Source: a phage | DNA length: 64,000 nt | NCBI GenBank assembly: GCA_020381345.1 | Contig: GCA_020381345.1_3636.1 | Reading direction: 5' to 3' (one strand) | In this document: positions 1-64,000 of the stretch, one piece after another | Position numbering within the stretch: the first letter of the stretch is position 1 | Layout of the letters: each line of letters opens with the position of its first letter | The notes under the pieces: model-generated | Told to the model about the DNA's origin: nothing | The model's input: the letters and a program-made list of their open reading frames with translations, nothing else | Database searches by the model: none | Translations under genes and position numbers: made by a program

Positions 1-1
1 C

Positions 2-556
2 TGGTATAATAATACATTTAAGACAGAGGGTCCAGTTGCCTCGCGTTATGTATGGCAGAGAGGTAATGAAGGGCTGACTGGTTGGTGGGAGATGGTAGAT
101 AACTCTAAGCTCCAGTCAAGATCTTTTGTTGCTGCGTGCCGCACAATCTATGAGCTCAAGAAACATAAAGAACCTGTTGATGAAAGATTATTCCTGTTCT
201 GCCAGAAATGGGCATGGTTTCTCAACAGATTCCAGTCATCTCATTCAGGAAATCTGCCTACAGACTTTAACACCTCTGGGGGATATTCTTATCAAGACAG
301 AGGGGACAGGATGTGGGTGGTAGGTGAATGGCTTGCAGGTTGCTGCTGGCTAGGTCTGTGCGGGTATTCAGAGACAATACCTCAAATAGATATTGTTGTA
401 GAAGCCTGTATGAAGCTACTGCAAAAGCACCACTTCATCAATGGGGATAATGTTTTAAACGGCTGCTGGGCAGTTTCTGATCCGGTGGGCTATCACTCTG
501 GCGAAATCCTTCGCGGTCTGGGCCTCTATGCTCAATACCGTGGATTGTACCTTTAA
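2..556 (+). CDS. hypothetical protein, C-terminal fragment (5-prime end lies upstream of window)
   Basis: Frame is open from position 2 with no stop until 556; Trp/Cys-rich; followed by hairpin and RBS of next gene. Confidence 0.4.
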   Translation, partial: WYNNTFKTEGPVASRYVWQRGNEGLTGWWEMVDNSKLQSRSFVAACRTIYELKKHKEPVDERLFLFCQKWAWFLNRFQSSHSGNLPTDFNTSGGYSYQDRGDRMWVVGEWLAGCCWLGLCGYSETIPQIDIVVEACMKLLQKHHFINGDNVLNGCWAVSDPVGYHSGEILRGLGLYAQYRGLYL

Positions 557-591
557 CATAGGGGGCTGTTTGCCCCCTTTCAGGAGAAAGA

Positions 592-3500
592 ATGGCTGAT
601 ATTAAAGTTGTCAGAATTGAATCTCTTCCTGCCACTACCGCAGTGACAGAGGATGATTACCTGGTTGTTCAACAACCAGACCTGACCCGTCGTGTAAAAA
701 TTGGCGATGTTGTCCATGTGGATGGGACTGTTTCTCATGTAATCTCCTTTAAGGAAGGTGGTAAGTTAAACGGCCCAATGGATTTTGCCTACTTCGAAGA
801 GGAAGACCTCTACCTGCGTTGGAAAGGCGAATTTCCACACACTGTTCCTGCACTATCTTCACCGTACGCTGATGGTGGGATTACTGACGCTGCATGGATG
901 GTATATACTGACCCGTCCTTAAGGGAGGAGTTGGAATCTACCATTGGCGCATCTATGATCATGACAGCCGAAGGGCAGTCTGTCCAGGATGTAATGGATG
1001 TTACTGTTCAGACAGCTAACGATGCTAAAGCCCTTGCACAGCGTGTAGATTTTGGTACAGTGCACACTGTAGGTGATGTTATCCACCTTGATAACTTTGT
1101 TGGCCCTGCAGTTATTGAAGAGGGAAGAACCACCAACTATCCCTCTGTAGCAGCTGGTGAAAAATTTCTGAACGGTGTGGTATCTCGTCGTGATACTACA
1201 ACTGTTGATGGTATTTTCCGTGGAGCTACCTCCGGAGCTATGTATACCATCTCAGTAACCAACGGTGTAGCGACAACAAAAAGAATAGCACTTCGTGATG
1301 AATTTAAACGCCTGGAGGCAAACAACCCAACAAGAACAGTTATCCGTGCTGGAGATGATTTAAACACGGCAGGGTACTTGCAGCTTGATGCAACAGGCCG
1401 TTGGGGTATGTGGAACCAACAAACAGCCTCGTGGCAACCTCTTGCTATAGAGCAAGGCGGTACAGGGGCCAGAGATGCCGCTGGAGTCCGTATCAATATC
1501 GGGGCTTTCTATAAGCAACGTGCAGCCCTTGAGCCAAATTTCAATATCAATAACTTGACTGGTAATCAGGATGGTGTATACTACCAGCCGATGACTGCTT
1601 ATGCAACTGAGGCAAATGGTTACCCTGCAGGTTCTGGTGCTGGTCACTTGATTGTTTGGCAGAACAATGCTAACGGCGGTACAGGTTGTCGTCAGGAATA
1701 CTACCCATTCTCTAACGTAGATGTTTGGTATTTGAGAACCTATCAGGCCAACACAAACCAGTGGACTGCATGGCAGCCGATGGTCAGACCTCGTAACGAT
1801 GATACCTTTAGAGCGCACATCGGTCTTGGGCCTAGAAATACCCCTACCTTCGGGCACATTTACCTGTCTCAAAGTTCTGCTGATGTTAAGTCAGCCTCGG
1901 GTATTGTTAACGGGGACAAATACAGCGCTGACGGTGTCCTTGAGCATGGATATAGGATCTATTCTGAGGTAAGAAACGACAATAAGGCTTGGTTGACAAT
2001 CCACCTGCACAAAGGTGCAAAAGGATCTGAAACTCACAGATATTTAGGTTTCCGCGAAGACGGCGTATTAGACTGTCCTAAATATATGCAGGTTGGGGAT
2101 CTTACTGGTCAGCTGACAAACTGGGGACTTGGAGAATGGATCCGTAGTTCAGGAGCAGAAAGAGGCTTTTGGGGGTCCAAGAAAGCCGCCAAGATGGTGG
2201 TCTGGGATGGAGGAATGGACGAATCCGGTAACGGCACTCTGGAATGGGGTGTTTATAACAACCGGAAGGCCAAGTGGGAACCTTTACCTCAAGCCGCAGG
2301 TGGCACTGGAGCTACAACTTTAGCAGATGCTCAGAATCTGTTCAAAGTTCCTGTAGCGGCAGGAGTAAAAGATTTCTTAACATTGCCAAGAACTGCAGGA
2401 ATGGAAGATGGGAAATACTACCCAATCATCGTTAGAACAGATCCATACTATGCGTCCACAACTGGTACTGATATTACTATAGTTACCAGATCGTCATCTG
2501 GAAATGACCCTATGAACTGTGCGACCTTACAGTGTCACTATAGAACTGGTGGTTGGACAGACAGAGGGGATTCTTTCCAAGGGGTTATTAATTTCTACCA
2601 AAACGAGAAAGCAATTCTTGGGTGTATAGCTCCAACCAGAGGAAGGCAGGAGTATGTTGCATTCTATGTTGAGTCGCGCGCTTTCCCTGTCAGTGTCTAC
2701 GCAAGCAGAAACGTTCTTGAGGTATTTACCAGAGAAAATGACTGGCAGGTAGGAAATGTGACTAACAACCAAGATGGTGTCAAGTTTTGCGCCCCTCTTG
2801 CGTCAGATAATTTAAGTCTTGCAATTAAAGGTGATGATGTAACAAACACCAGACCTCTTGCTGAGTTCAGGGGAACATCAGGGTTCTATACGGGTGGTGC
2901 TACAGGCTGGCACTATGTAGGCACACCTGACAGAATGGTTCTGATGAGTAAGACAGAGATGCCTCCTGTAGAGATGTGGTACAACGGTCTTAACTACATT
3001 TGCCCGGGTAGCCAAACCACTAGAAAAGCACTGTTCTCTAACGCAGGGTTCCAAGCTGCATCGGAAGGAACAGAGGATCTGATCAACAATACCTTTACCT
3101 CTAAATGCGGTAATGGCGCAAGACTGCAAGGACAGGCAGAGTTCAGATCCACCCCAGAGGCTGGTCAAGTTATTGTTCGTGATATTGTAGGCACAGCTCA
3201 TAGATTCTACAACTTCAACAAGGATGGTACTTTCTCAGCTCCTGGCGGTTTTGTATGTCATACTGGTGCTGACTGGAACAACCAGTTTGGTCCTAACAAC
3301 CCGTCAAAAATAATGGCTGGCAACGTCAACGGACCTGAAGGTTCAATGGTTGTTGGCGGGTTGTCTGTGGCATTTTCTGGAAACTACGCTTTCCAGATGG
3401 CAGGTCGTTTAGACCAGTTGTACACTCGTTCCATAGAGCAGGGAAACCACAGGGCGTGGAACAAAGTTATTCAGCACCGTGGTCAAGGTCTGGGGACAGA

Positions 3501-4404
3501 AGACCTTGATGCCTACGATGGTAGCCGTGAAGGTTTCTATCACCAGGGTTCAAACGCTGACGCACTTGTAATAGATCGCCACTACCCTGCTCCGTACGCT
3601 GGTACACTGCTTGTTTACAAAAACACAGCTAACAGACCTCAAGGTTGTGTGCAGGAATATATCACCTATTTTGGTGACAGATATACTCGTGCTGGTAACT
3701 ACGTTGGCGATGTCTTTACTTGGGAAGAATGGAGACACGATGCTGGTAAGGGCATTCAGTTAAGACCTAATTACACTTTCGGTGAAACCAGTACTCAACT
3801 GGAAATTCATGTCGGTGCTAATGGTCTTCCCTCCAACGCAGATGGCTTACCCAAGGATGATGCTGTACTCCATTATTGGGGTAACGGCAGCACAGGGGAT
3901 CGTCCAAACGTGTTAGAGTTTAAGGTTCGTGACGAGTCTCAAGCAAATTGGGTATGGCATTGCGGTACCTTGCCGGATAAATCAAGATATCTTTCTGTAA
4001 ACGGTGCTGTGAATTGCACATCTGTCAATCAGAGTTCTGACAGAGACCTGAAAGATAACATAGCTGTTATTCCTGATGCGTTAGAAGCTATCCGGAAGAT
4101 GAAGGGTTATACTTACACTCTTAAAGAGAACGGTATGCCTTATGCAGGTGTTATAGCACAAGAAGTGCTTGAAGCGCTGCCGGAAGCAGTTAGCTCTTTC
4201 GTGCAAAGAAAGGAAATCCCAAACCCTGATCAAGATGGAACTCCTTTGATAACAGAGGAAAGATTCTACAGCGTGGATTACGCAGCCGTAACAGGCTTGC
4301 TTGTCCAGGTTTGCAGGGAACAGGACGATAAAATAACCGCCCTTGAGGAGCAGGTTAAAAAATTGACAGAGGTTGTTACTGGGTTGCAAGAGAAACTGAA
4401 GTAA
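592..4404 (+). CDS. tail fibre/tailspike protein with C-terminal intramolecular chaperone (peptidase S74-like) domain
   Basis: RBS AGGAGA 7 nt upstream; 1270 aa; C-terminal ~120 aa (SSDRDLKDNIAVIP...GYTYTLKENGMPYAGVIAQEV...coiled coil) matches the autoproteolytic chaperone domain seen at the C-terminus of endosialidases and L-shaped tail fibres; rho-independent terminator follows. Confidence 0.7.
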   Translation: MADIKVVRIESLPATTAVTEDDYLVVQQPDLTRRVKIGDVVHVDGTVSHVISFKEGGKLNGPMDFAYFEEEDLYLRWKGEFPHTVPALSSPYADGGITDAAWMVYTDPSLREELESTIGASMIMTAEGQSVQDVMDVTVQTANDAKALAQRVDFGTVHTVGDVIHLDNFVGPAVIEEGRTTNYPSVAAGEKFLNGVVSRRDTTTVDGIFRGATSGAMYTISVTNGVATTKRIALRDEFKRLEANNPTRTVIRAGDDLNTAGYLQLDATGRWGMWNQQTASWQPLAIEQGGTGARDAAGVRINIGAFYKQRAALEPNFNINNLTGNQDGVYYQPMTAYATEANGYPAGSGAGHLIVWQNNANGGTGCRQEYYPFSNVDVWYLRTYQANTNQWTAWQPMVRPRNDDTFRAHIGLGPRNTPTFGHIYLSQSSADVKSASGIVNGDKYSADGVLEHGYRIYSEVRNDNKAWLTIHLHKGAKGSETHRYLGFREDGVLDCPKYMQVGDLTGQLTNWGLGEWIRSSGAERGFWGSKKAAKMVVWDGGMDESGNGTLEWGVYNNRKAKWEPLPQAAGGTGATTLADAQNLFKVPVAAGVKDFLTLPRTAGMEDGKYYPIIVRTDPYYASTTGTDITIVTRSSSGNDPMNCATLQCHYRTGGWTDRGDSFQGVINFYQNEKAILGCIAPTRGRQEYVAFYVESRAFPVSVYASRNVLEVFTRENDWQVGNVTNNQDGVKFCAPLASDNLSLAIKGDDVTNTRPLAEFRGTSGFYTGGATGWHYVGTPDRMVLMSKTEMPPVEMWYNGLNYICPGSQTTRKALFSNAGFQAASEGTEDLINNTFTSKCGNGARLQGQAEFRSTPEAGQVIVRDIVGTAHRFYNFNKDGTFSAPGGFVCHTGADWNNQFGPNNPSKIMAGNVNGPEGSMVVGGLSVAFSGNYAFQMAGRLDQLYTRSIEQGNHRAWNKVIQHRGQGLGTEDLDAYDGSREGFYHQGSNADALVIDRHYPAPYAGTLLVYKNTANRPQGCVQEYITYFGDRYTRAGNYVGDVFTWEEWRHDAGKGIQLRPNYTFGETSTQLEIHVGANGLPSNADGLPKDDAVLHYWGNGSTGDRPNVLEFKVRDESQANWVWHCGTLPDKSRYLSVNGAVNCTSVNQSSDRDLKDNIAVIPDALEAIRKMKGYTYTLKENGMPYAGVIAQEVLEALPEAVSSFVQRKEIPNPDQDGTPLITEERFYSVDYAAVTGLLVQVCREQDDKITALEEQVKKLTEVVTGLQEKLK

Positions 4405-4411
4405 CTGTTTT

Positions 4412-4440
4412 GCCCTCGCTTCGGCGGGGGCTTTTTGTTT
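4412..4440 (+). terminator. rho-independent terminator
   Basis: GC hairpin with TTCG loop then CTTTTTGTTT. Confidence 0.6.
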
Positions 4441-4503
4441 GTATTGCGTATTAACTTAAAATCTGGTAAAATAACTATCATGATTGTTTAACCTGGAGGC
4501 ACA

Positions 4504-5094
4504 ATGTTTTTATGGGAAAGGCCTAGATACCTTCCAGATATTAGATTGGAGCTGCTGGCAGATATTGTTACGTTTAAAAGTCCGTTTACAGGTAAAACGC
4601 AAAAAGTAACCTATGCCACACCTAACTGGAAAGGCACTTTGACGGTTTCCAATATCAGCGAGTCACAGTTGCTAGAGCTTAAGAGCTTTGTTGATCAGGT
4701 GTATAAAGATGGAAACATCTTTCTTATTAAAACTTACGGTCACTCAGTTGCAGCTAATGAGCCAATCGCCCTTGGGCCTACTGGTAACGACGATTTTTTG
4801 AAGACTGTTGGGTGGGAGCCAAACAGAGACATAGCCAGAGCTGGGGATAAGATATCTGTCAATGATGAATTGAAAGTGGTAACAGCTCCAGTGCGTAGCG
4901 ATGGTGTTGGGTCTGCTGTTATAAGCATATCTCCAAGACTTAGAAAACCTATTGCCGCAGGGGACACTATGAAGATAATAACTCAATCCCCGAAGGGTAG
5001 GTTTCATATCAGAGATATTTATAAAATTAAGCAAAAAGTCGATGCTATGCAAAAAGGCGATAATATAGTTATCAACTTCTTTGAGGATTTCTAA
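4504..5094 (+). CDS. tail-tip/baseplate assembly protein (hypothetical)
   Basis: GGAGG RBS; position in tail module; overlaps next gene start (translational coupling). Confidence 0.4.
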   Translation: MFLWERPRYLPDIRLELLADIVTFKSPFTGKTQKVTYATPNWKGTLTVSNISESQLLELKSFVDQVYKDGNIFLIKTYGHSVAANEPIALGPTGNDDFLKTVGWEPNRDIARAGDKISVNDELKVVTAPVRSDGVGSAVISISPRLRKPIAAGDTMKIITQSPKGRFHIRDIYKIKQKVDAMQKGDNIVINFFEDF

Positions 5095-5647
5095 GATGAT
5101 CAGAGCGCCATTAGATAATTTATTTCTTGAAAAGCTGGAGCTTGATGGTGTTGAGATCTTAATTGCTGCAAAGCTGGAGCTACCGACAGGAACTGTCAGG
5201 GTGTGCTCAGGCACTGGTGTTATAGTAATTGAGGGGCAACATTTTATAGGGATAGGGGGATCAGCAACATTAACTGCTGTGTCTGAGAAAGATGCCACCA
5301 ACTTCGGATCTGTGGTAGCAACATTGAACGGGTTTGATCCTAAGTATGTGGGTGATCTGCTGAAGACGGAGTATTCTGGTTGTCGTGCCACGTTGTACAT
5401 TACCGCTATGGAGAATGGTCTACCTGTCACAACTAATGGCTTGTTTGACGGCCTTATAACAGATATGGCTATTCAGACAGGTGAGAATAGTGCTTTGTCA
5501 ATATCCATCTCTTCCATCTTCAACAGTTGGTTAAGAGGTTTTCCTTATCGGTACACGGAGGAAAGCCACAGCTCAAGAAACGATAATGACAGATTTTTTA
5601 AATATGTGGATCAGGTGGCGAGCCGCCCGATCATTTGGGAGGTTTAA
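5081..5647 (+). CDS. tail-tip/baseplate protein (hypothetical)
   Basis: 188 aa ORF, coupled to neighbours, Gly/Thr-rich beta-type composition. Confidence 0.4.
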   Translation: MRISKMIRAPLDNLFLEKLELDGVEILIAAKLELPTGTVRVCSGTGVIVIEGQHFIGIGGSATLTAVSEKDATNFGSVVATLNGFDPKYVGDLLKTEYSGCRATLYITAMENGLPVTTNGLFDGLITDMAIQTGENSALSISISSIFNSWLRGFPYRYTEESHSSRNDNDRFFKYVDQVASRPIIWEV

Positions 5648-6072
5648 TGAGCACACACCCTCGTTTAGTGGATTGGCAAGAAAGATTGTGGAAAGTGTTT
5701 GACGAAGAGGCCACCATACCTTTTGAATGGGGATTCCACGATTGTTGCACCTTTGCGGCTAAGTGTGTTGATGCCCAATACGGAACAGATTTTCTTTCCA
5801 ACTTCGAAGGAACGTATAAAACAGAGTTGGAAAGCAAAAGATGGTGCATGCTTCGTTTCAAAACTACACACCTGCCTACTATTTTTGATCTCTTTATGAC
5901 TCGACTGGATACTCCTAAACAGGTTCAGCGTGGCGATATTGTTATTTTCGAAGGTCTGAACGGGCTCACCGCTGGTGTGTTCTGGAACAACCAGATTTGG
6001 GCGAAAGGTGATAAAGGGGTCTTTATGTTCGACATGAAAGATTCTATCGTTGTTGATGTCTGGAGGTATTAA
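5635..6072 (+). CDS. small tail protein with possible NlpC/P60-like fold (lambda gpK-like position)
   Basis: GGGAGG RBS; motif GFHDCCTF and GDIVIF reminiscent of NlpC/P60 Cys region; directly precedes the large tip protein. Confidence 0.3.
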   Translation: MGGLMSTHPRLVDWQERLWKVFDEEATIPFEWGFHDCCTFAAKCVDAQYGTDFLSNFEGTYKTELESKRWCMLRFKTTHLPTIFDLFMTRLDTPKQVQRGDIVIFEGLNGLTAGVFWNNQIWAKGDKGVFMFDMKDSIVVDVWRY

Positions 6073-9000
6073 TGCCAATTGCAATGATTGATAACATCGT
6101 TGCTTCTGCAAGATCTTCAAGTTATGACTGGAACGCATCCAAGGCAGCTCTGGCTGACAGCCTGAACACTGTGACCACCAGAACTTTGGATAAGATTTTT
6201 GAGGGCAACAAATCTTACAGAAGTCAGCAAGATAGACAAAAGCTTCTCAGATCTTCTGCTGCACCTTGCTCTGTAGTGTATGGAAAGACACGCACATCTG
6301 GATTGCTTGCGTTTTTGGAGCAGGATAGCGACAGAACCCTCCATTGTGCTATTGTTCTTGCCAATCACCCTCTGGAAGGTATAGAAGATATACTTATCGA
6401 CGGTAATCCTATTTCCTCGTATGGAGATCTGGTATCGTGGGAGCTACATAACGACAGAAAAACATCTGATCCTTTCATGGGTACACACTGCCCATCATGG
6501 TCACCCGACATGATAGGTAGAGGGATCAGTTGGCTACGTGCCAGCTTCAGGTTTGACCCTAACAAGTTTCCTTTTGGGTTGCCAAACGTTACACTTGTCA
6601 AGGTTGGTAAAAAATGCTATGATCCTCGTATCAGTAAAGAGGTGTATACCAATAACGCGGCCTTGGTGATCCTAGACTATTTAAGAACGTACCTTAAATG
6701 TCCTGACGAAACCATTAACTGGGAGTCCTTCAAGGAGGCTGCCAACATATGCGACGAGGCGGTAAAAAACGCTGACGGAACCAGTGAGCGACGTTACACC
6801 ATTAACGGTGAGTTTGACATGGATGAGGCCCCAGCAAGCATTATGGCAGAAATGCTGAAAGCTTGTGGTGCAGATCTCAGCTATGTAGCTGGTAAGTATG
6901 GTTTGCTGGTTGGTGCATACTATGGCCCAGCAACAATGACACTGAGTGAGGATTGTGTCTGTGGTGAGGTCAAGATCTATCCGGAAGCCTCATTTGACAA
7001 AAGATCCAACACAATAACTGGCAGATTCACCAGTCCTACCAAAGGGTATTCTGAAACAGATTTCCCATCAGTGTTTGTCCCAGAGTGGATAGAGAAGGAT
7101 GGAGAAAGAAAGATAATCGATATAGACTATCGCTTTGTTACCAGTCCTTATCAAGCTCAGCGTGTTTCTGCAATCTTCCTAAGACGTGCCAGAGCTGGCA
7201 GGATTATTGAAGTCACCTGCAATATGCGAGGTTTCAAATTTAAACCTGGTCGTTACGTTACAATGGACCTCCCAAGTATTGGTATAGTGGGCCAAGAAAT
7301 GAGAGTTCTTGAATGGGAGTTTACCAAAAAGGGTGGTGTCAAGGTAAAACTTCGTCAAGATGCTAAAGAGTGGAATGATGCCACAGGACAACTTCCGGAT
7401 TCTGGCGATGTAGATATTCCAATATCTCCATCTGGTGTAGCTCAACCGCAAAACTTCAGATATTCCGTTCTCCAAGCTGGAGAAGTAACTCACGGTGTTT
7501 TGGCTTGGGACAACGTTGGGACCTACGCTCAAAATATTGTGCAGGTAAGAAAGAACGGAGAGATTGTTTGGACAGCACAAACAGTTGAGCAGTTTGTCCG
7601 AGTAGAAGGCTTGACCAAAGGGTCATACACAGCAACCGTGGTTGCAACATCTTATAAAGGTGGCGTATCTCCGGAAGCATATTGTGAGTTCAACATTCAG
7701 GCACCTGAAGCTCCTGTTTCTGTGGAGGTTAAACAGGGATACTTTGCTATTACCCTGATCCCGCACAGCAGAGACTTGGCTAGTGTAAGCACCCAGTACG
7801 ACTTTTGGACATCTGGGATGACAAGATTGCCAGATACCAGTGATGCAACCGTTACTTCAAAAGCCACTCGTATGGGTGTTGGTTCAACTTGGACATCTGA
7901 AGGTCTGCAGAACGATAAGATTTATTACTGGTATATCAGGACAACAAATGCTTTTGGTTCATCTGCTTTTGTGGAGTGTGCAGCCCACTGTTACACATCC
8001 ATAGAAGATCTTATGCCACAGATTGATGCTGAGTTCAAAAAGACAGAGACTTATAAAGAGCTTACCGCCAATCTTGATAATGCAGTCAAGGAAATGGATA
8101 AAAATGTTGGTGCAGTCAATGACCGTGTTACTAGCATTTTTGAAGAGCTTGGGGATACAATAGAGGGTGTTGTCAGAGAGACGACAGAAAAATTTACAGG
8201 GGTTAATGGAGAAATTTCTGCCCTTAACAGTAAGCTGGTAGCAGCTCAGCAATCCTTTGACGATAAACTTGCAGCAGAGTCTGGTAGGCTTGGGTCACTA
8301 ATCGAGACAACAAATAGATCAACCGTTGATCTTGTTAATCGTAAAACTCAAGCATTGAGTGAGCAAATAACTGCAACTCAAGGTACTCTGCGGGAAGAGT
8401 TGAAGAACACTGAGAGCAAACTTAACTCCTCTATTCAAGAAACCAACAAGGCAACAACCGACCTGCTAAATAAGACAACGGAAGCTATTAAGCAGGATCT
8501 GGTGGCAGCTACAGGGAAGATCACCAAGCTGGAAGATGATGTGCAGAAAGAGGTTGCCAATCTGCAAGCATCTATTCAAGAAACTAATAGTACAACAGTT
8601 GATCTTGTTAATAATACAGCCACAGCGATCCGTCAAGAACTTACCTCTGCAAAACAAGAAATTGTTGACGAAATGGGTAATATTGATGAGCTTAGGGCTA
8701 CAGTATCTAATACCTCTAAAGCTGTAACAACACTTGAGGGTAAAATAGATGCTCAGTGGGGGGCTAAGATTCAGGTTGACAGCCATGGTAATAAATATGT
8801 GGCAGGTATCCAGCTGGGCATGGAGGGGTCTGGAGGACAAGTTCAATCATACTTTATGGTTAGTGCAAACAACTTTGCGGTGTACAACCCTGGTAACGGC
8901 ACAGCAACCCTTGCTTTCGCAATCAAGAATAACCAAGCGTTCTTGAAAGACGCTTTTATAGAGAATGGCACGATCTCCTCTGCCAAGATCGCACAAGAAA

Positions 9001-9671
9001 TTTCGTCAAACAACTACGATAGCAACGGGTACCATAACTACGGTTGGTATATTAACAAGAACGGGCACGCCCAATTTATGGATGTGTGGGTGAAAGGTAA
9101 CATCAACGCCAGTTCTGGTAACTTCACAGGGGCAGTTAACGCCACCAGTGGTACCTTCCGTGGTGATGTTTATGCCAATAATGGTAGCTTTAGAGGCACC
9201 ATAGATGCAACCGGAGGTACCTTCCGTGGTCGTGTAGAAGCTTCTGTTATCCGTGCTAACCAGTTCGAAGGTGCGATTGTTGCACACAGGACTTACGGAG
9301 ATTGTGCTCCAGTATATAACTCCCAGCAAAGGGTTTGCCGTTGGAGGTGGAGATACGTAGATAACGTTTCAGGTCAGGGTAAGAACGTAACATTCTTCTT
9401 TAAACTTAATGGTACTCTTGCCAGCTCCCAACTGAATGCATGGATAGCTGGTCATCAGATCCTTGCTGGCAAGAAGTATTTTAACGACAACAACGGCATG
9501 TGTGCGGTAGGGATAACAGGTCTGGGTGAACAAACTATAGACATTGTTATCGAGATTTACACACCGTGGTCAACGTCGAGCGTGACAGGTGTCACAATCT
9601 CCTGTCCTACTGTAATAGTAAGTCGTTCAAACTCTAGCTTCCAGGGACCTTGGAACGAGTCTCACGACTAA
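6072..9671 (+). CDS. central tail fibre / host-specificity (J-like) protein with coiled-coil shaft and Gly-rich C-terminal repeats
   Basis: GGAGG RBS; 1199 aa; globular N-terminal region, ~250-aa heptad-like region with repeated ETN..TVDLVN motifs, C-terminal repeats GNFTGAVNATSGTFRGDVYANNGSFRGTIDATGGTFRG; terminator follows. Confidence 0.5.
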   Translation: MPIAMIDNIVASARSSSYDWNASKAALADSLNTVTTRTLDKIFEGNKSYRSQQDRQKLLRSSAAPCSVVYGKTRTSGLLAFLEQDSDRTLHCAIVLANHPLEGIEDILIDGNPISSYGDLVSWELHNDRKTSDPFMGTHCPSWSPDMIGRGISWLRASFRFDPNKFPFGLPNVTLVKVGKKCYDPRISKEVYTNNAALVILDYLRTYLKCPDETINWESFKEAANICDEAVKNADGTSERRYTINGEFDMDEAPASIMAEMLKACGADLSYVAGKYGLLVGAYYGPATMTLSEDCVCGEVKIYPEASFDKRSNTITGRFTSPTKGYSETDFPSVFVPEWIEKDGERKIIDIDYRFVTSPYQAQRVSAIFLRRARAGRIIEVTCNMRGFKFKPGRYVTMDLPSIGIVGQEMRVLEWEFTKKGGVKVKLRQDAKEWNDATGQLPDSGDVDIPISPSGVAQPQNFRYSVLQAGEVTHGVLAWDNVGTYAQNIVQVRKNGEIVWTAQTVEQFVRVEGLTKGSYTATVVATSYKGGVSPEAYCEFNIQAPEAPVSVEVKQGYFAITLIPHSRDLASVSTQYDFWTSGMTRLPDTSDATVTSKATRMGVGSTWTSEGLQNDKIYYWYIRTTNAFGSSAFVECAAHCYTSIEDLMPQIDAEFKKTETYKELTANLDNAVKEMDKNVGAVNDRVTSIFEELGDTIEGVVRETTEKFTGVNGEISALNSKLVAAQQSFDDKLAAESGRLGSLIETTNRSTVDLVNRKTQALSEQITATQGTLREELKNTESKLNSSIQETNKATTDLLNKTTEAIKQDLVAATGKITKLEDDVQKEVANLQASIQETNSTTVDLVNNTATAIRQELTSAKQEIVDEMGNIDELRATVSNTSKAVTTLEGKIDAQWGAKIQVDSHGNKYVAGIQLGMEGSGGQVQSYFMVSANNFAVYNPGNGTATLAFAIKNNQAFLKDAFIENGTISSAKIAQEISSNNYDSNGYHNYGWYINKNGHAQFMDVWVKGNINASSGNFTGAVNATSGTFRGDVYANNGSFRGTIDATGGTFRGRVEASVIRANQFEGAIVAHRTYGDCAPVYNSQQRVCRWRWRYVDNVSGQGKNVTFFFKLNGTLASSQLNAWIAGHQILAGKKYFNDNNGMCAVGITGLGEQTIDIVIEIYTPWSTSSVTGVTISCPTVIVSRSNSSFQGPWNESHD

Positions 9672-9680
9672 CCTTTAAAG

Positions 9681-9706
9681 CCCCGCTTCGGCGGGGTTTA
9701 TTTTTA
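9681..9706 (+). terminator. rho-independent terminator
   Basis: CCCCGC TTCG GCGGGG then TTTATTTTT. Confidence 0.65.
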
Positions 9707-9776
9707 TGCTCAGATTGACTATTGTTACAAAATTTGGTAAAATACCTTGTAGAGATTTTCATACCGGAGGAGTGAC

Positions 9777-11267
9777 GTGGCTAAGTATGGATTGACAGAG
9801 GCTGGTTTCGTTATACCAACCCTAAATGACCTAATCGTTGAAACTAAGCAAAGCCTGATCCGTGCTTTTGGCGAAAACTTCAACGTACAGAGTAACTCCG
9901 TTGCAGATAAGCTGACCACTATCTTCAACGAGCGAGAGTATCAACTTATTCTTATGGCAGCATCTGTATACGCATCACAGACGCTGTATGGGGCAGAAGG
10001 TATTTACCTGGATGAGCTTCTTGGAAGACAGGGTATTTACCGAAGAGGCCGTTCTAAATCATCAGGTACCTGCCAGTTGACGATCAACACAACTGTGCCG
10101 TACAATATGATTTATGATTCCAAAACTTATACGCTGGATAGTGGCAACTTTGTTCTTAGCAATGATGTGCAAGTGGCAGGGAATCTTATTGCCCACAGAA
10201 TAAATGCTCCAGACCTGAGGATTGGTAAATACAACTTTCAAATTACCAACCAGACAGATGGAAGTATCAAAACAAAAAGTTTGGTTTTAACAGATAAGGC
10301 TCTGGACTCTTCTGATCTGCCAAGCTTTTACGGAGAGATTAAGCAATTCATTGTCGATAATACAACCCTGTTGAACGACGATTTGATTCAGATCGATATG
10401 TTGACAGGAACGTTGTGGATAGGGTACAATTCGAATCTTGATCAAGTTGGACTTAATAGTAGGGTAGATTTCAGAGTATCCCCGATTGTAGGGGAAAGAA
10501 CTATCACACTGGATGTTATCGCTAACGAGGCTGGTGAGCTGTCAAGAGAAGCAGAAACCGTGACAACAATGTCACCTACTCCTAGTGGATTTATCAAGCT
10601 TACCAACCGAGAAAGATTCAATGAGGGCAGGGATGTTGAGAAAGACTCAGAGTATCGCTTAAGAGCTTCCAGCACAAAACAGTTAACATCTAAGGCTACC
10701 CGTCCTGCAATCCTTAGCGCTGTAAGCGAGGTGAAAGGTGTTGAGAAAGTGAGAGTGTTCTCCAACAACACCGATAAAACTGATGCTAAAGGTATACCTC
10801 CTTACAAGTTCCAAGTGGTTGTGTTTGGTGGTGCAACGGAAGACATTTGCCAAGCACTTTACCAAACTATAGCCTGTACGAACAGGACTTATGGTAATAT
10901 TTTCTACGATGTCACTACATCTGACGGTCAAACTGAAAGAATTTATTACTCCAAGGCAAACACCTACCGCCTGGATATGAGAATTACCTACTCCGGTGCT
11001 GCGCTTTCTACAACCGAAAAAGATGCCATTATAGAGGCTCTTTTGCAGGTTGTTAACGGACTGGATGTTGCAGATACGTTGTATAATATCCAATTGGTAG
11101 GTGCTGCATCTGCTGCTGTGTCAATAGGCAGATTTAATAGACTGGTAATTCAAGTTAAATCCGTAGGAGCTTCTGATGAAGCTTACACTACAAACGATAT
11201 TGTTGCGAACATGACCGAGGTGTTTGACCTCGACGAAAGTAATATAACTTTCCAACAAACTATTTAA
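9777..11267 (+). CDS. baseplate J-like (wedge) protein
   Basis: GTG start with GGAGG RBS; N-terminal segment LDELLGRQGIYRRGRSKSSGTCQLTI resembles the conserved baseplate-J family motif; followed by I-like, fibre and Tfa genes as in P2-type baseplate modules. Confidence 0.5.
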   Translation: MAKYGLTEAGFVIPTLNDLIVETKQSLIRAFGENFNVQSNSVADKLTTIFNEREYQLILMAASVYASQTLYGAEGIYLDELLGRQGIYRRGRSKSSGTCQLTINTTVPYNMIYDSKTYTLDSGNFVLSNDVQVAGNLIAHRINAPDLRIGKYNFQITNQTDGSIKTKSLVLTDKALDSSDLPSFYGEIKQFIVDNTTLLNDDLIQIDMLTGTLWIGYNSNLDQVGLNSRVDFRVSPIVGERTITLDVIANEAGELSREAETVTTMSPTPSGFIKLTNRERFNEGRDVEKDSEYRLRASSTKQLTSKATRPAILSAVSEVKGVEKVRVFSNNTDKTDAKGIPPYKFQVVVFGGATEDICQALYQTIACTNRTYGNIFYDVTTSDGQTERIYYSKANTYRLDMRITYSGAALSTTEKDAIIEALLQVVNGLDVADTLYNIQLVGAASAAVSIGRFNRLVIQVKSVGASDEAYTTNDIVANMTEVFDLDESNITFQQTI

Positions 11268-11278
11268 GGCGGCGAGAT

Positions 11279-11965
11279 ATGGCAGAGATTAAGTCGGATG
11301 TTAACCACATCCACACTCTGCCAGATTTTGTTCAGGGAGGTCTTGACTACCTACCTGGAGATTTTCTGGCTGAGAAGGTTAATTTAGTCACATTCTTAAC
11401 CGTATACCTTAAAAGGTTGGAGGATGTTGATAAGATGCTGGTAGGTTTGGCTGAAGGAAGATTGCTTAACAATGCCAGCGGAAGATACCTTGACGAAGTT
11501 GGTAATCAACTTGGTATTCTTAGGAATGGACTTTCAGATGCTGATTTTCGTGCCACACTAATTATTCAGCAGGCCGCAGCATCAAGGGGCGGGACTCGCG
11601 AAGATGTCATCTCCACCTTGCGACAATTGTTCGGAAGAGACAATTTCGATACGTGGAAAGGAGACAACTTCAGGTTTGACATAAATATTAGAAAAACTTG
11701 CTTTGACATATTGCAGTCTATCGATCAGATCTTAGATATGCTACCATTACCTTGTCATTTACGTCTTACAGAATCGCAAGGGCAAGCTTTTGGTTTTGAA
11801 GGGGACTCTACAGCTCTTGGCTTCGGATCAGTGTGGGAAGAAAGCCAATTCGGAGTTGGTGGGCTGGCTACTTTGCTATATGTTCCTGACGTAAGACCTG
11901 ATTGGGACACCACAACCATTTATTGTGAAAGTATTACAGTAAACGCAACTAGACAGGAGGGTTAA
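11279..11965 (+). CDS. baseplate protein (gpI-like position), hypothetical
   Basis: 228 aa ORF immediately downstream of J-like gene. Confidence 0.35.
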   Translation: MAEIKSDVNHIHTLPDFVQGGLDYLPGDFLAEKVNLVTFLTVYLKRLEDVDKMLVGLAEGRLLNNASGRYLDEVGNQLGILRNGLSDADFRATLIIQQAAASRGGTREDVISTLRQLFGRDNFDTWKGDNFRFDINIRKTCFDILQSIDQILDMLPLPCHLRLTESQGQAFGFEGDSTALGFGSVWEESQFGVGGLATLLYVPDVRPDWDTTTIYCESITVNATRQEG

Positions 11966-14037
11966 TGGCAACAGCTGTTTTTAAACCTTACCGTGATTAC
12001 TCTACAATGGCTGCACAGTTTCATTACCGAACAGTTCAGGATACTGCCGTTCCTGGTAGGGATTATAATCATGTTGAGGGCGATGTAACTATCCCAATTG
12101 GGGCAACCAGTATTGAGATCCCCGTGGAAATTGTTGACAAATTACCCAACAGGTTGCCAAGAAGCTTCTTTATGGAGTTTTCATCAAAATCTCAAGGGGT
12201 GATGATTGGAACACAAAGGGCGAAATGTACAATAGTTTCAGATGAGAATCTTGACAGGATATCTTGGGATACTGTTGAGGAGAGAATGTTTCACCCAAGG
12301 TATTGGGTTACAACTACTCAGCAGACTGAAAGTACCTGTATTGTTGCAGATAACAACTGTTGTATTAACCGTTTAGTGTCAAGAACATATGGAGGTATGG
12401 CTGGGTGCATTTGGGAAACAGTTGACAAGTATGACCATTTCGGTATTGGGTTTGATGATCACTATGAGATGAGAAACACCAAGCTTTGGTTCAGAATGTC
12501 AATAACCAATGCCAGCAACTTCTCCACCCCTGAAAAGATGATTATGACTGTAGACCTTGTTGATGGCACAATCATCTATGTTCCTTTAGCTCAATATGCT
12601 GTCAGCATCTCAGAGGATAAGAATGTTGCAGAGATTCATATTGATTTCGAGGACTGCGTCGGGATGGATCAGAACAACAACATGATGGGTGTTGATCCTC
12701 GACAGGTGAGAAGGATTTTAATACCGCTTATGCCTAAAGACTGGGTAAGTAATAGCACAGACCCGAGAACGGAAAATGTAGAGTGTGAGTTACGCCTAGA
12801 TCTGCTTCAGCCAGACACAGGCTGGAAAATGATGCAACTTAACAATATTCAGGTTAAAGAGCACGACGTTGGGATCTGCACCGCATATGACGATATGTGG
12901 AACGTATCTCCTTTAAGGGTGTTGAACAATATCAAGCGTCTGGGCTATACCGGAACCATAAACCATTATGTTGGTATGAGTCATTATTATGACTACACAT
13001 GGTCAGGAACCCAATGGTCTATAAACAGAACAGGGGCGCTAAACGCTGCAGCTTATAAATGGCATGATGATTTTATGTACAATGCCAAACGACATAACTT
13101 CGACGTTATGCAGTCTGTAAGTTTTGAGCTTTATAGCGATGCCTGCCCGTTGGAATGGACCCAAAGAGACTGGAATGATAACTACGCTAAAACAGGATAT
13201 ACACCTTGTAGCTACCTCCTGTCTCCAACCATTGAAGAGGGTATGAATTTCCTTACTGCAGTATTTAAGAATTTTGCATCAGCCGCTATGAGAAACAACC
13301 TGCCAGTGATTATGCAGGTTGGTGAACCGTGGTGGTGGTACAATACCGATACTCGTAGACCTTGTATTTATGATTACCCTACAAAGCAGGCGTTTTATGA
13401 TGAGACAGGTGAGTATGCATTAGATATTGGGACTATTGACGATCCTAAAACTGGCGGTGTTTACGACAAGTATGTAGCATTTTGTCGTGGTAAGCTTGGC
13501 GCTCGTATTGCGGCTATTTCAAAGGCAATAAAGGCACACGCTGCATCAGCTCAGATGACAGCTTTGCTGTTTTTCCCAACCATCATGGAAACCGAGCTTA
13601 CGCAAAAGCTGAACCTTGCTGACCAATATAAAAAGGAAGCAGGTGCTCTTGATTTCTTCTGCACCGAGTGCTACGATTGGGTGATGCAGGGAGGTATTGA
13701 AAAGGCAAAAGAGTCTGTAAACATACCTATCGTTAAGTTAGGTTGGCAACCGTCTGAAATACAATACCTTGCAGGGTTCGTTCCTAGTAAAGAGCTTGCT
13801 CCGGTATATGGCTACGACCCAACCAGGAATTACCAAGAATTTTTATGGAGATGTATTTGCGGAAACATGGCAACTATAGAGTATAGATACCCTGAGGTAA
13901 AACAGTATGTGTGGGCATACCCGCAAGTAATGTCTGACAGCATCACTGTTACCGCTAGAGATTCTACCGTGCTTCATATGGGGCAGGTTGCTCTGAAAGG
14001 GTATGTAGAGGATGTTGTCCCGCCAGACTTCTCATAA
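11965..14037 (+). CDS. large baseplate/fibre-associated protein, Trp/Tyr-rich, possible carbohydrate-active domain
   Basis: GGAGGG RBS; 690 aa; aromatic-rich segments (VGEPWWWYN) suggestive of a sugar-binding or hydrolase fold, inference only. Confidence 0.4.
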   Translation: MATAVFKPYRDYSTMAAQFHYRTVQDTAVPGRDYNHVEGDVTIPIGATSIEIPVEIVDKLPNRLPRSFFMEFSSKSQGVMIGTQRAKCTIVSDENLDRISWDTVEERMFHPRYWVTTTQQTESTCIVADNNCCINRLVSRTYGGMAGCIWETVDKYDHFGIGFDDHYEMRNTKLWFRMSITNASNFSTPEKMIMTVDLVDGTIIYVPLAQYAVSISEDKNVAEIHIDFEDCVGMDQNNNMMGVDPRQVRRILIPLMPKDWVSNSTDPRTENVECELRLDLLQPDTGWKMMQLNNIQVKEHDVGICTAYDDMWNVSPLRVLNNIKRLGYTGTINHYVGMSHYYDYTWSGTQWSINRTGALNAAAYKWHDDFMYNAKRHNFDVMQSVSFELYSDACPLEWTQRDWNDNYAKTGYTPCSYLLSPTIEEGMNFLTAVFKNFASAAMRNNLPVIMQVGEPWWWYNTDTRRPCIYDYPTKQAFYDETGEYALDIGTIDDPKTGGVYDKYVAFCRGKLGARIAAISKAIKAHAASAQMTALLFFPTIMETELTQKLNLADQYKKEAGALDFFCTECYDWVMQGGIEKAKESVNIPIVKLGWQPSEIQYLAGFVPSKELAPVYGYDPTRNYQEFLWRCICGNMATIEYRYPEVKQYVWAYPQVMSDSITVTARDSTVLHMGQVALKGYVEDVVPPDFS

Positions 14038-14049
14038 TCAGGAGATAAA

Positions 14050-15090
14050 ATGTCAAAACCTAGTTTTCCATTAGAGATTTGGGCAGAGGAGGATCAGGTT
14101 CTGCCTAACACCCACAGACAGAACAGGCTACGCCCGATTGATGATTTGTGGAGAAAAGGTTGGGATCTTGGTCAAAAGCCCTCATGTGAAGAACTTAACT
14201 ATATTTTCAATATGCTCGGAACTTGGGCAAAATACATTGCTGACGAGCAGATCCCCGCTCAAGAAGGCCGTTATCTGGTACGTGATAATAACTTGAGTGA
14301 TCTTTTGAACATTCCTGTTGCCCGTAGAAACCTTGGGATTATTACTAAGGAAGAGGCAGACGCCAGGTATGTAAAAGTTACAGGTGATACAATGACAGGC
14401 CCATTGGGTTTGCAACGTATCAACTTTAAAGCTGCCGAGACAGATAAGGCTTGGATAGAGACAACTATTGGCCCAGATAAGACAACTCTCGACTTTGGGT
14501 TAAGTGATAATACCGGGTCGTTTGATGATGGTGGTACATCTACAGTAGATGCGTTTCGTTGGAGATTCCAGCCAACTCAGCCGGATATTAATCCAGAGTT
14601 CACTTTGATGTACCTTAACGCGATCACGGCTAACCGTGCGCTGTTGAAAGTGGTCGGCAATGTTGAAGTTGTCGATAACATGAGGTGTAATAACCTTACT
14701 ATCAGCAATACAGCAACATTCACCAACTGTAATGTGGCTAGTCAGTTGACGACTGGGTCAGTGTATGTTAATGGTGGTGCAAGTTGTGACAGTATGGTTG
14801 TAAGAAGTCAGCACTGTGTTGTCGGTAACAGAAATGTGGTGCGCTCTGTGAATGGAGTGACGGCTAACGGTAACGGTGATGTAACAATCACTATCCCGCA
14901 GACAGGTGTGCAAGACATCAGAATCGGTGCAAGACTTGTTGACGGCGTTTCTGAATCTCCAATTCGCAACGGCTACGTTGTCACAGGCTGGCATTTCGGT
15001 GACAAAAAAGAGATGCGTGGTTCAACCTACTGGGCAGGACCTTTACAAAAACTTGTAAATGGTCAATGGATCACTGTTAATTATGCATAG
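14050..15090 (+). CDS. tail fibre protein (P2 gpH-like C-terminus)
   Basis: RBS AGGAGA; C-terminus GPLQKLVNGQWITVNYA resembles the conserved C-terminal end of P2 H-type fibres (..IQKYINGTWYNVAQV); paralog of 16105..17148. Confidence 0.6.
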   Translation: MSKPSFPLEIWAEEDQVLPNTHRQNRLRPIDDLWRKGWDLGQKPSCEELNYIFNMLGTWAKYIADEQIPAQEGRYLVRDNNLSDLLNIPVARRNLGIITKEEADARYVKVTGDTMTGPLGLQRINFKAAETDKAWIETTIGPDKTTLDFGLSDNTGSFDDGGTSTVDAFRWRFQPTQPDINPEFTLMYLNAITANRALLKVVGNVEVVDNMRCNNLTISNTATFTNCNVASQLTTGSVYVNGGASCDSMVVRSQHCVVGNRNVVRSVNGVTANGNGDVTITIPQTGVQDIRIGARLVDGVSESPIRNGYVVTGWHFGDKKEMRGSTYWAGPLQKLVNGQWITVNYA

Positions 15091-15104
15091 ATCGGAGGAC
15101 TAGC

Positions 15105-15689
15105 ATGAAAATACTTCAAGAGTTTAAACTTTACCAACCGGGATCTGGCGAATACCACGCCAACAAGGAAACCAAGGAGCTGACCCCCCAAGAGGTTGAG
15201 GATTACACCGCATACACTGGGTATTTTTTACGTAATGATGATGGAGATTGGTATGTGCAGTCACGAACATTACGACAAGAAAATCCGGGTTGTATCTTCC
15301 TACTTGTTGACGAGAAGGGAATTCTTAAGACATCTACAGAAGAACCTGATGCCTTATGGCCTGCTCCAGGTCTTCGTGTGGTTATCGCCAAAAAAGAAGA
15401 GGTACCAGAAAACATTATGCTTCACCACGACGCTTTGCGTTTAGTTGGTGATGAATTTGTCACAGATAATGAATTCTTTGTTCAACAGGCAGAGGGTGTC
15501 ATAGAGACAGAACTTGCTTGGGCTACTGCTAGAATTGGTGCCTATCAAGACATGATTGACCTTGAATATGATCTTACTGATGACCAGAAACGTAACATCA
15601 GAGATTTGAAAATGTACAGGGTAAAACTTCTTGAAATAGATACATCTAAAGCCCCTGACATTTTCTTCCCGGAGCGACCTACCCTCTAA
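15105..15689 (+). CDS. tail fibre assembly chaperone (Tfa-like)
   Basis: Immediately downstream of fibre; C-terminal motif YRVKLLEIDTSKAPDIFFPERP matches the Tfa family signature (YR..L..D.S.APDI.WP..P). Confidence 0.55.
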   Translation: MKILQEFKLYQPGSGEYHANKETKELTPQEVEDYTAYTGYFLRNDDGDWYVQSRTLRQENPGCIFLLVDEKGILKTSTEEPDALWPAPGLRVVIAKKEEVPENIMLHHDALRLVGDEFVTDNEFFVQQAEGVIETELAWATARIGAYQDMIDLEYDLTDDQKRNIRDLKMYRVKLLEIDTSKAPDIFFPERPTL

Positions 15690-15700
15690 GAGGAGGTGTT

Positions 15701-16015
15701 GTGGAGTTGGATTTGGCGGCATTGTACGGTATCTGCATGGGTACCGTTGTCCCGATCTGTGTATGGGCTTTCAACCAGTGGCACACCAAATGGAAAGGCA
15801 TTTCCAAGAGGTTGGATGAACTGGAGAAAGACCTCATCTTAGTGAAAAACAGTATGGTTACAAAAGATAAACTTGATTCCGTTATCGAGACCCGGTTAAG
15901 CAAGCTAGAGGCCGATATTAACGACCTTAAGCAGGATGTCAGGACAGATGTCTCCGGTATCCGAGCTGATGTACAAAAGATTTTGCACATGCTCGTAGAG
16001 CATAGTAAAAGGTAA
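15701..16015 (+). CDS. membrane-anchored coiled-coil protein (holin/spanin-like?)
   Basis: GTG start 4 nt after AGGAGG; N-terminal hydrophobic helix then coiled coil; function inferred only. Confidence 0.3.
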   Translation: MELDLAALYGICMGTVVPICVWAFNQWHTKWKGISKRLDELEKDLILVKNSMVTKDKLDSVIETRLSKLEADINDLKQDVRTDVSGIRADVQKILHMLVEHSKR

Positions 16016-16104
16016 ACAAAGGTCAGAACGGAAAGGACTCCGTTCTTGCATTTTGTTCTCTAAAGTGTTAAAATAGTCCTAAGGAATTTTCTCAGGAGAA
16101 CGCG

Positions 16105-17148
16105 ATGACTAAACCAGTTATCCCTCTTGATATTTGGGCCAATCAGGATGTTGTGCTTGAAAATACGGGAGAGTTGAATAAGTCTCAACCAAAAAAAGAA
16201 GAGAGATTGAAAGGTTGGGATATGACACAAAGAGTGGCATGTGAAGTTGTTAACTTTGAACTTCACATGCTTTCTGCGTGGTTAAAGCATCTAACAGAAG
16301 ATGTTGTCCCAGGATGGGATAATAGATTCTTAAGGGTTACTAATAATCTAGCAGACGTTCCAGACAAAGCTGCTGCACGTCAAGTTCTCAATGTATACTC
16401 GCCTGAAGAAATGGACGATCTGTATGTTGACAAGTCTGGAGACATAATGACTCAGACTCAAACTTTGGGCCTTCAAAGAATCGAGTTTGCATCTGCGTCA
16501 ACAGACAATGCGGCAATATATACCACCATAACCTCAGACAAGACGATGATGGATTTCTGGATTATGGACAACATTGGTGGTGCTGACGGCACAGATCTTG
16601 ATGATCCTTCTCACCAAATAGACGGGTTCCGTTGGAGATTTCAGCCTTCTGGTGGGCAGCCTGTGTTTTCGGCTATGAAGCTCAATGCTATAACTGCCAA
16701 CCGTGCAAGACTGGCTATCCAAGGAAATCTTGAATGCAACGATGCAAAAAGTTCCTCTGCAAATGCCAATGCGGTCACGATACCAAGAGCCACTGTTAAC
16801 GGACAACAATCCTGCGGAAGCGCTCAAATAGGTGGAAGAGTTGATTGTAACGATGAAACCGTTAGAGGCCAATATGCAACAGTTGGTGGAAGAAACGTGG
16901 TCCGCAGGGTAAATGGTAACAGCGCAGACGGTAGTGGTAACCTTACTATCCCTATGCCTAGTAGAGGGGTTGACGATGTAAGGATAGCAAACCGTTTCAA
17001 AACCACCTACAGAGAGTCAAGAGTCTACCCTGGACATGTGATGTGCTCTGGTAACTACGCTTATAAACACCCTTATCAAGGTGATTACTGGACAGGTGCT
17101 ATCCAAAAACTTGTAAACGGTCAATGGATCACTATATCTTATGCTTAA
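16105..17148 (+). CDS. tail fibre protein, paralog of 14050..15090
   Basis: N-terminus (KPVIPLDIWANQD...LKGWDM) and C-terminus (IQKLVNGQWITISYA) match the first fibre, middle region divergent. Confidence 0.6.
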   Translation: MTKPVIPLDIWANQDVVLENTGELNKSQPKKEERLKGWDMTQRVACEVVNFELHMLSAWLKHLTEDVVPGWDNRFLRVTNNLADVPDKAAARQVLNVYSPEEMDDLYVDKSGDIMTQTQTLGLQRIEFASASTDNAAIYTTITSDKTMMDFWIMDNIGGADGTDLDDPSHQIDGFRWRFQPSGGQPVFSAMKLNAITANRARLAIQGNLECNDAKSSSANANAVTIPRATVNGQQSCGSAQIGGRVDCNDETVRGQYATVGGRNVVRRVNGNSADGSGNLTIPMPSRGVDDVRIANRFKTTYRESRVYPGHVMCSGNYAYKHPYQGDYWTGAIQKLVNGQWITISYA

Positions 17149-17159
17149 AAAGAGGGTAA

Positions 17160-17426
17160 ATGAAACTAACTCAGTTTTTATGGGGATTGGTTGCGGCATC
17201 TGATGACCCTACGAAAGTGTCCCAATCTAAGCTATGGTCGAACATAGGCATGGCGGTGATGACTGGGGTGTTTATTCATATGGGGTATAATGATACGCTT
17301 CCTGAATGGTATGCGTGGATATACGCGCCTTCAGTAGCTTGCCCCCAGCTTATTAGCAAATTCATCTCGCTCCGGTGGGGTTGCCAGCACCCTGACCACG
17401 TTAAAAACGAAGAGCAAAAAGCTTAA
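17160..17426 (+). CDS. small hydrophobic protein
   Basis: RBS AGAGGG; 88 aa with hydrophobic segments. Confidence 0.3.
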   Translation: MKLTQFLWGLVAASDDPTKVSQSKLWSNIGMAVMTGVFIHMGYNDTLPEWYAWIYAPSVACPQLISKFISLRWGCQHPDHVKNEEQKA

Positions 17427-17435
17427 GGAGAAATC

Positions 17436-19181
17436 ATGGCGCAAGACATGACAAGCTTTGAGCAGGCGGTAGATCAAGTAATTGTTGATTCTGAACGTTT
17501 GCACTTGGTTGTCAACGGCAACGCTGTGGATGAAGTTGTCGTAGAGGATGGAACCACCATCCCTACGGTACGAAAAGCCATGCTTGACAACCTTTATTTT
17601 AAAACGCCACCGATCCCTTGGGCGTATGGTGCATCCACAACAGTTTTTAACCAGCTGTACGAGTTTAAAGGAGATACAGGTCCTCAGTGGTGGTACGCTC
17701 CCGCAGCATCAAAATCTAACCCTGTTAGAATGCCAGCAGATCCTTCACAATCTCCAAACTGGAGATTATATACCGACTCTGCAGTAATGGCAAAATACTA
17801 CGCAAAACTTAACAGCCCTAGGTTCGAAGGTGACCCGCGAGTACCTACACCTCCAATGGACGATAAGTCAGAGTCCATAGCAAACACAGAGTTTGTTGTT
17901 GACTATGTTGATAGCATATTTAAAGCCATGGAGGGGATGAAAGTTACTGTAGGGTCTTTGGTGGTAAAAGGTCTTACAGAACTCGCTAACACCATAGTCG
18001 GTGGCACCCTCACCTTACATGGGCCTGTTAATGGAGCAGATTCTACTGCACGCTTCAGGAATCTAATCCTCACGGCAAATACTTCTACACTTACTTTTGC
18101 GTGGAGCGATCCTAAGCATGCAGACTGGAGAAGCACAGAGCTGCAACCTCATGAAGTGTCCACCCACAGGATTATAGCTGACACTATAACTTCTGGGAAA
18201 CCAGTGGCTAATAATAACGATGTGCATTTTGATGGTCTAGGTAATAACTTTTTTGACTACGTGTACATTCGTGGTAATGCCATGAAGGCAGCAACCGAAC
18301 CGACATTACAGGTTGATGGGACCACCAGGGTTAAGAACCTTGAGGTGACAGGTACTGTTACAGGGATAACCTACTCTGTCGATGGCACCATGATCTACCC
18401 TAGCTATATTGAAAGCACGGGTGACGCATTAATAAATGGTGATTTGGAGGTTGGTGGATCTGTAGTTATTCGAGGTACAGCCTCTATCCAAAACATAGCT
18501 CTGAATACCTTAAGAGTTAATGAGCGTGCAACTTTTGAAGGAGAAGGGCTTACAGCTAATAAAGGTACAATTACCGAGCTGACAACCACCACTTTAACTG
18601 CAACAACTACAAACTCTGAAAACTGCAACGTTACCCGAAACTTGCAGGTAAATGGAGATGTTAGTTTAAACGCAGCAGGTACGGGCACCACCTACCTTCA
18701 CAACCTTGAAATATCCGGCACAGTGACTGGGTGGCTGCCAGACTTCTCTAATGTCAACTTTGTTTGTAATGGCATTAACTCCAGCGGTAAGATAACCACC
18801 TCTCAAGAAATTGAGGCTGGTAAAACCATTACTGCCCCTACTTTCCACGCAGGAAAGGTAGATTTTGATTTAGAGGAGGTTGACGCGTCCAGTGGGACAT
18901 GGACACCTAACGGGCAGGCCAGTATGTATGTTGTCCACGCTAAAGGGGATTTTACAATAGGGCAGTGGCCTGGTACATCAGCGGAAGATAAACCTTATCC
19001 ATTCACTGCAGTTATCTATGTCATTCAGGATGCTGTAGGTCACAACGTGACTTTGCACGATAAGTATGCTATCCTGTCGGCAACACCTGTTATTAACAAC
19101 AAGGCTAACAGTGTTACCCTGCTGCAATTAACATATTGTGGTGTTGGTGATATCGTAGACGTAGTAATTGCACAACGTTAA
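17436..19181 (+). CDS. tail fibre / receptor-binding protein
   Basis: AAGGAG RBS; 581 aa; Thr/Gly/Asn-rich repetitive beta-type sequence typical of fibres; terminator follows. Confidence 0.5.
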   Translation: MAQDMTSFEQAVDQVIVDSERLHLVVNGNAVDEVVVEDGTTIPTVRKAMLDNLYFKTPPIPWAYGASTTVFNQLYEFKGDTGPQWWYAPAASKSNPVRMPADPSQSPNWRLYTDSAVMAKYYAKLNSPRFEGDPRVPTPPMDDKSESIANTEFVVDYVDSIFKAMEGMKVTVGSLVVKGLTELANTIVGGTLTLHGPVNGADSTARFRNLILTANTSTLTFAWSDPKHADWRSTELQPHEVSTHRIIADTITSGKPVANNNDVHFDGLGNNFFDYVYIRGNAMKAATEPTLQVDGTTRVKNLEVTGTVTGITYSVDGTMIYPSYIESTGDALINGDLEVGGSVVIRGTASIQNIALNTLRVNERATFEGEGLTANKGTITELTTTTLTATTTNSENCNVTRNLQVNGDVSLNAAGTGTTYLHNLEISGTVTGWLPDFSNVNFVCNGINSSGKITTSQEIEAGKTITAPTFHAGKVDFDLEEVDASSGTWTPNGQASMYVVHAKGDFTIGQWPGTSAEDKPYPFTAVIYVIQDAVGHNVTLHDKYAILSATPVINNKANSVTLLQLTYCGVGDIVDVVIAQR

Positions 19182-19188
19182 TATATCT

Positions 19189-19217
19189 AACCGCTCCTGA
19201 CGGGGCGGTTTTCTTAT
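19189..19217 (+). terminator. rho-independent terminator
   Basis: AACCGC...GCGGTT hairpin then TTTCTT. Confidence 0.5.
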
Positions 19218-19254
19218 CTGGAGAACACAATGCTTCCAATCCCTTTGCTAAAAC

Positions 19255-22200
19255 TTGGTCGTCATTTCCTCGATAAGAGGGGGTGGAATTAAGGAACTTG
19301 CTGTTCTGTCATACCCAATAGACAACAGTGATGGCACAAGCACTACAGTATCCTATGTAAATAGCTTAGCTATACTTTTTGATGATGGTCAGCTTAATAT
19401 CACGGGCTATAACAGGTTCGGGGAGTGCCGCACTGGGGATCTTGACACGATAAACTATCCCAACGAGGCTGCCTGGAACGTTGATCATGTGTGGAGAGCA
19501 GACCGTGCGTTTGTGATCCGAACTTTTGATAACCAGTTTTTCTACATCGGCTGCACTGCAGGACTTATTGGGTCGGATGCTGCAGGCGGTAATGATGTTT
19601 GTGTAAGAGAGTGGACACCTCTTCCTGAACAGATCGTTAAAGGGTTGCACCTTGACACCCACCCAGAGCGCCTTATTGAGGTGATGGGTGGTATTAACAA
19701 CACGGTCTGGGTTATTGCAGAGGCAGAAGGCACTGGCATACTTAACCTGTATGGGTCTGGTAACAACACCTACGGATCTTTACATGTAGATAAAAATCAG
19801 CATGCAACCCCTGTAAAGATTGGTGAGACATCGGAAAATCCTGAAACAGGCCCTTGGAAAAACCCAAGCATCAACTGTGAGGTGCATGACAACTCTGTTA
19901 TTTTCGGTGGTCCTAGGGGTTTCTGGGTTGCTGGACACGACTTTCTGAGAAATAACAGTAGAAACGACCTTGTTTGGCCTCCTGTGCAGATTACTCGTAA
20001 CGATTTGAGAGGCATTCCTGCAGATGAGGAGTGGAAAGGGTTTATGTGTGGTCCTAACGGGGCAGTAATTGCTACACAGAGGATGCATAGACCCGATGAC
20101 CAGCAGCTTGTTAACGTATTTTATGGTCAAAACATTTGGGGAGATGATACATGGCGGGAACTGAATATCACCTACACCCATGAGGTAATGATGGCTCGTG
20201 GGTACGGCACAAGTGGCATTTTCTTCAATAATGGCACTAAGCAGTACCGTGGGTTCTCTCGCAACTTATGTAATGATATTGGTGCACAATCTGCAAACAA
20301 TAGTCCTAGGGCCGATTTTATCCACTATCAAGCTCTTGCTACAGCTAAATATGTTGAGCAACGCCTGCCAGTCAGCTGGACAGAGAGTGTTTATTTCCAA
20401 GGCATCCACAGAGAAGGTTTCTTAGGGACCTTTACTGTTGTTAATGGTAAACTTTGGTGGTCAGGTATCCCAAGGGGAAGTTTTACAGGCTCTAATAACC
20501 TGTTTGGCGGCAGACTTAATAGTCAGGGGTTCACAGAGGTTCCTGAGAATTGGTATAAAAATGTCCCAGTAGACAGTTGGGGCGTTGATGATATTTTCGA
20601 CGTTAATGGTGTTAGCAGTGTTAGCAATATCTACATTGGTGACACGGTCAAGATGAAATTGAAGCCTCAGCCAGAGGGAGCTACGTTCATCATTGACAAG
20701 ATTGAACTGGTGAATGCTGCAGGTACGGTTGTTACAGATGCAAATTACCAATTCTCCACCAACTGGAACCACGGCGGGGCCAACGAAGTTGTTGTTACCC
20801 AGTATAACAGAAATGTTAACAGACGTGGCCTGTACTCTGTAAAAATAACCTATCATGACAAGCATGGCACAGGCAGAACTCACACGACAAGGACTTTGAA
20901 CTGGAACACCATAGTTCCTGCGTATCCGTCCAACGGCAAGTGGCATACCGTTGGTAGAAACAAGCAGTTCCATGTTAACGATACTGTATACTTTGGGCTG
21001 AATGGGACCCAGCCTGCAGTAGAAGGGGATACATCGTATATGGTCAGACTCCACAGAATGGATGCTGAATCAGTCACTTATGATGTGACCCAAGAGATCT
21101 ACGATCAAAGACGCGCCACGTATGACAATATTGTAAAAACACAAGCCTTGTGGGAGTTCAATCCTAATGGCAAGGGTGGTAAAATGTTGCAGGTTAATGA
21201 GCAGAACGGAACGTCGTTGACTGTTCACGAACACCCAGACCCTTGGCCTGATCCTGGAAAACCTCACCCGGGAGCTCGTACACTGAAAATTGTCAGCCAT
21301 GATGCAGGATATTTCGGAATACGCTGGGAAGCTACAGTAAGATATGTCGACGGGACAACAAACAACATAGGGATTACACTTGGCGGCACTAGTGAAGATA
21401 ACTCGCTGAAAATTGCCTACACGCCCAGAGGTATCTCTATTGATAATATGGATGTTGTTCGCAATGGTTACGGCGATGTGAATGTCAAAGTTACTCTTGG
21501 CGAACATCTTGGTGGGGAAAGGATCATCATGTATGCCTTTGATCATGATCCACGCACCAATGGAACTTATGCAAATCAGGCATGGAGTTACCTGATAAAT
21601 GCACCTGAGCCGAATACTAAAGAGTTCTACTATGGTATGAAGCGAGATGTGTGCAAGAAAACAGGAACACATGACTGGATTGCTATCTGCGTTAAAGATG
21701 AGCGCACAGCTTGGGATGAGCCTGTTAACAGATGGTTCATAGGTATTCCTACCAGAAGTGATAAGTATGTCGCAGAATATATTGTATGCATGGGCGGTAC
21801 CAACCTAAACATGTGTTGGAACGAAGATGTAAACAAATACTCTGATTATGACTATATGAGGGATTACTCTTGTAATTTGTGGTTTAACCAAACTACAGGT
21901 TACCCTCCGCGTCAGGCAAGGGTAAATCCTGCAATCTTTACAGATACGCAGGTTTTCTTGACAAAACAGGCCAACGAGGTTCAGACCTTCAAGAATAACT
22001 ATGACCCTAACAAATGGTTCTATAATTGTTACGGAGCATACTTTTGGGGGCCTGCTGAACTGCCTGACAGCGGTTCTTGCTTCGAGGCTGCAACCTACGG
22101 CAGCGACTATATTATGGGACAGGTCAAGAAGTACAAGATGATCCCAGGGCCTGAAACTTTAGGTAACGCTGTTGACCCATACATAAATTTCGCAGCTTTG

Positions 22201-24858
22201 CATGCGAATATGGATGGTGCAAGGTATCCGTTCGACGTTCCAGTTGCCAATGGGTACAGACGTGTCGTGATGATTATTAAATGCGATCTGATCGGAAAGC
22301 AAGTTCTTGCAGAAAACGGAACATCCACACATCCTTTTGAAGTTGCTCTGCACTACCAGTTTGCAGACTCACCATATGCGGGAGATAAAAGAATCTCCGA
22401 CACAGACTCTAAGCGCTGTAAGAAAGTTTTACTTGGAGCCGGGTGGTGGTGGTACGAGTTTGATTTAACAGATAAGTTCACAGATGATACCAAAACTCTC
22501 ACAGGTATCCGTCTGGACCTTGGTGAGGACATGCACAAAGCTGTTTGTGATGGCACCTACGGTGATCCTACAGTATACTTGAAGTATGTCTCTCTTGAGC
22601 ATCCAGAGGATGCCGTAATCGGTCCTAAACTGAAATTGTTCGGCTCATGGATTGCCGAGGATAGAGTAGGAATGGGTAAGAAAGTGAGAGGATTCCTGAT
22701 AGACGCAGGGACAGAGGACATGCTGGTTAATGCAGTGTGGCCTACGCTAGAAGGCACTGCCTACAACAATGCAGCCAGGTCTATAAATTGGTTCAACATT
22801 CACAGAGCTATGTGGACCACTAACTGCTACTTGTGGAGAGAGCTTAACGATCAGGCCTTTGGCTTTAGTGACGGCAGAAGGATGGCGATCATTTGCTGGA
22901 CAACATTGCAAAGATGTTATGACCATGACTACGAGATTGGCGGTAGAGCATGGAAAGATATCAGAGATAGGGTTATATACAATTTTGCAGACGATAACGG
23001 TGGAGGGGCATATAACTTTGGCACAAGCCGACTTATCCACTTGAACGGATCTTCAGCCTACAAGAAAGAAGGTTACTCTGGGTCCATGATCGAGTGGGGT
23101 CTGGTGAAAGATGCTCGTGTATTGATGGGCCAGCAACTTGCTGCTGCAATAGGGCCTAGTGCAGTGCAGTCTGCTAAACCAGCGTGGTTCGATATCCCAT
23201 TATGGTCCTCTGGAACACCAGGAGCTGCTGCAATCAACCCTACCACTGGGGATCTGGAAATCTCCTGGGAAGACCTGAAGCAGGTCGGTGGCTGGGATAA
23301 GACCGGGTACCAGGTGCAGTGGTGGAGGGCTGACGGATCTTTAGCCGCTGATGAGTTTGTTAAGGACAATTTCTACACCATGTCCTCTGCAAAAGCACAG
23401 GAATTGTTCGGTCAGGCAACTCCGTCAACGATCACCATGTCTATGTGCTGTAAAGACAACAGGACTGGAGCTTTGGGGCCAAGGGTTGCTAAGGTTTTCT
23501 CAGGTATTAAATGGAATCCCTCTGTTCAAAGTGTTTCATGGAAGCAAATAGGTGATAACAAGCTGCTAGTTACCCCAGCCTGTCAGTTCAACGCAACTCT
23601 TAACGTTGATCCTGCTGCTGCGGCAAACTCAGCTAAAGCTTCTGACTTCTCTGTGTCTAACACTGCTATGGCAGATGTGAGGAAGATTGACACGCTGAAC
23701 GCCAGAATTACCTGTAAAAACACTTATGGCACATTCCAGATCATCAACAACTTCACAGATGCTGATTCTAAGGTAGTGAGGACAGCAAGCCAGACTCTGA
23801 GTTTAGGAACTCTGGCCTATGCGGCACTGATCACCGAACAGTCGGCAACACTCCAAGGAGGCGGTGTAGGCAAGTCCATTGCAACACCTGTGTGGAAGCC
23901 GAATGAGTGGGTTGTGTTTGATTTGACTGTGGACTTCTCCAGTGATAATAACTGGACATGGGTAAGGAATTGTTTGTCACAGTTGATGGGCGGTCCAAGC
24001 TCCATTAGCGATAGTCACGACTCTACTGACCCGAGCGTGTTCCAGGTGGGTAAAACTCACCCAGAGACTGGAGAAACGTTGCCTGACAGGAAGTATGCTT
24101 TGGTTTGCATCTCCAACGGCAAGGCAGATGTCACATTCTCAGGCACACACGCTTATAACGGTACATATAACTTCTCAAGGAAGTATAGTCTCAAAGCAGG
24201 GAACATTATAGACGAGGTTGGTGTGCTGTATAATCCGGGAAACGGCATAGGGATTGTTGGTGGTAAACTGCAGATGCAGGAACCTTCTATTACCCCTTCC
24301 AACGTAGCCGGGATTAGAAAGACTTGGGAAAGTAGTAATACCAACATTGCAACAGTGGATGCCACCACAGGGCTGGTAACATTTAAAGCTACTGGGAATG
24401 TCACCATAAAGTTTGTAGTTACAGATGATGCAGGCCGCAAAACGTCTTCAACATCGTTTACTGTCAGACAGATGGCACCTCAGTGGTTTATTTGGGAAGG
24501 AAATCCTCTTGACGGGGCTTACCCTAGACCTGCAGGAACGTCCAATATGAGGGTCTTTACCGGTCCGGTCATGGACAATCCGACCACAACCACCAACCCT
24601 ACATTTTTTGGTGCTTACATACCTGAAATTATTGGCCTACCAAGGAACCAGATACAACTGCTTTTCGGAGCAGGTGTTGATGGTCTAGCCACCTTTGGGT
24701 ACAGTGACAACATCGATGCAGCCAGAAGCTCGGGCTGGATTGGATTTAAGTTCCAGTGGAACCCTGGTGGTAGAACATTAGGTCTTGCAAGTATAGGTAT
24801 TATGCTACCTGGTAACCAGCAATACCATCTCGAAGCTTATACAAACTTCCCTAGTTAA
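19255..24858 (+). CDS. giant virion-associated protein (1867 aa) with Big_2-like Ig domain; start codon uncertain
   Basis: Long uninterrupted ORF; C-terminal segment SSNTNIATVDATTGLVTFKATGNVTIKFVVTD resembles bacterial Ig-like group 2 domains; TTG start without RBS, while a well-placed ATG (19230) is in another frame; bidirectional terminator follows. Confidence 0.5.
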   Translation: MVVISSIRGGGIKELAVLSYPIDNSDGTSTTVSYVNSLAILFDDGQLNITGYNRFGECRTGDLDTINYPNEAAWNVDHVWRADRAFVIRTFDNQFFYIGCTAGLIGSDAAGGNDVCVREWTPLPEQIVKGLHLDTHPERLIEVMGGINNTVWVIAEAEGTGILNLYGSGNNTYGSLHVDKNQHATPVKIGETSENPETGPWKNPSINCEVHDNSVIFGGPRGFWVAGHDFLRNNSRNDLVWPPVQITRNDLRGIPADEEWKGFMCGPNGAVIATQRMHRPDDQQLVNVFYGQNIWGDDTWRELNITYTHEVMMARGYGTSGIFFNNGTKQYRGFSRNLCNDIGAQSANNSPRADFIHYQALATAKYVEQRLPVSWTESVYFQGIHREGFLGTFTVVNGKLWWSGIPRGSFTGSNNLFGGRLNSQGFTEVPENWYKNVPVDSWGVDDIFDVNGVSSVSNIYIGDTVKMKLKPQPEGATFIIDKIELVNAAGTVVTDANYQFSTNWNHGGANEVVVTQYNRNVNRRGLYSVKITYHDKHGTGRTHTTRTLNWNTIVPAYPSNGKWHTVGRNKQFHVNDTVYFGLNGTQPAVEGDTSYMVRLHRMDAESVTYDVTQEIYDQRRATYDNIVKTQALWEFNPNGKGGKMLQVNEQNGTSLTVHEHPDPWPDPGKPHPGARTLKIVSHDAGYFGIRWEATVRYVDGTTNNIGITLGGTSEDNSLKIAYTPRGISIDNMDVVRNGYGDVNVKVTLGEHLGGERIIMYAFDHDPRTNGTYANQAWSYLINAPEPNTKEFYYGMKRDVCKKTGTHDWIAICVKDERTAWDEPVNRWFIGIPTRSDKYVAEYIVCMGGTNLNMCWNEDVNKYSDYDYMRDYSCNLWFNQTTGYPPRQARVNPAIFTDTQVFLTKQANEVQTFKNNYDPNKWFYNCYGAYFWGPAELPDSGSCFEAATYGSDYIMGQVKKYKMIPGPETLGNAVDPYINFAALHANMDGARYPFDVPVANGYRRVVMIIKCDLIGKQVLAENGTSTHPFEVALHYQFADSPYAGDKRISDTDSKRCKKVLLGAGWWWYEFDLTDKFTDDTKTLTGIRLDLGEDMHKAVCDGTYGDPTVYLKYVSLEHPEDAVIGPKLKLFGSWIAEDRVGMGKKVRGFLIDAGTEDMLVNAVWPTLEGTAYNNAARSINWFNIHRAMWTTNCYLWRELNDQAFGFSDGRRMAIICWTTLQRCYDHDYEIGGRAWKDIRDRVIYNFADDNGGGAYNFGTSRLIHLNGSSAYKKEGYSGSMIEWGLVKDARVLMGQQLAAAIGPSAVQSAKPAWFDIPLWSSGTPGAAAINPTTGDLEISWEDLKQVGGWDKTGYQVQWWRADGSLAADEFVKDNFYTMSSAKAQELFGQATPSTITMSMCCKDNRTGALGPRVAKVFSGIKWNPSVQSVSWKQIGDNKLLVTPACQFNATLNVDPAAAANSAKASDFSVSNTAMADVRKIDTLNARITCKNTYGTFQIINNFTDADSKVVRTASQTLSLGTLAYAALITEQSATLQGGGVGKSIATPVWKPNEWVVFDLTVDFSSDNNWTWVRNCLSQLMGGPSSISDSHDSTDPSVFQVGKTHPETGETLPDRKYALVCISNGKADVTFSGTHAYNGTYNFSRKYSLKAGNIIDEVGVLYNPGNGIGIVGGKLQMQEPSITPSNVAGIRKTWESSNTNIATVDATTGLVTFKATGNVTIKFVVTDDAGRKTSSTSFTVRQMAPQWFIWEGNPLDGAYPRPAGTSNMRVFTGPVMDNPTTTTNPTFFGAYIPEIIGLPRNQIQLLFGAGVDGLATFGYSDNIDAARSSGWIGFKFQWNPGGRTLGLASIGIMLPGNQQYHLEAYTNFPS

Positions 24859-24870
24859 CAGGAGGCAAAT

Positions 24871-24900
24871 AAAAAAGGGGCCGTTTGGCCCCTTTCTTTT
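24871..24900. terminator. bidirectional rho-independent terminator between convergent operons
   Basis: AAAAAA GGGGCC GTTT GGCCCC TTTCTTTTT. Confidence 0.65.
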
Positions 24901-24905
24901 TATAG

Positions 24906-25106
24906 TTAGTAATACTCCCAACATGCCCCATCTTCAGACGGCTTGACGCGCTTACCTTTATGGTCAACATAGGTATAGCCACAACCTTCACAAATAACAG
25001 GTGCTGCATAGCCTTCCTTCCACTGATCCTCAGTGATCAGACCTTCCAAATCTTTGCAGTCAAAGCCAAACAACTCTTCAGAGCAATCTTTACAAAAATC
25101 AGCCAT
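24906..25106 (-). CDS. small zinc-ribbon protein
   Basis: 66 aa with CxxC...CxxC (CKDCSEE...CEGCGYTY). Confidence 0.4.
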   Translation of the reverse strand: MADFCKDCSEELFGFDCKDLEGLITEDQWKEGYAAPVICEGCGYTYVDHKGKRVKPSEDGACWEYY

Positions 25107-25109
25107 TTC

Positions 25110-25517
25110 TCAGTCCTCGCATTTAACAAATTTTTCTACAGATCCACCAAGCACAGCTTGTTGTTTGATGGCACTTTCTTCATCATAGTGAATAGACTTA
25201 TGTTCCGTACCTCCAAACTTACCTGTGTGGAAGGTGTGCACCCAAATCTCTTTAGGAAGGGATTTATTCTCTTCTTCCACCAACTCCCACATTCCCCATA
25301 AGTGATCTGTGATATCTCTGATGAAATATCCCTCGCCTAGGTTTGTATTCACACTATAAGCTGATTCGTGATCTCCACAAATATAACGGAAGGCTGTGTA
25401 CTCTTTACCTGGTGTGAAGTGGGTATCCATTAGTATAGCTGTTAAAGAATAAGGGTCTCGAAAGCCCAAGAACTTTAGTTTAACAATTTCGACATTCACA
25501 CTTGCAAGATTCTCCAT
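25110..25517 (-). CDS. hypothetical protein
   Basis: 135 aa ORF in leftward operon. Confidence 0.4.
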   Translation of the reverse strand: MENLASVNVEIVKLKFLGFRDPYSLTAILMDTHFTPGKEYTAFRYICGDHESAYSVNTNLGEGYFIRDITDHLWGMWELVEEENKSLPKEIWVHTFHTGKFGGTEHKSIHYDEESAIKQQAVLGGSVEKFVKCED

Positions 25518-25680
25518 GGCAGTCTCCTCTGTTTGGTTGGTGAGATAATCCTATACAAATCTGTTGTTGGTGTCAAGATTAATTTTAAGAGATCTGAGAG
25601 GGTATTTTATTCAGGAAGGCAATCGCACAGGGTGGGGCAATTTATGAAGGCACAGGCCTCGTTTGAGGCCTTAAATTCTA

Positions 25681-26061
25681 TTATGACACTTTGACATAGC
25701 GCTCTGACAAAGCTGGGAAGCCAAAAGTAGTGCCTATACTACCATAGGCTATCCACCATTGAAGTTCATCGTGACACCATTTTCCGATCAGGAAGGTGCT
25801 GGGATAGCGGGTCAGTATTTTGGCATAAGCTTTAGGATCTGCATCTTCTGGGATAATGATGCTTGGAACATCTTTGTTATGACCACAGCAGCAGTTTAGC
25901 GTTTTCAAACCTGCTGCCCACAAACTCATGATAGGCTTAGCCATACACTTATCAAGGCACACACGTTTTTTGCCGTCACGGAGCTTTTTAGGCACATCAA
26001 CGATAACATTTTGATGCTTGGCACCTTTCACTTTCCAATTATAGGATTTACACTTGCACAT
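25681..26061 (-). CDS. Cys-rich hypothetical protein
   Basis: 126 aa; multiple Cys incl. NCCCGHN. Confidence 0.4.
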   Translation of the reverse strand: MCKCKSYNWKVKGAKHQNVIVDVPKKLRDGKKRVCLDKCMAKPIMSLWAAGLKTLNCCCGHNKDVPSIIIPEDADPKAYAKILTRYPSTFLIGKWCHDELQWWIAYGSIGTTFGFPALSERYVKVS

Positions 26062-26091
26062 TTAGTCAGTCTCCATCTAGAAAGCTATACT

Positions 26092-26298
26092 TTACTTAAA
26101 GTCTTTATCACCTGCCACGATTGCATGAATCCACTCATTGTGATGCTCAATAGCGGTGAGATGTAACATGATGTAGTGATCGTCATTGCCAAACATGATA
26201 TGATAGGCTTTGGCAGCATTTTGATATAACTTCCACATCAGGTAATGATATCTTCGCCTCATGGCCTTACTCCGGTTCAGGATCTGGGTAATCTTCAA
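26092..26298 (-). CDS. hypothetical protein
   Basis: 68 aa ORF in operon. Confidence 0.3.
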   Translation of the reverse strand: MKITQILNRSKAMRRRYHYLMWKLYQNAAKAYHIMFGNDDHYIMLHLTAIEHHNEWIHAIVAGDKDFK

Positions 26299-26737
26299 TA
26301 ATAAAGGGCCATCCGTTCCGCTTAGCCGCAGACTTATACTCGATCTCCTTCATTGCAAACTCTAACTGATTCTTAGCCGGAATACATGCCGGAGAATCAT
26401 CAATCCAGATATCTGGGTAGATATCAAACTGCGCCAGATAGGCTGCCTTCTGGACACCACCAGTATAAAACACACCAACATCGAGATCCTTACGCCAATA
26501 CTCAATGTCTACATTATCTTGAGTAATGAATCGGAAAGTCACAAGGTATACTGTCCACCCTTCCTTTTTCAAGTCCCTAATCAGGCGGGAGAAGATGAAA
26601 GGACTCGCATTAAATGTTCCATCAAAGTCAATGGCAATGATGTGTGTGCCGTGGCGTGTCTCATATGGATTGCTTGTGGTAAGATTGCTGTAGTTAAAAG
26701 GGACCTCTTCCCCGCAGTAGCTGTAGTCCATATTCAC
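26267..26737 (-). CDS. HAD-superfamily phosphatase-like protein
   Basis: Motif IIAIDFDGTF (DxDGT, HAD motif I) near N-terminus. Confidence 0.5.
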   Translation of the reverse strand: MNMDYSYCGEEVPFNYSNLTTSNPYETRHGTHIIAIDFDGTFNASPFIFSRLIRDLKKEGWTVYLVTFRFITQDNVDIEYWRKDLDVGVFYTGGVQKAAYLAQFDIYPDIWIDDSPACIPAKNQLEFAMKEIEYKSAAKRNGWPFIIEDYPDPEPE

Positions 26738-27009
26738 ACCTTCTCGTTGATAAATTTACGGGCGGTTTGGTGAGTTGTTTCTGCTGTCTTCAGAATGATA
26801 TTAATTTTATCGTCAAGATCATTCATCTCAGCAGTTAATTCAGGAATCTCTCCGGCATGCATGGTGAAATCATACATAGACATACCCAGGATCTCATTGA
26901 TTCGGCGGTTGCATTCTGCAGCACGCTGGTTCATTTTCCAAGCCAACACCAGAGCCTCTTGCGTAGCCTCCAGTGCAAAGTCTAATACGTCAGCTTCTTC
27001 TTTCGTCAT
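26734..27009 (-). CDS. hypothetical coiled-coil protein
   Basis: 91 aa ORF. Confidence 0.35.
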   Translation of the reverse strand: MTKEEADVLDFALEATQEALVLAWKMNQRAAECNRRINEILGMSMYDFTMHAGEIPELTAEMNDLDDKINIILKTAETTHQTARKFINEKV

Positions 27010-27064
27010 CTCAGTCTCTCTTGTTGTATTGTTAGTAGGTGCATGAACACCTTATATCTCACTT

Positions 27065-27631
27065 TTATTCAAACTGCAATAGCAAGTCCACCACCGCGCT
27101 AGGTCTGTCAACAAATTCCCCAGGTCCACATGCCCACAGAGGGTATCCGTCCACATACCGCCAAATCCAACCTGCAGTGTGGAGTTCGAGCAGGGCAGCA
27201 CCGTCCTTACTGTCAACCACTCTTTCCCACAGTGTTGGGCAGCGAAGCTTGAGAATCGGATCACCTCCCTTATACCCGTCCATGTAGATACCCATTGCAA
27301 AGTTCAGCATCATCTTTTTGTGCACTGATCTCTTACTGAGGGTGCTCATCACTTCCTCTTTGTGAATGTTTGTAAGCTTCTCTTTGGCTACCCGCAGATC
27401 GTTGCAACCATTGTTCAGCAGATCTTCCAGACACTTGATCCGAAGGTCGTGAATGTCTTTGTCGTGTACCGTTGGCACAGGGTCGTAGCGGTATAGCACT
27501 GTTGATACAAGGTTGCTCGGGTGTGGGTCTGACAGCAACCCATAACCCCAATACTCTTCTGTATCTGAAAGGACAAGACACCCAATGTCTCTGTCAAGCT
27601 TTCCTGTGTTGTAAGCCACATTGACCGCCAT
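27065..27631 (-). CDS. hypothetical protein
   Basis: 188 aa ORF. Confidence 0.4.
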   Translation of the reverse strand: MAVNVAYNTGKLDRDIGCLVLSDTEEYWGYGLLSDPHPSNLVSTVLYRYDPVPTVHDKDIHDLRIKCLEDLLNNGCNDLRVAKEKLTNIHKEEVMSTLSKRSVHKKMMLNFAMGIYMDGYKGGDPILKLRCPTLWERVVDSKDGAALLELHTAGWIWRYVDGYPLWACGPGEFVDRPSAVVDLLLQFE

Positions 27632-27633
27632 GA

Positions 27634-27879
27634 CTATAGCTCCACTAGCAAAGTGCTTTCAAAGTGCCGTTCATGCAGACCGTTGTAAGGGACCACTTCC
27701 ACAACGCCATCACGGACATATGGGGCCATCATGGTGGTATAATCTCCAAACGGGTTGGTATTGTCACTAACCACAACCACCTTCTGCCCTTCCTTGGCAG
27801 AGTGCCAAATAGATCTGCACTTCATCAGGTGTTCGAGAGCTCCAGGTAAAATTTTGTTACGTTCTTTACGGGTCTTCAT
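27634..27879 (-). CDS. hypothetical protein
   Basis: 81 aa ORF, coupled. Confidence 0.35.
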   Translation of the reverse strand: MKTRKERNKILPGALEHLMKCRSIWHSAKEGQKVVVVSDNTNPFGDYTTMMAPYVRDGVVEVVPYNGLHERHFESTLLVEL

Positions 27880-28325
27880 AACAGATATAGCTCCTTATGA
27901 AAGTGGTCTTTTAATTTCTCACTGAGAAACTTCTTGATACCTTCCTCTAAAGTGTTTTCGATGTAGTCCAGCTTAACTGCTTCGATGGACATATCATAGA
28001 TCGCCAGCTCTAAGCTGTCAAGTCCCATCATAGCATGAACCATAAGATTTTCATCTTCAGATACATTCAGGGGACTTCCTATAACATCTGTAGGTAGGAT
28101 AGTTTCCCAATTATTCTGGGGGGTAGTTCTCCCACCATCCACTTTACGGCGCAGTTCGAAGGTGTTCTTAGTGTAGAACACTTCATAAGAAACGATACGA
28201 CTATCGCTCTCATAATAAACGAAGTTCAGGTAGGAGCCTAGCCGCAGTCGGCAAACTTCTACCCCAAACCATTGTTTCTTATAAGAATTCAGGCTAATGC
28301 TGTCGCATTCACGCTTGCTCAACAC
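27876..28325 (-). CDS. hypothetical protein
   Basis: 149 aa ORF. Confidence 0.4.
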   Translation of the reverse strand: MLSKRECDSISLNSYKKQWFGVEVCRLRLGSYLNFVYYESDSRIVSYEVFYTKNTFELRRKVDGGRTTPQNNWETILPTDVIGSPLNVSEDENLMVHAMMGLDSLELAIYDMSIEAVKLDYIENTLEEGIKKFLSEKLKDHFHKELYLL

Positions 28326-28341
28326 GGCTATCTCCTTTTTG

Positions 28342-28575
28342 TTAATCTTCGTAAATCAAGATTTCTGCTTTAGGTTTTCGTGCTTTCAAGTCCAGCTCTA
28401 TCCAGTGCACCATAGCTGTTTCAAGAAAAACAGCTTGGATGCATCCGTCCTCAGCGTGCCCCACCAACATAACAAGATCTTCACCTTCGTCATCTGCATC
28501 ACGAACATACAGAATCTCTCCAGATTCAAAGTCTTTCACAACCTGATTGCTGGATAATTTACGAATTTTTGCCAT
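28342..28575 (-). CDS. small hypothetical protein (possible member of a 3-gene paralog set)
   Basis: 77 aa; similar size and composition to the next two genes. Confidence 0.35.
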   Translation of the reverse strand: MAKIRKLSSNQVVKDFESGEILYVRDADDEGEDLVMLVGHAEDGCIQAVFLETAMVHWIELDLKARKPKAEILIYED

Positions 28576-28576
28576 A

Positions 28577-28840
28577 TCAGAAACCCTCTAAAAAGCTCTT
28601 GTAGAAAATAATTTCAGTGTCCACACCTGTCACGATCTTATCGTTTCGGATCTCATCTGTGAGGTAGGTATCGAAACGTAGTACTTGTGTGGTATTGTTA
28701 CACATCCACTCAGCTGTGACCATTGCGAAAATCTTAGCATCTTCATTATCTGGTGTGAATGTTACCACCTCGCCGCACTTAAACTTTTCGATAGGTTGAG
28801 TGTTAGCTTTCGGTTCTGCGATAGTGATTTTCGTGGTCAT
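28577..28840 (-). CDS. small hypothetical protein
   Basis: 87 aa. Confidence 0.35.
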   Translation of the reverse strand: MTTKITIAEPKANTQPIEKFKCGEVVTFTPDNEDAKIFAMVTAEWMCNNTTQVLRFDTYLTDEIRNDKIVTGVDTEIIFYKSFLEGF

Positions 28841-29106
28841 TACTCTTCCTCCATAGTTTCACCAAATACTTCGATACGAGCATCGAGCTCGGTTGCTTTC
28901 AGCTCCCCAACAAAATCTTTTAGTTCTTTCTCGTCCAGATCGTAAGCCCACACACAAGAAGAACATGCAGATTTCACAATCAGCAGCGTAGATACACGGC
29001 CTGACTCTGTGATCATGCTCACAATGGTTCCAACAGGGAACGTGTTGATAGCTTTTTTAACTGGTCGTTCAGCTTTGATTACTACCTCTGTTGCCATAAA
29101 TAACAT
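28840..29106 (-). CDS. small hypothetical protein
   Basis: 88 aa. Confidence 0.35.
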   Translation of the reverse strand: MLFMATEVVIKAERPVKKAINTFPVGTIVSMITESGRVSTLLIVKSACSSCVWAYDLDEKELKDFVGELKATELDARIEVFGETMEEE

Positions 29107-29112
29107 CCTCTC

Positions 29113-30573
29113 TTACTTAGCGTACTCAATTAATTCCACAGTTTTCCCAAAGCTCGGGATATAATTTTTATTATACCCCTCGGTGAGAACCCATAAAGTA
29201 TCGTACTTTTTCCACTTGTTGTCAACAGCCTTTTGTTCAAAGTTATGCTCAAAGTATAGGTCTGTCAATACGATGACATCTTTTGCATTCGGTATGTTGG
29301 CATCCAGATACTCGAACACGCAAGCAGCTGTTGTGCCCCATGTTGAGTGGACCTCATAGTTGATCATCTCATCTATGTTACCGCGAGTGTATACTTTAAC
29401 CTCTCCAACCTCAGTTGACCAACAGAACATTGTAACCTTAAACTCTTTATACAGATTGCACAATCCGGTGATTTCATTGAACATTTTCTTTAAAGTTCTT
29501 TGAGAGATCGAGCCAGAAACGTCTAAAGCTACCACAATATCTATGGTGTTTTCCGGATTACGACCAGGAACAATAACGTGCTGGTTCTTGTTTATAGCCC
29601 CAACTTTTCGCATTGTGCTGGTCAAAGACCCAGATCGGCGACCAGGTTTTCTGTAGGTCAGTTCAGCCTTTCGTTTAGACAACATGCGTTGCTTGATGAT
29701 GTCTATATAATTGATTACAGGCTTACCTCTATTCTTGACAAACTCACGAACCGCCTCAGGGCAACGGCCTCCGGAAGCTTGCATTGCTGCCTCCAGCATG
29801 TCACCAGAGTCCTGCATGGCCTGATCTTTATCAGATTGACTGATTACAGGTTGTGGCTGATCATACCCCATAGCCTTTCCAAGATCATCACTGGTGCCAC
29901 CGTTACCACTCATGTGATCATCGGTTTGTCGCTTATCTCCTTGAGAGTTCTCACCTTTACCGCTCTTACTTTTACCGTTATTCTGATCTCTTTGCTTATC
30001 AAGAACTGCATAGACGTTCTCAGCAATCCATCCATGAAACTTCATGTCGCAGTAGCAGCTGGCTAAGAATCCAAAAGGCTTACCTTTCACGAACGTAGTG
30101 CTTTTCCCCTTCGGGAAGAAAACACAAGGGGGCTTGCTAAAGTCAACCACAAGACCTGTGTTGATAACGTGATCACAAGCAATATTGAACAGTTCCGGCT
30201 CAAAGCTTTTACCACGGACCAGGTGATCACAGATAATATGTCCCACCTCATGTGACAGAAGGAAGGCCACCTCTTTCACAGATTTTGGGGAATAGAAAAC
30301 TTCAGCCATCTCAAACTGCTTGTCAGTTAGAGAAGCCTTAAGAATAGCCTTGCGTTCATCAGCCAATCCCATAATGAACTCAGGACTGTAATAAATGCGT
30401 TTATGGTCGGTTGCCATGGTGGAGCACCATGTGTGGTTTTCTACGAACTGCAACCCTGACAGCAGTGTGCCATAAAACGGCAGCTTTTCAAGGAGATACA
30501 TACGTGCAGCCTGCAACATTCTCAGGGCATCATCTTTTTGTGAGGCAATGATTTCTGAACTTCTGCTATCCAT
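29113..30573 (-). CDS. metallopeptidase-like (HExxH) + von Willebrand factor A domain protein
   Basis: HEVGHIICDH zinc-protease-type motif in N-terminal half; VALDVSGSIS (DxSxS MIDAS) in C-terminal half; start placed at the second ATG (MDSRSSEI) which has a GGAG RBS; the track start at 30594 lies inside a hairpin. Confidence 0.6.
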   Translation of the reverse strand: MDSRSSEIIASQKDDALRMLQAARMYLLEKLPFYGTLLSGLQFVENHTWCSTMATDHKRIYYSPEFIMGLADERKAILKASLTDKQFEMAEVFYSPKSVKEVAFLLSHEVGHIICDHLVRGKSFEPELFNIACDHVINTGLVVDFSKPPCVFFPKGKSTTFVKGKPFGFLASCYCDMKFHGWIAENVYAVLDKQRDQNNGKSKSGKGENSQGDKRQTDDHMSGNGGTSDDLGKAMGYDQPQPVISQSDKDQAMQDSGDMLEAAMQASGGRCPEAVREFVKNRGKPVINYIDIIKQRMLSKRKAELTYRKPGRRSGSLTSTMRKVGAINKNQHVIVPGRNPENTIDIVVALDVSGSISQRTLKKMFNEITGLCNLYKEFKVTMFCWSTEVGEVKVYTRGNIDEMINYEVHSTWGTTAACVFEYLDANIPNAKDVIVLTDLYFEHNFEQKAVDNKWKKYDTLWVLTEGYNKNYIPSFGKTVELIEYAK

Positions 30574-30606
30574 TAAAACTCCAGAAGGGGCCATTGGCCC
30601 CTGTCA

Positions 30607-31650
30607 TTATTTAACGTGTTTGAAAATACCTGCCAACTCGGTCATTGTCATGCGGGTGGTCTTCATAAGATCTGTCATAGCTTTCTCCATAATTGGAGAT
30701 ACTACCATAAAGTTTCCTTTAGTGAAACCTTTATTCCAGTCGGTCACCAACAGCGGTTTAAGTCCAGCTCCGAGACGTTTACCAGTTAAAGCACAGCATT
30801 TGCGAATATACGAACTCTTAAATTGGCTGAACGATAGATCAACTTTCATACCTGCATCGTAGAACGTTTGACAATAGAAAGTGTAAGCCTTAGCAATCTC
30901 AACATCATCAGGTAGTGCAGGAACCTCTTCTGCAATCTCCTCTTCAACCACCTGAGGCTCTTTTTCCTCTTCAGAGGTCTGTTCTTCAATTTCTTCTGTC
31001 ACAGTCTCGTTTACGATGTCTGAAATGTGTTTGTTGGCTGCACGATCAGCCATGAAATTTTTAAAATCCTGCATCGGTGACATATCTTCTTCCTCTTCGT
31101 CAAATAGTGCTAGTTTATCTTCTTCTGACCCGTATTGCAAGATGAAATCTTCAAAAGTATATTCATCTTTTAATTCCTCCATACGCTCTTCGCTCAGGTG
31201 GAGCATCATCTGCTGGACAATTTTTCGATCAGTTTTGTCTTTAATCAGGATTGCAGTCTTTTTATCTACCAGACAGTCCTTCAGAGCGTTGCACCTCAAC
31301 CCTACCACACAACAATTATCAATTGCGTAAGGACCTTCATCATCTATCCGCTCCAGAGATGGGTAGAAAGGATTTCCCAGTCCGTTTTCATCTGTGTGCA
31401 TGTCGAAAGGTATAAGGGTATAGTCGCATACCCCCTCTCCTAAAAGTTTTTTACCAAATAGGAGGTATTCTTCCCACGACAGGTCGAACTCTATATCTCG
31501 TTTCCGTGCGTTATTCTGTTTGCGTCTATATTTTTTGAGCAAGCGCTCTAACTCTTCTGGTGTATAATATTTTTCAAGATTCATGAGTCGTCTCTCGTGC
31601 TCTGTAAGTGAAGAAATCGTATCAATTGTCTCAACAGATGTCAACATCAA
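30607..31650 (-). CDS. hypothetical protein with acidic linker
   Basis: 347 aa; first gene of leftward operon; glutamate-rich central segment. Confidence 0.45.
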   Translation of the reverse strand: MMLTSVETIDTISSLTEHERRLMNLEKYYTPEELERLLKKYRRKQNNARKRDIEFDLSWEEYLLFGKKLLGEGVCDYTLIPFDMHTDENGLGNPFYPSLERIDDEGPYAIDNCCVVGLRCNALKDCLVDKKTAILIKDKTDRKIVQQMMLHLSEERMEELKDEYTFEDFILQYGSEEDKLALFDEEEEDMSPMQDFKNFMADRAANKHISDIVNETVTEEIEEQTSEEEKEPQVVEEEIAEEVPALPDDVEIAKAYTFYCQTFYDAGMKVDLSFSQFKSSYIRKCCALTGKRLGAGLKPLLVTDWNKGFTKGNFMVVSPIMEKAMTDLMKTTRMTMTELAGIFKHVK

Positions 31651-31657
31651 AAACGTG

Positions 31658-31686
31658 TTGACTTTACTCTAACTCCACAATATAGT
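31658..31686 (+). promoter_or_regulatory. sigma70-like promoter for rightward middle operon
   Basis: TTGACT-17-TATAGT, ~40 nt upstream of ATG 31727 in divergent intergenic region. Confidence 0.5.
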
Positions 31687-31726
31687 GCACCCATTCGAAA
31701 GAAAACTAACATAGGAGCACTTACTT

Positions 31727-32626
31727 ATGGCAAATCTTAACAGTTTTAGTACGCGGTGGAAACAGGACATAACAACCAATCTTTCAGCTGGGGACATCCT
31801 TTCTGCAATTTACGAGGCTTTAGATGATAAAGCTACTTCAAAAGCGGTTTGTACCAACCCACTAATTCCTGTAGTGATGAAGGTTATTGAGCGTAGATTG
31901 GTATCTGGGTCTGATAAGTGGACATATTTAGATAATGAAGGACACACCTATTCCAATGGGTACGTCGATATAAAAGTAGAATACGCGGTATCATACCGCC
32001 GGAGCGGTTCTGTAACTTTCAACTTCTCTGGAGGTTTTCGATCTCTGGCTACCTCACCTTTTGTTTCCTCAGAGGAGAAGTATGAGCTGCCATTTCTTTG
32101 GATGATGGCTAACGCGACAGGAAAAACCCCCGTTAGCATCCGAGTAAAATACAACTACAACGGATCTAGTAAGATCTATGCCGAAAGTGTCTCAGCAAGT
32201 TTTTATTTTGTGATGGGGGATGGAATCCTCAAACATATAAAGATGTGCGATATGCATGATGTTATAAATGAAGTGACTGATAAGAATGTTCTAGTGAAAG
32301 ACCTCAACAATTTTTATACACCCGGAGACTATTACGTCAGCCGTCCACTGTGCATCTTTAATGCCGCACACCCTCTAGGTGAGTATTTGATCGCCAATAG
32401 CGATATTGCCAATAACCGCTTCGAGGTAGCAAGAGTTCAGAATGAGGTATTGACATCCTGCAAAAGTGGTGATAAATTTACTGATGAAGAGATGGGTGTT
32501 TTAGAAATGATGGGGTATAAATGCAGTCTTTGGGTAGATGAGGTGTTTAATGACTACATCTCCGGACAGGATATTTACCCGTTAAAGAAGTATACTGATA
32601 CAAGTTTAATTTATGCGGGGATTTGA
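31727..32626 (+). CDS. hypothetical protein
   Basis: AGGAG RBS 9 nt upstream; promoter TTGACT-17-TATAGT upstream. Confidence 0.45.
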   Translation: MANLNSFSTRWKQDITTNLSAGDILSAIYEALDDKATSKAVCTNPLIPVVMKVIERRLVSGSDKWTYLDNEGHTYSNGYVDIKVEYAVSYRRSGSVTFNFSGGFRSLATSPFVSSEEKYELPFLWMMANATGKTPVSIRVKYNYNGSSKIYAESVSASFYFVMGDGILKHIKMCDMHDVINEVTDKNVLVKDLNNFYTPGDYYVSRPLCIFNAAHPLGEYLIANSDIANNRFEVARVQNEVLTSCKSGDKFTDEEMGVLEMMGYKCSLWVDEVFNDYISGQDIYPLKKYTDTSLIYAGI

Positions 32627-32901
32627 CTATGATGAAGACATGTGGTAATGTATATTACGTCGGTGAGCATGTTCAGGCAGACAGTGTGTGGAAATCTATT
32701 AAGTCCACCACTGACGATGCCTTTCTGAGTGGACTATGTTTCCCCAATCCGGGAGACATCCTCCCTCACCCTGGAGATTTTGTTGTCAACAAGATGGACG
32801 GTTATACCGTGTGCCTGATGGTTGAGAAAATCTTTTTAGACACTAGGCACAATCACCGTCTTGTGTTAAAATTTCAAGAATGTAAAATGACAATTGCCTA
32901 A
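32623..32901 (+). CDS. hypothetical protein
   Basis: 92 aa coupled ORF. Confidence 0.3.
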   Translation: MTMMKTCGNVYYVGEHVQADSVWKSIKSTTDDAFLSGLCFPNPGDILPHPGDFVVNKMDGYTVCLMVEKIFLDTRHNHRLVLKFQECKMTIA

Positions 32902-32914
32902 GGAGGCCTTACCT

Positions 32915-33271
32915 ATGTCTAAAGTTACTTATCGTGCAGCTATTTACTGCAATGAACACCCGATCAATAATGATGGTCACTGCCTTTTTAAAGAAAATCA
33001 GTTGGGCTGTATTGTCCTACCTGATGAAGGGGAAGGTTATCTGATTGCATTGACAGGGTTTGAGCCTGAAGCTCTGGAAGCCAATCTGGACTACCTGGTA
33101 GAAGAGGGTGCTGCAGACCTGGTTGCCAATGGCTTCTCCGTAAGCCTTGACGAAGTGGAGCGCTTCATGGGTAATTACCGTGTAGTGCGTGAGTTTACTA
33201 TCGAGGTTGAAACTCCAGAGTGGGGCAGCCCTGAAACCAATGTCGAAGAAAAAGAAGAGGAGGTAGAATAA
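32915..33271 (+). CDS. hypothetical acidic protein
   Basis: AAGGAGG RBS before ATG at 32915. Confidence 0.4.
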   Translation: MSKVTYRAAIYCNEHPINNDGHCLFKENQLGCIVLPDEGEGYLIALTGFEPEALEANLDYLVEEGAADLVANGFSVSLDEVERFMGNYRVVREFTIEVETPEWGSPETNVEEKEEEVE

Positions 33272-33528
33272 TGAAAGTGCAGATCTTGACTAATGCCGAG
33301 AAGATGTTTATTGAAGATACACCTTTTGAAGCTGGTGAGCTACAGTTTGTTTATTTTGTTGACTTAGATAAGGTGTTTCCTGCACTGAATCTGGGTCTGG
33401 ATGAAGTTCCTCATAAGGTTTTGTGCCAAGTTGTTCGTGCCTTGGCGGCAGAGGGGGAGTTCCACACCCTTCAAAATGTCCAGACCTACGGGTATCTTGA
33501 ACTACAACGAGAAGAAGAGGTGGACTGA
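33271..33528 (+). CDS. hypothetical protein
   Basis: GGAGG RBS. Confidence 0.35.
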   Translation: MKVQILTNAEKMFIEDTPFEAGELQFVYFVDLDKVFPALNLGLDEVPHKVLCQVVRALAAEGEFHTLQNVQTYGYLELQREEEVD

Positions 33529-33530
33529 TA

Positions 33531-33911
33531 ATGGCACGGTGGAAGACAACAGTTGACCTTCATGATCAGTGGTTAGGACGCATCACTGAAGACGGGAAAC
33601 TAGTGGAGTGGGACAATAAGCATGTTAGCGAGTTGGCAAGCATTGTGGCTGGCAAGTTACGCTCCAAGTTCCCTGAACAACTGGATCCTGATAATTCAAA
33701 GTTCGATCCTGAGTTGGAGGATGTTGTATACTACTTCGATACCGTGGATGACTACGATGCGTGGTTTGCAGCACGAGAGCTTTACCCACAAGGCTCTGCT
33801 ATGCGCCAGATGGAAGAAGATTATCCTCCGTGCGAGCAATTTAATAGCGCAATGACTTGCCTCTACGATTGGGCAGATAAGAACCTTGTCTGGATTCGGA
33901 CTGTATTCTAG
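33531..33911 (+). CDS. hypothetical protein
   Basis: 126 aa ORF. Confidence 0.4.
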   Translation: MARWKTTVDLHDQWLGRITEDGKLVEWDNKHVSELASIVAGKLRSKFPEQLDPDNSKFDPELEDVVYYFDTVDDYDAWFAARELYPQGSAMRQMEEDYPPCEQFNSAMTCLYDWADKNLVWIRTVF

Positions 33912-33917
33912 CAGGTA

Positions 33918-34220
33918 GTGGCAAGGATGCCACTTAAAAGAGTAATAAACATGTTATACCAGAAACACGAACTTTGTGCAGAAAAAGAGTTAAATTTTGA
34001 CAAAGCTATCCACAGATATTGTTATGGAAAAACCGGAAGACAAGTAAGAAGATGCACTCCAGCATTCTTTCACCCCAGCAGGCGGCTAAGTCCTGAAGAG
34101 GCGACAGCAGAAAGGGTTGCATACAACTGGGAAGTTGTGTACGATATTGACAGATCCGATGTGACATCTGTTTTGGAAAACTTTGAAAACACTTACACAC
34201 AAGTAGAGGACTTTTACTAA
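33918..34220 (+). CDS. hypothetical protein
   Basis: 100 aa ORF, start uncertain (GTG 33918 or ATG 33927). Confidence 0.3.
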   Translation: MARMPLKRVINMLYQKHELCAEKELNFDKAIHRYCYGKTGRQVRRCTPAFFHPSRRLSPEEATAERVAYNWEVVYDIDRSDVTSVLENFENTYTQVEDFY

Positions 34221-35404
34221 TGTCAAGAAACGTATTTGAAAGTGGTCAAATCACTGTCCGTGAGTTGCCAGCTATCATTCAGTTTGCCCAGCGTCATAAC
34301 CGATCTGTCCTGATTTTAGGACCAATGGGTGTGGGAAAGAGTCAGGTGATGAAGCAGATCGCTGATAATATGTTCGGTGAGCGAGATGACAACCTGGTTG
34401 ACGTGCGGCTGTCAGATAAAGATCCTGCCGACTTATCTGGGCTACCTATCCCTGTAGAAGCGGATGGGACTACACGTACAGTGTTTGCAATCCCAGAATT
34501 TTGGCCTGCGGATCCTGACTGGAGCGGAATTGTCTTTCTGGATGAGCTCACTCATGCAGATAACTACCTGCAAAAGGTTGCAATGCAGATTATGCTCGAC
34601 CACAAGTGCGGCACCTATGCATTCCCTAAGGGCTCTGTTTTTGTAGCTGCAGGTAACCGTTCTACAGATGGTGCTGTTCTTTCGGCGCTCGAAGCCCCTC
34701 TGGCTAACCGCTTTATCATTGTAGAAGTTACAAGCAACGCAGAGGTGTTTATTGAGGACTACGCATTCCTTAATGGGGTGCACTCCTCTGTAATTGGATA
34801 TCTGAAAAGAGTTCCATCAGCTATTGATAATTATGAGGCCATGGCTGAGATTAATTGTCCATCTTTTGCCACACCGCGATCTTGGGTTGCTGCATCTGAT
34901 ATCTTGCACGATTTTGACAGCGGTATTATTTCTGACGCTATGGCCCGTGTTCTTCTGCAAGGTGCTATTGGTCACACTGCAGCGGTAGAGATCTGGACTT
35001 ACCACACCAAGAAACGCAATTTACCGGAAATCGGTCGGATTATGGCAGGTGGCTGCAAAGAATACGTAGGCCCTAAGCAGCCAGACATTTTGTGGATTCT
35101 TGGATCTGAAGGTTGTATCGCTATTCGTAATATGATGGAAAATGCAAGTATCTCAGACGAAGATCTTGTCAGCTGCGTGGCAAACTTCCTCGATTTCCTT
35201 TGGGAAAACTTCAAGGACGAGAACCGAGATTTTGTATTCTCAGTCTTTATGGCGATGATGAAACCTAATGCCTTAGGAAATGCCTTGCTTATCGGTAAAG
35301 GGCGTGACAAGATTGTTGCTCAGCTGATCAAAGCATACCCAAACCTGATGAAGATTGTAAAAGAGTTTGGTGAAGAGTTTAGCGCCATTTTGGCTAAAGC
35401 TTAA
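34220..35404 (+). CDS. MoxR/AAA_5-like AAA+ ATPase
   Basis: Walker A GPMGVGKS, Walker B IVFLDEL, sensor AAGNR. Confidence 0.65.
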   Translation: MSRNVFESGQITVRELPAIIQFAQRHNRSVLILGPMGVGKSQVMKQIADNMFGERDDNLVDVRLSDKDPADLSGLPIPVEADGTTRTVFAIPEFWPADPDWSGIVFLDELTHADNYLQKVAMQIMLDHKCGTYAFPKGSVFVAAGNRSTDGAVLSALEAPLANRFIIVEVTSNAEVFIEDYAFLNGVHSSVIGYLKRVPSAIDNYEAMAEINCPSFATPRSWVAASDILHDFDSGIISDAMARVLLQGAIGHTAAVEIWTYHTKKRNLPEIGRIMAGGCKEYVGPKQPDILWILGSEGCIAIRNMMENASISDEDLVSCVANFLDFLWENFKDENRDFVFSVFMAMMKPNALGNALLIGKGRDKIVAQLIKAYPNLMKIVKEFGEEFSAILAKA

Positions 35405-35413
35405 GGGGGTTGT

Positions 35414-35794
35414 ATGGCTAAAGTAGGTAAGCGGGGAAACTACCTGGTGGTATTGACCGAGGAGCCGGAGAAGGAGTACGAATGCAGCTCCACTTGCGTG
35501 ATCGATATCCGAGAAAAAGATGTAGATGAAATCTGGTTTAAAATATTGGACGCTTGCGATAGCAGTGATTATTTCTTCATCTATGTCAACGATAAGGCTG
35601 GGTTCTTCCATGACGACGGAGAGTTGCCGTATGAAATCTATGAACTTGTAGAGGCTTGCCATCGTGGAGATGCGGAGTTGTTTGGCTTACGGCTGAAAAG
35701 CGGTAAATTCTTCTATCAAGATGAGTGCATGAATCTTCATAACTTTGTAGAGGGAACTTGCAACGATGGAGAGATTTTGGCACACTACGATTAA
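35414..35794 (+). CDS. hypothetical protein
   Basis: 126 aa ORF; terminator follows. Confidence 0.4.
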   Translation: MAKVGKRGNYLVVLTEEPEKEYECSSTCVIDIREKDVDEIWFKILDACDSSDYFFIYVNDKAGFFHDDGELPYEIYELVEACHRGDAELFGLRLKSGKFFYQDECMNLHNFVEGTCNDGEILAHYD

Positions 35795-35806
35795 TTTCTA
35801 AGACCT

Positions 35807-35832
35807 CCCCCGCTTCGGCGGGGATTTTCTAT
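35807..35832 (+). terminator. rho-independent terminator
   Basis: CCCCGC TTCG GCGGGG then ATTTTCTATTT. Confidence 0.6.
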
Positions 35833-35843
35833 TTGGAGTTATT

Positions 35844-36344
35844 GTGAAAATTAAGATCTTTGCTATTATTTTGAGCGCATTTTTATCGCTGCCTGTTGTT
35901 GCAGCACCAAAACAAAAAGTATATCATACTTGCAAGCCCTCAGATACTAAGGAAAACATTCTGGCATGCAATATCTACAGGGAGGCTAGAGGGGATGGCA
36001 CGATGGGTATGCTGGCATCCGGGTTTGCCACACTAAACAGGAAATCTCACCCCAAATACCCAGACACTATAAGAAAGATTGTCTACCAACCTAACCAGTT
36101 TTCGTGGACAAACCACGGCAAAACTTTTAAGGTGACAGAAAAAGATTCATGGGATCACGCTAAAAGTCTTGCAAAGATGCTTCTAAAGGTCTATAATAAC
36201 AACCATGTTGCATACATGGCTATGGACATAACAGGTGGAGCAACACACTACCATACAACCAAAGCACGACCGAAATGGGCAAAAAAGATGCAGAGGACAG
36301 CTCAATTCGGGAGTCATATCTACTACAAGGAGCGCAATAAATGA
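35844..36344 (+). CDS. secreted cell-wall hydrolase (SleB/Hydrolase_2-like), candidate lysin
   Basis: GTG start after GGAG; N-terminal signal peptide-like segment MKIKIFAIILSAFLSLPVVAAP; motif NIYREARGDG...ATLNR resembles the SleB-family signature. Confidence 0.5.
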   Translation: MKIKIFAIILSAFLSLPVVAAPKQKVYHTCKPSDTKENILACNIYREARGDGTMGMLASGFATLNRKSHPKYPDTIRKIVYQPNQFSWTNHGKTFKVTEKDSWDHAKSLAKMLLKVYNNNHVAYMAMDITGGATHYHTTKARPKWAKKMQRTAQFGSHIYYKERNK

Positions 36345-38323
36345 TTGTAAACAGTAATGAAACTAAAGCAGTACTAACCGGAAATATGGAGGTCACCAGG
36401 GGCTCAATTTCTCTGAACAAAGAGACTTTTGGGCTAATCATTAAAGGGATTTACGAAGATAAGGTGCTGGCAAGCTGCCGTGAACCAATCTTCAATGCTG
36501 TGGACTCCCATGTTGAGTCTGGACGGGGTGATGTACCGATCATCATTCACTCCCCTACAGACCTTGAACCATACTTCTTTGTGCAGGACGTTGGATTGGG
36601 CATGTCAGAAGAGATGGTCCGCAACACTTTCATGAACCTCGGGGAGTCAACCAAGCGCAACAGCAACGCTCTGGTAGGTAATAAAGGTGTTGGTTCAAAG
36701 GCTCCGTTCAGCATGGTGGACACTTTCGATGTTATCAGTGTGCACAATGGTGTTGAAAGCACATATCTATTGTTCTTGGATCAGGGTATCCCAAACGTTA
36801 CCAAGATCCGCGAGCGGAAGACTGAAGAGCACAACGGGGTAAAAGTTCAGTTTCATGTTAAGAAAGAGCATGTCCTGAAATATCGCACTGCTATTGCATC
36901 GTGCTTACGCTATGCGAAGTTTCCGTTCACCGTCACCGATCCCATGACTAGTAAGATGTTAGAAGGTGACAAGGTTGAGGCGCAGTATCGCTACGAGAAA
37001 GATGGTTGGAAAATGACTATCCTGAAAGGTTATACCAGCTCTGATGAGAGCCGTGTGGTGATGGGACACCAACCTTACCGCTCTAAGTTTCTGGAAACAT
37101 TGACCGATTACCCTGCAATCTGCGTGGAAATTCCTATTGGGGATTGCAATATTAACCCTGGGCGTGAATGGACCATAGAGGGCCATGACGACGGTGGATT
37201 CCAGGATCGCCTGGAGGCCTTTGTCAAAGAAGGTATACGTCTTCGCGGGGCAGAAGTTGTTGCAGAACTGGAGACGGCAAAAACCTCCGCAGAAGCACGT
37301 GAAATGATGAAGAATAGTGGAGTGTTCGGACACATCTTCGGCAAAAACTTTATGTGGAACCGTTGGGAAGAAACAGGGCTTGGCGACTTAGGCGATTGTG
37401 AAATTTTCGCTGGCGGCTTAAATAAAGGCCGCATAGGCTATGCCAGTTACGGAAAGTCGGAGTTCTTACGAGGCGTATACCTTGTATTTAACGACGGAGA
37501 CGGCAAATATAACCGAAATAAGTGTAACTACTTAAGCGAGATCACCGGACGCAACGTTTTCTATTGCCGTAACACGGATCTGGTGGAAGAGTTTAAAGAA
37601 GCGGCACACCACCCGTTCTTTGCAGATACGGTCAAATTGTTATCAGAACTCCCTCGCCGACCTGTCAAGAAAGGTGAAACAAAAACTCGTTATGAGCCAG
37701 GCTATTGGGTTAAAAAACTTGAGAAGGATGGTTACTTCCGCCGTGAGCGTATTACTAAGGCAGAGTTCCGGAAGATTAAACACTGCATCCCTTATGAGGG
37801 TGATATCCAACGTGGAAGTTGTTGGCTGGGGCAGATGAGTAACATCTACCAGCAAGATTATGACCGTGTACGTGCGGCACTTCAGATTCCTGAAGGTGAA
37901 GATCTGTATCTGGTATCTGAATCTCGTCTGCTTTGGACTGATCCTGATTGCCAGTATGTTACAGAGAAGAATGTGGAGCACCTGTTGAAAGAGGATGCTT
38001 GGAAATTCTTACTGACCCGTGCAGCAAATGAGACTTCTTATGACAGCCTGTATAGACAATTAGGGAAAATTATTCCCATGCAAGATTTTGGAAATTATCG
38101 GCCACATTTCCACAAGTGGGAAGGTAACACCACGTGGAAGCACAGTGAGCTAAATCATCGTGCCAAAATCTTAATCGCCAACCGAGTTAAATGCGGGAAG
38201 GCCTATATTGCAAGATTGGAAAAGAAATACCCGCTTTTGAAGCATGTAGGCTTGAAATATTGGGACACTCCTGCTATGATTGAATACCGTGAACTGATCG
38301 ATACAAAGAATAACATCAAATAA
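36341..38323 (+). CDS. Hsp90/MORC-like GHKL ATPase domain protein (660 aa)
   Basis: Bergerat-fold motifs in order: N-box EPIFNAVD (ExxxNAxD), G1 DVGLGM, G2 GNKGVGSKAPF (cf. Hsp90 GQFGVGFYSAF); AAGGAG RBS. Confidence 0.6.
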   Translation: MIVNSNETKAVLTGNMEVTRGSISLNKETFGLIIKGIYEDKVLASCREPIFNAVDSHVESGRGDVPIIIHSPTDLEPYFFVQDVGLGMSEEMVRNTFMNLGESTKRNSNALVGNKGVGSKAPFSMVDTFDVISVHNGVESTYLLFLDQGIPNVTKIRERKTEEHNGVKVQFHVKKEHVLKYRTAIASCLRYAKFPFTVTDPMTSKMLEGDKVEAQYRYEKDGWKMTILKGYTSSDESRVVMGHQPYRSKFLETLTDYPAICVEIPIGDCNINPGREWTIEGHDDGGFQDRLEAFVKEGIRLRGAEVVAELETAKTSAEAREMMKNSGVFGHIFGKNFMWNRWEETGLGDLGDCEIFAGGLNKGRIGYASYGKSEFLRGVYLVFNDGDGKYNRNKCNYLSEITGRNVFYCRNTDLVEEFKEAAHHPFFADTVKLLSELPRRPVKKGETKTRYEPGYWVKKLEKDGYFRRERITKAEFRKIKHCIPYEGDIQRGSCWLGQMSNIYQQDYDRVRAALQIPEGEDLYLVSESRLLWTDPDCQYVTEKNVEHLLKEDAWKFLLTRAANETSYDSLYRQLGKIIPMQDFGNYRPHFHKWEGNTTWKHSELNHRAKILIANRVKCGKAYIARLEKKYPLLKHVGLKYWDTPAMIEYRELIDTKNNIK

Positions 38324-38333
38324 GGAGACCAAG

Positions 38334-39539
38334 ATGATTTTCATCTACGAACATTTCAAAACTCGTAAAGAAGCACGCGACCGCCGTGCAGAACTTGAGA
38401 AGAAGGGTTTCACATGTGCCATTGAGAAAGGTGACACAACCTGGACACTGGCAGTGGGTGCCCCAGAATTGTTCGATCCTGACCGTGACAGCGTCTGCTA
38501 CACCCGTGAGGATTTTGAAACCCGTGAAGAGGCACGTCTATTTCGATATGGGCTGGAAGATAACGGTAAGTACGCCATGATCTTAGACTTAGGCGAAGGT
38601 TCCGTTAAACGTTGGGGCGTGATATACCCACTGTGTGTTGTTCACGGTGTGGGGTTCACCGGGGTGGCAATCAAGTCAGAAGAACCTTTAGTAGAAGTCA
38701 AAGACCCGGTGCTGGAGGTGGTGAGCAGTGTGTCTCAGCAACAGACTCGAAGCATCGAGCCTTTAGTAGTTATTTGTGGGGAACTCCTCCAGATCACCTG
38801 CAACGAAGGCATTTTTGAAATTCGCCGCAGCGAAAGTGAGGAAGTTTACCAGAAAGTCTTCGACCATATCTCTGTTCAGGAATATGATGAGGCAATTGGT
38901 GAAATCCTTGTCTGGCTGGAACGCAAGAATGAGTTCACCACACTTGCAGACAACCTGATCATGAAAGATGGTAAGCTCTACTACTACGGTGTAGAGATGC
39001 GATCCACCATTGCAAAGAAAATTGAGAAAGACTATGCAGACGGAACACTGGATGACCGCTATGTGAAATTCCTCGTTCGCCTGCTACGCAATCCTTCTGC
39101 AAAATCTGTAAACATGCTCTACGATTTTATGCAGGCCAACGATATCCAGATTGCAGAAGATGGTCGAATCATTTGCTACAAAGGGGTTCAGTTTAACGGC
39201 AGCAAGTGGGTGGATTGGCACAGTGGTAAAGTTCCACAATACCAGGGTGCTTTTGTATCCATGCCTCGTAACTTTGTAGAGGATGATCCTGAAGCTGCGT
39301 GCTCCTATGGCTTACACTGCGCCAGCAAGGAGTATGCAAAGAGCTACGGCACTGTAATGACTGTCATGGTTGACCCTGCAGATGTGGTTAGTGTGCCATA
39401 CCAACACAATAGCGCTAAGTGCCGTGCATGCCGCTATGAGATTGTGGTAGCTCCGGAAGCACGCAAGGACGGAGACCCGATTGAATACGTGGTTGACCGA
39501 GACGGTAACACTATCGACATTCTTTACGAGGAGGCGTAA
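38334..39539 (+). CDS. hypothetical protein, likely partner of the GHKL ATPase
   Basis: AAGGAGA RBS; 401 aa; start 10 nt after upstream stop. Confidence 0.45.
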   Translation: MIFIYEHFKTRKEARDRRAELEKKGFTCAIEKGDTTWTLAVGAPELFDPDRDSVCYTREDFETREEARLFRYGLEDNGKYAMILDLGEGSVKRWGVIYPLCVVHGVGFTGVAIKSEEPLVEVKDPVLEVVSSVSQQQTRSIEPLVVICGELLQITCNEGIFEIRRSESEEVYQKVFDHISVQEYDEAIGEILVWLERKNEFTTLADNLIMKDGKLYYYGVEMRSTIAKKIEKDYADGTLDDRYVKFLVRLLRNPSAKSVNMLYDFMQANDIQIAEDGRIICYKGVQFNGSKWVDWHSGKVPQYQGAFVSMPRNFVEDDPEAACSYGLHCASKEYAKSYGTVMTVMVDPADVVSVPYQHNSAKCRACRYEIVVAPEARKDGDPIEYVVDRDGNTIDILYEEA

Positions 39540-40909
39540 TGGAAAAAGGGCAGTATGATGTAGGCACAGATGCTGCCCTCGTTGCAATCATGAGCGGTGA
39601 GAATGTCTTCGTTTCAGGACCCGCAGGTTGTGGGAAGACGTACCTCATCAACATGATCCAGTCAATGTATGGAGACTCTTGCATAACGGTTGCCCCGACA
39701 GGGGTAGCCGCTTTAAACGTTAATGGAGCAACAGCACACCGAACCTTCGATCTTGCAGCAGGTGTGAGCATGGAGTCAGACTGGACCGCAATAAGGGCAA
39801 AAACAGCAAAGCCTTTGAAAAGCAAGGCATTTACCATCCTAATTATCGATGAAATCTCTATGATCCGTGCTGATAAGTTTATAGAGATGGATAGGAAACT
39901 CCGCTTCCTTCGAAAAAATGACAAACCTTTCGGAGGCATACAGGTCATATTGTTTGGCGATTTTTACCAGGCACCTCCTGTTGTCTCTTCTATGGAGAAG
40001 GAAGCCTACTTCAACTTCTACCATACGGACCTGTGTTGCTACACCGAATCTTGGAAAGAACTTGACCTCCACAACATAGCTCTAATAGATCAGTTCCGAC
40101 AGGAGTCTATTCGATTTGCCACAATGCTCAACTGTGTTCGTGAGGGTCGTCGCATAAAAGAGGTTGTAGCAGAACTTAATGCTCGCTGTTACAAAGGCGG
40201 TGTACCAACAGACGCTCTCACAATTTGCGCCACCAACAAACAAGCAGAGGAAGTGAACAGAAGGTTCTATGATGCCATCAACGCCCCAGAGAAGGTATAC
40301 ACTGGTGAAATGAAGGGTAAGTTTCCCTCCACCCTGCCAGTTGAGCAGGAGATGAAGTTGAAAATTGGCATGAAAGTTATGATAACCGCCAACGATGTTG
40401 ACCCGACGCACAAAGTACCTTATTATGTTAACGGAACACGTGCCACAATTGTTAAATTTAAGAACAAGGCAGTGGTGGTAGAGCTTGAAGATGGAACACA
40501 GGTTGACATAGAGCAGAGGTTGTGGGAGAATAACGAGTATAAGCCCTCTCAGAGATACAACATTGCAGAAAGGAAGATGGAGAAGTTTATAGAGAGGGTA
40601 GTGATTGGGTCATACAAGCAACTTCCTCTGAAATCTGGGTACGCCGTAACATCTCATAAAAGTCAAGGACTTACTCTAGATTGTTACAACCTAGACCTTG
40701 GAAAGAACGGAGCTTTCTCTCCTGGGATGACGTATGTCGCTTTGAGTAGAGTTAAGACAATACAGGGAATAAACTTGTTGCGTCCACTAAGAGAAGTTGA
40801 CATTATTGTTGACCCGCGAGTCGTAGAGTTTTACAATACAACATTCCCTGACTTAGACAAAATTGTCAGGAAAGATTTTGAAACCAGAGCAGAAGAGGGG
40901 GACGTATGA
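39539..40909 (+). CDS. dda: Dda/RecD/Pif1-like superfamily 1 DNA helicase
   Basis: Walker A GPAGCGKT, Walker B ILIIDEISM, C-terminal motif AVTSHKSQGLTLD, motif VALSRV. Confidence 0.75.
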   Translation: MEKGQYDVGTDAALVAIMSGENVFVSGPAGCGKTYLINMIQSMYGDSCITVAPTGVAALNVNGATAHRTFDLAAGVSMESDWTAIRAKTAKPLKSKAFTILIIDEISMIRADKFIEMDRKLRFLRKNDKPFGGIQVILFGDFYQAPPVVSSMEKEAYFNFYHTDLCCYTESWKELDLHNIALIDQFRQESIRFATMLNCVREGRRIKEVVAELNARCYKGGVPTDALTICATNKQAEEVNRRFYDAINAPEKVYTGEMKGKFPSTLPVEQEMKLKIGMKVMITANDVDPTHKVPYYVNGTRATIVKFKNKAVVVELEDGTQVDIEQRLWENNEYKPSQRYNIAERKMEKFIERVVIGSYKQLPLKSGYAVTSHKSQGLTLDCYNLDLGKNGAFSPGMTYVALSRVKTIQGINLLRPLREVDIIVDPRVVEFYNTTFPDLDKIVRKDFETRAEEGDV

Positions 40910-41247
40910 GTTTGTGGAGAAATATCGTTAACTACGTGTGTGGCAATCCAACTCCTGAAGAGAAGGATGTTGTGATTCACGATTTTACTAAAAGATCTCG
41001 TGAAAAAGATCTACTGCTAACAAAGGTGACTGATAAAGATCCTGCAGTAGGGGACTGGGCAGGTTTTGCGTTTACATCGGACGAATACACCTTTAACAAA
41101 GGTGACTACCTTGTTGTGGATTTTAACGAAGACATTGAGGGTGCTGAACCTTACTATCAAACCCTTATTGTTGCAGGGTGTGTTAATCTCTCTGCAGGTA
41201 TGCACAGTTTGATTCTTTTTGAGCTTGACTCTGAAGACCTTCAGTAG
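40906..41247 (+). CDS. hypothetical protein
   Basis: 113 aa coupled ORF; hairpin follows. Confidence 0.35.
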   Translation: MSLWRNIVNYVCGNPTPEEKDVVIHDFTKRSREKDLLLTKVTDKDPAVGDWAGFAFTSDEYTFNKGDYLVVDFNEDIEGAEPYYQTLIVAGCVNLSAGMHSLILFELDSEDLQ

Positions 41248-41307
41248 TAAGATGTAAGTCTAAAGGGGAGGCACTCCTCCCCACAAAAACTAAGGAAGCA
41301 CTAAACG

Positions 41308-42633
41308 ATGAGTAAAACCAAATTAGAACTTACCTGGATAGGTAAAAACGAGCGCAAAAAGTTAGAGCCGCACATTTTGTTAGAAGATTCTAGCAAATCT
41401 TACCACAGCCAGAAAGTGACCGAAAACGATATTTTTGATAATAAACTGATTTTTGGAGATAACTTATTAGCATTGAAGGCGCTAGAGCAAGAGTATGCAG
41501 GCAAAGTGAAGTGTGTTTACATAGACCCGCCATTCAATACCGGGAGGGCTTTTGAGCACTACGATGATAGCCTGGAGCATTCCATTTGGCTGGGCTTAAT
41601 GAGGGATAGGTTAGAAATAATTCGTAATCTTCTAAGTGATGATGGGGTAATATTCGTTCACTTAGATGATTGCGAAATGGCGTATTTAAAAGTTTTGATG
41701 GACGAGATTTTTGGTCGTGCAAATCAGTTAAATACCATATCGATGACCACAAATTCCCCTTCGGGATTTAAGGCAACAGGAGCCACAGTTTTCTCCACAG
41801 CAAACTTTTTGCTTGTATATGCAAAAGATCGCACCCAGAAACCGCTTAACAAAATCTATATACCTAAAGGGTATGATACAGGATATAACAAATACCTATT
41901 AAACCCGGATGACCATTATAAAAATTGGACGTGGTGCGGTATTGCCGATGCGTTTGCAAAGGCCAATGGCTATAAAGATGCAAAAGAAGCCAAGAAAAAA
42001 CTGCCTGATACATTCGATGATGAATTAGCACAATTCGCAATTGATAATGCAGAACGTGTATTTCAATCTGTTGCAATTGGCGGTGGTGCTAAAATAAAGA
42101 GAAAAGAAACTATCGAGAAGTCAAAGAAAGATAGGGATAAGGTTTATGTACATCCAAATGAAGATGTTGAAGGATTTTATATCGCAAATGGTAGGCAAAT
42201 GGTCTTTTACTCCAACAGGCTTTTGGAAATTGACGGTGATATGCAACCTGCGGAACTAATAACTGATGTTTGGACAGACATTAGTTGGAATGGAATAGCA
42301 AATGAAGGCGGCGTTAGTTTCAAAAATGGGAAAAAACCAGAAGCGCTTTTGAAGCGAATTTTCGAAATGTGTACGCGAGAAGGCGATTTGGTATTGGATT
42401 CATTCGGTGGTTCGGGAACTACTGCTGCTGTAGCTCACAAGATGAAAAGACGTTGGATCTCCATCGAGATCGGTGATCATTGCCATACCCATATTATTCC
42501 GCGCTTGGAAAAAGTGATCGATGGGGAAGATCAAGGTGGTATTTCTAAGTCTGTAAACTGGCAAGGTGGTGGTGGCTTCCGTTATTACAAACTTGCCCCG
42601 ACCTTAATTGCGAAAGATAAGTCTGATCAATAA
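41308..42633 (+). CDS. DNA N6-adenine (or N4-cytosine) methyltransferase, beta class
   Basis: Catalytic motif IDPPFNT precedes the AdoMet motif DSFGGSGTT (beta-class order). Confidence 0.7.
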   Translation: MSKTKLELTWIGKNERKKLEPHILLEDSSKSYHSQKVTENDIFDNKLIFGDNLLALKALEQEYAGKVKCVYIDPPFNTGRAFEHYDDSLEHSIWLGLMRDRLEIIRNLLSDDGVIFVHLDDCEMAYLKVLMDEIFGRANQLNTISMTTNSPSGFKATGATVFSTANFLLVYAKDRTQKPLNKIYIPKGYDTGYNKYLLNPDDHYKNWTWCGIADAFAKANGYKDAKEAKKKLPDTFDDELAQFAIDNAERVFQSVAIGGGAKIKRKETIEKSKKDRDKVYVHPNEDVEGFYIANGRQMVFYSNRLLEIDGDMQPAELITDVWTDISWNGIANEGGVSFKNGKKPEALLKRIFEMCTREGDLVLDSFGGSGTTAAVAHKMKRRWISIEIGDHCHTHIIPRLEKVIDGEDQGGISKSVNWQGGGGFRYYKLAPTLIAKDKSDQ

Positions 42634-42646
42634 AGAGTACAATCAA

Positions 42647-42952
42647 ATGATGAAACGTTATAAACCATACACTTTTGAAATCGATTTCGAACTTGACGAT
42701 ATGTTTACTGTAGAAGCTCAGGCAGTTGTCCAGTTACCAGACTCGGATTGCCGGGATTCTGATGTTGACTATTACGGATTTAGACAAATCACCGATGTGC
42801 ATGTTTACCACAACGGTGAAGAGGTGGACTTCCACCAACTGCCAAACGATATGCGTCACTCAATTTACAAACGTGCAGCCCGTGAACTAGAGTCCTATCT
42901 GGATGCAGCGACGACAGCAGCTGCATTTGCTGAAGAAGTGGGAGGTTTCTGA
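42647..42952 (+). CDS. hypothetical protein
   Basis: ORF; start chosen at ATG beyond the methyltransferase stop. Confidence 0.3.
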   Translation: MMKRYKPYTFEIDFELDDMFTVEAQAVVQLPDSDCRDSDVDYYGFRQITDVHVYHNGEEVDFHQLPNDMRHSIYKRAARELESYLDAATTAAAFAEEVGGF

Positions 42953-43341
42953 TGATTACAGGTGTGAAGATTATCCAATACCACTTAACCAAATTGGAAG
43001 ATGCTGAAAAAGAGCTTGCAGAAGTTCTGAATAGTGGATATACTTTGCTATCATGCGCCTGCTCAGACACCTACGCTGTGTGGACACTTATCCGGAAGGA
43101 AGAGCCTGCAGGGATCTTGGTGCCAAACCCTAAGATTATTAGTGAGGTGGATGACTATCCCCAGGACGAAGGCTGGGAAGTATGGGAAGGTGGTGAAAAC
43201 CCTGCACCAGGTAAGTGGGTAAAATATAAACTACGTAGTGGTGCACAGTACGCTGACTACTCTGATGACCTAGACTGGAGTCATTCTTCACCAGGATCGT
43301 CTGCAAGTTCATATGATATCGTTGCTTTTCAGGAAGAATAA
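42952..43341 (+). CDS. hypothetical protein
   Basis: 129 aa ORF. Confidence 0.35.
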   Translation: MITGVKIIQYHLTKLEDAEKELAEVLNSGYTLLSCACSDTYAVWTLIRKEEPAGILVPNPKIISEVDDYPQDEGWEVWEGGENPAPGKWVKYKLRSGAQYADYSDDLDWSHSSPGSSASSYDIVAFQEE

Positions 43342-43353
43342 GGAGATAGTGTT

Positions 43354-43836
43354 ATGTCAGATTTTATGTGGAAAGTAGGTTACGCAGCTCCTGAAATGTG
43401 TGAGGCTTGCTTTGTGAAAATAGGCCGCGAGGATATCGACAAAGTGATCCTTAAGTTTCGTGATGTAGCTGTGATCGGCAACCGAGTGCTTAAGCACTTA
43501 AAGAATCTGAAGCTCACCAAAAAGAAGTTCTTCGGACTTTTCGAAGAGAAAGTTGATGCTTGGACCCATTGCATTCAGGAAGCTAAATCTCACTACAGTG
43601 CTATCGTTACCCCAGAACGGGTAGCCAAGATGGAAGGACTCATCAACAGCACAGAGTTTGAGTGCCTAAAGGCTGCCCTTGATAGTTATCCGAAATGCCT
43701 CAAGCACTTGGACAAGTATGTAGAAAAGGATGGGGAAATGTATCTCACCCTGGATGCATACTATGAGATGCAAGAAATTTTAAATTTAGATTTGACATTG
43801 GTATCCACCGAGTATACAATAGGTATCCGGGTTTAA
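43354..43836 (+). CDS. hypothetical protein
   Basis: 160 aa ORF; terminator follows. Confidence 0.4.
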   Translation: MSDFMWKVGYAAPEMCEACFVKIGREDIDKVILKFRDVAVIGNRVLKHLKNLKLTKKKFFGLFEEKVDAWTHCIQEAKSHYSAIVTPERVAKMEGLINSTEFECLKAALDSYPKCLKHLDKYVEKDGEMYLTLDAYYEMQEILNLDLTLVSTEYTIGIRV

Positions 43837-43842
43837 CACTAG

Positions 43843-43870
43843 GCCCTGCCCGAAAGGGTGGGGCTTTTTG
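43843..43870 (+). terminator. rho-independent terminator (repeated element, copy 1)
   Basis: GCCCTGCCCGAAAGGGTGGGGC then TTTTT; identical 22-mer at 54265. Confidence 0.55.
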
Positions 43871-43887
43871 CATTAGGAGACAGCAAA

Positions 43888-44652
43888 TTGAAATTTATCT
43901 ATAAAGAACACTACCACAAAGGTGTTGTGTGGAGTCTATTTGACGGATCTGGCGGTGCAGTCATTGACTGGGCAAAAGCTGGATATCTGTGCCTGTGCTT
44001 TAACGCAGAAGGTGCTGACCACGGCAGTTATGCAGAGGTGATCACCGATCATCCAAATATTCACTATGTAGATTATTGGATTGATCCATGGTTCCCTCAG
44101 GAAACTTTCTGCATGTACCCAGCTCCGGACTTTGTTCTTGCATTTCCTCCGTGCACCCACTTAGCGGTGTCAGGTGCTGCACACTTTAAGAAGAAGCTGG
44201 CTAAGGACCCGCTGATCCAGATTAATGCTGTAAAGGATGCTCGGGTTGCAGAAGAGTTGGGAGAGATTTACGATTGCCCGTGGCATGTAGAGAATCCTGT
44301 GGGTGTTATGTCCACACTGTGGCGCAAACCTGATTACCGTTTTCACCCTTCTGACTATGGCGGGTATTTACCGGAGGATGATGTAAACCCCTGGTTTCCT
44401 GAATTTATAGCTCCACGTGATGCCTATCCAAAAATAACTTGCGGCTGGATAGGTAATGGATTTATAATCCCGGCCACAAAACCTGTCCCGCAAATAGTTG
44501 ACGCGGTTAGCGGGTATTCCATGCAACACGCCAAGCTGGGTGGAAAGAGTGCAAGAACGAAGATGATCCGAAGCCTCACACCACGTGGCTGGGCAAAAGC
44601 CGTATTCTTAGCAAACGAGCCTGTAGTAAGGAGCAGAATTAATGGGAAGTAA
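43888..44652 (+). CDS. compact DNA cytosine-5 methyltransferase-like protein
   Basis: Motif I LFDGSGG (FxGxGG), motif IV FPPCTHLAVSGA (PC), motif VI HVENPVG (ENV); TTG start after GGAGA RBS proposed because the track start lies inside the terminator hairpin; only ~255 aa so target-recognition region is minimal. Confidence 0.45.
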   Translation: MKFIYKEHYHKGVVWSLFDGSGGAVIDWAKAGYLCLCFNAEGADHGSYAEVITDHPNIHYVDYWIDPWFPQETFCMYPAPDFVLAFPPCTHLAVSGAAHFKKKLAKDPLIQINAVKDARVAEELGEIYDCPWHVENPVGVMSTLWRKPDYRFHPSDYGGYLPEDDVNPWFPEFIAPRDAYPKITCGWIGNGFIIPATKPVPQIVDAVSGYSMQHAKLGGKSARTKMIRSLTPRGWAKAVFLANEPVVRSRINGK

Positions 44653-46720
44653 ATTTATGGCATCTGCATACAACCGTTTCGGTGAGCCAAACCCGAAAGC
44701 AACTAAGTATAAAAGTGGGGGAAGTGTGAAACGAGACTATCGTGATGAAAAAGAGGTTGAAACTGTAGAGACTGTTTTAGAAAATACTAAAATTGTCCCT
44801 GTTCCACAACAAAATATCGGTCTGATGGCTGCACAATATTTTGGTGTGCGATCAGCATTGTCTCAAGAAGACGGTGTGACAGTTACTGCAACATATTTCC
44901 CATATTACGACCGCTACGGAAATCTGTCAGGTTTCAAAAAGCGTGACTGGACGATTCCTAAAGAGCAAAGGGGCCATTTCTCAGTTGTTGGCATAGTAAA
45001 GGCTAACTCCCAGATGTTTGGTCAAAAGCTGTGTGCATCTTCCAACAACCGTAAGCAGATTAATGTTTGTGAGGGAGAAGGTGATGTTATTGCAGCATGG
45101 CAGGCTGCATATCAGATACAAGTAAAAGGGATTCTCACCAACGCTAAAGCCCCGGCAAAGGTGAAACAGTGGGCTAAAGAGGTCCAGGACGGGATCGATG
45201 CAGTTATCAACGGGGGTGATCTGGCAGGAAAACCCTGCCTGCCTTTTGTTGGAATTAACTGTGGATGTGCAAACGCAGTAGACACTTTTGCAAACAATGA
45301 GAAATTTATCCGTAGCTACGGAACAGTGGTCCTTGCAATGGACAACGATGCAGCTAACGAGGTAGAGAAGCAAAAACACGTTATCAAAGGTGTTGAAGCC
45401 ACACATAATATCGCGGCATTTTTGATGGCGGATAACGTTTACCACGTAGAATATCCTGGTGAAGTAAACGATCCTGACGGTGTAAAAGATATCCGTGACA
45501 TGCTGAAGGCTAAAAAGCTGGAAGATATTGTAAACATGTTCCGGCATCCTGTTAAGTATGTGCCTGATGCTGTGTCGGATTTAGAAGACTTCTCTATCGA
45601 ATCTTTGCGGAAAAAGACTTCCAACGGGGTAGATATTAGCGCAGAGTTCCCAAAACTGCAAAAAATGCTAAAAGGCTTGCACAAAGGGACACTCGTAATG
45701 CTTACAGGTCCATCAGGGGGTGGTAAAACAACTGTAGCTAAAAAACTGGAACACTGTATTGCAAGATACTTAATGGACCCGACATGCCCGAAGGCCGATG
45801 ACTACGAAGAAGATGATCGTCTATGCATGATCCATCTTGAGGAGGACCCAGAGGAAGCAATTAACTCCTTGTATGCAAACCAGTTAGGGTTTGATGTTAA
45901 AGAGTTTGTTGAAGATCCTAGCCAGTTTTTAACTGATCAAGAACACGCAGAGATTCACCAATCATGGGCAAAAGCTGGAAAAATCAAAGTGTTCAAACAT
46001 TTCGGATCTATTCCGGTGGACGAGTTGATTACCAAGCTTAAGCAAATGGTTTGCCTGTACCATTGTCGTTATATTGTGCTGGATCACCTGTCCATGGTAA
46101 TTTCAGGTCTTAATGTTAAGGATGAGCGAAAAGAACTGGACATAGCTATGACCCAACTGGCTGCGTTTTGTAAGCAGTTTAATGTGTTTATCTTGGTGAT
46201 CGCTCACCTCAAACGTACAGAGATTGTGCCTCCTAAAGACAAGGATGGTAACCCGTTACCTTTCTGGTATCCTGTGCGAAAAGAGAATTTGCGAGGATCG
46301 GCTGGGCTTGAACAGTTGAGTTGGGTAGTCATAGGTGTCGAGGCCGAAGAAATGGTGGATCGTTCTCGTGGGCGTGTCCGTTTAGTAGGTCTTAAAAACC
46401 GTCCAGCAAAAACATTGGGTATTGCAGACACTTTGGTTATGGACCCACATACAGGTAAGTTCCATGATGCCAGTAATTGGTACTGGGACAAAGAAATGCA
46501 AATGTTTACAGATGGAGAAGGTGGGGAGGTTGTTTGGAGACCTCAGGCTATGTTTGAGGATCAGGAGCATGCAGTTGTAGAAACACCTATGGGCAAGGTT
46601 GTGGCTGATAAGGTTGTAACTCCTACTGTTAAGCCTGTTGACACGCAGGAAGACCTCCAGTACGATGATCCGTCCTCTGACCATGTTCCTGGTTTTGAGG
46701 ATGATGAAACACCTTTTTAA
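44642..46720 (+). CDS. bifunctional TOPRIM primase / DnaB-type helicase (T7 gp4-like) lacking N-terminal zinc ribbon
   Basis: TOPRIM Glu (VCEGEGDVIA) and DxD (LAMDNDAANE); Walker A LTGPSGGGKTT; acidic C-terminal tail ending FEDDETPF. Confidence 0.7.
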   Translation: MGSKFMASAYNRFGEPNPKATKYKSGGSVKRDYRDEKEVETVETVLENTKIVPVPQQNIGLMAAQYFGVRSALSQEDGVTVTATYFPYYDRYGNLSGFKKRDWTIPKEQRGHFSVVGIVKANSQMFGQKLCASSNNRKQINVCEGEGDVIAAWQAAYQIQVKGILTNAKAPAKVKQWAKEVQDGIDAVINGGDLAGKPCLPFVGINCGCANAVDTFANNEKFIRSYGTVVLAMDNDAANEVEKQKHVIKGVEATHNIAAFLMADNVYHVEYPGEVNDPDGVKDIRDMLKAKKLEDIVNMFRHPVKYVPDAVSDLEDFSIESLRKKTSNGVDISAEFPKLQKMLKGLHKGTLVMLTGPSGGGKTTVAKKLEHCIARYLMDPTCPKADDYEEDDRLCMIHLEEDPEEAINSLYANQLGFDVKEFVEDPSQFLTDQEHAEIHQSWAKAGKIKVFKHFGSIPVDELITKLKQMVCLYHCRYIVLDHLSMVISGLNVKDERKELDIAMTQLAAFCKQFNVFILVIAHLKRTEIVPPKDKDGNPLPFWYPVRKENLRGSAGLEQLSWVVIGVEAEEMVDRSRGRVRLVGLKNRPAKTLGIADTLVMDPHTGKFHDASNWYWDKEMQMFTDGEGGEVVWRPQAMFEDQEHAVVETPMGKVVADKVVTPTVKPVDTQEDLQYDDPSSDHVPGFEDDETPF

Positions 46721-46778
46721 TGTTTAACAAAGAGTGGGAGGGGTAGTACAACCGCCTCCCCTTTAAGGAGAACTGTAT

Positions 46779-49202
46779 ATGAGCATGTGGTCGTTCGATT
46801 TTGAGTCATCCGGTTTACTGGAAGACCCAGATCTTTATTATCACTGCGGTCTGTTTAAAGAGCTGAATAAGAACCGTTTTATGCTGTTCCTTCCTCTAAA
46901 TGACCGCACACACTACTCCGAGGAGGATATAGAAAAGGCTAAGAACTTCATTCTGGCAAAGAAAACTCTTTATAAAGATTTTGAAGTTCGCATAGCAGAT
47001 TTTTCGGAGTTGGAAGGTTGGCTTACAGGCAATTCCGACTGGTCACCAACAGCTTTGAACTGCCATAACTGCTACAGTTATGACTTTATGCTGATGGAAA
47101 GATTATCCGGTATTCATTTTGACATGTTCCGTGATCCTAAATGCATGGGGACTATCAACGACCACCAGGTTAACCTGTTTGATACGTTGGCGATGAGTCG
47201 AATCTTGTGGCCTGATCGCCCTTTACCAAAAGGTTGTCCGGACTCTGTATTCAACCCGGTCACTAAGAAAATGCAGCCTGTTGGTCCTCACGGCCTTATG
47301 GCATGGGGCTATGCTCTTGGTAACCAGAAAGTTCAAATTGATGACTGGCGCGATCTTCCGTTGTGGAAGTATGTGGATCGTGTATTTGAGGACGTTATCA
47401 TCCAGGAGCTGCTCTGGAAAGAACTGGTAGCGGAATCAAAAGGTGTATTCTACGGCAAGTCTGACATGCAGAACTTTATGTACGATCCTGCCAAAGAGAA
47501 GCCAAAAGGGTTCAAGAAGATCACCTGGAAGAACGCATTACGCCGAGGCATGCTGCAGCACTTCCTGATGGAGCTGCAGGCCCGTCAGGGTGTGTATTTC
47601 GACATAGACGGGGCTATTGCTTTACGTGACCGCTGTGATGCGTGGATGAAAGAGATCGCTGATCGTGTTGAACCTCAACTTCCTTTAAAAGAGTTATCAA
47701 TATCTCAGCGGCCTAAATTCCCTGAAAAGCCGTTCAACCAAGATGGGACAATTTCCAATAATGGCTGGAAATGGTTAAAAGATAAGCTTGGCTATCCTGT
47801 AGATATGAGCGCTTTAGAGTTCAAAGCCCCGCCTAAGCGAGCATTTACCTCCACAGGAGATGTCAGTAAGATGGGGATAAAATGGTGTGAAGAGATGGGC
47901 TGCAAAGACCCCGATAAGATGGCTGATTTCTTGAGAGGCTATATTAAGGGCACCTCAACACCACAACCTTTACCTAAAGAGCTAATGGATCAGGCAATAA
48001 GTGATCTACAGCAGAAGCGAATGCCGGACTGCAAGATACCTATGAAAATCAGCAATCAGGACGACATTAAGCGATACCTGATCAGTGCTGGTTGGCTTCC
48101 GACAATGTGGAGAACTAAGGATGTAACTAAAGACAGCAAGAAGAAAGCTCTACCTGATGCAGATGTTGATGCACGAGTATATGCATATATGGACGAGCTT
48201 TTAGAGTCAGAGTATTGTGACCTGATTATCAACTTCTGGAACAAAACTGATGCTAAGTTCCAGACAACCGTGCACAAGTTCCGAAGCTTTCCTAACTCCG
48301 AAAGGATTAAAAAGGAAGTATTCGGGAAAATACGTAGAAAAGCCAGGGCACTTATTACTTCTCCGCAACTGAAAGATACGTTTGGACACCTATGTCCGAA
48401 TCTTGAAAAATTGAACGGAGAGATGGCTAAAGATATCGTCTTGTGGTTATCATTGCGAAACCGCAGATCGGTCCTTGATCCAATCAAGGAGGATAAGGTT
48501 GATACTGGTCTTCTTAATCACCCACGCTTGAAGATTGACCATAAGCTTCCTGCTAAAAGTTCTGGGCTAACAAACACTTCCAGACAGAAACACAGTATTT
48601 GTGCAAACATGCCTAAACCATCTCCTAAAGTGGTTATGGGTAAAGAGATGCGTAGTCTATGGGGTGTTCCTCCGGGATACTTTGAGATCGGTATTGACGG
48701 GTCCAACTTAGAGCAGCTTATCGGAGCTTGGGGTGCCTTTGAGTTCGACAACGGCTTGTATTATGATGTTGTAAGTAACGGGGACGCACACCAAAACAAT
48801 GCTGAGGCATATACAAAAGTAGCAGGTAGAGAGGTGTCTCGTAACGACGGTAAACCTATCACGTATGGGGTTATGTACGGGGCACAAAAAGATAAAGTTG
48901 CAGACATGCTGGATATCTCTCCAGAGTTGGGACAAAGGGTAATCGATGCACTCTGGGATGCCAACCCTGGTCTTAAGGGGCGCAAAGAGGATCTGGAGAA
49001 ATTCTGGGAAGCAACAGGTAAGAAGTTTATCTACTCTTTTGATGGTCATGCTATCTGGACCCGATCTAAACACTCTTTACTTAATGCATACCAACAGAAT
49101 GGTGGTGCATCGCTGTGTGACTTAGTTGGGATACTCATGCACCACCAAATGGTGAAGCGTGGGTGGTACGATGAAGGTGTTCGTCGTATTATTTATTACC
49201 AT
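46779..49202 (+). CDS. DNA polymerase, family A (T7 gp5-like), exon 1
   Basis: Exo I FDFESSG, Exo II-like NCHNCYSYD, motif A EIGIDGSNLE, motif B KPITYGVMYGAQ; ORF stops 1 codon after the His of motif C (..IIYYH K stop). Confidence 0.7.
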
Positions 49203-49478
49203 AAATAACATTGTGGCTTCATAGAGTAATCTATGTCGAATAACCTCTTTAACTGCGGGAAGCCTAAACCTTATGGCAAGGTAATCCGCAACGAAGCGCT
49301 CAAAAGAGCGAACGCTCAGAGGCCATTCCGAAAGGAAGTAGACCAGCAAGTGCGGTCGAAATGGGAGGATTCCTGTGGTTGCTTATCATAGGAATATGAG
49401 ATGGTCCGATCCTACGTGAAAACGTATGGCTATGCACGTAATGGTGCGGGGTAGCTTAACGACCTACCTGAACTATTG
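49203..49478 (+). ncRNA. group I self-splicing intron (no ORF) interrupting DNA polymerase motif C
   Basis: P-like AACTGCGGGAAG (49251), Q-like AATCCGCAAC (49283), R-like GCTCAGAGGCC (49314) in canonical order; P/Q complementary; upstream exon ends in T, intron ends in G; three in-frame stops; joining exons restores ..YYHDEYQLQV (H-D-E motif C). Confidence 0.6.
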
Positions 49479-49832
49479 GATGAGTACCAACTTCAGGTCC
49501 CTGACACACCTAAGTATAAGACTGTGTACACCTTCGACACAATTGAAGAACTGGAAGCATTTAAGGCAGAGCAGGAAGCCAAACTTCATGTGTTCGACGG
49601 TCATAAGTACAAAAAGGCACGCAAGGATGAAAACGGAAACGAGGTGGTTGACAGAGACGGAAACACGGTGTACGATCCTATCCTGAACGATGACGGAAAG
49701 CTTGAACTTATCTGGAGCCCTGTGGGCGAGATGGTGGTACATTGCTTCTGGCAAGCTTCTAAAATGATGGGAGTCCCGTTCCAGATCACAGGTGAATACT
49801 TGTGTGGTCGTAACTGGGGTGATTGTCACTAA
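49479..49832 (+). CDS. DNA polymerase, family A, exon 2 (C-terminal segment)
   Basis: Same frame as exon 1; begins GAT GAG (D-E of HDE); C-terminus ..CGRNWGDCH resembles T7 pol C-terminus ..GPNWAICH. Confidence 0.6.
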   Translation, partial: DEYQLQVPDTPKYKTVYTFDTIEELEAFKAEQEAKLHVFDGHKYKKARKDENGNEVVDRDGNTVYDPILNDDGKLELIWSPVGEMVVHCFWQASKMMGVPFQITGEYLCGRNWGDCH

Positions 49833-49881
49833 TGTAAACTATCAGCACAGGGAGGTGCTGTTGAGCAAAGAGGAGACTTTT

Positions 49882-50166
49882 ATGGTAGTAGAGCCAACAA
49901 AAACATTTACATCCATGACCATTCCTGTTATTATGCAGGTGGAGTGTGTTCAGGTATCTCAAGTGTGGCCTGGCACCAAAATCCCAACAGGGCCTGATTT
50001 CTTTCAGGTTGGGAAAGTGTACAATGTCTGGAAGGCACCAGATTGTTACCCTTTCATTAAAGATGACCGTGGGATGCTGTGGTATCTTGGAAATGACTTG
50101 ACACTGCACCTTGGGAATGCTATTATTGCAGTATTCAGACTTAACAAGAAGGAGACCGATCAATGA
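49882..50166 (+). CDS. small protein, member of tandem paralog family (KDD.G..W motif)
   Basis: AAGAGGAG RBS; motif FFQVGKVYNV ... PFIKDDRGMLWYL. Confidence 0.4.
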   Translation: MVVEPTKTFTSMTIPVIMQVECVQVSQVWPGTKIPTGPDFFQVGKVYNVWKAPDCYPFIKDDRGMLWYLGNDLTLHLGNAIIAVFRLNKKETDQ

Positions 50167-50390
50167 CAACTTTGGTTAAAGCTACTTTTGTAGAAGAAAA
50201 GATGACAGACCTGTCCTTCTTTAAAGAAGGAAAGACCTACGAGGTTTATTACGATAAAAATCGTGCAAACAAGATGATTAAAGACGAGGAAGGGATTGCC
50301 TGGTTTATCTCCCATCTGGCAAACGGTGAGTATCATATCTACGGAACCGCCCTGCTTGCCAAGTTTGTAGCTGTTGAAGAGGGCCTATGA
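50163..50390 (+). CDS. small protein, paralog family member
   Basis: AAGGAGA RBS; FFKEGKTYEV ... MIKDEEGIAWFI. Confidence 0.4.
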   Translation: MTTLVKATFVEEKMTDLSFFKEGKTYEVYYDKNRANKMIKDEEGIAWFISHLANGEYHIYGTALLAKFVAVEEGL

Positions 50391-50581
50391 AAGTAAAGTA
50401 TCTGGCTGAGGGTATGAGTAGGTATTTCACCCTTGGTGAAGAATATTGGCCCTTTACAAGCAACGGCGATGTCTACGTGAAAGATAATTTCGGCACGCCG
50501 TGGTTTCTGCACTCTAATGGGTTGGGATATTCCATTTACTGCGGTGCAGTGAACAACACAACTCTTGCAGAGTTCGTTTAG
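50387..50581 (+). CDS. small protein, paralog family member
   Basis: FTLGEEYWPF ... YVKDNFGTPWFL. Confidence 0.35.
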   Translation: MKVKYLAEGMSRYFTLGEEYWPFTSNGDVYVKDNFGTPWFLHSNGLGYSIYCGAVNNTTLAEFV

Positions 50582-50591
50582 AGGAGGTAGG

Positions 50592-50963
50592 ATGTTAGTA
50601 AAAGGTACCCACACAGTCAAACAACGTATCGAAGTTGAGATCGATGACTGCGAGCTGAAGCATATTTTACGGTCATGTTCTAACGTTTTGCTACTCAGTA
50701 TTCTCCAGGAGCGAGCGGAGAACGAGTTCTTAAATGCATTGGCAGGCCGTCCTGGTGACTTCTGCGTGCGTAAACGTGAAGGTCATAAGTCATGGTTGTG
50801 GGAAATCGATGCCGACTGGGATTACCACAAAAATGAGGGTATAGATGAGCCTATTCGTGAACTGACGGACAAAGAGATTCAGATGTACAATGAAGTTTGT
50901 CATTGGGCAACACGCCAACAAATTTACCTCGACCCTGTGTGGCTGATTGAAAATAGCCATTGA
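50592..50963 (+). CDS. hypothetical protein
   Basis: GAGGAGG RBS before ATG 50592. Confidence 0.4.
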   Translation: MLVKGTHTVKQRIEVEIDDCELKHILRSCSNVLLLSILQERAENEFLNALAGRPGDFCVRKREGHKSWLWEIDADWDYHKNEGIDEPIRELTDKEIQMYNEVCHWATRQQIYLDPVWLIENSH

Positions 50964-50988
50964 CAAGAAGTAAGATTAGATATAAGAT
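50960..50988 (+). promoter_or_regulatory. sigma70-like promoter
   Basis: TTGACA-17-TAAGAT upstream of 51040. Confidence 0.35.
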
Positions 50989-51039
50989 GCTTCACACAAA
51001 CAGAGCGTTGATTTTTAAATAACTAAGGAGACTGCCAAG

Positions 51040-51294
51040 ATGAAAATTACTTTGAAGCCAGAATGCGTTGCAAATGACCGAGCTTTTAAAGATTGCACAG
51101 TCGGTGCAATTTATGAAGCAGAGTTTTGTGAGAACCCTCTGGTAAAAGCCCTTCTGGAAGAAGGGGCCCCTTTATCACAAGAAGAGATCGATGAGCTGGA
51201 AAACTCAGCACAGTGCCTTACCTTTAAAGATGATGAAGGAGACTCTGTCTGGTGCACTGTTAATGAAGTCGTTTTTGTAAAACCTGAACATTAA
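51040..51294 (+). CDS. small protein, paralog of 51358..51630
   Basis: AAGGAGA RBS; KPECVANDRAFKDCTVGAIYEA ... TFKDDEGDSVWCTV. Confidence 0.45.
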   Translation: MKITLKPECVANDRAFKDCTVGAIYEAEFCENPLVKALLEEGAPLSQEEIDELENSAQCLTFKDDEGDSVWCTVNEVVFVKPEH

Positions 51295-51297
51295 TAC

Positions 51298-51335
51298 TTG
51301 ACAACAGCGATAGGACCTAATACAATGGTCCTATC
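51298..51335 (+). promoter_or_regulatory. sigma70-like promoter with overlapping 9-bp-arm palindrome (operator-like)
   Basis: TTGACA-17-TACAAT; inverted repeat GATAGGACC / GGTCCTATC flanks the -10. Confidence 0.45.
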
Positions 51336-51357
51336 AAAACGAAAGGGGACCACAACA

Positions 51358-51630
51358 ATGACCAAACAATACCAACGAATTAAAGCCAAGGTTAAGCCAG
51401 ACTATCTGGAGAAGGACTCTGCTTTTCGGGACTGCACAGCTGACAAAGTTTACACAGGGGCCGTCCTGTTGAACGATGAACTTGAAGTATATATTCTTGG
51501 TAAAGAGGCCACTATTAAGGACGACCAAGGCGATTATGTTTGCTGCACCACACGGGAGCTAGAAATCTTAGAATACTTCGGTGAAATCTTCACCTCTCTT
51601 GATGATTACTTAGATGACGAGGAAGCGTAA
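51358..51630 (+). CDS. small protein, paralog of 51040..51294
   Basis: KPDYLEKDSAFRDCTADKVYTGA ... TIKDDQGDYVCCTT; promoter TTGACA-17-TACAAT with palindrome upstream. Confidence 0.45.
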   Translation: MTKQYQRIKAKVKPDYLEKDSAFRDCTADKVYTGAVLLNDELEVYILGKEATIKDDQGDYVCCTTRELEILEYFGEIFTSLDDYLDDEEA

Positions 51631-52019
51631 TGAAAAATATTTGGGATATTGATATCTTTGAAGCCTCTAAGCTTGACGGTGCTGATGGAGTGATTATGGT
51701 GTCTGATGGCAAGGCAACACTAACTTCCGGAGATATCATCTATGCCTTGGACGAGCTGGCGCTTCTGAAGTCTACCGGTAACACTCTAGAGGAGCGTCTT
51801 CAAGGCTTCGCCTTCAAAGAAGGCACAAATACCGCCATGATGTGCACCACACGGACAGTTCAGGTGGGTAACGGTGTCTATATGATCATTGCTGTGTGTC
51901 CTAAATTCAGCAACGTCAACAAAGATGATACTGACGCTGTCAACGATGTGGTTGTTCTCTTCGTTGGTGACGCTATGGCAGATCTGATGAATGCAGGAGA
52001 GGCAGCAAATGAAGACTGA
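51630..52019 (+). CDS. hypothetical protein
   Basis: GAGGAAG RBS; 129 aa. Confidence 0.4.
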   Translation: MKNIWDIDIFEASKLDGADGVIMVSDGKATLTSGDIIYALDELALLKSTGNTLEERLQGFAFKEGTNTAMMCTTRTVQVGNGVYMIIAVCPKFSNVNKDDTDAVNDVVVLFVGDAMADLMNAGEAANED

Positions 52020-52311
52020 AAACATCACCCCCGCAGGGTTCTTAAAAGTATACCGTGAACTGCTATACACTACAGAGGACAGTATTCTAGAGTATCCAGA
52101 GTATCTTTTGCTGTATAAGTATCTGCAGGAGGCTGGTGAAAATCTGCCAGTTAGTGCAGAAGGTGGTCCGAACTGGATATACAGCGCATGGAGAAAGGTT
52201 GACATTCTCCCAGACCCAGGTAAAGATATGGTAGTTTGGCAGCTTATCAACAACATCGGGATTCCAATCTTTGATGAAGCTGTTAAAATCTATTTTGAAC
52301 TTGACGATTAA
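52009..52311 (+). CDS. hypothetical protein
   Basis: GGAG RBS before ATG 52009. Confidence 0.35.
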   Translation: MKTENITPAGFLKVYRELLYTTEDSILEYPEYLLLYKYLQEAGENLPVSAEGGPNWIYSAWRKVDILPDPGKDMVVWQLINNIGIPIFDEAVKIYFELDD

Positions 52312-52328
52312 TATCAGGAGACCTTAAG

Positions 52329-52574
52329 ATGGCTGAAGTAGTTGCTCGCGCAGGACAGAAAGTACGTTGTGTGGAAGTAGGTTTTGGTGGCAAAGGGTGT
52401 CAAAACTTGACTCAAGGTAAGGAATACGCTGTTATTTCTGGTGGTGGCGACGAGAGTATTGTGTTCGAGGGCCACATCCTGGATGCTGAAAACTTTGAAA
52501 TCTTTGACGACGATGGAGATCCGATCACCTGCCTGCTGGACGGGAATTGGGGAACTTTCGAAGTGATTGGCTAA
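52329..52574 (+). CDS. small protein, paralog family member
   Basis: CAGGAGA RBS; LTQGKEYAVI ... IFDDDGDPITCLL. Confidence 0.4.
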   Translation: MAEVVARAGQKVRCVEVGFGGKGCQNLTQGKEYAVISGGGDESIVFEGHILDAENFEIFDDDGDPITCLLDGNWGTFEVIG

Positions 52575-52657
52575 CAAATACCTATTGTAATTTACAGAAG
52601 GGGATGCTAAAATAGTGTCTCCTTTTATGTTGTTCAAATAAAATCGGAGATTCCATA

Positions 52658-53023
52658 ATGGAACAAATGAACGATCAAGCGTCGGTTGCGATGAACGAGC
52701 AAGAACAACCTCAAGAATTTTTCTTAGGGTTAAGTAAAGATCAAGTGTCTCTTCTGCTAGTGCTTTCTTCTTTCATGGGAAGACTTCAGGAGCTCACACA
52801 ACAGCCAGAGGCTGAACAATTATTCCAAGCTTTGCGTGAAGAAGAAAAATATCGTCGTTTGGACTATGCCTTAGGTTGGGTAGCTCAACAACGGGATATG
52901 CTGATGGCCCTCTCTGGGACCACAAGTTTTGCAATGGGCCTGTTGGCTCAAGTTCAGGACAAATTAATTCAAGCAGGGTTCGCACACACGGCAAGCACTA
53001 ACGAAGAACAAGGAGACAAATAA
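52658..53023 (+). CDS. hypothetical protein
   Basis: GGAGA RBS; 121 aa. Confidence 0.4.
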   Translation: MEQMNDQASVAMNEQEQPQEFFLGLSKDQVSLLLVLSSFMGRLQELTQQPEAEQLFQALREEEKYRRLDYALGWVAQQRDMLMALSGTTSFAMGLLAQVQDKLIQAGFAHTASTNEEQGDK

Positions 53024-54249
53024 TGAGCGTTATTCAACAATTCGCTAACCCAATGAATCCGCGTGAAACTGTTTTACTAGCTCACGGCATGATTAAACGT
53101 GTTAGCATCAAGCCTATTAAAGGTGCTGATCCTACAACAGGTATTAAAACCACTGTGTGGCAAGGTAAGAAAATTGAATCCAGCCACACCATCTCTTTAC
53201 TGATTTCTGAACTGGATTCCTCTGATAACCTGCTTCAAGGTGGTGAAGAAGTCTGGATCAGCATGGGTGATAAGCTGCTTAAACCAGGTCATCAAGACTC
53301 TGTCTCTGTTAAGATTGATGACAAGTGGGAAACCGTAACGCCAGGATGGATCGTAAATATCCCTTTGAAGGCAAACGAGCATAACGGTAAGACCTATTAC
53401 AAGGGCTCACTGGCTAAGATGGTTAAGCTGGGTGCAGGAGAGGCTCCAGCAGCGACTCAGCAGCAAAAACAGCAACAAGGTGCACAATCACAAGGCCAGA
53501 AGCAGAAACCTCAGCAGAATGCCAATCAGGACGTTTTACGCATCTATGGTGATGTGACTCAGATTGTTGGCAACGTGGTTACTGTTAATGACCACAAGAT
53601 TGGCGAAGGTGCTATGGTTGTAACTGATGAGCAGCTTAAAGACCTGGTGGTAGGTGGTCGTGTTGCAGCCATTGTTGACAAAGACACCGGAAACATTATC
53701 AGTGGTTTCAAGGCCTATCCCCCTAAGGCAGAGAACGGCACTCAAGGATCTGGTGGCAAGCGTAAATCCTCTTACGACCCTATCGGTGTGGAAACGGGGC
53801 ATAGCATCAATGCGTTGCAGATCATCCTGGATCGCGGGTTTAAGGTAGACGACCCACTGGGCGTGGCTAAAACACTGCACGTAGTCACCATTGAGCTTAA
53901 GAAAGAGTATGCTCAAGCCACCAACCGAACTGAAGATGAAGTAGGTGCCAGTGTCGGTAATGCGGTGTTGAACGCTTGTCGCCGTATTGACAAGAAAACG
54001 AAAGTTGATGATTTTGCAGCGGCAATTACTGCAGAAGCAAAAGATGTCTTGACTAATCTGGCTGAACCGTTGTACGATTGGATCAAGAACGGTGCTGGGT
54101 CAACCGACCATCAAGAACCTCAGGCTGCCAAACAGGAAGCAGCTCCACAGCAAAACACTGTAGACGCTCCTCCTGTAAATGATGCGGAAGATGACCCAAT
54201 GGATCAGAATCCAGCACAGTACGCCTTTGATGATGACATCCCTTTTTAA
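53023..54249 (+). CDS. ssb: single-stranded DNA-binding protein with acidic C-terminal tip
   Basis: C-terminus ...AQYAFDDDIPF matches the canonical SSB tail (DDDIPF); Gln/Gly-rich linker; AAGGAGA RBS. Confidence 0.6.
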   Translation: MSVIQQFANPMNPRETVLLAHGMIKRVSIKPIKGADPTTGIKTTVWQGKKIESSHTISLLISELDSSDNLLQGGEEVWISMGDKLLKPGHQDSVSVKIDDKWETVTPGWIVNIPLKANEHNGKTYYKGSLAKMVKLGAGEAPAATQQQKQQQGAQSQGQKQKPQQNANQDVLRIYGDVTQIVGNVVTVNDHKIGEGAMVVTDEQLKDLVVGGRVAAIVDKDTGNIISGFKAYPPKAENGTQGSGGKRKSSYDPIGVETGHSINALQIILDRGFKVDDPLGVAKTLHVVTIELKKEYAQATNRTEDEVGASVGNAVLNACRRIDKKTKVDDFAAAITAEAKDVLTNLAEPLYDWIKNGAGSTDHQEPQAAKQEAAPQQNTVDAPPVNDAEDDPMDQNPAQYAFDDDIPF

Positions 54250-54264
54250 CAATTAGTTAACATA

Positions 54265-54292
54265 GCCCTGCCCGAAAGGGTGGGGCATTTTT
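54265..54292 (+). terminator. rho-independent terminator (repeated element, copy 2)
   Basis: GCCCTGCCCGAAAGGGTGGGGC then ATTTTTG, after SSB gene. Confidence 0.55.
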
Positions 54293-54311
54293 GTATAAGG
54301 AGATCTGAAAA

Positions 54312-54728
54312 ATGACATTAGAAGATATCATTGTTAAACCTGAGAACTATGACCAATACAACCTGTCAACTCAATCTGTAGACCTCGGATGCGCCACAGT
54401 CAGTGCATGGCTGGTTAACGGAAAAGAGCTTGACGAGTGCCTGGAAGCACACATGTCGGTGAATAAATTTCTTGATGAAAATACCCACTGGCTAGAGGGT
54501 GCAGGAGTATATGCTTCATGGTTGGAGAGTATGGGATTCGACTACCAATCTGAAGAGGGGTGGTGGAGCTATTTAGCTATCTGCCCAGAGACGCTGCAAT
54601 GCTTCATGAAATATTCTGAAGATTTGGAGTACCGGGCGGTGGTTGATAGTGCCATTGCCCGTTATAGCCGTAAACCTTTTTCCCACGACATTAAAACTGT
54701 GGAAGAATTTGTTGAAGTTTTCTGTTGA
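54312..54728 (+). CDS. hypothetical protein
   Basis: AAGGAGA RBS; 138 aa. Confidence 0.4.
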   Translation: MTLEDIIVKPENYDQYNLSTQSVDLGCATVSAWLVNGKELDECLEAHMSVNKFLDENTHWLEGAGVYASWLESMGFDYQSEEGWWSYLAICPETLQCFMKYSEDLEYRAVVDSAIARYSRKPFSHDIKTVEEFVEVFC

Positions 54729-54824
54729 CACAGGTTGAAAGGTGTGCAATTATAACTTCATATAACGGGAGGACGCGATGAACGAAGAAAACTGGGATGT
54801 ATAACTAACAGGAGGCCACTGCCC

Positions 54825-55022
54825 ATGATTTATCGAATCCGTGTAAGAGAAGATGCACCAGGCTGTTACTTTGACTGGCGTGGGTGGTGGTTTCTCCACC
54901 CAATGGATGGACTCACAGATAGAATGCTGGATGCTGCCCTTTACACAGATACCGACATAGAATATAATCTCTATCTGAAGGACGGTATAGATAACGGCCT
55001 GTTTGAAGCAATTCCTGTGTAA
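54825..55022 (+). CDS. hypothetical protein
   Basis: AGGAGG RBS; preceded by an 8-codon mini-ORF with its own RBS. Confidence 0.35.
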   Translation: MIYRIRVREDAPGCYFDWRGWWFLHPMDGLTDRMLDAALYTDTDIEYNLYLKDGIDNGLFEAIPV

Positions 55023-55090
55023 GAGACTGTGATAACTATGTTTTATGATCTTCCTGTAGCGCCACCACCTGTTGAACCCGGAGAACTAAG

Positions 55091-55516
55091 ATGATCTATG
55101 AAATGCCAAAACTGATTCGTGACGATGCCCAAAACGCTCACACCATTATTATGGGCAAACGCATGGATATTATTTGTCATAAAGATTTCTGGGAAGGAAG
55201 TTACTTCACAGAGTATTTTGGTAAACTGGACAATGGTCTGCTGATCCAGTTCTACACCGATGCGGAAAACAATATCTGCTGGGAGTTCGAAACTGAAGAT
55301 ATCCATAAACTTTTCACCTTCCTCGGTATTAAGGTTGAGGCCAAGTTTGAAGAAGGTGAGTGCGACGATTGTGGATTCTACGAGGTAACAGATTTCTACC
55401 TCCCGAGCGGTGAGAACCTTTACTATGAAAGCCACTTCGGTAACTCCAATATGCCACAGTGCTGGACTGAGTTTTTTGAAATTGCGGAAGAGGAGCTGGC
55501 ATACCGTGATTATTGA
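55091..55516 (+). CDS. hypothetical protein
   Basis: GGAGA RBS; 141 aa. Confidence 0.4.
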   Translation: MIYEMPKLIRDDAQNAHTIIMGKRMDIICHKDFWEGSYFTEYFGKLDNGLLIQFYTDAENNICWEFETEDIHKLFTFLGIKVEAKFEEGECDDCGFYEVTDFYLPSGENLYYESHFGNSNMPQCWTEFFEIAEEELAYRDY

Positions 55517-55964
55517 TACTGTAGGGGGAGATCTAATCTCTCTTTTCAAGAAAGGGTCGGGCCACATGATCCACGGTTGTAACTGCTTTCACACAATGGG
55601 TGCAGGCATAGCGAAAGACATTGCCCGTGAGTTCCCTCAAGCACTGGCAGCCGACAAAGAGACTGCTTATGGTAATCTAGACAAGCTGGGTATGTTTTCT
55701 TGTTGGGAGCATTTTGCCAAGAACAGGGTCGTATATGGAATCAACCTGTATACCCAGTTCTACCCAGGGCCCAATGCTGAATACTTCTCAATCATGAAAG
55801 GTTTTGAGCGAGTCAACGAGGTATTCAAAGGTGTGTCATTGCCGTTCTACATTCCTAAAATCGGATGCGGTATTGGCGGTCTAAAGTGGGAACATGTAGA
55901 AGATGTAATTAATCTTGCAACCACAGATATTGATGTGGTTGTAGTAGAGTACAAAAAGTGTTGA
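55506..55964 (+). CDS. macro domain (ADP-ribose binding/hydrolase-like) protein
   Basis: VIIDTVGGDLIS...HMIHGCNCFHTMGAGIAKDI...IPKIGCGIGG resemble macro-domain N-terminal strand, Gly-rich loop and C-terminal loop; GTG start overlapping upstream stop proposed (an upstream in-frame ATG at 55410 would overlap the previous gene extensively). Confidence 0.5.
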   Translation: MIIDTVGGDLISLFKKGSGHMIHGCNCFHTMGAGIAKDIAREFPQALAADKETAYGNLDKLGMFSCWEHFAKNRVVYGINLYTQFYPGPNAEYFSIMKGFERVNEVFKGVSLPFYIPKIGCGIGGLKWEHVEDVINLATTDIDVVVVEYKKC

Positions 55965-56018
55965 CGACCATCTTCTGAGGTGATATAGTCTCCACAACAA
56001 CTAAGAGAGGAGAGCACT

Positions 56019-56189
56019 GTGGAGACTAAAATCTTAATTCTTGCTGTGGTAGATACAACCGAAGGAGCTATATTCGAATCTGCAGGAGGGTATTTCTACC
56101 TACCATACGGAAAAAGAACTTCCGAGCCAAGTAAAGATTCAATCCGCAAAGTGTTCCCGTGTGCTTTCTGGCTGGAGATTTTGGTATAA
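56019..56189 (+). CDS. small hypothetical protein (56 aa, below track threshold)
   Basis: GTG start 7 nt after GAGGAG. Confidence 0.25.
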   Translation: METKILILAVVDTTEGAIFESAGGYFYLPYGKRTSEPSKDSIRKVFPCAFWLEILV

Positions 56190-56215
56190 GATTGCAGAGG
56201 ATTTGGGAGAGAATT

Positions 56216-56410
56216 ATGAGAAACAAGAAAGAGCTTTACTCTGGTGAGTGGATCAACGATCAACAGGTGGGAGAGGTAACCTGCTTCCGATGTTTTACCA
56301 GGTACAATCTTAAAACTGCACCAAAAAGTGTTCCAAAGACTGATGGTTATTACATAAAAGAACCTTATTGCCCAAAATGTAAATGCCGATTATACTGGAG
56401 TAACCTGTAA
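56216..56410 (+). CDS. small zinc-ribbon protein
   Basis: GGGAGAG RBS; CFRC ... CPKCKC. Confidence 0.4.
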   Translation: MRNKKELYSGEWINDQQVGEVTCFRCFTRYNLKTAPKSVPKTDGYYIKEPYCPKCKCRLYWSNL

Positions 56411-56473
56411 AAGATTGACATCTGAAAACTGCAGTGTATAATATATGCATAAACTAACAGAGAGTGATGTATT

Positions 56474-56665
56474 ATGGTAATTTTTAACCGGGATGGTATC
56501 ATAGTTAGACAGCACCCGTTCCTTGAATACTATCAAATTGAGCAATGGTGCTACGGGGATTGCAGTCACTCCTATGGGCAAAGTTGGGGATATCGTACAG
56601 TTTTTGAATCCACAGACCTTGACAAAGTAAGACAGAAAGTTTTAGAACTTATTAACAACAAGTGA
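56474..56665 (+). CDS. hypothetical protein
   Basis: 63 aa ORF. Confidence 0.35.
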   Translation: MVIFNRDGIIVRQHPFLEYYQIEQWCYGDCSHSYGQSWGYRTVFESTDLDKVRQKVLELINNK

Positions 56666-56672
56666 GTATGAT

Positions 56673-57005
56673 ATGGTAACATTAGAAAGACGTAAAGCTA
56701 TCGCCGCCACACTGGCAGACATCTTTTGGGAGTGCAATTTAAAAGATACTAGATATTGTGGCGCATCTGTAGATGCATTGTTCCCACGGCCTACTATTGT
56801 TGCAATGGGCAACCTGCTCGATGTGGTATATGGAGCATGGGACAAGGAAGGTGGATTCTATATCTGGCAACCTGACTACGGGACTTGGAAAGAGGTTAGT
56901 GGTTCTTCGGACTTCACTCCTGCAGTGGCTAAAATGGATGGCTGGAAAATCTATGTCGGTAACGACATGGAACTGAAAGGCGAAATTGTTTACTGGTTAC
57001 CTTAA
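56673..57005 (+). CDS. hypothetical protein
   Basis: 110 aa ORF. Confidence 0.4.
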   Translation: MVTLERRKAIAATLADIFWECNLKDTRYCGASVDALFPRPTIVAMGNLLDVVYGAWDKEGGFYIWQPDYGTWKEVSGSSDFTPAVAKMDGWKIYVGNDMELKGEIVYWLP

Positions 57006-57026
57006 GAAAGTCCAGGAGATAAAGTT

Positions 57027-57272
57027 ATGAACAAAGGGTGGACATTTGTAGACGGCGTTAAAAACATGCCTCTAGGAAAGTATATTGTAGCCATGGCAGA
57101 TGAGAATGGCAATGTGGATTTCGGAGCTTGCGAGGTTGTTCTTGCAGGATCTGGTAACTATGTGGACAAAACCGGGATAATTAACGGTCAGTTCTACTTT
57201 GATCACAACCCTGTTGTAGCGTATATGGCTATGCCAGAGTTCAAGTTCCCAAAGGAGGGTGCAGATGTTTAA
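57027..57272 (+). CDS. hypothetical protein
   Basis: CAGGAGA RBS. Confidence 0.4.
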   Translation: MNKGWTFVDGVKNMPLGKYIVAMADENGNVDFGACEVVLAGSGNYVDKTGIINGQFYFDHNPVVAYMAMPEFKFPKEGADV

Positions 57273-57462
57273 GCTTAAATCTGCATGGAACATCGCTGTG
57301 GGGGACGAGATCCGTATCCCAGGTGGAAAGACCATTATGAAGATATCTCGTATCGAGTACGAAGGTGATCGTGTATTTCATATCTTTGCAGAGGATGGTC
57401 GAGAAATTTATATACAGGCAGGCTCTCACATCTATATTCGTAAGAAAGGGGACGACAAATGA
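57259..57462 (+). CDS. hypothetical protein
   Basis: AAGGAGGG RBS. Confidence 0.35.
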   Translation: MQMFKLKSAWNIAVGDEIRIPGGKTIMKISRIEYEGDRVFHIFAEDGREIYIQAGSHIYIRKKGDDK

Positions 57463-57788
57463 CAGAGATCATCATTTCAACTGCAGGGTATGTGTTCCTG
57501 ACAATCATTGCACTGACCATTCTGGTGGTGGTATATGGAATTGTTATTCTCCCTATTCTTGAGACAATTAGTTTGTGTCGGTGTTGGAGAAAGGCTTACG
57601 GTCCACAGCCGTGGAAGGACTGGCCCCACCTGGTGCACATAGCGTTCTCTTATGCTTATGATCACGCCAGCAGTGCATGCATAACCGGGTATCACGCCCA
57701 CAACTGGAGCTGGGAAGGGTTGAGGAAATGGAATGTTACAAAGACCATACCTCTGCGCATGTACAAACCTAAAAACAAAGACAGCTGA
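57459..57788 (+). CDS. membrane protein (N-terminal transmembrane helix)
   Basis: AAAGGGGA RBS; hydrophobic N-terminus IIISTAGYVFLTIIALTILVVVYGIVILPIL. Confidence 0.4.
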   Translation: MTEIIISTAGYVFLTIIALTILVVVYGIVILPILETISLCRCWRKAYGPQPWKDWPHLVHIAFSYAYDHASSACITGYHAHNWSWEGLRKWNVTKTIPLRMYKPKNKDS

Positions 57789-57819
57789 TACTTGAAAATT
57801 CCTGGCATATCAAGTATAA

Positions 57820-58300
57820 GGGGGATTTCTAAAATGGATTTCCTCCTTTTGATATTTCACCGGGCCGGATATTTTAAAATTCTTAGAAAATCAGAAAATG
57901 GATCGAAAACTAAAATGGATTTTTCAGAGTAGGCGCGACAAGCTGAATAACTCATCCTATCGTTTGCACCATATTCCAGGCCACCATTATAGATTTCCCA
58001 CACATGCTAACCTCTCTCTACTAGAACTTCCTCCACTTACCCTTGACCTTCTATGGTAACAATCTAACCGCTATCTTGAAGTTGCGGTGCAGCTTTCCAG
58101 GTACTCGATCTACTTTTCATTTCAGGGCTTGGATTTTCTGAAAATTTTTCTCGATAAATTTCTCAGTACTCGATCTGTTTTTCGTTTTCTGAATCGGATT
58201 TTCTGGAAATCGTTCCGGCTCTCAACCTGAAATTTTTGGGGACGAAATCGATTTTTCGTTTTCAGAAATGGATTTTTAAAATTTCTATATGGGAATATTT
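57820..58300. repeat. AT-rich non-coding region with recurring AAAATGGATTT / GGATTTTCTG / ATCGAAAAC motifs
   Basis: No credible ORF; motif recurs at ~57833, 57896, 57913, 58131, 58196, 58270. Confidence 0.5.
58098..58210. repeat. imperfect ~48-bp direct repeat, two copies, ~66-bp period
   Basis: CAGGTACTCGATCTACTTTTCATTTCAGGGCTTGGATTTTCTGAAAAT vs CAGTACTCGATCTGTTTTTCGTTTTCTGAATCGGATTTTCTGGAAAT. Confidence 0.55.
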
Positions 58301-58392
58301 TAGTGGATACTATTTTATAGTAAATTGTTACGGAGGGTAATTAGCGTGCTAATTAAATTTATTAAATGCGAGGAGTTCTCATTTAGAATTTT

Positions 58393-58650
58393 GAATGATA
58401 ATCATTCTCGTTTGCAGAATAACGGGCAGGCCCAGTGATTGTCTCCCGGCCCCTGTTGCCCCGGCTTGTTATTATAGTATCACACAGGACAAAGAAAGCA
58501 AGGATTTTTTGCATAAATTTTTAAATGATAATGATAACCGTTCTCATTTTATGCAGCGCCCATCCCCGGTGGTTGTCTCCCCCGTCACCGGTGCCTGCCG
58601 TCCTTTCGATAGGTATATTGTGCCACCTGGCGGGGCCGCTGTCAACACTT
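58393..58650. repeat. two paralogous GC-rich units in otherwise AT-rich spacer
   Basis: Both start AATGATAAT, then TTCTC, GCAG, TTGTCTCCC, GTGCC; second unit followed by direct repeat CCTGGCGGGG. Confidence 0.4.
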
Positions 58651-58742
58651 TTCAAAAAATTTTTCTAACCTGATGCGCTAACCGCTGCAACCTGGCGGGG
58701 GCGGCAGGTGGATTCTATCATAAAAATAATTTAAAATAGTCG

Positions 58743-58771
58743 TTGACAACAAGGTTAATCATGGTATTATT
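58743..58771 (+). promoter_or_regulatory. sigma70-like promoter (early)
   Basis: TTGACA, ~16-17 nt spacer, TATTAT. Confidence 0.45.
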
Positions 58772-58820
58772 ACCCTACAAGGTGAACAACACCGCACTAA
58801 CCAGTAAAGAGGATAAATTT

Positions 58821-59018
58821 ATGAACGCATACGGGATCAAAGTACGTCGCAACACTCGCCAGGTGGTCACCAATCAAGTGATTTGCCGGGTGGATGTAAC
58901 CATCAACAACGGGCAAGGCCTTTATAAATTTCGTCGCGGTCATAGCTATACCCTGCAACAGCTTAATCGTTGCGCCCTGACAAAAGGTCAGATCAACCAC
59001 TGGTTTAATAAAAAATAA
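58821..59018 (+). CDS. small early protein
   Basis: AAGAGGA RBS before ATG 58821; 65 aa; basic. Confidence 0.45.
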   Translation: MNAYGIKVRRNTRQVVTNQVICRVDVTINNGQGLYKFRRGHSYTLQQLNRCALTKGQINHWFNKK

Positions 59019-59020
59019 AT

Positions 59021-59049
59021 ATTGACATGTAGTCTGACACAAAATATAC
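59021..59049 (+). promoter_or_regulatory. sigma70-like promoter (early)
   Basis: TTGACA-17-TATACT. Confidence 0.55.
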
Positions 59050-59082
59050 TGAAATCACAAAAGACACTAAGAGGATAAAATC

Positions 59083-59481
59083 ATGAAAACCACAACCTTT
59101 AATTTTGATAATGCCAACTTTTCTTTTTCTGATGTCAAGAACTGCCGCCGTGATCGTGGATTTTACAAGGCTTATAATCTGGTGGGCCTGGACGATGACA
59201 ATAATTTGCACGAAGTAGCTGAGATCCGGTATTATGCCGCCGCCAGCGGGAACACTTACTACTGCGTTTTTTGGATACACGACAACAAGAACAATAAGTA
59301 CGGCTATACTGGCGGCAAGGCGAGCGGTCACGGTTATGATAAAGCTAACGCAGCACTTGAGAGCGCATTAAATGCTATGGGGATCACTGCCGACGGCTGG
59401 ATCTACGAAGAAGAGTTTTTGTCGGCACTTGCTGACCACCTAGGCTATAAAAAGCACATTGTAACATGCGCCCACGAATAA
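59083..59481 (+). CDS. early protein, hypothetical
   Basis: AAGAGGA RBS; 132 aa. Confidence 0.45.
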   Translation: MKTTTFNFDNANFSFSDVKNCRRDRGFYKAYNLVGLDDDNNLHEVAEIRYYAAASGNTYYCVFWIHDNKNNKYGYTGGKASGHGYDKANAALESALNAMGITADGWIYEEEFLSALADHLGYKKHIVTCAHE

Positions 59482-59487
59482 AAATCA

Positions 59488-59515
59488 TTGACACGCTGCA
59501 AAATTTAAGTAAACT
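59488..59515 (+). promoter_or_regulatory. sigma70-like promoter (early)
   Basis: TTGACA-16-TAAACT. Confidence 0.45.
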
Positions 59516-59563
59516 AGACACAAAAGGCGGGAATGTTTCCCGCCAGCACAAAGGAAAAAGATC

Positions 59564-59968
59564 ATGAATAAGAACGTACGCCGCATCATGAACGAGTTGG
59601 CAAACGATGAAAAAATTATTGACATGCATTTGATCAACATTTGCCGCCGTTGTGTAACATATAACAACCGCGCCGCAAAAGCGCGTGAGATGAACGCAAA
59701 AGGCACCTTAAAGCCATTCCAGGTGGTGGTAAAGGCCATTAAAGATGTAACTAATACGGCAAACCAGGTACAGGGGAACACCAACGAGAGTACCAACATT
59801 GATCCGGCTTACATCATGAAACGGATCCGGACCTGCAAGAACAAAGAGCAAGTGTATAATGTCATAGACTGGTTGGATTCTATGGGCGATGTGGTTTACA
59901 ATAGGTTTTCTGCAGCTATCGAGATCCAGCTTGACAGGTTGGACGGTAAAGTACTGAAAACTTACTAA
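59564..59968 (+). CDS. early protein, hypothetical
   Basis: AAAGGAAAAAG RBS; 134 aa. Confidence 0.45.
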   Translation: MNKNVRRIMNELANDEKIIDMHLINICRRCVTYNNRAAKAREMNAKGTLKPFQVVVKAIKDVTNTANQVQGNTNESTNIDPAYIMKRIRTCKNKEQVYNVIDWLDSMGDVVYNRFSAAIEIQLDRLDGKVLKTY

Positions 59969-59979
59969 GTTTATTTTTA

Positions 59980-60016
59980 GATGGCCTTGACTTCAGGGCC
60001 ATCAATAAAGTAAACT
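59980..60016 (+). promoter_or_regulatory. promoter cassette: 7-bp-stem hairpin enclosing -35 (TTGACT) then TAAACT
   Basis: GATGGCC TTGACTTCAG GGCCATC inverted repeat; near-identical copy at 60604-60640. Confidence 0.5.
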
Positions 60017-60051
60017 AATCTCAACTAAGCGAAAAAAAAGGGGGCTTTAAG

Positions 60052-60171
60052 ATGAGCACTACACGCCAATACACAAAGGTAACTATTATCGTTTGCGTTG
60101 TCGGTTACATCCTGGCGCAAATGTTAATGAGTAGCGCTAACAGTTTTGCAAAATTTTTCTTAAATTTTTAA
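60052..60171 (+). CDS. 39-aa hydrophobic peptide (below track threshold)
   Basis: GGGGG RBS 7 nt upstream; MSTTRQYTKVTIIVCVVGYILAQMLMSSANSFAKFFLNF; own promoter. Confidence 0.4.
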   Translation: MSTTRQYTKVTIIVCVVGYILAQMLMSSANSFAKFFLNF

Positions 60172-60172
60172 T

Positions 60173-60199
60173 TGACAAACTAACTTAGATCGATATACT
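60173..60199 (+). promoter_or_regulatory. sigma70-like promoter (early)
   Basis: TTGACA-15-TATACT. Confidence 0.4.
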
Positions 60200-60250
60200 T
60201 AAACACGTAAACGGGAAAACTTCCCAGAGCACACAAAAGGAGAAAACACC

Positions 60251-60592
60251 ATGACTACTATGACCGCCGCAGAAAAAGCTATGCAGATCGCCGCGCTGAA
60301 AAAACAGATCGCAGACCTTGAGAACAAGATCGATAACTTTGAAATCGACGAGGACAAGTACGACGAAAACTATGATGAATGGTTAGACGAGATCTACGGC
60401 GAAATTATGATCGGAAACATTTCTTTTCTTCCGTCGCGTATCCTCAAGGAGCTAGATCCTATCGCTTACCGCTGCGGATTTAGCGACTACATTGACAGCC
60501 TGGATATTGAGGACGATGAAGAATACCAGGAACTACAGACAGAGTTAGAAGAAGCAAAAGAAGAGCTTGCGGAGCTGGAAGAAAACGAGTAA
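60251..60592 (+). CDS. very acidic early protein, candidate DNA-mimic anti-restriction protein (Ocr-like by composition and context)
   Basis: AAAGGAGA RBS; 113 aa, Asp/Glu-dominated, ends EELAELEENE. Confidence 0.45.
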   Translation: MTTMTAAEKAMQIAALKKQIADLENKIDNFEIDEDKYDENYDEWLDEIYGEIMIGNISFLPSRILKELDPIAYRCGFSDYIDSLDIEDDEEYQELQTELEEAKEELAELEENE

Positions 60593-60603
60593 GATTATTT
60601 TTA

Positions 60604-60640
60604 GATAGCCTTGACTTCAGGGCCATCAATAAAGTAAACT
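60604..60640 (+). promoter_or_regulatory. promoter cassette copy (hairpin + TTGACT ... TAAACT)
   Basis: GATAGCCTTGACTTCAGGGCCATCAATAAAGTAAACT. Confidence 0.5.
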
Positions 60641-60681
60641 TTATACTGTTAACACTGAACTAATTCAGAGGAGTTAAAACC

Positions 60682-60927
60682 ATGGCAGCACTAATCACCA
60701 AATATTACGCCCCTACCAACACCAAAAGCGCCCGTATCATGGTAAAAGGCTTCGGACGTAAAAAGGTTTACACCTGGGATTATTCCCTAGACATGGAAGA
60801 CAACTACACCAACGCGATGACCGATTTTATTAACGAGCTGAATACGCGGATCTTAACAAATTATAAAATTACCGACATTGCTTATATAGGTGAAGGCGGG
60901 ATCTGTTTTGTAGGCATTGTGAAATAG
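60682..60927 (+). CDS. early protein, hypothetical
   Basis: AGAGGAG RBS; 81 aa. Confidence 0.4.
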   Translation: MAALITKYYAPTNTKSARIMVKGFGRKKVYTWDYSLDMEDNYTNAMTDFINELNTRILTNYKITDIAYIGEGGICFVGIVK

Positions 60928-61002
60928 TTATTTTTTCGGTGGTCCTTGCTGCAGGGCCATCTATAAAGATAATTTACTAACACCATGAAAGGAGAAAGTA
61001 AC

Positions 61003-61356
61003 ATGATCAGCGGGGCTAGTTTTATTATTGGCGCTATTGCTACGGCTTTAATTGTAAACAAGATCCAGGATAAAAAGGAAAGAGGAAGTACCGCCCTTGC
61101 AGAATATCCATTTTGGACATTCAACGATAACGAAGATTATATTGTAAAGTATAAAAATAAAGAAGGTGACCAAGTAACACCGCGACCGATCCCCGCTTAC
61201 AAGATGCAGGAAACACTATACCGCCTGGAGGCGGGGGGCGCAAAAATTGTAGACTTTTGGGGATACGATCACACAGATCAGGAAGCTATAAAGCGACGTA
61301 TCAGGGCTATTCAGGCCAATATTGAAGTTAGCAAGGGGGGAATATATGAAGATTAA
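61003..61356 (+). CDS. early membrane protein
   Basis: AAAGGAG RBS 8 nt before ATG 61003; N-terminal TM helix. Confidence 0.4.
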   Translation: MISGASFIIGAIATALIVNKIQDKKERGSTALAEYPFWTFNDNEDYIVKYKNKEGDQVTPRPIPAYKMQETLYRLEAGGAKIVDFWGYDHTDQEAIKRRIRAIQANIEVSKGGIYED

Positions 61357-61543
61357 TTTTGAGAAAATTGTAAAGCGATCTCATGATTCCGAAGAGCTGC
61401 CGGAACGCCGCCAGCGTAACAATAAACTGAATAAGCCAAAAAGATTTGGGAAGATCTGGCGGAATCATTATGATCGTAAATTGCCGGGCCTCCTTTTGGA
61501 ACGTGAACGGCAGGCGGAACGATACCGCCACAAAGGCAACTAA
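61346..61543 (+). CDS. small basic protein
   Basis: AAGGGGGG RBS; Arg/Lys-rich; terminator follows. Confidence 0.35.
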   Translation: MKINFEKIVKRSHDSEELPERRQRNNKLNKPKRFGKIWRNHYDRKLPGLLLERERQAERYRHKGN

Positions 61544-61551
61544 CAACCAAC

Positions 61552-61580
61552 GCCCCGCCATCGTGCGGGGCTTTTTATTT
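61552..61580 (+). terminator. rho-independent terminator
   Basis: GCCCCGC CATCGT GCGGGGC then TTTTTATTT. Confidence 0.6.
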
Positions 61581-61702
61581 CTATCCTATGAATAGCGCCC
61601 CTGGTTGGCCCCACAACGCCCTAAAGGCCCCCTGCCCATGCAATCCCCTTTCTTAACCTGAAAACATCGTCAAAGGCTGTTTTAAAGCGTTAAAAAATAT
61701 TG

Positions 61703-61730
61703 TTGACATCTAAAAATACTCTAGATATAC
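61703..61730 (+). promoter_or_regulatory. sigma70-like promoter (early)
   Basis: TTGACA-16-TATACT. Confidence 0.5.
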
Positions 61731-61766
61731 TAACCACATCAAAGCAAGAAGGAAGGAGTAAACGCC

Positions 61767-62027
61767 ATGCGTAAATTAAAAAATTTTGATAAAGTTGATG
61801 TTGTCCTGAATAATTTTTACTACTGCAATAACAAGGCCATTTGGTGGCGTGATAGTTCCACCGATAAGGTTAAGGCGCGCTTTCTCCAGGGGCACTGGCA
61901 AGGCCGCCCAGTGATTAAAATCATGGGGCAATTGGTAGCGTTTAAAAATTGCCGCCGTGTTGATGACGTTGAAGAGATTTTAAACATTTTGCGCCACAAT
62001 AATTTAAAAAATAGTGTTGACAAGTAA
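61767..62027 (+). CDS. early protein, hypothetical
   Basis: AGGAAGGAG RBS; 86 aa. Confidence 0.4.
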   Translation: MRKLKNFDKVDVVLNNFYYCNNKAIWWRDSSTDKVKARFLQGHWQGRPVIKIMGQLVAFKNCRRVDDVEEILNILRHNNLKNSVDK

Positions 62028-62044
62028 ATCTCGATAAGTATACT
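62017..62044 (+). promoter_or_regulatory. sigma70-like promoter (early)
   Basis: TTGACA-16-TATACT. Confidence 0.5.
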
Positions 62045-62101
62045 TAAACACACAGGCGGGAAAACTTCCAGCCACTAACAAAGAAAACAGGAGAAAATAT
62101 C

Positions 62102-62725
62102 ATGACCACCGTTAACATTACCACAGGTTGCAATTTATCTTTCGACGTGCTGACCGACGAACAAAAAGAAAAAGCTATTGAAATGGTCCGCGAAAGAGAA
62201 GAACACAGCGGAGAGGATTTTTTCGCAGAAAGTGTAATTGAATATTATAAAGAACAAGTTTTTCCAGAGTACGGCCTTGAAGATACCGATGTACATTGGT
62301 CCGGATTTTGGTGTCAAGGCGATGGCGCGTCAATTAGTGCTGAAAATGTAGACTTAGAAAAATTCTTGCGTAAAGTCAAGGCCCTGACCAAGTTCCGATC
62401 AATTCGTCACTTGTTTGGCACAATGCACGATGGCGAACTATCAGCCAGTGTTGAACGCGACAAGTACAGCCATTATAGCCATGAAAACACTGTAAGCGGA
62501 TACATTGATACTACATGGCTAGACCTGACCACCAAGCAAGAAAACAAAGTGGAAGATCTGGAAGAGCTGATCACCGAGACGGTACGGGAGTTATCCCGCA
62601 AGGTTTACGTAGACCTGGAGGAGGCCTATCTTGAACAATTCACCGCCGAAAACTTGATCGGCCTTATCGAGGCCAATGATTGGCGGTTTGATGTCGATGA
62701 ATATGGTGAGATGACTTTTTCATAA
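62102..62725 (+). CDS. acidic early protein, hypothetical
   Basis: CAGGAGA RBS; 207 aa, acidic. Confidence 0.45.
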   Translation: MTTVNITTGCNLSFDVLTDEQKEKAIEMVREREEHSGEDFFAESVIEYYKEQVFPEYGLEDTDVHWSGFWCQGDGASISAENVDLEKFLRKVKALTKFRSIRHLFGTMHDGELSASVERDKYSHYSHENTVSGYIDTTWLDLTTKQENKVEDLEELITETVRELSRKVYVDLEEAYLEQFTAENLIGLIEANDWRFDVDEYGEMTFS

Positions 62726-62813
62726 ATAAAGTGTTGCAATAACCTAAAAACCTGCTATATTAAAACTCAAGGGGCAAGACGTTTGCCCCACATAGAATAA
62801 AGAGGGAAACATC

Positions 62814-63194
62814 ATGAAAAACACTACTAAAGCTATTGACACCGTTATGTTTAACCTGGTTACCTTTCGCGAGGATATGAAAGATCTTCCACGTGAAACA
62901 GTGTGCGATCACATTGAAAACTATCGCAAACTAATCAAAGAGTTGCCTTTAAAACGTGACCAGTATGCGGCTAACGCTATGCTCAACGCCATGATCAAAA
63001 AGATGATCCAGTGTGATTTAACTTTGGCCTATGATTATGCAGGAGGTCGTTTTGCAGTATACAATCAGCCCGTGCCTGGTATGGGCACCACCGAAGAATT
63101 GCACGCGCTCAATCTAAAACAAGACGTGTGGGATAGTATGCCCCGCGTGGTGGTGTGGGCAGAAAGCGGAAAGATTTACGGCGATAATTTTTAA
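62814..63194 (+). CDS. early protein, hypothetical
   Basis: AAGAGGGA RBS; terminator follows. Confidence 0.4.
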   Translation: MKNTTKAIDTVMFNLVTFREDMKDLPRETVCDHIENYRKLIKELPLKRDQYAANAMLNAMIKKMIQCDLTLAYDYAGGRFAVYNQPVPGMGTTEELHALNLKQDVWDSMPRVVVWAESGKIYGDNF

Positions 63195-63204
63195 TCAGGT
63201 AACA

Positions 63205-63230
63205 GGCGGCATATTTGCCGCCTTATTGTT
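63205..63230 (+). terminator. rho-independent terminator
   Basis: GGCGGC ATATTT GCCGCC then TTATTGTT. Confidence 0.55.
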
Positions 63231-63258
63231 AAACAGAACTGCAAAAGAGGTACATAGA

Positions 63259-63630
63259 ATGGAATTTATTATTTTGGCTGTATTGGTTGCCTTGTTTAAC
63301 GCCTGGATCGCTGGCAAGATGGGCAGATCCGCCTTTTTATGGTTTATTATATCTATTTTCCTGGGGGTGGTTGCAACTATTGTATTGGTTATCCTTGCAA
63401 TTGTTGACAAGGGGAATAATAGAAAGGGTAAAGTATTTTCAGACCTGTACGACGCTCAAACGTTTGTCAACGCCTATTATAGTGATCTTCCAGTCTCCCT
63501 ACGCTGCAGCCTGGCACAACAGGTTTTTGATGAGGCTAAAACCAGAGATCAAGCCCATGAGATATGTTTAACTGAGGCGGATCGCCTATTTGAGAGGAAT
63601 AGAAAATATGTGGGCCAACCGTTTAAATAA
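63259..63630 (+). CDS. early membrane protein (two TM helices)
   Basis: AAGAGG RBS before ATG 63259; MEFIILAVLVALFNAWIAG...FLWFIISIFLGVVATIVLVILAIV. Confidence 0.4.
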   Translation: MEFIILAVLVALFNAWIAGKMGRSAFLWFIISIFLGVVATIVLVILAIVDKGNNRKGKVFSDLYDAQTFVNAYYSDLPVSLRCSLAQQVFDEAKTRDQAHEICLTEADRLFERNRKYVGQPFK

Positions 63631-63740
63631 TGCCACGTTAATTAATCCTTTTAGTGAAGATTTGAAGCCAGCCGCCTGGCGTGACGGATTCAATAACGAA
63701 CGCTTTATTTTCAGGCCTGATCTTGAGGAATTTTATAACA

Positions 63741-63866
63741 ATGGATCGAACAACAGCGGAGATAATTTTTCTTGTGGTGTGTGTCGTGATAGGACTCCTG
63801 GGGGCCATTGTAGATCGCGTCACCACTACCAGGAGGAAAGGGGGAGACGATGACAACCAAGGATAA
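63741..63866 (+). CDS. 41-aa single-TM peptide (alternative to overlapping 63608..63853 frame)
   Basis: MDRTTAEIIFLVVCVVIGLLGAIVDRVTTTRRKGGDDDNQG; the overlapping frame has low-complexity C-terminus; uncertain which is expressed. Confidence 0.25.
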   Translation: MDRTTAEIIFLVVCVVIGLLGAIVDRVTTTRRKGGDDDNQG

Positions 63867-64000
63867 GCCATGCACCGATAAGGTGCGCCGCGTTATGGTA
63901 TAGCTTGAGATTATCGCCCTTGAAATATTGCTAGGCGTAGGGATGTACTTTATCGCTGTAAGTAACTAGGAACGGCCCCCGATCATGGGGGCCTATCTTT

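Follow-up and report, generated by a model that had tools for sequence, protein, structure and literature searches.

The two genes of interest lie within a 64,000-nucleotide stretch of phage DNA, hereafter referred to as the window, which belongs to Vequintavirus and is 98-99% identical in DNA sequence to rV5 and its relatives. The fibre locus reads, in order, wedge gp36, gp35, gp34, fibre 1, the chaperone Tfa, m1, fibre 2, m3, and gp28, and both fibre genes are thus situated in the baseplate/fibre module downstream of the wedge genes. All of the features described here are on the plus strand. The two fibre ORFs, delineated by positions 14050-15090 (346 residues) and 16105-17148 (347 residues), were found exactly where the first-pass annotation had placed them, and according to the rV5 and MaxBurger annotations they correspond to rV5 gp33 (fibre 1) and gp30 (fibre 2), respectively. 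Fibre 1 is 99-100% identical to the genes of rV5-like phages and is referred to as a "short tail fiber protein" in the BASEL phage MaxBurger. Fibre 2 is 96-100% identical among Vequintavirus records. The fibres presumably dock on the baseplate wedge protein, an orthologue of rV5 gp36, encoded at 9777-11267 (Pfam Baseplate_J, E = 4.4e-9; phrog_6).

The fibre pair is already described. Kropinski et al. (2013) reported gp33 and gp30 as virion proteins with 42% identity that may recognise "two chemotypes of LPS," and Maffei et al. (2021) noted "two paralogous short tail fibres plus one chaperone." Neither the pair nor the idea of two LPS chemotypes is therefore new. In addition, mass spectrometry of rV5 virions detected gp30, gp32, and gp33 (PMC3606486). 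When compared with rV5 gp33/gp30 and the chaperone gp32, the window displays the same genes, order, and spacing, with proteins that are 96-100% identical across Vequintavirus records, and there is no difference in the locus itself. What is added here to the published rV5 work is the synteny showing that fibre 2 replaces another gene, m2, the identification of clade-specific N-terminal and shaft parts, and evidence that the tips have evolved in concert.

A pairwise BLASTP alignment extends over the full length of both proteins with 152 of 356 positions identical (43%, E = 9e-94), and the global alignment score is 47 standard deviations above that of shuffled sequences. Both proteins match phrog_4465 from end to end (profile positions 1-342 of 342), with E-values of 1.2e-171 over residues 1-346 of fibre 1 and 6.7e-166 over residues 1-347 of fibre 2. 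By these three measures a chance or low-complexity resemblance between unrelated fibre genes is ruled out. In the numbering of fibre 1, the identity between the copies is 43% for residues 1-60, 35% for residues 61-117, 56% for residues 118-200, 19% for residues 201-250, 55% for residues 251-290, 30% for residues 291-331, and 80% for residues 332-346. The highest conservation is observed in the internal blocks LGLQRI.F, FRWRFQP, LNAITANRA, and GGRNVVR.VNG. The initial description of the pair as having conserved ends and a divergent middle thus applies to the last 15 residues, which do stand out, but not to the N-terminus, which is only average, and the best blocks are internal. Both shared ends represent family-wide motifs, namely a baseplate-docking domain of the phiTE type at the N-terminus and a strand of the Mu S type at the C-terminus. 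The pN/pS ratios of 0.04 for fibre 1 and 0.06 for fibre 2 indicate strong purifying selection, to which the Tfa gene is also subject.

The N-terminal baseplate-docking domain of fibre 1, formed by residues 1-108 (14050-14373), was assigned with phmmer on the basis of its match to residues 1-111 of the phiTE short tail fibre (PDB 9CUY, chain c; E = 1.4e-19). The N-terminus of fibre 2 (residues 1-83) matches PDB 9CUY with E = 1.9e-8, and the family profile matches its N-terminus with E = 1.8e-31. In the phiTE short tail fibre, residues 3-92 make up a joint through which the fibre attaches to wedge protein 1 (PMC11972413). At the opposite end, the tip of fibre 1 is of the Mu S type and encompasses residues 286-346 (14905-15087). 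Indeed, residues 286-343 match residues 440-501 of the Mu tail fibre S (PDB 5YVQ_A) with E = 1.7e-6 by phmmer, and a profile containing both fibres matches the same structure with E = 1.4e-10. Fibre 2 alone gave no direct match to Mu S in a sequence search of the PDB, and its putative placement in the Mu S class rests on its 43% identity to fibre 1 and on the common terminal motif.

The tip of fibre 2, delineated as residues 287-347 (16963-17145) by comparison with fibre 1, is divergent except for its last 15 residues. Fibre 1 has a tip of the ancestral type and retains the motif TGW.FG.KKE.RG, which is common to the single fibres of Av-05, PVP-SE1, and the phi92-like phages. At this position fibre 2, a derived paralogue, carries CSGNYAYKHPYQG, and the single-fibre motif is lost. 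Across tip residues 291-331, fibre 1 is 61% and fibre 2 is 30% identical to the fibre of a phi92-like BASEL phage. An AlphaFold2 monomer model of fibre 2, calculated from a 9-sequence alignment, had a mean pLDDT of 31 and a pTM of 0.19, and because of this low pLDDT the fold of its tip is deduced only from its homology to fibre 1.

Directly following fibre 1 is the gene for a 194-residue Tfa chaperone, the orthologue of rV5 gp32 (15105-15689), as had been proposed from the sequence. The assignment is based on a Caudo_TAP domain at residues 121-192 (PF02413, E = 8.4e-12) and on phrog_136 (E = 2.1e-36). A search against the PDB yielded only a spurious repeat match to complement receptor 1, in which no single stretch was significant, and no match to Mu U; the identity of the chaperone rests on Pfam and PHROG. 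The Tfa gene is single in the locus, as it is in all of the two-fibre contigs. Between the chaperone and fibre 2 lies m1, a gene for the 104-residue gp31 orthologue (15701-16015; phrog_5345, E = 1.1e-48) that was missed in the first-pass annotation. Its product is characterized by one N-terminal transmembrane segment (residues 5-23, Kyte-Doolittle peak of 1.91) followed by a coiled-coil-like region, and its orthologues are positioned after Tfa in Av-05, PVP-SE1, KpS8, Hena1, GAP31, and phi92-like phages.

The gene that follows fibre 2 is m3, which encodes the 88-residue gp29 orthologue (17160-17426). Its designation as a small membrane protein is in keeping with phrog_1322, annotated "membrane protein" (E = 2.7e-32), but in a crude Kyte-Doolittle scan it remained below the threshold of 1.6. 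The m3 ORF shows no Pfam match and no similarity to Tfa, such that a Caudo_TAP gene lies downstream of fibre 1 only. In the single-fibre phages Av-05, PVP-SE1, KpS8, GAP31, and Hena1, the m3 orthologues precede a gp28-like fibre gene. Comparisons of gp31 with gp29 (E = 12) and of Tfa with gp29 (E = 17) indicate that these proteins are unrelated. The locus consequently does not contain a duplicated cassette, as had been suggested: only the fibre ORF is doubled, and the unrelated gp31 and gp29 are both conserved neighbours in single-fibre relatives. The DNA similarity between the two copies likewise ends at the ends of the ORFs.

Two short-fibre copies per genome are observed only in Vequintavirus records, and there is one copy elsewhere. 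The gene order in the relatives is fibre, Tfa, m1, m2, m3, and next fibre; in the window, fibre 2 takes the place of m2. In the related genera m2 is a 157-residue membrane-protein gene, flanked by the gp31 and gp29 orthologues in single-fibre phages. A tblastn search of the window for a remnant of m2 gave nothing better than E = 0.1. The 89-nucleotide spacer upstream of fibre 2 contains a terminator-like hairpin followed by TGCATTTTGT (16025-16046), which was identified by pattern matching in a consensus scan, and a late-promoter-like motif, TGTTAAAATA (16066-16075), located 29 nucleotides upstream of the start codon. The latter fits the rV5 late-gene motif TggTAaAAtA (PMC3606486), for which the window has 3 matches versus 0.49 expected, the other two being at 4464 and, upstream of the wedge gene, at 9735. 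The sequence [AG]TGCTAAAATA[GA] occurs at the same position in contigs L016 and L017. The 43-nucleotide spacer upstream of fibre 2 has no second copy in the window, which gives no support to a repeat-mediated mechanism of insertion.

The two fibre clades group as sisters with 67.5% bootstrap support when the full-length sequences are employed, and this grouping is not recovered for residues 1-284. Fibre 2 may have arisen by duplication in this lineage or by acquisition from a related phage. A recent horizontal gain of the fibre 2 tip was considered and rejected, given that no donor was found: there were no tip-only matches in 50,697 phage records, and a search of 5.8 billion proteins returned 8 clusters, all of them full-length relatives and none a tip-only match. 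Within the fibre 2 tip, the first half (NRF..ES..YPGHVM) resembles the Av-05/PVP-SE1 type, and an old exchange is therefore possible.

In a tree based on residues 1-284, the position-1 and position-2 fibres form separate clades with bootstrap values of 100% and 98%. Over the first 60 residues the two copies share 43% identity, compared with 80% and 58% for the orthologues of each copy across lineages. The N-terminal and shaft region thus splits the copies, which runs counter to the proposal that the two fibres were built on a common attachment scaffold. Comparison with the relatives thus shows that the consistent differences between the copies are found at the baseplate end and in the shaft and are not restricted to the receptor-binding tip.

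The layout of the fibre locus in contigs L016-L020 is the same as that in the window. Three of these contigs, L016, L019, and L020, come from a sister lineage, and in them the tips of the two fibres share 82-89% identity and vary together within a genome; the near-identical tips apparently arose by gene conversion. The divergent fibre 2 tip is conserved in the L017 lineage, which is 78% identical. In the window itself, the 62-nucleotide 3' ends of fibre 1 (15028-15089) and fibre 2 (17086-17147) constitute repeat family D1 with 82% DNA identity. In this pair of 3' ends, 10 of 13 identical residues have the same codon versus 5.1 expected from codon usage, with a P-value of 0.005 that belongs to one of seven segments tested. 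For residues 1-326, the same codon is employed in 43 of 129 cases versus 48.8 expected, which is the saturation level. Note that the codons AAT-GGT-CAA-TGG at the terminal motif are also used in Av-05. The 3'-end pair may represent a short gene-conversion tract in this phage, for which the codon counts are only suggestive.

In phage Mu, DNA inversion leads to the production of either S-U or S'-U', with each variable part having its own chaperone and one constant N-terminal part being common to both. The fibres described here share with Mu S/U (PDB 5YVQ) a homologous C-terminal tip ending in P.QK..NG.W..V, a Caudo_TAP chaperone gene positioned directly downstream, and probably a receptor in the LPS core. 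The chaperone is retained in the virion in both systems (Mu Tfa stays on the fibre tip, and rV5 gp32 is present in virions), and both encode two alternative fibres, which in Mu are S/U and S'/U' on the invertible G segment. Unlike the situation in Mu, both fibre genes of the window are complete and separately placed, both products are present in virions, one chaperone gene accompanies two fibres, and the N-terminal parts differ.

The homologous wedge-binding N-terminal docking domain is also observed in phi92 fibre III (gp147) and in the phiTE short tail fibre (9CUY). These are likewise short fibres that point downward, and their genes lie in a similar neighbourhood of wedge genes, fibre, chaperone, and m1. 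Phi92 fibre III binds the wedge protein gp145 (PMC13450770). In contrast to the window, phi92 and phiTE carry a single short tail fibre gene, and the fibre of phiTE, which is presumed to bind flagella, has a distal part with a coiled coil and Ig-like structure. As currently assumed, the fibres also resemble T4 gp12 with regard to LPS-core binding and to irreversible adsorption that triggers contraction, although gp12 is present in a single copy, unlike the two fibres here. The chaperone in T4 is gp57A, rather than a Caudo_TAP protein, and the short fibres are folded under the baseplate rather than pre-deployed. An HHpred likeness of both rV5 proteins to gp12 (1PDI) has been reported (PMC3606486); gp12 was not found among the PDB sequence matches of either fibre or of the family profile at E <= 0.1-1.

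The homology, synteny, selection, and phylogeny computed here, together with the published presence of the proteins in virions, lead us to favour, with a probability of roughly 0.6, a model in which gp33 and gp30 are paralogous short tail fibres with one chaperone and in which fibre 2 has a distinct baseplate position or role. The trimeric state, the sharing of the chaperone, the docking, and the receptor are those that we infer. Each fibre would most likely be a homotrimer of the Mu-S/P2-H class, with a globular N-terminal joint of ~90 residues docking on the baseplate wedge, a short shaft, and a C-terminal tip that binds to the LPS core, the terminal receptor that would trigger contraction. 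Folding of the tip would start at its C-terminus, under the action of the Caudo_TAP chaperone gp32. Fibre 1 would be the ancestral copy, co-transcribed with the wedge genes and keeping the single-fibre tip type. Fibre 2 would be a second copy of long standing that comprises only the fibre ORF; it lies 1 kb downstream in the place of m2 and is preceded by a hairpin and a late-promoter-like motif of its own. The loops of its tip would have diverged in the rV5 lineage, but not the last 15 residues, and through this common C-terminal strand one chaperone could serve both fibres. Both would enter the virion, with fibre 2 at a different baseplate position or in a different role, and the surface epitope recognised by fibre 2 in this phage probably differs from that of fibre 1. 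One observation that speaks against this model is that the wedge proteins of one-fibre and two-fibre phages are of about equal length, and thus there is no obvious extra docking domain.

That the two fibres of this phage have different receptor specificities is plausible from their sequences, because the tips differ (only 30% identity for residues 291-331). Host-range expansion, which the first-pass annotation suggested for the pair, fails as a general explanation: the sister-lineage fibres have tips that are 82-89% identical in three contigs. Two copies are thus retained where their tips are alike, and two receptors are not the general reason for having them. Near-identical phages require waaG, waaF, and waaY, which are genes for the LPS core, as well as the primary receptor genes nfrA and nfrB, and the LPS genes needed by the two-fibre phages are needed by the single-fibre phi92-like phages too. 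For this reason host genetics so far shows no role for fibre 2, and two published studies of receptor genetics do not distinguish between the two fibres in function. These considerations, namely the co-varying sister-lineage tips and the similar waaG, waaF, and waaY dependence, together with a lack of allelic variation in either fibre among Vequintavirus genomes (PMC8594841), lend some credence to an arrangement whereby both fibres bind the same LPS-core receptor and the second copy supplies more fibres or a second ring, for redundancy or avidity and with no wider host range. Such an arrangement is nonetheless unlikely in view of the low tip identity here, the replacement in fibre 2 of a motif found in all single-fibre relatives, and the purifying selection on a divergent tip (pN/pS 0.06) that is also conserved in the L017 lineage.

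The consistent differences between the position-2 and position-1 fibres in the N-terminal and shaft regions, rather than in the tip, would also be expected if fibre 2 were mainly a structural adaptor, serving as a branch point or brace for a large lateral fibre or as a second-layer baseplate fibre, and not a receptor-binding protein. The phiTE long fibre does contact the short fibre, and rV5-like phages have several large lateral fibres (PMC8594841) that such a brace might serve. In fibre 2, however, the C-terminal strand of the Mu S type is complete, the general layout of the tip is preserved, and the tip is conserved by selection, all of which makes an adaptor quite improbable. A still less probable alternative is that gp33 and gp30 co-assemble as heterotrimers to give one fibre type from two gene products. 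The last 15 residues are nearly identical, several internal blocks are common to both proteins, both are present in virions, and in Mu the Tfa-driven trimerisation is thought to begin at the C-terminal end of the fibre. Against this, the proteins are only 43% identical overall, their shafts differ by indels, the tips are strongly different, and the two genes are in apparently separate transcription units. We know of no heterotrimeric fibre in this class.

A more elaborate version of the favoured model, in which gp30 occupies a distinct position on the baseplate, can be offered only tentatively, and we regard it as less likely than not. There would be two docking positions (for example, twelve Mu-S-like fibres rather than six), and one chaperone would suffice by virtue of a C-terminal strand maintained by conversion. 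In the rV5 lineage the gp30 tip would have escaped conversion and gained a new receptor specificity, and in one other lineage conversion would have kept whole tips identical. Few broad-host-range coliphages are isolated more often than the rV5-like phages, which are candidates both for therapeutic use and for the biocontrol of O157:H7. The comparative details described here, namely the differences in the baseplate end and shaft, the homogenised versus divergent tips, and the single chaperone gene, sharpen the experiments that can be directed at this fibre pair. If the more elaborate version were true, the locus would provide a natural before-and-after example of a phage gaining a second terminal receptor without a second chaperone.

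A DNA search showed that the stretch from 11,965 to 19,181 is 98-99% identical to more than 100 rV5-like coliphages, including O157 typing phage 4, rV5, FFH2, and BASEL phages. With gene names transferred from the rV5 and MaxBurger annotations, the locus begins with the genes encoding gp36 (9777-11267, a Baseplate_J wedge protein), gp35 (11279-11965, a baseplate protein), and gp34 (11965-14037, an NCTSP TIM-barrel protein). These are followed by gp33 (14050-15090, fibre 1), gp32 (15105-15689, the Tfa chaperone), gp31 or "m1" (15701-16015, 104 aa), gp30 (16105-17148, fibre 2), gp29 or "m3" (17160-17426, 88 aa), and gp28 (17436-19181, a tail fibre). The assignments agree with Pfam and PHROG scans, and both fibre ORFs lie where the first-pass annotation had placed them.

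Several other features of the locus were observed. The gp34 orthologue contains Pfam NCTSP_N, TIM-barrel_NCTSP (1.9e-79), and Calx-beta domains, the set found in the N4 gp65-type "non-contractile tail sheath" receptor-binding module. Its phi92 homologue, gp142, has been linked to the NGR polysaccharide receptor (2026 preprint). The gene is located between the wedge genes and fibre 1 here, and upstream of the wedge genes in phi92-like phages. The Pfam scan gave no family for the gp28 orthologue; for its orthologues in L016-L020, five other two-fibre phage contigs, precomputed matches to PF26208 and PF26209 (Phage_phiTE_241_N and _C) are recorded, and the Pfam versions or thresholds seem to differ. 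In phage YN3 (L014, 3654-3920) a stop codon interrupts the gp29 frame at the expected coordinates, the gene is unannotated, and the following gene is displaced by 2 nt; either the gene is a frameshifted pseudogene or the record contains a sequencing error. In FFH2 the 7217-nt query aligns as two pieces that together extend over 7553 nt, and thus there is an insertion of ∼336 nt somewhere in the FFH2 fibre locus. Finally, 16-21 GenBank "Campylobacter phage" records (host Campylobacter jejuni) are 98-99% identical to the coliphage locus, and their host label is doubtful.

The fibre pair has been described before. The rV5 proteins gp30 and gp33 share 42.3% identity, and each resembles short fibres that bind LPS; together with gp32, they were detected by mass spectrometry of virions (Kropinski et al. 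2013, PMC3606486). The short-fibre locus of rV5-like phages has its homologue in the single locus of phi92-like phages and, ultimately, in Mu GpS/GpU, no allelic variation of the fibres was found, and the terminal receptor was placed in the LPS core (Maffei et al., PMC8594841). Thus both the observation in the first-pass annotation and its interpretation, namely two alternative receptor-binding fibres, were already in the literature. A literature search revealed no experiment separating the roles of the two fibres.

The two fibres align from end to end with 43% identity (BLASTP E = 9e-94), and the global alignment score lies 47 SD above that of shuffled sequences. Chance as the source of the resemblance is excluded on these grounds. 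In fibre 1 numbering, the identities are 43% for residues 1-60, 35% for 61-117, 56% for 118-200, 19% for 201-250, 55% for 251-290, 30% for 291-331, and 80% for 332-346. The proposed pattern of conserved ends and a divergent middle thus holds only in part. The N-terminus is average in conservation, several internal blocks are the best conserved, and the last 15 residues alone stand out. Both shared ends are family-wide signatures. The N-terminal domain resembles that of the solved phiTE short tail fibre, PDB 9CUY (1.9e-8 for fibre 2 and 1.4e-19 for fibre 1), in which the first ∼90 residues form a globular joint on wedge protein 1 (PMC11972413). Likewise, the Mu-S-like fibre III of phi92 (gp147) binds to the bottom of the wedge protein gp145 (PMC13450770). 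The C-terminal strand, P.QK..NG.W.T, is common to the Mu tail fibre S (5YVQ), all Vequintavirinae single fibres, and the phi92-like fibres.

Only one fibre is present in the other Vequintavirinae genera (Av-05, PVP-SE1, GAP31, KpS8, and Hena1), where the gene order is fibre, Tfa, m1 (104 aa), m2 (157 aa), m3 (∼88 aa), and a gp28-like fibre. Fibre 2 occupies the exact place of m2, a polytopic membrane protein (phrog_7451). A search of the 64-kb window did not reveal m2. The gene is present in 108 records of the phage collection, with no rV5-like phage among the records listed and none of the ∼21 "Campylobacter"-labelled rV5-like records in the organism tally. Given that gp31 is clearly orthologous to m1 and gp29 to m3, and that the two are mutually unrelated, only the fibre ORF is extra, and the notion of a duplicated cassette does not hold. 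The small membrane protein said to follow fibre 2 is indeed there, as gp29, but it is not an accessory of that fibre. Several Vequintavirinae genera (L004, 6638-7701; L005, 6686-7755) carry, within the tail-fibre module, a trio of small membrane-type proteins: m1 (one transmembrane segment and a coiled-coil-like region), the polytopic m2, and m3 (phrog_1322). The rV5-like phages retain the trio without m2. A part in lysis or in superinfection exclusion is no more than a guess.

The m1 and m2 genes of relatives overlap. In this phage, fibre 2 is preceded by a spacer of 89 nt (16016-16104). It contains a terminator-like hairpin (16025-16046) and, at 16066, TGTTAAAATA, which matches the rV5 late-gene motif TggTAaAAtA (PMC3606486). 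The motif occurs three times in the window versus 0.49 expected, the two further sites being TGGTAAAATA at 4464-4473 and 9735-9744, the latter 33 nt upstream of the wedge gene. Divergent two-fibre contigs conserve the copy next to fibre 2 at the equivalent position. The hairpin and the promoter-like motif imply that a late transcription unit of its own would begin at fibre 2.

Purifying selection is strong on both fibres and on the chaperone, with pN/pS values of 0.039 (fibre 1), 0.064 (fibre 2), and 0.049 (chaperone) across seven Vequintavirus genomes. Over residues 1-326 the paralogues share the same codon at 43 of 129 positions versus 48.8 expected from codon usage. Synonymous sites are saturated across this region, and the duplication is old. 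A protein search showed the two-fibre, one-chaperone layout in the more divergent contigs L016-L020 as well, with position-2 fibres (the orthologues of fibre 2) that are 78% identical to fibre 2 in L017 and L018 and 46-48% identical in the sister lineage of L016, L019, and L020, for which metagenome and SRA assemblies are the only source.

A tree of residues 1-284 separates a position-1 clade (100% bootstrap) from a position-2 clade (98%). Over residues 1-60, the identity between orthologues is 80% at position 1 and 58% at position 2, versus ∼40% between paralogues. The N-terminal and shaft parts are clade-specific, which does not support the common attachment scaffold suggested earlier. The tree of the receptor-proximal tip (residues 285-346) is incongruent with this topology. 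Indeed, the fibre pairs of L016 (3913-4953 and 6001-7065), L019 (1924-2964 and 4001-5065), and L020 (1921-2961 and 4001-5056) have nearly identical tips (82-89%), and the two tips from a given genome form a group at 100% bootstrap. Substitutions co-vary per genome, for example with CGS/RP/KEE in both L020 copies versus CGG/RA/KKE in L016, where the same codon is used in the tip region at 26 of 49 positions versus 17.8 expected (P = 0.011). These tips evolve in concert, and such co-variation indicates that gene conversion between the paralogues is ongoing. Tips of the rV5 lineage are only 30% identical, yet over the final 62 nt the identity is 82%, and 10 of 13 codons are shared versus 5.1 expected (P = 0.005), a pattern suggestive of either a short tract of conversion or a constraint at the nucleotide level. 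The fibre endings also match within each lineage (NYA/SYA here, QTL/QTL in the sister lineage).

The fibre 1 tip motif, G[YH]V.TGW.FG.KKE.RG..Y...PLQ, is common to the single fibres of Av-05, PVP-SE1, and phi92-like phages, and residues 291-331 are 61% identical to the phi92-like tip. The tip alone (14908-15081, residues 287-344) is 57-59% identical to tail fibre tips of the ∼52-kb Salmonella myophages SE-SHZ-R, LPSEYT, birk, and yarpen, which suggests that this type of tip has been shared horizontally. Fibre 2 has GHVMCSGNYAYKHPYQG at the corresponding position; its tip is kept in the L017 lineage, and neither phage records nor a protein search gave a match outside the rV5 and L017 lineages. 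Since the LPS core genes required by one-fibre phi92-like phages are also those required by two-fibre phages, we infer that the known LPS dependence most simply belongs to the fibre 1 tip type.

The best overall explanation, with a probability of roughly 0.6, is that two homotrimeric short fibres of the Mu S class would reside in the same virion. Fibre 1 would be the ancestral fibre, placed on the wedge and binding the LPS core, and fibre 2 an additional copy of old origin that would have a late transcription signal of its own and, in this lineage, a remodelled tip. The differing baseplate end and shaft of fibre 2 suggest a different position or partner. Both fibres would presumably be matured by the single Tfa through the common C-terminal strand. 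The Mu chaperone binds the distal fibre via a variable N-domain, promotes trimerisation via a conserved C-domain, and remains in the virion, which fits the detection of gp32 in rV5 virions. That both fibres recognize the same receptor, the second copy adding avidity, is a distinctly less probable account; the near-identical tips of the sister lineage speak for it, and the 30% tip identity here speaks against it. A mainly structural adaptor role for fibre 2 is unlikely, and a gp33/gp30 heterotrimer is very improbable. To the published picture of two short fibres, the present analysis adds the replacement of m2, the clade-specific N-terminal and shaft parts, the concerted evolution of the tips, and the single chaperone.

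Follow-up and report, generated by a model that had tools for sequence, protein, structure and literature searches.

The question raised by this locus is how, if at all, a 5.6-kb open reading frame (ORF) is translated when the only well-placed start codon in front of it lies in another frame. The window, by which is meant the whole 64-kb stretch of DNA that was analysed, was identified as belonging to a Vequintavirus (rV5-like coliphage). Right after a terminator, an ATG at 19230 with a GGAG ribosome-binding site opens a frame of only 20 codons, which stops at 19290 and has the predicted product MLPIPLLKLGRHFLDKRGWN. The long ORF is in the +1 frame, is bounded upstream by a TAA at 19249 and ends at 24858. 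Its first ATG, GTG or TTG codon is the TTG at 19255, from which it has 1867 codons, and no purine-rich stretch or Shine-Dalgarno sequence precedes this TTG. A run of five G residues (19279-19283) lies inside the overlap of the two frames. A sequence-only reading of the window had described this arrangement and had proposed a homopolymer sequencing indel, a programmed +1 frameshift or a weak TTG start to account for it; the arrangement itself was confirmed at every position, and a hairpin was found where the terminator was expected (Table 1). The same site is marked as a terminator in the annotations of phages Murica and Alma, and it lies between the ortholog of gp28 (the upstream fibre gene, 17436-19181) and the long ORF.

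The long ORF was identified by homology as the ortholog of rV5 gp27, a 'lateral tail fiber protein with intimin domain'. The phrog_15684 profile matches the long frame with 4351 bits across profile positions 18-1877 of 1878, and residues 16-1875 of JeffSchatz bas55_0041 match the window at 96.2% identity by tblastn. Against the rV5 gp27-type relatives as a group, protein identity is 90-98% over residues 18-1875. The gene occupies the same position in the locus as rV5 gp27 (rv5_gp027, YP_002003529.1), BASEL bas55_0041 of JeffSchatz and phrog_15684, and the genes in the window follow the same order as in JeffSchatz, rV5 and Murica: a gp28-type fibre gene is followed by the terminator and then by the gp27 ortholog, which closes the fibre locus and is the largest of the lateral tail-fibre genes in Vequintavirus phages. 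A Big_2/intimin-like domain is found near the C-terminus of both the window protein and its relatives. The Big_2-like domain suggested earlier corresponds to a Pfam match (PF02368) at residues 1683-1733 of the repaired protein (E = 8.8e-8), and intimin 1e5u gives a weak match to the same fibre protein. The protein had also been thought unusually large for a fibre module, a view that does not hold for this family, in which 1875-1878 aa is the normal size of the gp27-type proteins and the phrog_15684 profile is 1878 positions long. The rV5 proteomics paper and its supplements make no mention of gp27.

Table 1. Features of the start region and fibre gene, in window coordinates.
Feature	Position	Strand	Details or basis
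Terminator-like hairpin, followed by a T-rich tail	19189-19210	+	9 pairs, 6 of them G-C, loop of 4; sequence identical in relatives
Shine-Dalgarno GGAG of the assigned ancestral start	19220-19223	+	6 nt 5' of the ATG; ribosome_binding_site in the Murica annotation
Assigned ancestral ATG (19230-19232) and first 17 codons, now a 20-codon ORF	19230-19292	+	TAA at 19290-19292
Candidate slip site AGG-GGG-U	19278-19284	+	only plausible +1 slip site; predicted
G5 run, one G above the G4 of relatives, at codon 17/18	19279-19283	+	alignments
Intact body of the gp27-type fibre gene (1858 codons and a stop codon), shifted +1 with respect to its own ATG	19282-24858	+	phrog_15684, tblastn, Big_2
In-frame ATT overlapping the TAA of the short ORF, after the GAGGGGG stretch	19288-19290	+	list of in-frame near-cognate starts; predicted

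Unlike rV5 gp27, the window copy carries an additional G at codon 17/18, which leaves the start codon and the first 17 codons out of frame with the body. In all relatives inspected (including Murica, EmilHeitz, Phage 203, JeffSchatz and rV5 gp027) the annotated CDS start maps to window position 19230, and the equivalent ATG reads in frame through the entire gene. Orthologs from three genera (including Phapecoctavirus and Seunavirus) share an invariant N-terminus, M[L/F]PIP, and 17 positions of the phrog_15684 profile precede the point at which the window's long frame joins it. Based on the annotated starts, the invariant N-terminus and these 17 positions, ATG 19230 is assigned as the ancestral start. 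Furthermore, an N-terminal module of ~90-200 residues is kept in phages where the distal part of the protein has been swapped (V18, nepoznato and FENT2). In the window the frame from the conserved ATG (MLPIP...) is not uninterrupted, as it ends at codon 21; when G4 is restored, ATG 19230 reads through the entire gene. The locus is accordingly classed, by sequence comparison, as a frameshifted allele of the rV5 gp27-type family.

The state of the G run was surveyed among relatives. G4 is present at this site in 114 of 115 phage records (97 + 17) and in four metagenome or virome contigs, giving 118 other sequences with G4, and G5 occurs outside the window's lineage in none of the 115 records and none of the four contigs. 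Variable-gap pattern scans produced one match in IMG/VR and two in metagenomes, all of them G4, and no match in GTDB genomes. Compared with every other sequence found, the insertion is exactly one G added to the G4 run at codon 17/18. Between 19180 and 19340 the window is otherwise identical to its relatives save for one substitution, with neither a compensating second indel nor a new upstream start. With the relatives reading from the equivalent of ATG 19230 and showing G4 where the window has G5, conserved programmed frameshifting can be ruled out, as can phase variation and the TTG as the genuine start.

The locus is best explained by a real and recent insertion of a single G, specific to this lineage, that turns G4 into G5 at codon 17/18 and abolishes or weakens a dispensable rV5 gp27-type fibre, and we consider this explanation probable. 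On this reading the insertion is an ordinary frameshift mutation, not programmed recoding. Ribosomes would load at the conserved GGAG/ATG (19220/19230) and stop after 20 codons, and the 1858-codon body would be left without a start signal of its own. As a result of this early stop and the missing signal, the fibre would be lost or made in small amounts only. Residual product could arise by re-initiation near the stop (at ATT 19288 or TTG 19255) and would then lack the conserved MLPIP N-terminus, with the ATT product missing the first 19 residues; alternatively, an occasional +1 slip at AGG-GGG would yield wild-type protein. These predictions of what protein, if any, the G5 allele makes are drawn from the sequence. 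The phage would tolerate such a lesion because it can grow on at least some hosts without this fibre.

The alternative that survives best is that the phage truly has G4 and that a homopolymer overcall put the additional G into the consensus, which we regard as unlikely while giving it some weight. A change of one base in the length of a homopolymer is the classic type of error, all 118 other sequences have G4 and the remainder of the gene is perfectly intact. In addition, the exact repaired protein is absent from a collection of 15 billion proteins, which leaves this allele with no G4 counterpart for comparison. Against an overcall, G5 recurs in the Logan assemblies of runs SRR3210523 and SRR3210517, both 100% identical to the window over the 15.7 kb and 9.2 kb compared, respectively; the runs are separate and were compared as assemblies, but they may stem from one laboratory stock, which leaves formal room for a systematic homopolymer overcall. 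The 1867-aa protein called from the TTG is also present under two NCBI accessions, EIH8243935.1 and EIH8276021.1, in records labelled E. coli. A four-base run is short for a consensus-level error. When ~85 JeffSchatz genes were mapped on the window, the gp27 ortholog alone was broken by a frameshifting indel, despite the 131 G or C runs of 4-6 bases (15 of them 5-6) that the mapped genes hold, and an error-prone assembly was rejected on the basis of this whole-window comparison. Because G5 recurs in the assemblies of two runs and in two NCBI accessions, and no other conserved gene is broken, the extra G probably reflects biology and not the sequencing platform. Of the homopolymer sequencing indel proposed earlier, the indel stands, being one extra G relative to all other sequences, whereas its origin in sequencing is less likely than a real mutation. 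The gene body itself has no stops in 1858 codons and is ~96-98% identical to relatives; its undecayed state would fit a very recent mutation, but is just as compatible with an artefact or with continued expression.

Searches for the window gave no match in complete E. coli genomes and only a 92.7% relative in plasmids, and no papers were found that contain the accessions SRR3210523 or SRR3210517. The interruption of the DNA polymerase gene in the window is due to a group I intron and not to a frameshifting indel.

Two further possibilities invoke a +1 slip at the AGG-GGG-U site. In the first, the G5 allele would not be null, as slippage could supply enough wild-type fibre if few copies per virion are needed. 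We give this a slim chance; if it were so, the one-base insertion would attenuate, at the level of translation, a determinant of host range. An allied possibility is that the E. coli isolates carrying the phage would have selected for loss of this fibre. In the second, programmed or otherwise efficient +1 frameshifting at 19278-19284 would connect ATG 19230 to the full-length fibre, and this appears slightly less probable still. A slip from AGG to GGG would permit good re-pairing of the P-site tRNA-Arg, the next +1 codon, GGU, is the commonest glycine codon here (40% of Gly codons, compared with 20% for GGG), and decoding of GGU GGA AUU after the slip would restore exactly the wild-type ...DKRGGIKEL. 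The undecayed gene body is also consistent with continued translation in this way. However, the two-frame layout is found in none of the 118 relatives, and since it is absent from every other member of the family an evolved recoding signal is excluded. No stimulatory RNA structure was detected downstream of the slip site (z = 0.03), an Rfam search at the locus gave no match, and AGG is not especially rare in the phage (6.4 per 1000 codons). The G-run survey and the lack of both RNA structure and Rfam match led to the rejection of conserved programmed frameshifting, and the suggestion made from the sequence at first sight is not upheld.

Known efficient +1 sites, those of the prfB type, rely both on a stop or starved codon and on a Shine-Dalgarno sequence at a precise distance upstream. 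The window does resemble prfB (release factor 2) in that a +1 shift would be required shortly 5' of an in-frame stop, and in having a purine-rich, Shine-Dalgarno-like stretch, AAGAGGGGG, at the site. It differs from prfB in that the layout is conserved in no homolog and the candidate slip site lies away from the stop codon.

The least probable of the alternatives is that the long ORF is translated alone, from TTG 19255 or ATT 19288, into a functional fibre with an altered or shorter N-terminus; we consider this very doubtful. The TTG is the first canonical start of the open frame and was the choice of the automatic annotation (1867 aa), and the ATT, placed 4-7 nt past GAGGGGG and overlapping the stop of the short ORF, has a layout that could support weak re-initiation. 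The TTG, however, has no Shine-Dalgarno sequence and sits within a short ORF expected to be initiated efficiently, and ATT is a very poor start codon. The N-terminus that would be lost is invariant across the three genera and belongs to the N-terminal module described above, and the family profile extends 17 residues further upstream, all of which argues against the TTG as the true start. Products of internal initiation would be expected to begin with (M/I)KELAVLSYPIDNSDGTSTTVSYVNSLAILFDDGQLNITGYNR or MVVISSIR.

A phase-variable (contingency) G tract was rejected, as G4 is found in 118 sequences and G5 in a single clonal lineage, and the tract of 4-5 bases is below the ~8 bases or more expected of a contingency locus. 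In Campylobacter phages, hypermutable poly-G tracts in receptor-binding genes give phase variation, and the window resembles these loci in that a change in the length of a G run puts the gene of a receptor-binding protein out of frame; it differs from them in having only 4-5 bases and an invariant G4 in the 118 other sequences.

The most probable reading, a recent insertion that disables or weakens the fibre, agrees with what is seen for this gene elsewhere: at least some hosts support phage growth when the gp27-type fibre is missing. According to the HIDEN-SEQ preprint (10.1101/2025.11.20.689424), transposon insertions in bas54_0041 are tolerated on E. coli K-12, and lateral tail-fibre genes become conditionally essential when the hosts are clinical isolates. 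Based on locus-tag numbering, which is conserved in Bas49, Bas55 and Bas58, bas54_0041 is the likely ortholog of the window gene.

The public annotation of the protein (1867 aa from the TTG, EIH8243935.1 and EIH8276021.1) very probably has the wrong N-terminus, and describes a frameshifted rV5 gp27 allele. The value of this observation is mostly practical; it reveals no new recoding mechanism. If such phages are used for therapy or typing, the state of this gene is worth checking as it may alter host range.

The window adds one more case to a pattern in which the largest Vequintavirus lateral tail-fibre gene is repeatedly broken in sequenced isolates, which agrees with the transposon-sequencing results: dispensable on E. 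coli K-12, with fibre genes conditionally needed elsewhere. The gp27-type gene has been broken independently in at least six other relatives: JES2013 (11-nt deletion, codon ~44), ERR3870166 (4-nt deletion, codon ~63), YP-6 (+1 T, codon ~398), magaca (stop, codon 617), EPFV3-03/2025 (10-nt deletion, codon ~1274) and APECc02 (+1 A and a 2.9-kb deletion). As in the window, these are independent disruptive lesions of the same fibre gene in phage genomes that are otherwise intact. Each of the six differs in site and type, and the lesion in the window is the only one in the G run and the nearest to the start. As a control for gene-specific breakage, the neighbouring 1199-aa fibre/J-like gene was used in tblastn and was unbroken in all of ~20 Vequintavirus records, a weak control in that matches were swamped by distant homologs and ~20 records are too few to compare rates. 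In ERR3870166 and APECc02, the genes upstream of the broken gp27-type gene are intact.

The window derives from a Vequintavirus, i.e. an rV5-like E. coli myovirus, and shares ~96% identity with Phage 203/206 as well as with BASEL phages, among them JeffSchatz (Bas55), the relative used for gene mapping. Its long ORF is orthologous to rV5 gp27 (rv5_gp027), labelled 'lateral tail fiber protein with intimin domain' in the BASEL genomes, and aligns with positions 18-1877 of the 1878-position profile of phrog_15684, the PHROG family of this fibre. The sequence-only reading had called the product unusually large for a fibre module; the gp27-type protein, in which a Big_2 domain spans residues 1683-1733, is 1875-1878 aa in relatives, and the size is ordinary in the family. 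The locus is a frameshifted allele of an already known gene family and no new system.

Features of the start region of the gp27-type gene
Feature	Position	Remark	Basis
Terminator hairpin	19189-19210		sequence
Shine-Dalgarno GGAG	19220-19223		sequence
ATG	19230	opens 20-codon frame	
20-codon frame MLPIPLLKLGRHFLDKRGWN	from ATG 19230 to TAA 19290		sequence
Long ORF, 1867 codons	to 24858	+1 frame; opens past TAA 19249; TTG 19255 is the first ATG/GTG/TTG codon	
Run of five G (G5)	19279-19283	within overlap of short and long frames	

The earlier description of this region, from terminator to G5 run, agrees with the sequence, in which no Shine-Dalgarno motif is found for TTG 19255. The gp27-type CDS starts at the counterpart of ATG 19230 in every relative inspected (Murica, EmilHeitz, Phage 203, JeffSchatz, HeinrichReichert, JohannBauhin, AlexBoehm, MaxTheCat, rV5, YP-6, EPFV3 and magaca), and the Murica record carries an annotated RBS and terminator there. 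At the N-terminus, M-[L/F]-P-I-P does not vary in the Phapecoctavirus (nepoznato) and Seunavirus (FENT2) orthologs, which are about 36-43% identical across the N-terminal region; V18 keeps the N-terminal 90 residues with a different distal part of the protein, and 17 positions of the phrog_15684 profile precede the point at which the long frame of the window joins it. On sequence comparison, these three observations establish ATG 19230 as the ancestral start and show the N-terminus to be under functional constraint, and the suggested weak start at TTG 19255 is therefore unsupported.

One difference matters in the alignment: the window has G5 at codon 17/18 where relatives have four G (G4), with which the gene is a single frame reading MLPIPLLKLGRHFLDKRGGIKEL... 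The site was surveyed by exact-word searches of phage records with two flank variants; the G4 34-mer matched 97 records with the first flank (GGAATT) and 17 with the second (GGAGTT), and the G5 35-mer matched 0 with either. G4 is thus found in 114 of the 115 phage records matching the region. A pattern allowing any run length matched one IMG/VR contig and two metagenome contigs, each with G4, and had no match in GTDB genomes.

The extra G is probably a real mutation, as G5 is present in two sequencing runs and under two NCBI accessions and the window is otherwise clean. Exact-protein look-ups led to Logan assemblies of two different runs, SRR3210523 (131-kb contig) and SRR3210517, whose 15.7 kb and 9.2 kb of compared sequence, respectively, match the window at 100% identity, G5 included. 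NCBI likewise has two accessions, both labelled Escherichia coli, for the 1867-aa protein called from the TTG; the contig that encodes it is 138 kb long. Furthermore, no other gene among the ~85 JeffSchatz genes mapped onto the window is broken by a frameshifting indel (the DNA polymerase gene is split by a group I intron), and G or C runs of 4-6 bases occur 131 times in this mapped set. An artefact is consequently unlikely, although a systematic platform error may be common to both runs. The sequence-only reading was therefore right in proposing a homopolymer indel, but its origin is probably mutation and not sequencing. In public annotation, window 19255-24858 is taken for an intact gene, whose 1867-aa product starts at TTG and is named 'Ig-like domain-containing protein [Escherichia coli]' (EIH8243935.1 / EIH8276021.1); the E. 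coli isolate assemblies hold the phage genome as a ~138-kb contig, which could reflect a carrier state or contamination. Nearly all surveyed records have G4 and none has G5, which excludes phase variation of the G tract as well as a conserved programmed frameshift; the programmed +1 frameshift proposed earlier is unsupported, and the sequence 3' of the site has no unusual RNA structure (z = 0.03) and there is no Rfam match.

With the extra G taken as a mutation, ribosomes would load at GGAG/ATG 19230 and terminate at TAA 19290, and the fibre would be absent or scarce because the gene body lacks a separate start signal. Two leaks are conceivable. Re-initiation could occur at ATT 19288, which overlaps the short-frame stop 4-7 nt 3' of GAGGGGG, and would give a product without the conserved N-terminus; alternatively, a putative +1 slip of tRNA-Arg from AGG (19278-19280) to GGG, followed by GGU GGA AUU, would give the exact wild-type ...DKRGGIKEL. 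The intact gene body fits a recent event.

Independent breaks in the gp27-type gene are present in at least six other genomes, at a different site each time: JES2013 (11-nt deletion, codon ~44), ERR3870166 (4-nt deletion, codon ~63, and +1 C, codon ~1448), YP-6 (+1 T, codon ~398), magaca (stop at codon 617), EPFV3-03/2025 (10-nt deletion, codon ~1274) and APECc02 (+1 A, codon ~115, and a 2.9-kb internal deletion). The neighbouring upstream genes are intact in ERR3870166 and APECc02. In Alma, whose assembly has many split genes, one nucleotide is deleted at codon ~209. The independent lesions suggest that the fibre is under relaxed or negative selection during propagation. A preprint on transposon sequencing of the Vequintavirus Bas54 reports that, on E. 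coli K-12, insertions are tolerated in several fibre genes, bas54_0041 among them, and that lateral tail-fibre genes are conditionally essential on particular clinical isolates (10.1101/2025.11.20.689424). We infer that bas54_0041 is the ortholog of the gene studied here, as locus-tag numbering matches in Bas49, Bas55 and Bas58; on that footing the phage could grow without this fibre on at least some hosts.

Elsewhere in the window, the DNA polymerase gene (46779-49832) is interrupted by a ~276-nt insertion (49193-49478) absent from JeffSchatz, in which Rfam finds a group I catalytic intron (RF00028, 64.7 bits, E = 3e-16, 49193-49428) containing no ORF; exon 1 meets a stop codon (49206-49208), with the frame picking up again at ~49479. 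At 3738-4407, the C-terminal part of the bas55_0026 ortholog (a large lateral tail-fibre gene) and the following small bas55_0027 are unmatched in JeffSchatz, an apparent allelic exchange at the fibre tip. The small early genes at 57 to 64 kb are the most indel-rich region relative to JeffSchatz, and two segments are missing from the window, the small ORF bas55_0101 and 20 nt of intergenic sequence (58660-58720 and 61700-61725). Among related records, PLSDB CP057073.1 (137,565 bp), entered as a non-mobilizable 'plasmid' of E. coli from pooled cattle faeces, is a Vequintavirus 92.7% identical to the window over a 1.5-kb query. The MG0656xx series (e.g. MG065644, MG065690) comprises 15-18 unannotated 'Campylobacter phage ...' records with C. 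jejuni as stated host; across 25 kb their identity to this E. coli Vequintavirus is 93-95%, and they are probably mislabelled or contaminant genomes.

Follow-up and report, generated by a model that had tools for sequence, protein, structure and literature searches.

An AAA+ ATPase of the MoxR class and a protein joining a zincin-type domain to a von Willebrand factor A (VWA) domain are encoded on opposite strands in the DNA stretch analysed here (the window, 64,000 nucleotides), which comes from a Vequintavirus, an rV5-like coliphage. Our favoured reading, to which we give an even chance, is that the two represent, in the rV5 lineage, a module widespread among phages and typified by N4 gp24/gp25, and that they form an ATP-driven, VWA-targeted remodeller of host proteins that is probably proteolytic. 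The pair itself is already known: it has long been recognised as N4 gp24/gp25 and is annotated in rV5-like phages, whose records name the genes "MoxR ATPase" and "putative metallopeptidase", and a conditional anti-defence phenotype of the ATPase was reported in a 2025 preprint. That the two proteins act as one machine despite their split genes is strongly supported by comparative genomics.

Organization of the locus

Both open reading frames are present where a preliminary description of this DNA had placed them, on opposite strands and 3646 bases apart (Table 1). The divergent promoter region that it had proposed to lie between them, with a spacing of about 3.6 kb, was also found, as an intergenic region in which two sigma-70-like promoters, identified by consensus matches alone, stand back-to-back. 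The leftward one agrees with P11, annotated in the rV5 record upstream of the leftward gene. Both transcription units carrying the pair are predicted to begin in this region, and hence the two genes are probably co-expressed despite the split. The minus-strand frame extends upstream to an ATG at 30594, but that codon is buried in a GC-rich hairpin. A GGAG precedes the ATG at 30573 by seven bases, and we therefore assigned the start to 30573, in agreement with the GenBank annotation (486 aa).

Table 1. Positions in the window of the two genes, their conserved motifs and the intervening promoter region.
Feature	Coordinates	Strand	Basis or remark
Zincin-peptidase/VWA gene, 486 aa	29113..30573	-	Pfam, PHROG, Shine-Dalgarno-based start
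Zincin-like N-terminal core, aa 1-198	29980..30573	-	Conserved residues, profile search, model pLDDT
HEVGHIICDH motif	30223..30252	-	Translation; conserved N130, D134 and N138 follow
Gly/Ser/Lys/Asp-rich low-complexity linker, aa 199-228	29890..29979	-	Predicted disordered
Compact C-terminal VWA domain, aa 346-481	29131..29538	-	Complete MIDAS
MIDAS D351, S353, S355 (DVSGS)	29509..29523	-	Translation
MIDAS T414	29332..29334	-	VWA domain of peptidase-VWA protein
MIDAS D438	29260..29262	-	VWA domain of peptidase-VWA protein
Divergent intergenic region, 141 bases	31586..31726	.	Consensus scan and sequence; lies between the two genes
Sigma-70-like promoter match TTGACT-17-TATAGT	31658..31686	+	Consensus match
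Sigma-70-like promoter match TTGACA-17-TACGAT	31644..31616	-	Consensus match
MoxR-class AAA+ ATPase gene, 394 aa	34220..35404	+	Motifs, homology, predicted fold
Walker A GPMGVGKS	34319..34342	+	ATPase, translation
Walker B FLDE, D108-E109	34541..34546	+	ATPase, translation
Sensor 1 N146; arginine R164 (LANRF); sensor 2 R220 (TPRSW)			ATPase

The peptidase-VWA protein

The preliminary description had read the leftward gene as an HExxH zincin joined to a VWA domain with a MIDAS, and the domain search that it had called for bears this out. From N- to C-terminus the protein matches Pfam DUF2201_N, a putative zincin peptidase (E=3e-28, 99.5 bits, cut-off 23.2), and the VWA-like DUF2201 (E=4e-11, 43.7 bits, cut-off 26.4), both above the gathering thresholds and both found in all 26 aligned relatives; it also matches PHROG 1314 (E=6e-123). 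Orthologues are N4 gp25, rV5 ORF12/13, bas54_0055 and bas56_0053, and within Vequintaviruses the protein is 98-100% conserved. Seven residues, H108, H112, D351, S353, S355, T414 and D438, do not vary among 28 homologues, the most distant of them at 24% identity, and such conservation of the HExxH and MIDAS residues, as judged from the alignments, is far beyond chance. N130 and D134 of the zincin core are likewise invariant, and E109 and H117, the latter the putative third zinc ligand, nearly so.

The zincin core is modelled with pLDDT >90 over most of its length, while the linker, at 28-38, varies in length and sequence among homologues. Fold-search match lists for the whole protein were dominated by the VWA domain. 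A profile of the zincin domain searched against the PDB, with matches spanning ~50 residues around the active-site helix, found the minigluzincin selecase MJ1213 (E=5e-4), HtpX (0.008) and projannalysin (0.017), as well as M48/BepA. We regard the N-terminal domain as a zinc-binding domain with an HExxH site, of the same type as minigluzincins and M48, and as a putative peptidase. The matches to selecase, projannalysin, HtpX, BepA and Ste24 (E=5e-4 to 0.7) cover the helix that bears HExxH and the strand region ahead of it; this similarity to minigluzincins and M48 is remote, and the phage protein differs from them in the spacing of its third ligand (HExxHxxxxH), its VWA fusion and its AAA+ coupling. 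SprT-like Pfam matches were weak and confined to 3 of the 26 relatives (best E=0.004). Among 182 diverse relatives, 171 (94%) have the full HExxH, and the other 11 lack the catalytic Glu yet retain all three His and the MIDAS; proteolysis therefore cannot be what every member of the family does. The VWA domain shows the DxSxS...T...D motif on a VWA (Rossmann-like) fold; it is shorter than the VWA domain of NorD, and no obvious extra hairpin was seen in its predicted secondary structure.

The ATPase

The rightward gene, orthologous to N4 gp24, rV5 ORF4, bas54_0063 and bas56_0061, encodes an ATPase whose Walker A, Walker B, sensor 1, LANRF arginine and sensor 2 are invariant in 43 homologues. 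Its own Pfam scores fall below the cut-offs (AAA_5 16.4 bits against 22, bpMoxR 15.8 against 27; E~0.01), and its MoxR membership hence rests on transitive homology, the homologues at 31-36% identity (E~1e-44) carrying AAA_3/AAA_5/bpMoxR, and on fold: the top Foldseek matches of its AlphaFold model (pLDDT 85.7) were NorQ, NorQ-NorD and CbbQ (E=5e-8 to 1e-7). By alignment and predicted fold it is of the MoxR class, as first supposed, and with such structural neighbours and no terminase match in Pfam, NCBIfam or PHROGs it stands outside the terminase/packaging family, the grouping that would have argued otherwise. In the model, aa 75-90 form an inserted beta-hairpin and a smaller one lies at aa 129-134, within the stretch 128-139; by secondary-structure position alone these may be read as the helix-2 insert and the pre-sensor-1 hairpin.

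Resemblance to NorQ-NorD and CbbQ-CbbO extends to the partner and to gene order. As in those systems, the partner begins with an N-terminal domain, continues through a disordered linker and ends in a VWA domain whose MIDAS follows the pattern DxSxS-T-D, and in most relatives the two genes are adjacent. Identity of NorQ and CbbQ to the phage ATPase is, however, merely 16-22%, and both lack its extra helical C-terminal region of ~100 aa (aa ~288-393). At ~135 aa the VWA domain of the phage partner is compact and much smaller than that of NorD, the finger that enters the ATPase pore being a feature of the NorD/CbbO type. NorD and CbbO lack a zincin peptidase domain, whereas the N-terminal domain of the phage partner is of zincin type, and the phage pair is not known to have a metalloenzyme client.

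The pair across phages and bacteria

Elsewhere the usual order is the ATPase gene first and the VWA-peptidase gene downstream, mostly directly so. In 68 of 80 IMG/VR loci, retrieved via the ATPase alone, a DUF2201 gene lies directly 3' of the ATPase gene on the same strand; of the other 12, two (rV5-like) have the split layout, nine stop too soon, and in one a further gene intervenes before the contig runs out. Many aquatic phage contigs have this order, as do N4-like phages, several jumbo-phage lineages and one bacterial chromosome. Bacterial genome bins gave the same tandem pair on 9 of 10 contigs, and it recurs, adjacent or with a few genes inserted, in N4, RaK2, AR9, PBECO4, the PA5oct-like PAC2, Certrevirus PBES02, phage A5-4, a 578-kb phage contig and a 1.25-Mb bacterial contig. 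The co-occurrence proposed as a check thus holds across phages, and the same-strand tandem in nearly all other lineages lends weight to the two-component machine put forward in the preliminary description. The split layout recurs in rV5, Bas56, L008, the Klebsiella-phage-like L009 and, judged from tblastn coordinates, Av-05; among the loci examined it is confined to the rV5-like clade, and the divergent arrangement 3.6 kb apart is a derived rearrangement within the rV5 lineage.

The N4 proteins gp24 (AAA ATPase) and gp25 (vWFA protein) are homologous to the window pair, with the same domain content (E=3e-57 and 4e-54 in searches with profiles of the families to which the window proteins belong), and tblastn matches of the window proteins are annotated 'N4 gp24-like' and 'N4 gp25-like'. 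The surrounding order is the same, rIIA, rIIB and a helicase gene following downstream in both, but N4 has the ATPase and VWA genes in tandem where the window has the VWA-peptidase gene across the divergent promoter, 3.6 kb away on the opposite strand. The two N4 genes have been listed as a conserved pair of N4-like phages with unknown function (PMC2784036). Beyond phages, bacterial DUF2201_N/DUF2201 proteins (JGI 'predicted metal-dependent peptidase') pair with AAA_3/AAA_5 MoxR ATPases, and the 1.25-Mb contig has the same two-gene architecture; this bacterial example (P0154) is ~24% identical to the window peptidase-VWA protein, and such cellular versions are likewise uncharacterised in function. 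The family of DUF2201_N/DUF2201 proteins comprises 27,027 cluster representatives at E<=1e-3.

In N4, AR9, RaK2 and aquatic phages the pair is found among early or replication genes, and in Bacillus phage AR9 it stands behind an annotated early promoter. It repeatedly lies within nucleotide-metabolism or replication modules: N4 and RaK2/PBECO4 have dCTP deaminase and thymidylate synthase there by annotation, and in aquatic phage contigs Pfam identifies a Thymidylat_synt gene. No candidate client enzyme was consistently adjacent to the pair in the compared loci.

Phenotypes of the orthologues in Bas54

Bas54 (phage MaxBurger) is a sibling phage with identical layout and no difference of substance; the window ATPase is identical to bas54_0063 at 392 of 394 positions and the peptidase-VWA protein is 99% identical to bas54_0055, and the Bas54 phenotypes should therefore carry over directly to the window phage. 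On E. coli K-12 both genes are dispensable by the transposon data of the HIDEN-SEQ preprint, with 60 of 64 TA sites hit in bas54_0063 and 81 of 86 in bas54_0055 (bioRxiv 10.1101/2025.11.20.689424). The same preprint, citing plaque assays of knockout mutants (its Fig. 4e), names bas54_0063 as an anti-defence gene needed against the predicted defence system DS-28, together with a second such gene, bas54_0140 (99 aa, function unknown). Its resampling of K-12 versus '311' gives log2FC -7.23 (q=0) for the ATPase gene and -2.20 (q=0.009) for the peptidase-VWA gene, the neighbours bas54_0053 to bas54_0067 showing no significant change (log2FC -0.9 to +0.8). In the DS-28-carrying strain, peptidase-VWA mutants thus drop ~4.6-fold and ATPase mutants vanish completely, the former depletion appearing in the supplement only and not being discussed in the text of the preprint (bioRxiv 10.1101/2025.11.20.689424). 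A helicase four genes downstream is likewise conditionally essential in the DS-28-carrying host.

Given the unequal depletion and the naming of bas54_0140 as second gene, the ATPase may act partly without its peptidase-VWA partner. Moreover, thousands of phage lineages would hardly keep this module solely to counter a rare plasmid-borne system, and the sensitivity to DS-28 may hence be indirect.

Proposed mechanism and alternatives

In the mechanism that we favour, the ATPase would form a hexameric ring, by analogy with its relatives, and the 486-aa protein would be its dedicated partner, contributing the zincin domain, the disordered linker and the C-terminal VWA domain. The VWA domain would dock onto the ring, as in NorQ-NorD, CbbQ-CbbO and midasin, and the MIDAS metal could clamp an acidic residue of the target protein; ATP hydrolysis would then pull or twist the partner and so remodel the target, which the tethered zinc peptidase probably also cuts in most family members. 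There is precedent for a VWA partner that docks finger-in-pore on a MoxR ring with its MIDAS serving the target (PMC9976466, PMC13036017). We take the shared divergent promoter region to be early. The machine would be an accessory for dealing with the host, outside core replication and assembly, which the phage can do without on laboratory E. coli K-12 but which becomes critical in hosts with particular defences. Domain identities, motif conservation and genomic coupling across lineages are established here, and dispensability on K-12 and the conditional requirement come from the preprint; physical interaction, hexamer formation, proteolysis, target identity and early expression timing are steps that we infer. 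The split in exactly the rV5 lineage is a point against such a machine, as it could reflect loosened coupling.

A more specific form of this mechanism, a split AAA+ protease in which the VWA-MIDAS captures a host immune or stress protein, the MoxR ring unfolds it or pries it open and the zinc peptidase cuts it, we hold only tentatively, at about one chance in four; its target in E. coli might be a DS-28 component or something that DS-28 senses. If true, it would be the first function assigned to the N4 gp24/gp25-type family, and the module, being present in thousands of phage lineages, would rank among the most widespread counter-defence or host-takeover machines.

Rather unlikely, though the foremost rival, is that the pair is a non-proteolytic maturation chaperone, acting on a specific enzyme complex of phage or host either to remodel it or to supply it with metal, on the model of NorQ-NorD, CbbQ-CbbO, CoxD-CoxE and the chelatases. 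The three-His site would then bind or donate metal, and the DS-28 phenotype would be indirect, for instance a slowed or altered infection sensed by the defence. Consistent with this, the ATPase's nearest structural relatives are metal-insertion and activase chaperones, the partner has a NorD-like architecture, the His triad and MIDAS persist where the catalytic Glu is lost, and the pair recurs within nucleotide-metabolism or replication modules. Against it stand the prevalence of the full HExxH and its domain's matches to the true peptidases selecase, HtpX and M48, the lack of a consistently adjacent client and the dispensability of both genes on K-12, an unexpected property if the pair served to mature a core enzyme.

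Alternatively, the two proteins may have become uncoupled in the rV5 lineage, the ATPase acting against DS-28 mainly alone or with bas54_0140 and the peptidase-VWA protein having a separate or minor role. The restriction of the split to this clade, the far greater depletion of the ATPase gene in the same experiment and its coupling in the preprint with bas54_0140, not bas54_0055, speak for this. We nevertheless consider it unlikely: the peptidase-VWA gene is still significantly depleted where its flanking genes are not, all its catalytic and MIDAS residues are intact with near-complete conservation among Vequintaviruses, the same divergent promoter region is predicted to drive both genes, and MoxR ATPases generally require a VWA partner for activity (PMC9976466, PMC13036017).

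Removal of DNA-bound host or defence proteins during early replication, by a SprT/Wss1-type HExxH domain with a Cdc48-like ATPase, would accord with the SprT-like matches, the early or replication blocks in which the pair lies and the conditional essentiality of the helicase. It is very unlikely, however, since those matches are marginal and M48 and minigluzincins match better, a Pfam search of the window proteins detected no DNA-binding domain, and synteny with replication genes may merely mirror early-gene order.

Finally, CobS/CobT-type AAA+/VWA pairs occur in phages and the ATPase is a P-loop protein, but an auxiliary CobS/CobT-like chelatase or a packaging/terminase ATPase is effectively refuted: no CobS, CobT, chelatase or terminase family was among the Pfam, NCBIfam and PHROG matches, the ATPase gene is non-essential, unlike a terminase, the partner has a peptidase-type domain and not a CobT architecture, and the structural neighbours are NorQ and CbbQ.

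Genomic pairing of the ATPase and peptidase-VWA genes

The genomic pairing of the MoxR-class ATPase with the peptidase-VWA protein is the strongest result of our analysis. Among 80 IMG/VR loci, retrieved with the ATPase alignment alone, scanned with profiles of both families and not independent, since most come from one aquatic clade, 68 have the peptidase-VWA gene directly downstream of the ATPase gene, on the same strand and about 100 bases off; the remaining 12 comprise nine contigs that are too short, one with an inserted gene and two with the genes split (one rV5-like contig, one Klebsiella-phage-like). By tblastn, the two proteins were found in 724 and 821 phage records of nearly equal taxonomic spread, with matches annotated as "N4 gp25-like" and "N4 gp24-like". 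N4 itself (gp24/gp25), the jumbo phages RaK2 and PBECO4, and a 578-kb phage contig also have the tandem order, with the genes adjacent or a few genes inserted. So do Bacillus phage AR9, where an annotated early promoter precedes the pair, and a PA5oct-like phage, where the two are separated by a homing endonuclease and three small genes. Nine of ten bacterial genome-bin contigs show it as well, as do two genes on a bacterial contig of 1.25 Mb. Co-occurrence across phages and the tandem order in the IMG/VR loci thus agree with the preliminary description, in which such ATPases and VWA partners go together, and the coupling is now quantified across lineages.

The module is a conserved feature not only of N4-like phages but also of rV5-like phages, of several groups of jumbo phages and of many aquatic phages. 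A full-library profile search placed 27,027 clusters (50% identity) in the peptidase-VWA family at E<=1e-3 and 7,282 at E<=1e-30; word-indexed searches gave few distant relatives.

In the window the two genes are split and divergent. The tandem order persists in Vequintavirinae that are further removed (Certrevirus PBES02 and phage A5-4). We therefore infer, as a further addition to what was known, that the split layout arose secondarily, by rearrangement, in the branch of rV5, the Klebsiella phage and Av-05. A single divergent region with back-to-back sigma-70-like promoters still heads both genes, and their co-expression is therefore plausible.

Three neighbourhoods were observed besides. 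On one aquatic phage contig (L036), a radical-SAM-like gene directly follows the ATPase gene in the slot usually taken by the VWA-peptidase, and the contig stops before the partner could appear. On a bacterial contig, the pair adjoins genes for an SNF2-like helicase with DUF8437, a protein kinase and a PP2C phosphatase, a setting that resembles a conflict system. On the 578-kb phage contig, ClpS, HSP20 and ClpP genes flank the pair, which hints at a proteostasis context.

Features of the window and of related contigs
Location	Strand	Feature
29000..35500		6.5-kb region compared with other phages
29113..30573	-	peptidase-VWA gene, 486 aa
30586..30602		GC-rich palindrome AGGGGCCATTGGCCCCT, between Srd-like gene and peptidase-VWA gene
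31586..31726		divergent region, 141 bases
31727..32626	+	gene annotated 'putative alpha 1-3 fucosyltransferase'
33918..34220	+	100-aa ORF upstream of ATPase gene, labelled 'ATPase' (phrog_13164)
34220..35404	+	MoxR-class ATPase gene, 394 aa
34220..40900		segment compared with N4 (L088)
~39540..40910	+	DNA helicase gene, bas54_0068 orthologue
L036:2961-3983		340-aa CxxxCxxC gene, aquatic phage contig
L108:1-13239 and L006:1-13434		neighbours of the pair read (one bacterial contig, 578-kb phage contig)

Domains, motifs and predicted folds

Both ORFs are present as claimed. The minus-strand frame of the peptidase-VWA gene extends to an ATG at 30594; this lies within a GC-rich hairpin, and it is the ATG at 30573 that a suitably spaced GGAG precedes, so the 486-aa product starting at 30573 is the correct one, the Shine-Dalgarno-type GGAG bearing out the earlier choice. 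The palindrome that includes the in-frame ATG could be an attenuator or RNA-stability element of the leftward operon.

The combination of HExxH and VWA/MIDAS motifs in this one protein is upheld by Pfam DUF2201_N ("putative metallopeptidase", E=3e-28) and DUF2201 ("VWA-like", E=4e-11), both well over cut-off, and by conserved motif residues. Across 28 aligned relatives, the most distant at 24% identity, H108, H112, N130 and D134 and the entire MIDAS set (D351, S353, S355, T414 and D438) are invariant, and E109 and H117 near-invariant (motif coordinates confirmed by translation). In the structural model (pLDDT 79), the N terminus forms a helical domain predicted with confidence; it is followed by a disordered linker rich in Gly, Ser, Lys and Asp (aa 199-228), a helical segment in the middle and, at the C terminus, a compact alpha/beta domain. 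Searched as a profile, the first 200 residues match selecase (E=5e-4) and projannalysin, both minimal zinc peptidases, as well as the M48 peptidases HtpX, BepA and Ste24, over the HExxH-bearing strand and helix; weak Pfam matches of many relatives to Peptidase_M48, VWA_CoxE and VWA are in agreement. Judged from these sequence comparisons, which newly connect the peptidase fold with minigluzincins and M48, a peptidase assignment of the N-terminal domain appears reasonable. A direct search of the sequence against the PDB gave no match.

In the ATPase, Walker A, Walker B, sensor 1, the LANRF arginine and the TPRSW sensor 2 are invariant among relatives. Scored directly against Pfam, the protein stays under threshold for AAA_5 and for bpMoxR; the AAA_5/MoxR-type assignment is sustained by relatives at 31-36% identity, which carry AAA_3, AAA_5 and bpMoxR (E~1e-44), and by the AlphaFold model (pLDDT 85.7), whose best PDB matches are NorQ, NorQ-NorD complexes and CbbQ, a structural placement that is new here. 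Beta-hairpins of the model at aa 75-90 and 129-134 are read as two clade-typical inserts. Direct sequence search against the PDB returned only ClpB/ClpC at P-loop level, NCBIfam gave no meaningful family, and PADLOC matches were marginal and uninformative. A terminase ATPase was rejected, there being no profile match and no pointer to terminase from the fold search; a chelatase was likewise rejected, with not one profile match.

Existing annotation and the Bas54 phenotype

The 6.5-kb region is 96-98% identical in DNA to many rV5-like coliphages of the genus Vequintavirus, including nom, AlexBoehm (Bas56) and O157 typing phage 4. GenBank names in the matching records are "putative metallopeptidase" or "VWA-like domain containing protein" and "MoxR ATPase"; the 2008 rV5 record divides the peptidase-VWA gene into ORF12 and ORF13. 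In N4-like phages, the pair has long been listed as "AAA ATPase" and "vWFA protein" of unknown function (PMC2784036). Since earlier records and papers cover the genes, their domains and their pairing, and a first phenotype exists, the pair is already known, and the window itself reveals nothing beyond existing annotation. Literature searches on DUF2201 and COG3864 turned up nothing functional; one transposon-mutagenesis preprint leaves both genes unmentioned, and the CRISPRi-ART paper, in which phage SUSP1 was screened, mentions no MoxR and no metallopeptidase.

The phenotype comes from HIDEN-SEQ, which used saturated transposon libraries of the Vequintavirus Bas54 (bioRxiv 10.1101/2025.11.20.689424). 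The window ATPase is identical to bas54_0063 at 392 of 394 residues, and the peptidase-VWA protein to bas54_0055 at 479 of 486. Both genes are "non-essential" on E. coli K-12. The clinical strain CFE311 carries DS-28, a predicted defence system of two genes; bas54_0063 and an unrelated 99-aa gene, bas54_0140, are stated to be "specifically required to overcome DS-28", with reference to Fig. 4e, in which knockout mutants were assayed for plaques on K-12 strains expressing CFE311 defence systems (bioRxiv 10.1101/2025.11.20.689424). DS-28 is a plasmid-associated, small and uncharacterised two-gene family. No homologue of bas54_0140 was found within the window.

The supplementary resampling table, which sets K-12 against the '311' library, shows the loss of all ATPase insertions (log2FC -7.23, q=0) and a significant depletion of those in the peptidase-VWA gene (log2FC -2.20, q=0.009); neighbours from bas54_0053 to bas54_0067 show no significant change (log2FC -0.9 to +0.8). 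The peptidase-VWA depletion in the DS-28-carrying strain, which passes without comment in the preprint (bioRxiv 10.1101/2025.11.20.689424), is pointed out here; we take it as weak but real support for the partner helping in the same task as the ATPase, and as a sign that the ATPase role is partly independent of it. The tie of the ATPase to evading one defence system makes a very widespread module testable. As a discovery from the window its value is low to moderate, and as a large family it is a worthwhile experimental target.

Two observations concern the same dataset. The first is a caveat on the resampling values: their sheet, Data S6 in Extended Data Table 8, bears the title 'resampling_K-12_vs_CFE303', but both the command line and the experimental file belong to the '311' library, and the sheet after it shows the same '311' file; the labels may be duplicated or swapped. 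The helicase gene bas54_0068, non-essential on K-12, is strongly depleted in the '311' comparison (log2FC -6.32, q=0), a result absent from the main-text discussion (bioRxiv 10.1101/2025.11.20.689424).

Proposed mechanism and alternatives

In NorQ-NorD, CbbQ-CbbO and midasin, a VWA domain sits on the AAA+ ring, its MIDAS grips an acidic residue of the target, and the ATP cycle of the ring strains the partner's linker (PMC9976466, PMC13036017). For the phage pair, the domain identities, the conserved motifs, the genomic coupling and the conditional requirement are shown. By analogy, we infer complex formation, proteolysis and a target as follows: the phage VWA domain would dock on the ATPase hexamer and recruit a host protein via its MIDAS, ATP hydrolysis would remodel that protein and, in most lineages, the tethered zinc peptidase would cut it.

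Two observations temper the protease part and make a non-proteolytic chaperone or metal-handling role a main rival. In structure, the ATPase comes nearest to maturation chaperones that act without proteolysis. Moreover, the catalytic Glu is replaced in 11 of 182 diverse relatives (~6%), all with the three His residues retained, and DxSxS is present in 182 of 182. These Glu-less proteins (relatives P0223, P0225, P0227, P0233, P0243, P0262, P0266, P0273, P0294, P0298 and P0026) have HxxxHxxxxH with Q, N, G, L, I, V or A for Glu and an intact MIDAS, and would be variants that bind zinc but are probably non-proteolytic. The other main rival to the joint remodelling and proteolysis machine is partial uncoupling of the ATPase from its partner in the rV5 lineage. 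A SprT-like role on DNA is a weak third.

Other annotations

In PHROGs and RefSeq, the DUF2201_N+DUF2201 family goes by the name 'HNH endonuclease' (phrog_1314, N4 gp25, AR9 gp029, PBECO4 gp009); this label and the 'ATPase' label of phrog_13164 look like propagated misannotations, because domain content does not fit. The product annotated as a fucosyltransferase ever since the rV5 paper has zero Pfam matches and belongs to phrog_12338, of unknown function. Sixteen 'Campylobacter phage' records (host C. jejuni; e.g. MG065646) match the window over the 6.5 kb, the eight listed being 96-98% identical; their host labels look doubtful, and contamination or mislabelling may lie behind them. Comparison with N4 gave a common order ATPase ... 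rIIA, rIIB ... DNA helicase, which suggests an old early/middle gene block common to two different virus families.

Follow-up and report, generated by a model that had tools for sequence, protein, structure and literature searches.

Layout of the locus and identity of the two genes

The window, a stretch of 64,000 nucleotides of phage DNA (contig GCA_020381345.1_3636.1), carries two adjacent genes that the first-pass annotation had singled out as an Hsp90/MORC-like ATPase and a tightly coupled partner. Both ATG-initiated open reading frames are present as it described, and the flanking genes are also those it had named, an SleB/CwlJ-type hydrolase upstream and a PIF1/Dda-like helicase downstream (Pfam, PHROG). 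The locus comprises:

35808–35833, + strand: terminator-like GC hairpin with T-run, CCCCGCTTCGGCGGGG (six G-C pairs, loop of 4)
35844–36344, + strand: SleB/CwlJ-type cell-wall hydrolase (Pfam Hydrolase_2, E = 4.7e-19; PHROG 938 endolysin)
36341–38323, + strand: gene assigned to rIIA, ATG start (660 aa, 75.8 kDa, pI 8.1)
38324–38333, + strand: rIIA–rIIB spacer GGAGACCAAG (10 nt, Shine-Dalgarno GGAG)
38334–39539, + strand: gene assigned to rIIB, ATG start (401 aa, 45.8 kDa, pI 4.9)
39539–40909, + strand: Dda/PIF1-like SF1 helicase (Pfam PIF1, E = 1.1e-32; PHROG 325, E = 6.4e-112)

Stop and start codons overlap at both outer junctions, as ATGA between the hydrolase and rIIA and as TAATG between rIIB and the helicase. 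The tight coupling noted on the first pass is real but not peculiar to the pair, as the whole gene run is packed alike. The hairpin lies directly upstream of the hydrolase gene, at the place where phage EdH4 has an annotated terminator, and its predicted fold (-15.5 kcal/mol, z = -1.6) is not strongly exceptional; it is probably the 5' boundary of a transcription unit made up of the hydrolase, rIIA, rIIB, and the helicase. A promoter scan performed no better than chance, with 23 sites found against 20.2 expected in shuffled sequence. The hydrolase itself begins with a hydrophobic, signal-like segment (hydropathy 2.29 at aa 3–21).

The 660-aa protein matches the PHROG family 612 "RIIA" with E = 1.5e-124 over almost its full length (aa 1–658 on profile positions 1–724 of 725), and BLASTP aligns its aa 1–190 to T4 rIIA at 28% identity (E = 3e-21), with no BLASTP similarity to T4 rIIA in the C-terminal half. 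The 401-aa partner had been called unrecognised; it matches PHROG 609 "RIIB" (E = 1.3e-61) and, over aa 172–371, T4 rIIB at 37% identity (E = 4e-39). These matches show the two proteins to be orthologues, as judged by sequence, of T4 rIIA and rIIB. The T4 genes (AAD42647 and AAD42649, each a "protector from prophage-induced early lysis") are likewise adjacent, in the same order and on one strand. T4 rIIA has 725 residues vs 660 in the window, with a C-terminal half that BLASTP does not align, and T4 rIIB has 312 vs 401. The neighbours differ as well, being gene 60/rIIA.1 and denB in T4 and the cell-wall hydrolase and Dda-like helicase here.

Close relatives are numerous. The locus is common to 121 phage records at 90–99.8% nucleotide identity, and many of these already name it rIIA/rIIB or "membrane integrity protector" in GenBank. 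Phage navn has rIIA ("RIIA protector") at 99.1% and rIIB at 99.75% amino-acid identity, phage rV5 has an rIIB ("rIIB protector") at 99.8%, and phage EdH4, which labels both "hypothetical protein", has rIIA at 98.3% and rIIB at 97.3%. All three share the lengths, order, and flanking genes of the window and differ by 1–11 substitutions per protein, none of them in catalytic motifs. We are confident that the window derives from a Vequintavirus (an rV5-like coliphage) and that the pair is its rII locus, rIIA (660 aa) followed by rIIB (401 aa). The rII locus is the gene pair behind fine-structure genetics and the triplet code.

Neither protein was assigned to a family in NCBIfam and PADLOC scans. 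Our copy of Pfam, which lacks PF26926, returned only a generic HATPase_c_3 for the 660-aa protein and nothing significant for the 401-aa protein; PF26926 is precomputed on all rIIB homologues. As a caution for annotation, PHROGs recognises both proteins at once, and Pfam, NCBIfam, and PADLOC give almost nothing.

The predicted ATPase region of rIIA and its kinship with Hsp90

Pfam HATPase_c_3 covers aa 50–147 of rIIA (34.9 bits vs a gathering score of 25, E = 1.8e-8). The three ATP-binding motifs listed on the first pass occur in the translation in the given order, and alignment to the E. coli Hsp90, HtpG, adds a catalytic-loop counterpart further on:

36479–36505, + strand: N-box REPIFNAVD, aa 47–55 (invariant columns; hhalign to HtpG)
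36587–36604, + strand: G1 box DVGLGM, aa 83–88 (alignments to homologues and HtpG)
36677–36709, + strand: G2 box GNKGVGSKAPF, aa 113–123, the end of the ATP lid (against HtpG GQFGVGFYSAF)
37136–37168, + strand: loop IGDCNINPGRE, aa 266–276 (hmmsearch and hhalign alignments)

The motifs follow the GHKL/Bergerat-fold order, with E-x3-N-x2-D at aa 48–55, D-x-G-x-G at aa 83–87, and G-x-x-G-x-G at aa 113–118. In the N-box, whose T4 rIIA counterpart is RELITNMID, E48 aligns with HtpG E34 (the catalytic Glu), N52 with N38 (the Mg site), and D55 with D41. D83 pairs with the adenine-binding Asp of HtpG, D80 (ISDNGVGM), in hhalign, and hmmsearch gives the same pairing. The G2 box aligns with its HtpG counterpart; the lid segment just before it (aa 102–114) has low confidence in the predicted structure, as expected of a mobile lid. 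Nine of these residues (E48, N52, D55, D83, G85, G87, G113, G116, and G118) are invariant in 24 homologues.

The loop at aa 266–276 corresponds to the Hsp90 middle-domain catalytic loop SSDLPLNVSRE, with INPGRE placed on LNVSRE in two independent alignments. By sequence alignment R275 is the counterpart of HtpG R336, which is equivalent to yeast R380 (motif N-[IV]-S-R-E). R275 and E276 are invariant, and the loop is kept in T4 rIIA (GSLDIAPSRE) and in 14 diverse homologues. T4 rIIA, 28% identical over its N-terminal ~190 aa, has the N-box, G1, and G2 motifs and the S/G-R-E loop in common with the window protein. The alignments thus show that rIIA keeps the counterpart of every catalytic residue: E48, N52, D83, the Gly-rich lid, and the middle-domain Arg R275. 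We infer that rIIA is an ATP-binding and ATP-hydrolysing enzyme. It has no predicted transmembrane segment (maximum hydropathy 0.83). Residue 276 is also the endpoint of many tblastn matches of rIIA in other phages.

The first-pass annotation had placed the protein closest to Hsp90/HtpG and MORC rather than GyrB or MutL, and profile comparison bears out the kinship with Hsp90. An rIIA profile aligned to HtpG by hhalign with 97.4% probability (E = 1.1e-11) over 293 columns that include the catalytic Glu and the LNVSRE loop, whereas GyrB (47%, E = 1.9e-4, 124 columns) and MutL (23%, E = 8.7e-4, 104 columns) matched in the ATPase core only. When an rIIA profile was searched against the PDB with hmmsearch, HtpG was found with E = 4.4e-9 and the best 60 matches were all Hsp90. 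The top 50 Foldseek matches of the rIIA model were likewise all Hsp90, with E down to 4e-17 and global TM-scores of only 0.3–0.46. MORC2/3, SMCHD1, GyrB/ParE/topo II, and MutL have weak profile similarity, and none of them is among the best 60 PDB matches. Pfam detected no CW, coiled-coil, Toprim, or endonuclease domain in rIIA or its homologues, and neither a GyrB C-terminal domain nor a MutL endonuclease domain is present. These comparisons show rIIA aa ~28–314 to be homologous, at the level of sequence profiles, to the N-terminal ATPase domain and the start of the middle domain of Hsp90/HtpG.

The relationship is nevertheless remote. Hsp90 proteins (HtpG, TRAP1, GRP94) have ~12–17% identity to rIIA and no sequence similarity to it after aa ~325; the Pfam HSP90 model matches none of 24 rIIA homologues, and the NCBIfam HSP90 model PRK14083 scores 18 bits on rIIA vs a cut-off of 455. 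rIIA further differs from Hsp90 in having a dedicated partner, rIIB, and no known chaperone activity. By these measures rIIA is a distant relative of Hsp90 and not a strict family member. In the literature we searched, no publication linked rIIA to Hsp90 or HtpG, and the sole relevant published description of rIIA is an "N-terminal GHKL ATPase plus variable C-terminal domain".

Architecture of rIIB

rIIB divides into a variable N-terminal module and a conserved core:

38340–38642, + strand: lineage-specific N-terminal module, two tandem beta-alpha-beta-beta repeats (aa 3–42 and 53–103)
38847–39449, + strand: conserved core (aa 172–372), common to T4 rIIB

The repeats, seen in the structure model, each open with F-x-T-R-x-E-A-R and are followed by a disordered linker (aa 101–141). 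The core consists of a helical part (aa 169–268) and a beta-rich part (aa 279–372) with invariant NPS-K, CS-GLH, and VDP-DVVSVP motifs; 44 columns are invariant in an alignment that includes T4 rIIB. T4 rIIB contains a helix-turn-helix (HTH_7, 23.6 bits) where the window protein has the repeats and the disordered linker, and Pfam found no helix-turn-helix in the latter, so that this element is not a family-wide feature of rIIB. The comparison shows that an unrelated module can stand in for the T4 helix-turn-helix, the core being conserved and the N-terminus swapped. A SPOR peptidoglycan-binding domain at the N-terminus was considered and rejected, being sub-threshold in both sequence (Pfam) and structure. 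PDB searches with the single rIIB sequence and with a profile returned no relative of solved structure, and there is no solved structure for either rIIA or rIIB. A possible membrane segment at aa 95–113 is marginal (hydropathy 1.71) and not conserved.

Function of the rII pair and alternative readings

Adler et al. 2025 knocked down RIIA or RIIB in T4, MM02, EdH4, SUSP1, and N4 using CRISPRi-ART, and in these five phages the knock-down lowered plating on RexAB+ cells and had no adverse effect where Rex was absent (PMC11879866). EdH4 is a Vequintavirus. HIDEN-SEQ in T4 found rIIA and rIIB insertions to be depleted only with RexAB. By analogy with EdH4, where the effect was measured, rIIA and rIIB of the present phage would be dispensable on ordinary hosts and needed on lambda RexAB+ cells. 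RIIB is toxic by itself and sets off a bacterial CARD-gasdermin system, so part of its action may be independent of RIIA.

The first-pass annotation proposed that the two genes form a phage system not yet described, whether a chaperone, a DNA-remodelling or an anti-defence module. The blank NCBIfam and PADLOC scans, the generic Pfam hit, and the lack of solved structures speak for such a system; we give it practically no credence in view of the full-length PHROG RIIA and RIIB matches, the BLASTP matches to T4, the GenBank annotation of near-identical phages, and the published EdH4 phenotype, and E-values of 1e-39 to 1e-124 exclude artefactual T4 or PHROG matches. The gene pair is already known and is not a new system; overall, the interpretation given on the first pass is partly supported. 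It is also quite improbable that the two proteins inhibit lysis literally, taking part in holin–antiholin timing and placed beside the cell-wall hydrolase for that role. PHROG files both families under "lysis", databases use the name "RIIA/RIIB lysis inhibitor", and the gene translationally coupled upstream of rIIA encodes a secreted SleB/CwlJ-type hydrolase. rII mutants were reportedly isolated by Benzer (1955) as rapid-lysis plaques; Paddison et al. (1998) are said to have argued that this r phenotype is a prophage-dependent exclusion effect and not lost lysis inhibition. Without Rex, however, infection was unimpaired in all five knock-down phages, a Vequintavirus among them, and T4 transposon insertions in rII are neutral without RexAB. 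Moreover, the T4 rII genes do not lie beside lysis genes, and the adjacency of rII and hydrolase is therefore lineage-specific.

On a third alternative reading, rIIA would be the ATPase subunit of a DNA-manipulating GHKL enzyme akin to MutL or a type II topoisomerase, rIIB would be its DNA-binding or transcription factor partner, and the pair would belong with the replication genes nearby. We consider this very unlikely, as rIIA lacks the Toprim, GyrB C-terminal, and MutL endonuclease domains and resembles GyrB and MutL only weakly, within the ATP-binding core, in contrast to the 293 columns aligned with HtpG. The transducer of GyrB and MutL uses a Lys as the phosphate-sensing residue; the invariant phosphate-sensing residue of rIIA is predicted to be the Arg of an Hsp90-type S/G-R-E loop. 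Since the window rIIB has no helix-turn-helix, DNA binding through this element cannot be the conserved core function.

For the rII pair, as we identify it, a working mechanism can be outlined. rIIA would work as an ATP-driven clamp in the manner of Hsp90/GHL proteins, active and probably dimeric; on closure of the N-terminal and middle domains its Arg loop would complete the ATP site. rIIB would be the obligate partner of rIIA, as adaptor or substrate. Together they might hold or remodel a target and so keep RexAB-type effectors from being triggered or from collapsing the membrane potential; RexAB abortive infection would otherwise depolarise the membrane of the infected cell. Whether rIIA thus represents an unappreciated viral branch of Hsp90, an ATP-driven clamp with rIIB as adaptor or client that neutralises membrane-depolarising abortive-infection effectors such as RexAB, we put forward tentatively, as a possibility rather than an expectation. 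On that reading, the N-terminal ATPase and the catalytic-Arg loop would be kept in all rIIA, from T4 to N4-like and Streptomyces phages.

As a discovery the locus carries no weight, since annotated rII genes already exist for rV5-like phages, and those of one such phage have been tested. Its residual value is mechanistic; recent papers continue to call rII "poorly understood". The full Hsp90-type catalytic set including the Arg loop, together with a replaceable helix-turn-helix in rIIB, narrows the hypotheses on rII, and the Hsp90-type catalytic loop offers a testable handle on its mechanism. If the viral Hsp90 reading were true, a 70-year-old question would become a concrete ATPase/clamp problem with obvious point mutants.

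The first-pass annotation had also suggested checking whether the two genes co-occur in other phages. Among 50,697 phage records, rIIA-like genes are present in 2,643 and rIIB-like genes in 2,878, and the per-genus counts of the two are near-identical (Pseudomonas 117/117, Streptomyces 93/93, Aeromonas 81/81, and Acinetobacter 73/73).

The rIIA–rIIB locus

Translation of the window confirmed the two open reading frames at the coordinates that the first-pass annotation had assigned to them:

36341–38323, co-directional with rIIB: rIIA, open reading frame of 660 aa
38334–39539, co-directional with rIIA: rIIB, open reading frame of 401 aa

In the PHROGs set of phage protein families, the 660-aa protein matches PHROG 612 ("RIIA lysis inhibitor"; E=1.5e-124) from end to end, and the 401-aa protein, which had been described as unrecognised, matches PHROG 609 ("RIIB lysis inhibitor"; E=1.3e-61). 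Direct comparison with the T4 reference genes taken from AF158101 gave 28% identity to T4 rIIA over aa 1–190 (E=3e-21) and 37% identity to T4 rIIB over aa 172–371 (E=4e-39). The DNA of the pair is matched at 90–99.8% identity by 121 phage records, nearly all of them Vequintavirus (rV5-like) coliphages, and many of these relatives label the pair "rIIA/rIIB lysis inhibitor" or "membrane integrity protector". The rIIB of rV5 is 99.8% identical to that of the window, and the numbering of many Vequintavirus records begins at rIIA, after the T4 convention. The pair is thus the already known rII locus, which excludes the wholly new two-gene system that had been proposed; the observation was correct but its claim to novelty was mistaken, the locus having been rediscovered. 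The two genes also co-occur in other phages, a point that the first-pass annotation had left to be checked: among 50,697 phage records we found rIIA-like genes in 2,643 and rIIB-like genes in 2,878, and from one host genus to the next the two counts are almost the same, as expected of an obligate pair.

As had been noted, the pair lies between a lysin-like gene and a Dda helicase. The upstream neighbour of rIIA encodes a cell-wall hydrolase of the SleB/CwlJ type, signal-like at its N-terminus, and the gene downstream of rIIB encodes a PIF1/Dda-like helicase. The description of the pair as tightly coupled holds for the junctions themselves but not as a distinguishing feature: the hydrolase/rIIA junction is ATGA, rIIA and rIIB are separated by a 10-nt spacer containing GGAG, and the rIIB/helicase junction is TAATG, so that close packing is common to the whole gene run and points to no special link between rIIA and rIIB. 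A terminator-like hairpin (35808–35823) probably precedes the start of this run, and rIIA and rIIB, which co-occur, are taken from the sequence to be co-transcribed.

Architecture of rIIA and rIIB

The three ATP-binding motifs claimed for rIIA are present in the order of the Bergerat fold, namely the N box (REPIFNAVD, aa 47–55), G1 (DVGLGM, aa 83–88) and G2 (GNKGVGSKAPF, aa 113–123). When 24 homologues were aligned, the key residues of these motifs showed no variation, and rIIA scores over the gathering threshold of Pfam HATPase_c_3. The proposed affinity to Hsp90 over GyrB and MutL was likewise upheld. A profile built from 24 sequences was used to search all PDB sequences and for hhalign. The best PDB match was HtpG, the Hsp90 of E. 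coli (E=4.4e-9), in an alignment that begins at the G1 box and reaches HtpG residue 381, and all of the best 60 matches (60/60) were Hsp90-family chains. By hhalign, the profile matched HtpG with 97.4% probability (E=1.1e-11, 293 columns, rIIA 28–314 with HtpG 15–375), against 47% for E. coli GyrB (E=1.9e-4, 124 columns) and 23% for E. coli MutL (E=8.7e-4, 104 columns). Structure prediction agreed: with an AlphaFold2 model of rIIA (pLDDT 83.9) as query, the 50 highest-ranking Foldseek matches in the PDB were all Hsp90 proteins (E=4e-17 to 6e-14). Rigid-body structure alone cannot cleanly separate rIIA from other GHKL-plus-transducer ATPases.

Both sequence alignments pair E48, N52 and D83 of rIIA with E34, N38 and D80 of HtpG, and the invariant R275–E276 of rIIA (IGDCNINPGRE) with R336–E337 of HtpG (SSDLPLNVSRE), the catalytic loop of the Hsp90 middle domain. 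The Arg loop is also found in T4 rIIA (GSLDIAPSRE) and in 14/14 diverse homologues examined, and residue 276 is the exact end point of many tblastn matches in other phages. The Hsp90-type ATP site is intact in rIIA, and the Arg loop is kept as well. We read rIIA as a distant Hsp90 homologue, with the homology covering the N-terminal domain and running into the beginning of the middle domain. Strict membership of the Hsp90 family does not extend to it; no rIIA scanned reached the curated Hsp90 models of Pfam and NCBIfam, and past about residue 325 there is no sequence alignment to Hsp90. Iyer et al. 2021 say no more of rIIA than that it has a GHKL ATPase at its N-terminus and a C-terminal domain that varies, and we found no paper in the searched literature that ties rIIA to Hsp90 or HtpG. 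The family-wide conservation of an Hsp90-type catalytic loop opens the old rII question to experiment, and is a side result that may merit passing on.

The part of rIIB common with T4 (aa ~172–372) is helical in its first part and beta-rich in its second, and the conserved core carries invariant NPS-K, CS-GLH and VDP-DVVSVP motifs. The N-terminal ~140 residues are lineage-specific, and at least 80% of the protein is covered in only 130 of the 2,878 records. This N-terminus is formed by two tandem beta-alpha-beta-beta repeats starting F-x-T-R-x-E-A-R, followed by a disordered linker; their weak resemblance to SPOR was rejected on closer check. At the end of the second repeat, aa 95–113 (window 38616–38672; GVIYPLCVVHGVGFTGVAI) are marginally hydrophobic (Kyte–Doolittle 1.71) and show no conservation among homologues; at most, this stretch could contribute to the reported membrane association of the rII proteins.

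Fused and rearranged forms also occur. P0072, a metagenomic homologue of 330 aa with 7 member sequences, lies on a 38.7-kb contig of an environmental Vequintavirus-like phage and is a natural in-frame fusion in which ~65 residues from the N-terminus of rIIA are followed by the C-terminal ~260 of rIIB, in effect an rII deletion like Benzer's r1589. In the PHROG 609 profile (1,055 positions), N-terminal positions 29–186 match the rIIA ATPase domain and C-terminal positions 806–1045 match rIIB, which suggests fused rIIA–rIIB proteins in the family. P0005, on a contig of 3.3 kb, is a chimera of TPR repeats and rIIB and is probably an assembly artefact.

Function of the pair

The rII proteins oppose RexAB, the membrane-depolarising abortive-infection system of lambda. 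Knock-down of RIIA or RIIB in T4, MM02, EdH4, SUSP1 and N4 caused no defect in Rex-free cells and lowered plating on RexAB+ cells (Adler et al. 2025; PMC11879866). The RIIA and RIIB of EdH4, a Vequintavirus, differ from those of the window at only 11/660 and 11/401 positions, so the function of the window locus has in effect already been tested, and genes near-identical to those of the window protect a Vequintavirus against RexAB. We are highly confident of the identity of the pair as rIIA/rIIB and of its anti-Rex role. The RIIB of T6 is toxic alone and is the trigger sensed by bacterial CARD-gasdermin systems.

In the mechanism that we propose, rIIA would be an ATP-driven clamp, probably dimeric, with rIIB as its obligate partner, and together they would keep RexAB-type systems from triggering or from collapsing the membrane potential. 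T4 rIIA and rIIB are membrane-associated, and RexB is a polytopic inner-membrane protein. The specifically Hsp90-like clamp action is a tentative suggestion, more doubtful than probable.

Literal lysis inhibition, the function named in both PHROG titles, is improbable; the knock-downs affected plating only where RexAB was present, and Paddison et al. reportedly argued in 1998 against a genuine lysis-inhibition role for rII. We give even less credence to rIIA as a DNA enzyme of the topoisomerase or MutL-like kind, partnered by rIIB as a transcription factor. T4 rIIB has a resolvase-type helix-turn-helix where the window rIIB carries its beta-alpha-beta-beta repeats, which presumably explains the earlier label of rIIB as a transcription factor; since the window protein has no such element, the activity conserved in rIIB cannot be DNA binding by this route, and the rIIA profile favours HtpG over both DNA enzymes.

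Other genes and records

Further features of the window are:

34220–35404 (+): MoxR-like AAA+ ATPase, two genes upstream of rIIA (PHROG 1297, E=2e-110)
41308–42633 (+): orphan type III-like N6/N4 DNA methyltransferase (PADLOC MTase_III, E=7e-205; Pfam N6_N4_Mtase, E=1.5e-42)
49193–49428 (+): group I intron splitting the DNA polymerase gene (Rfam RF00028, full-length model, 64.7 bits, E=4e-14)
24000–31650: minus-strand gene block with negative GC skew

The MoxR ATPase bas54_0063 of Bas54 (Vequintavirinae), a possible orthologue, is reported in the HIDEN-SEQ 2025 preprint to be needed against a predicted defence system, 'DS-28', and on this account this part of the window may be a counter-defence gene cluster. 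No restriction subunit adjoins the methyltransferase, whose probable role is anti-restriction self-methylation. Most Vequintavirus records have the gene, but navn lacks it at the same position. The intron is flanked by open reading frames at 46779–49208 and 49476–49832. The upstream one (809 aa) ends on PHROG 8888 positions 1–185 and the downstream one (118 aa) resumes at 185–295; at only 236 nt, the intron has no room for a homing endonuclease gene. The minus-strand block, in a window that is otherwise plus-strand, includes open reading frames of 493 and 347 aa, the counterparts of the navn metallopeptidase and 'anti-sigma factor'.

Sixteen unannotated 'Campylobacter phage' records (MG065644–MG065682, host Campylobacter jejuni), one of them the best match of the window, are 97–99.8% identical to its E. 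coli Vequintavirus DNA, which suggests misnaming, a wrong host assignment or contaminated phage stocks.
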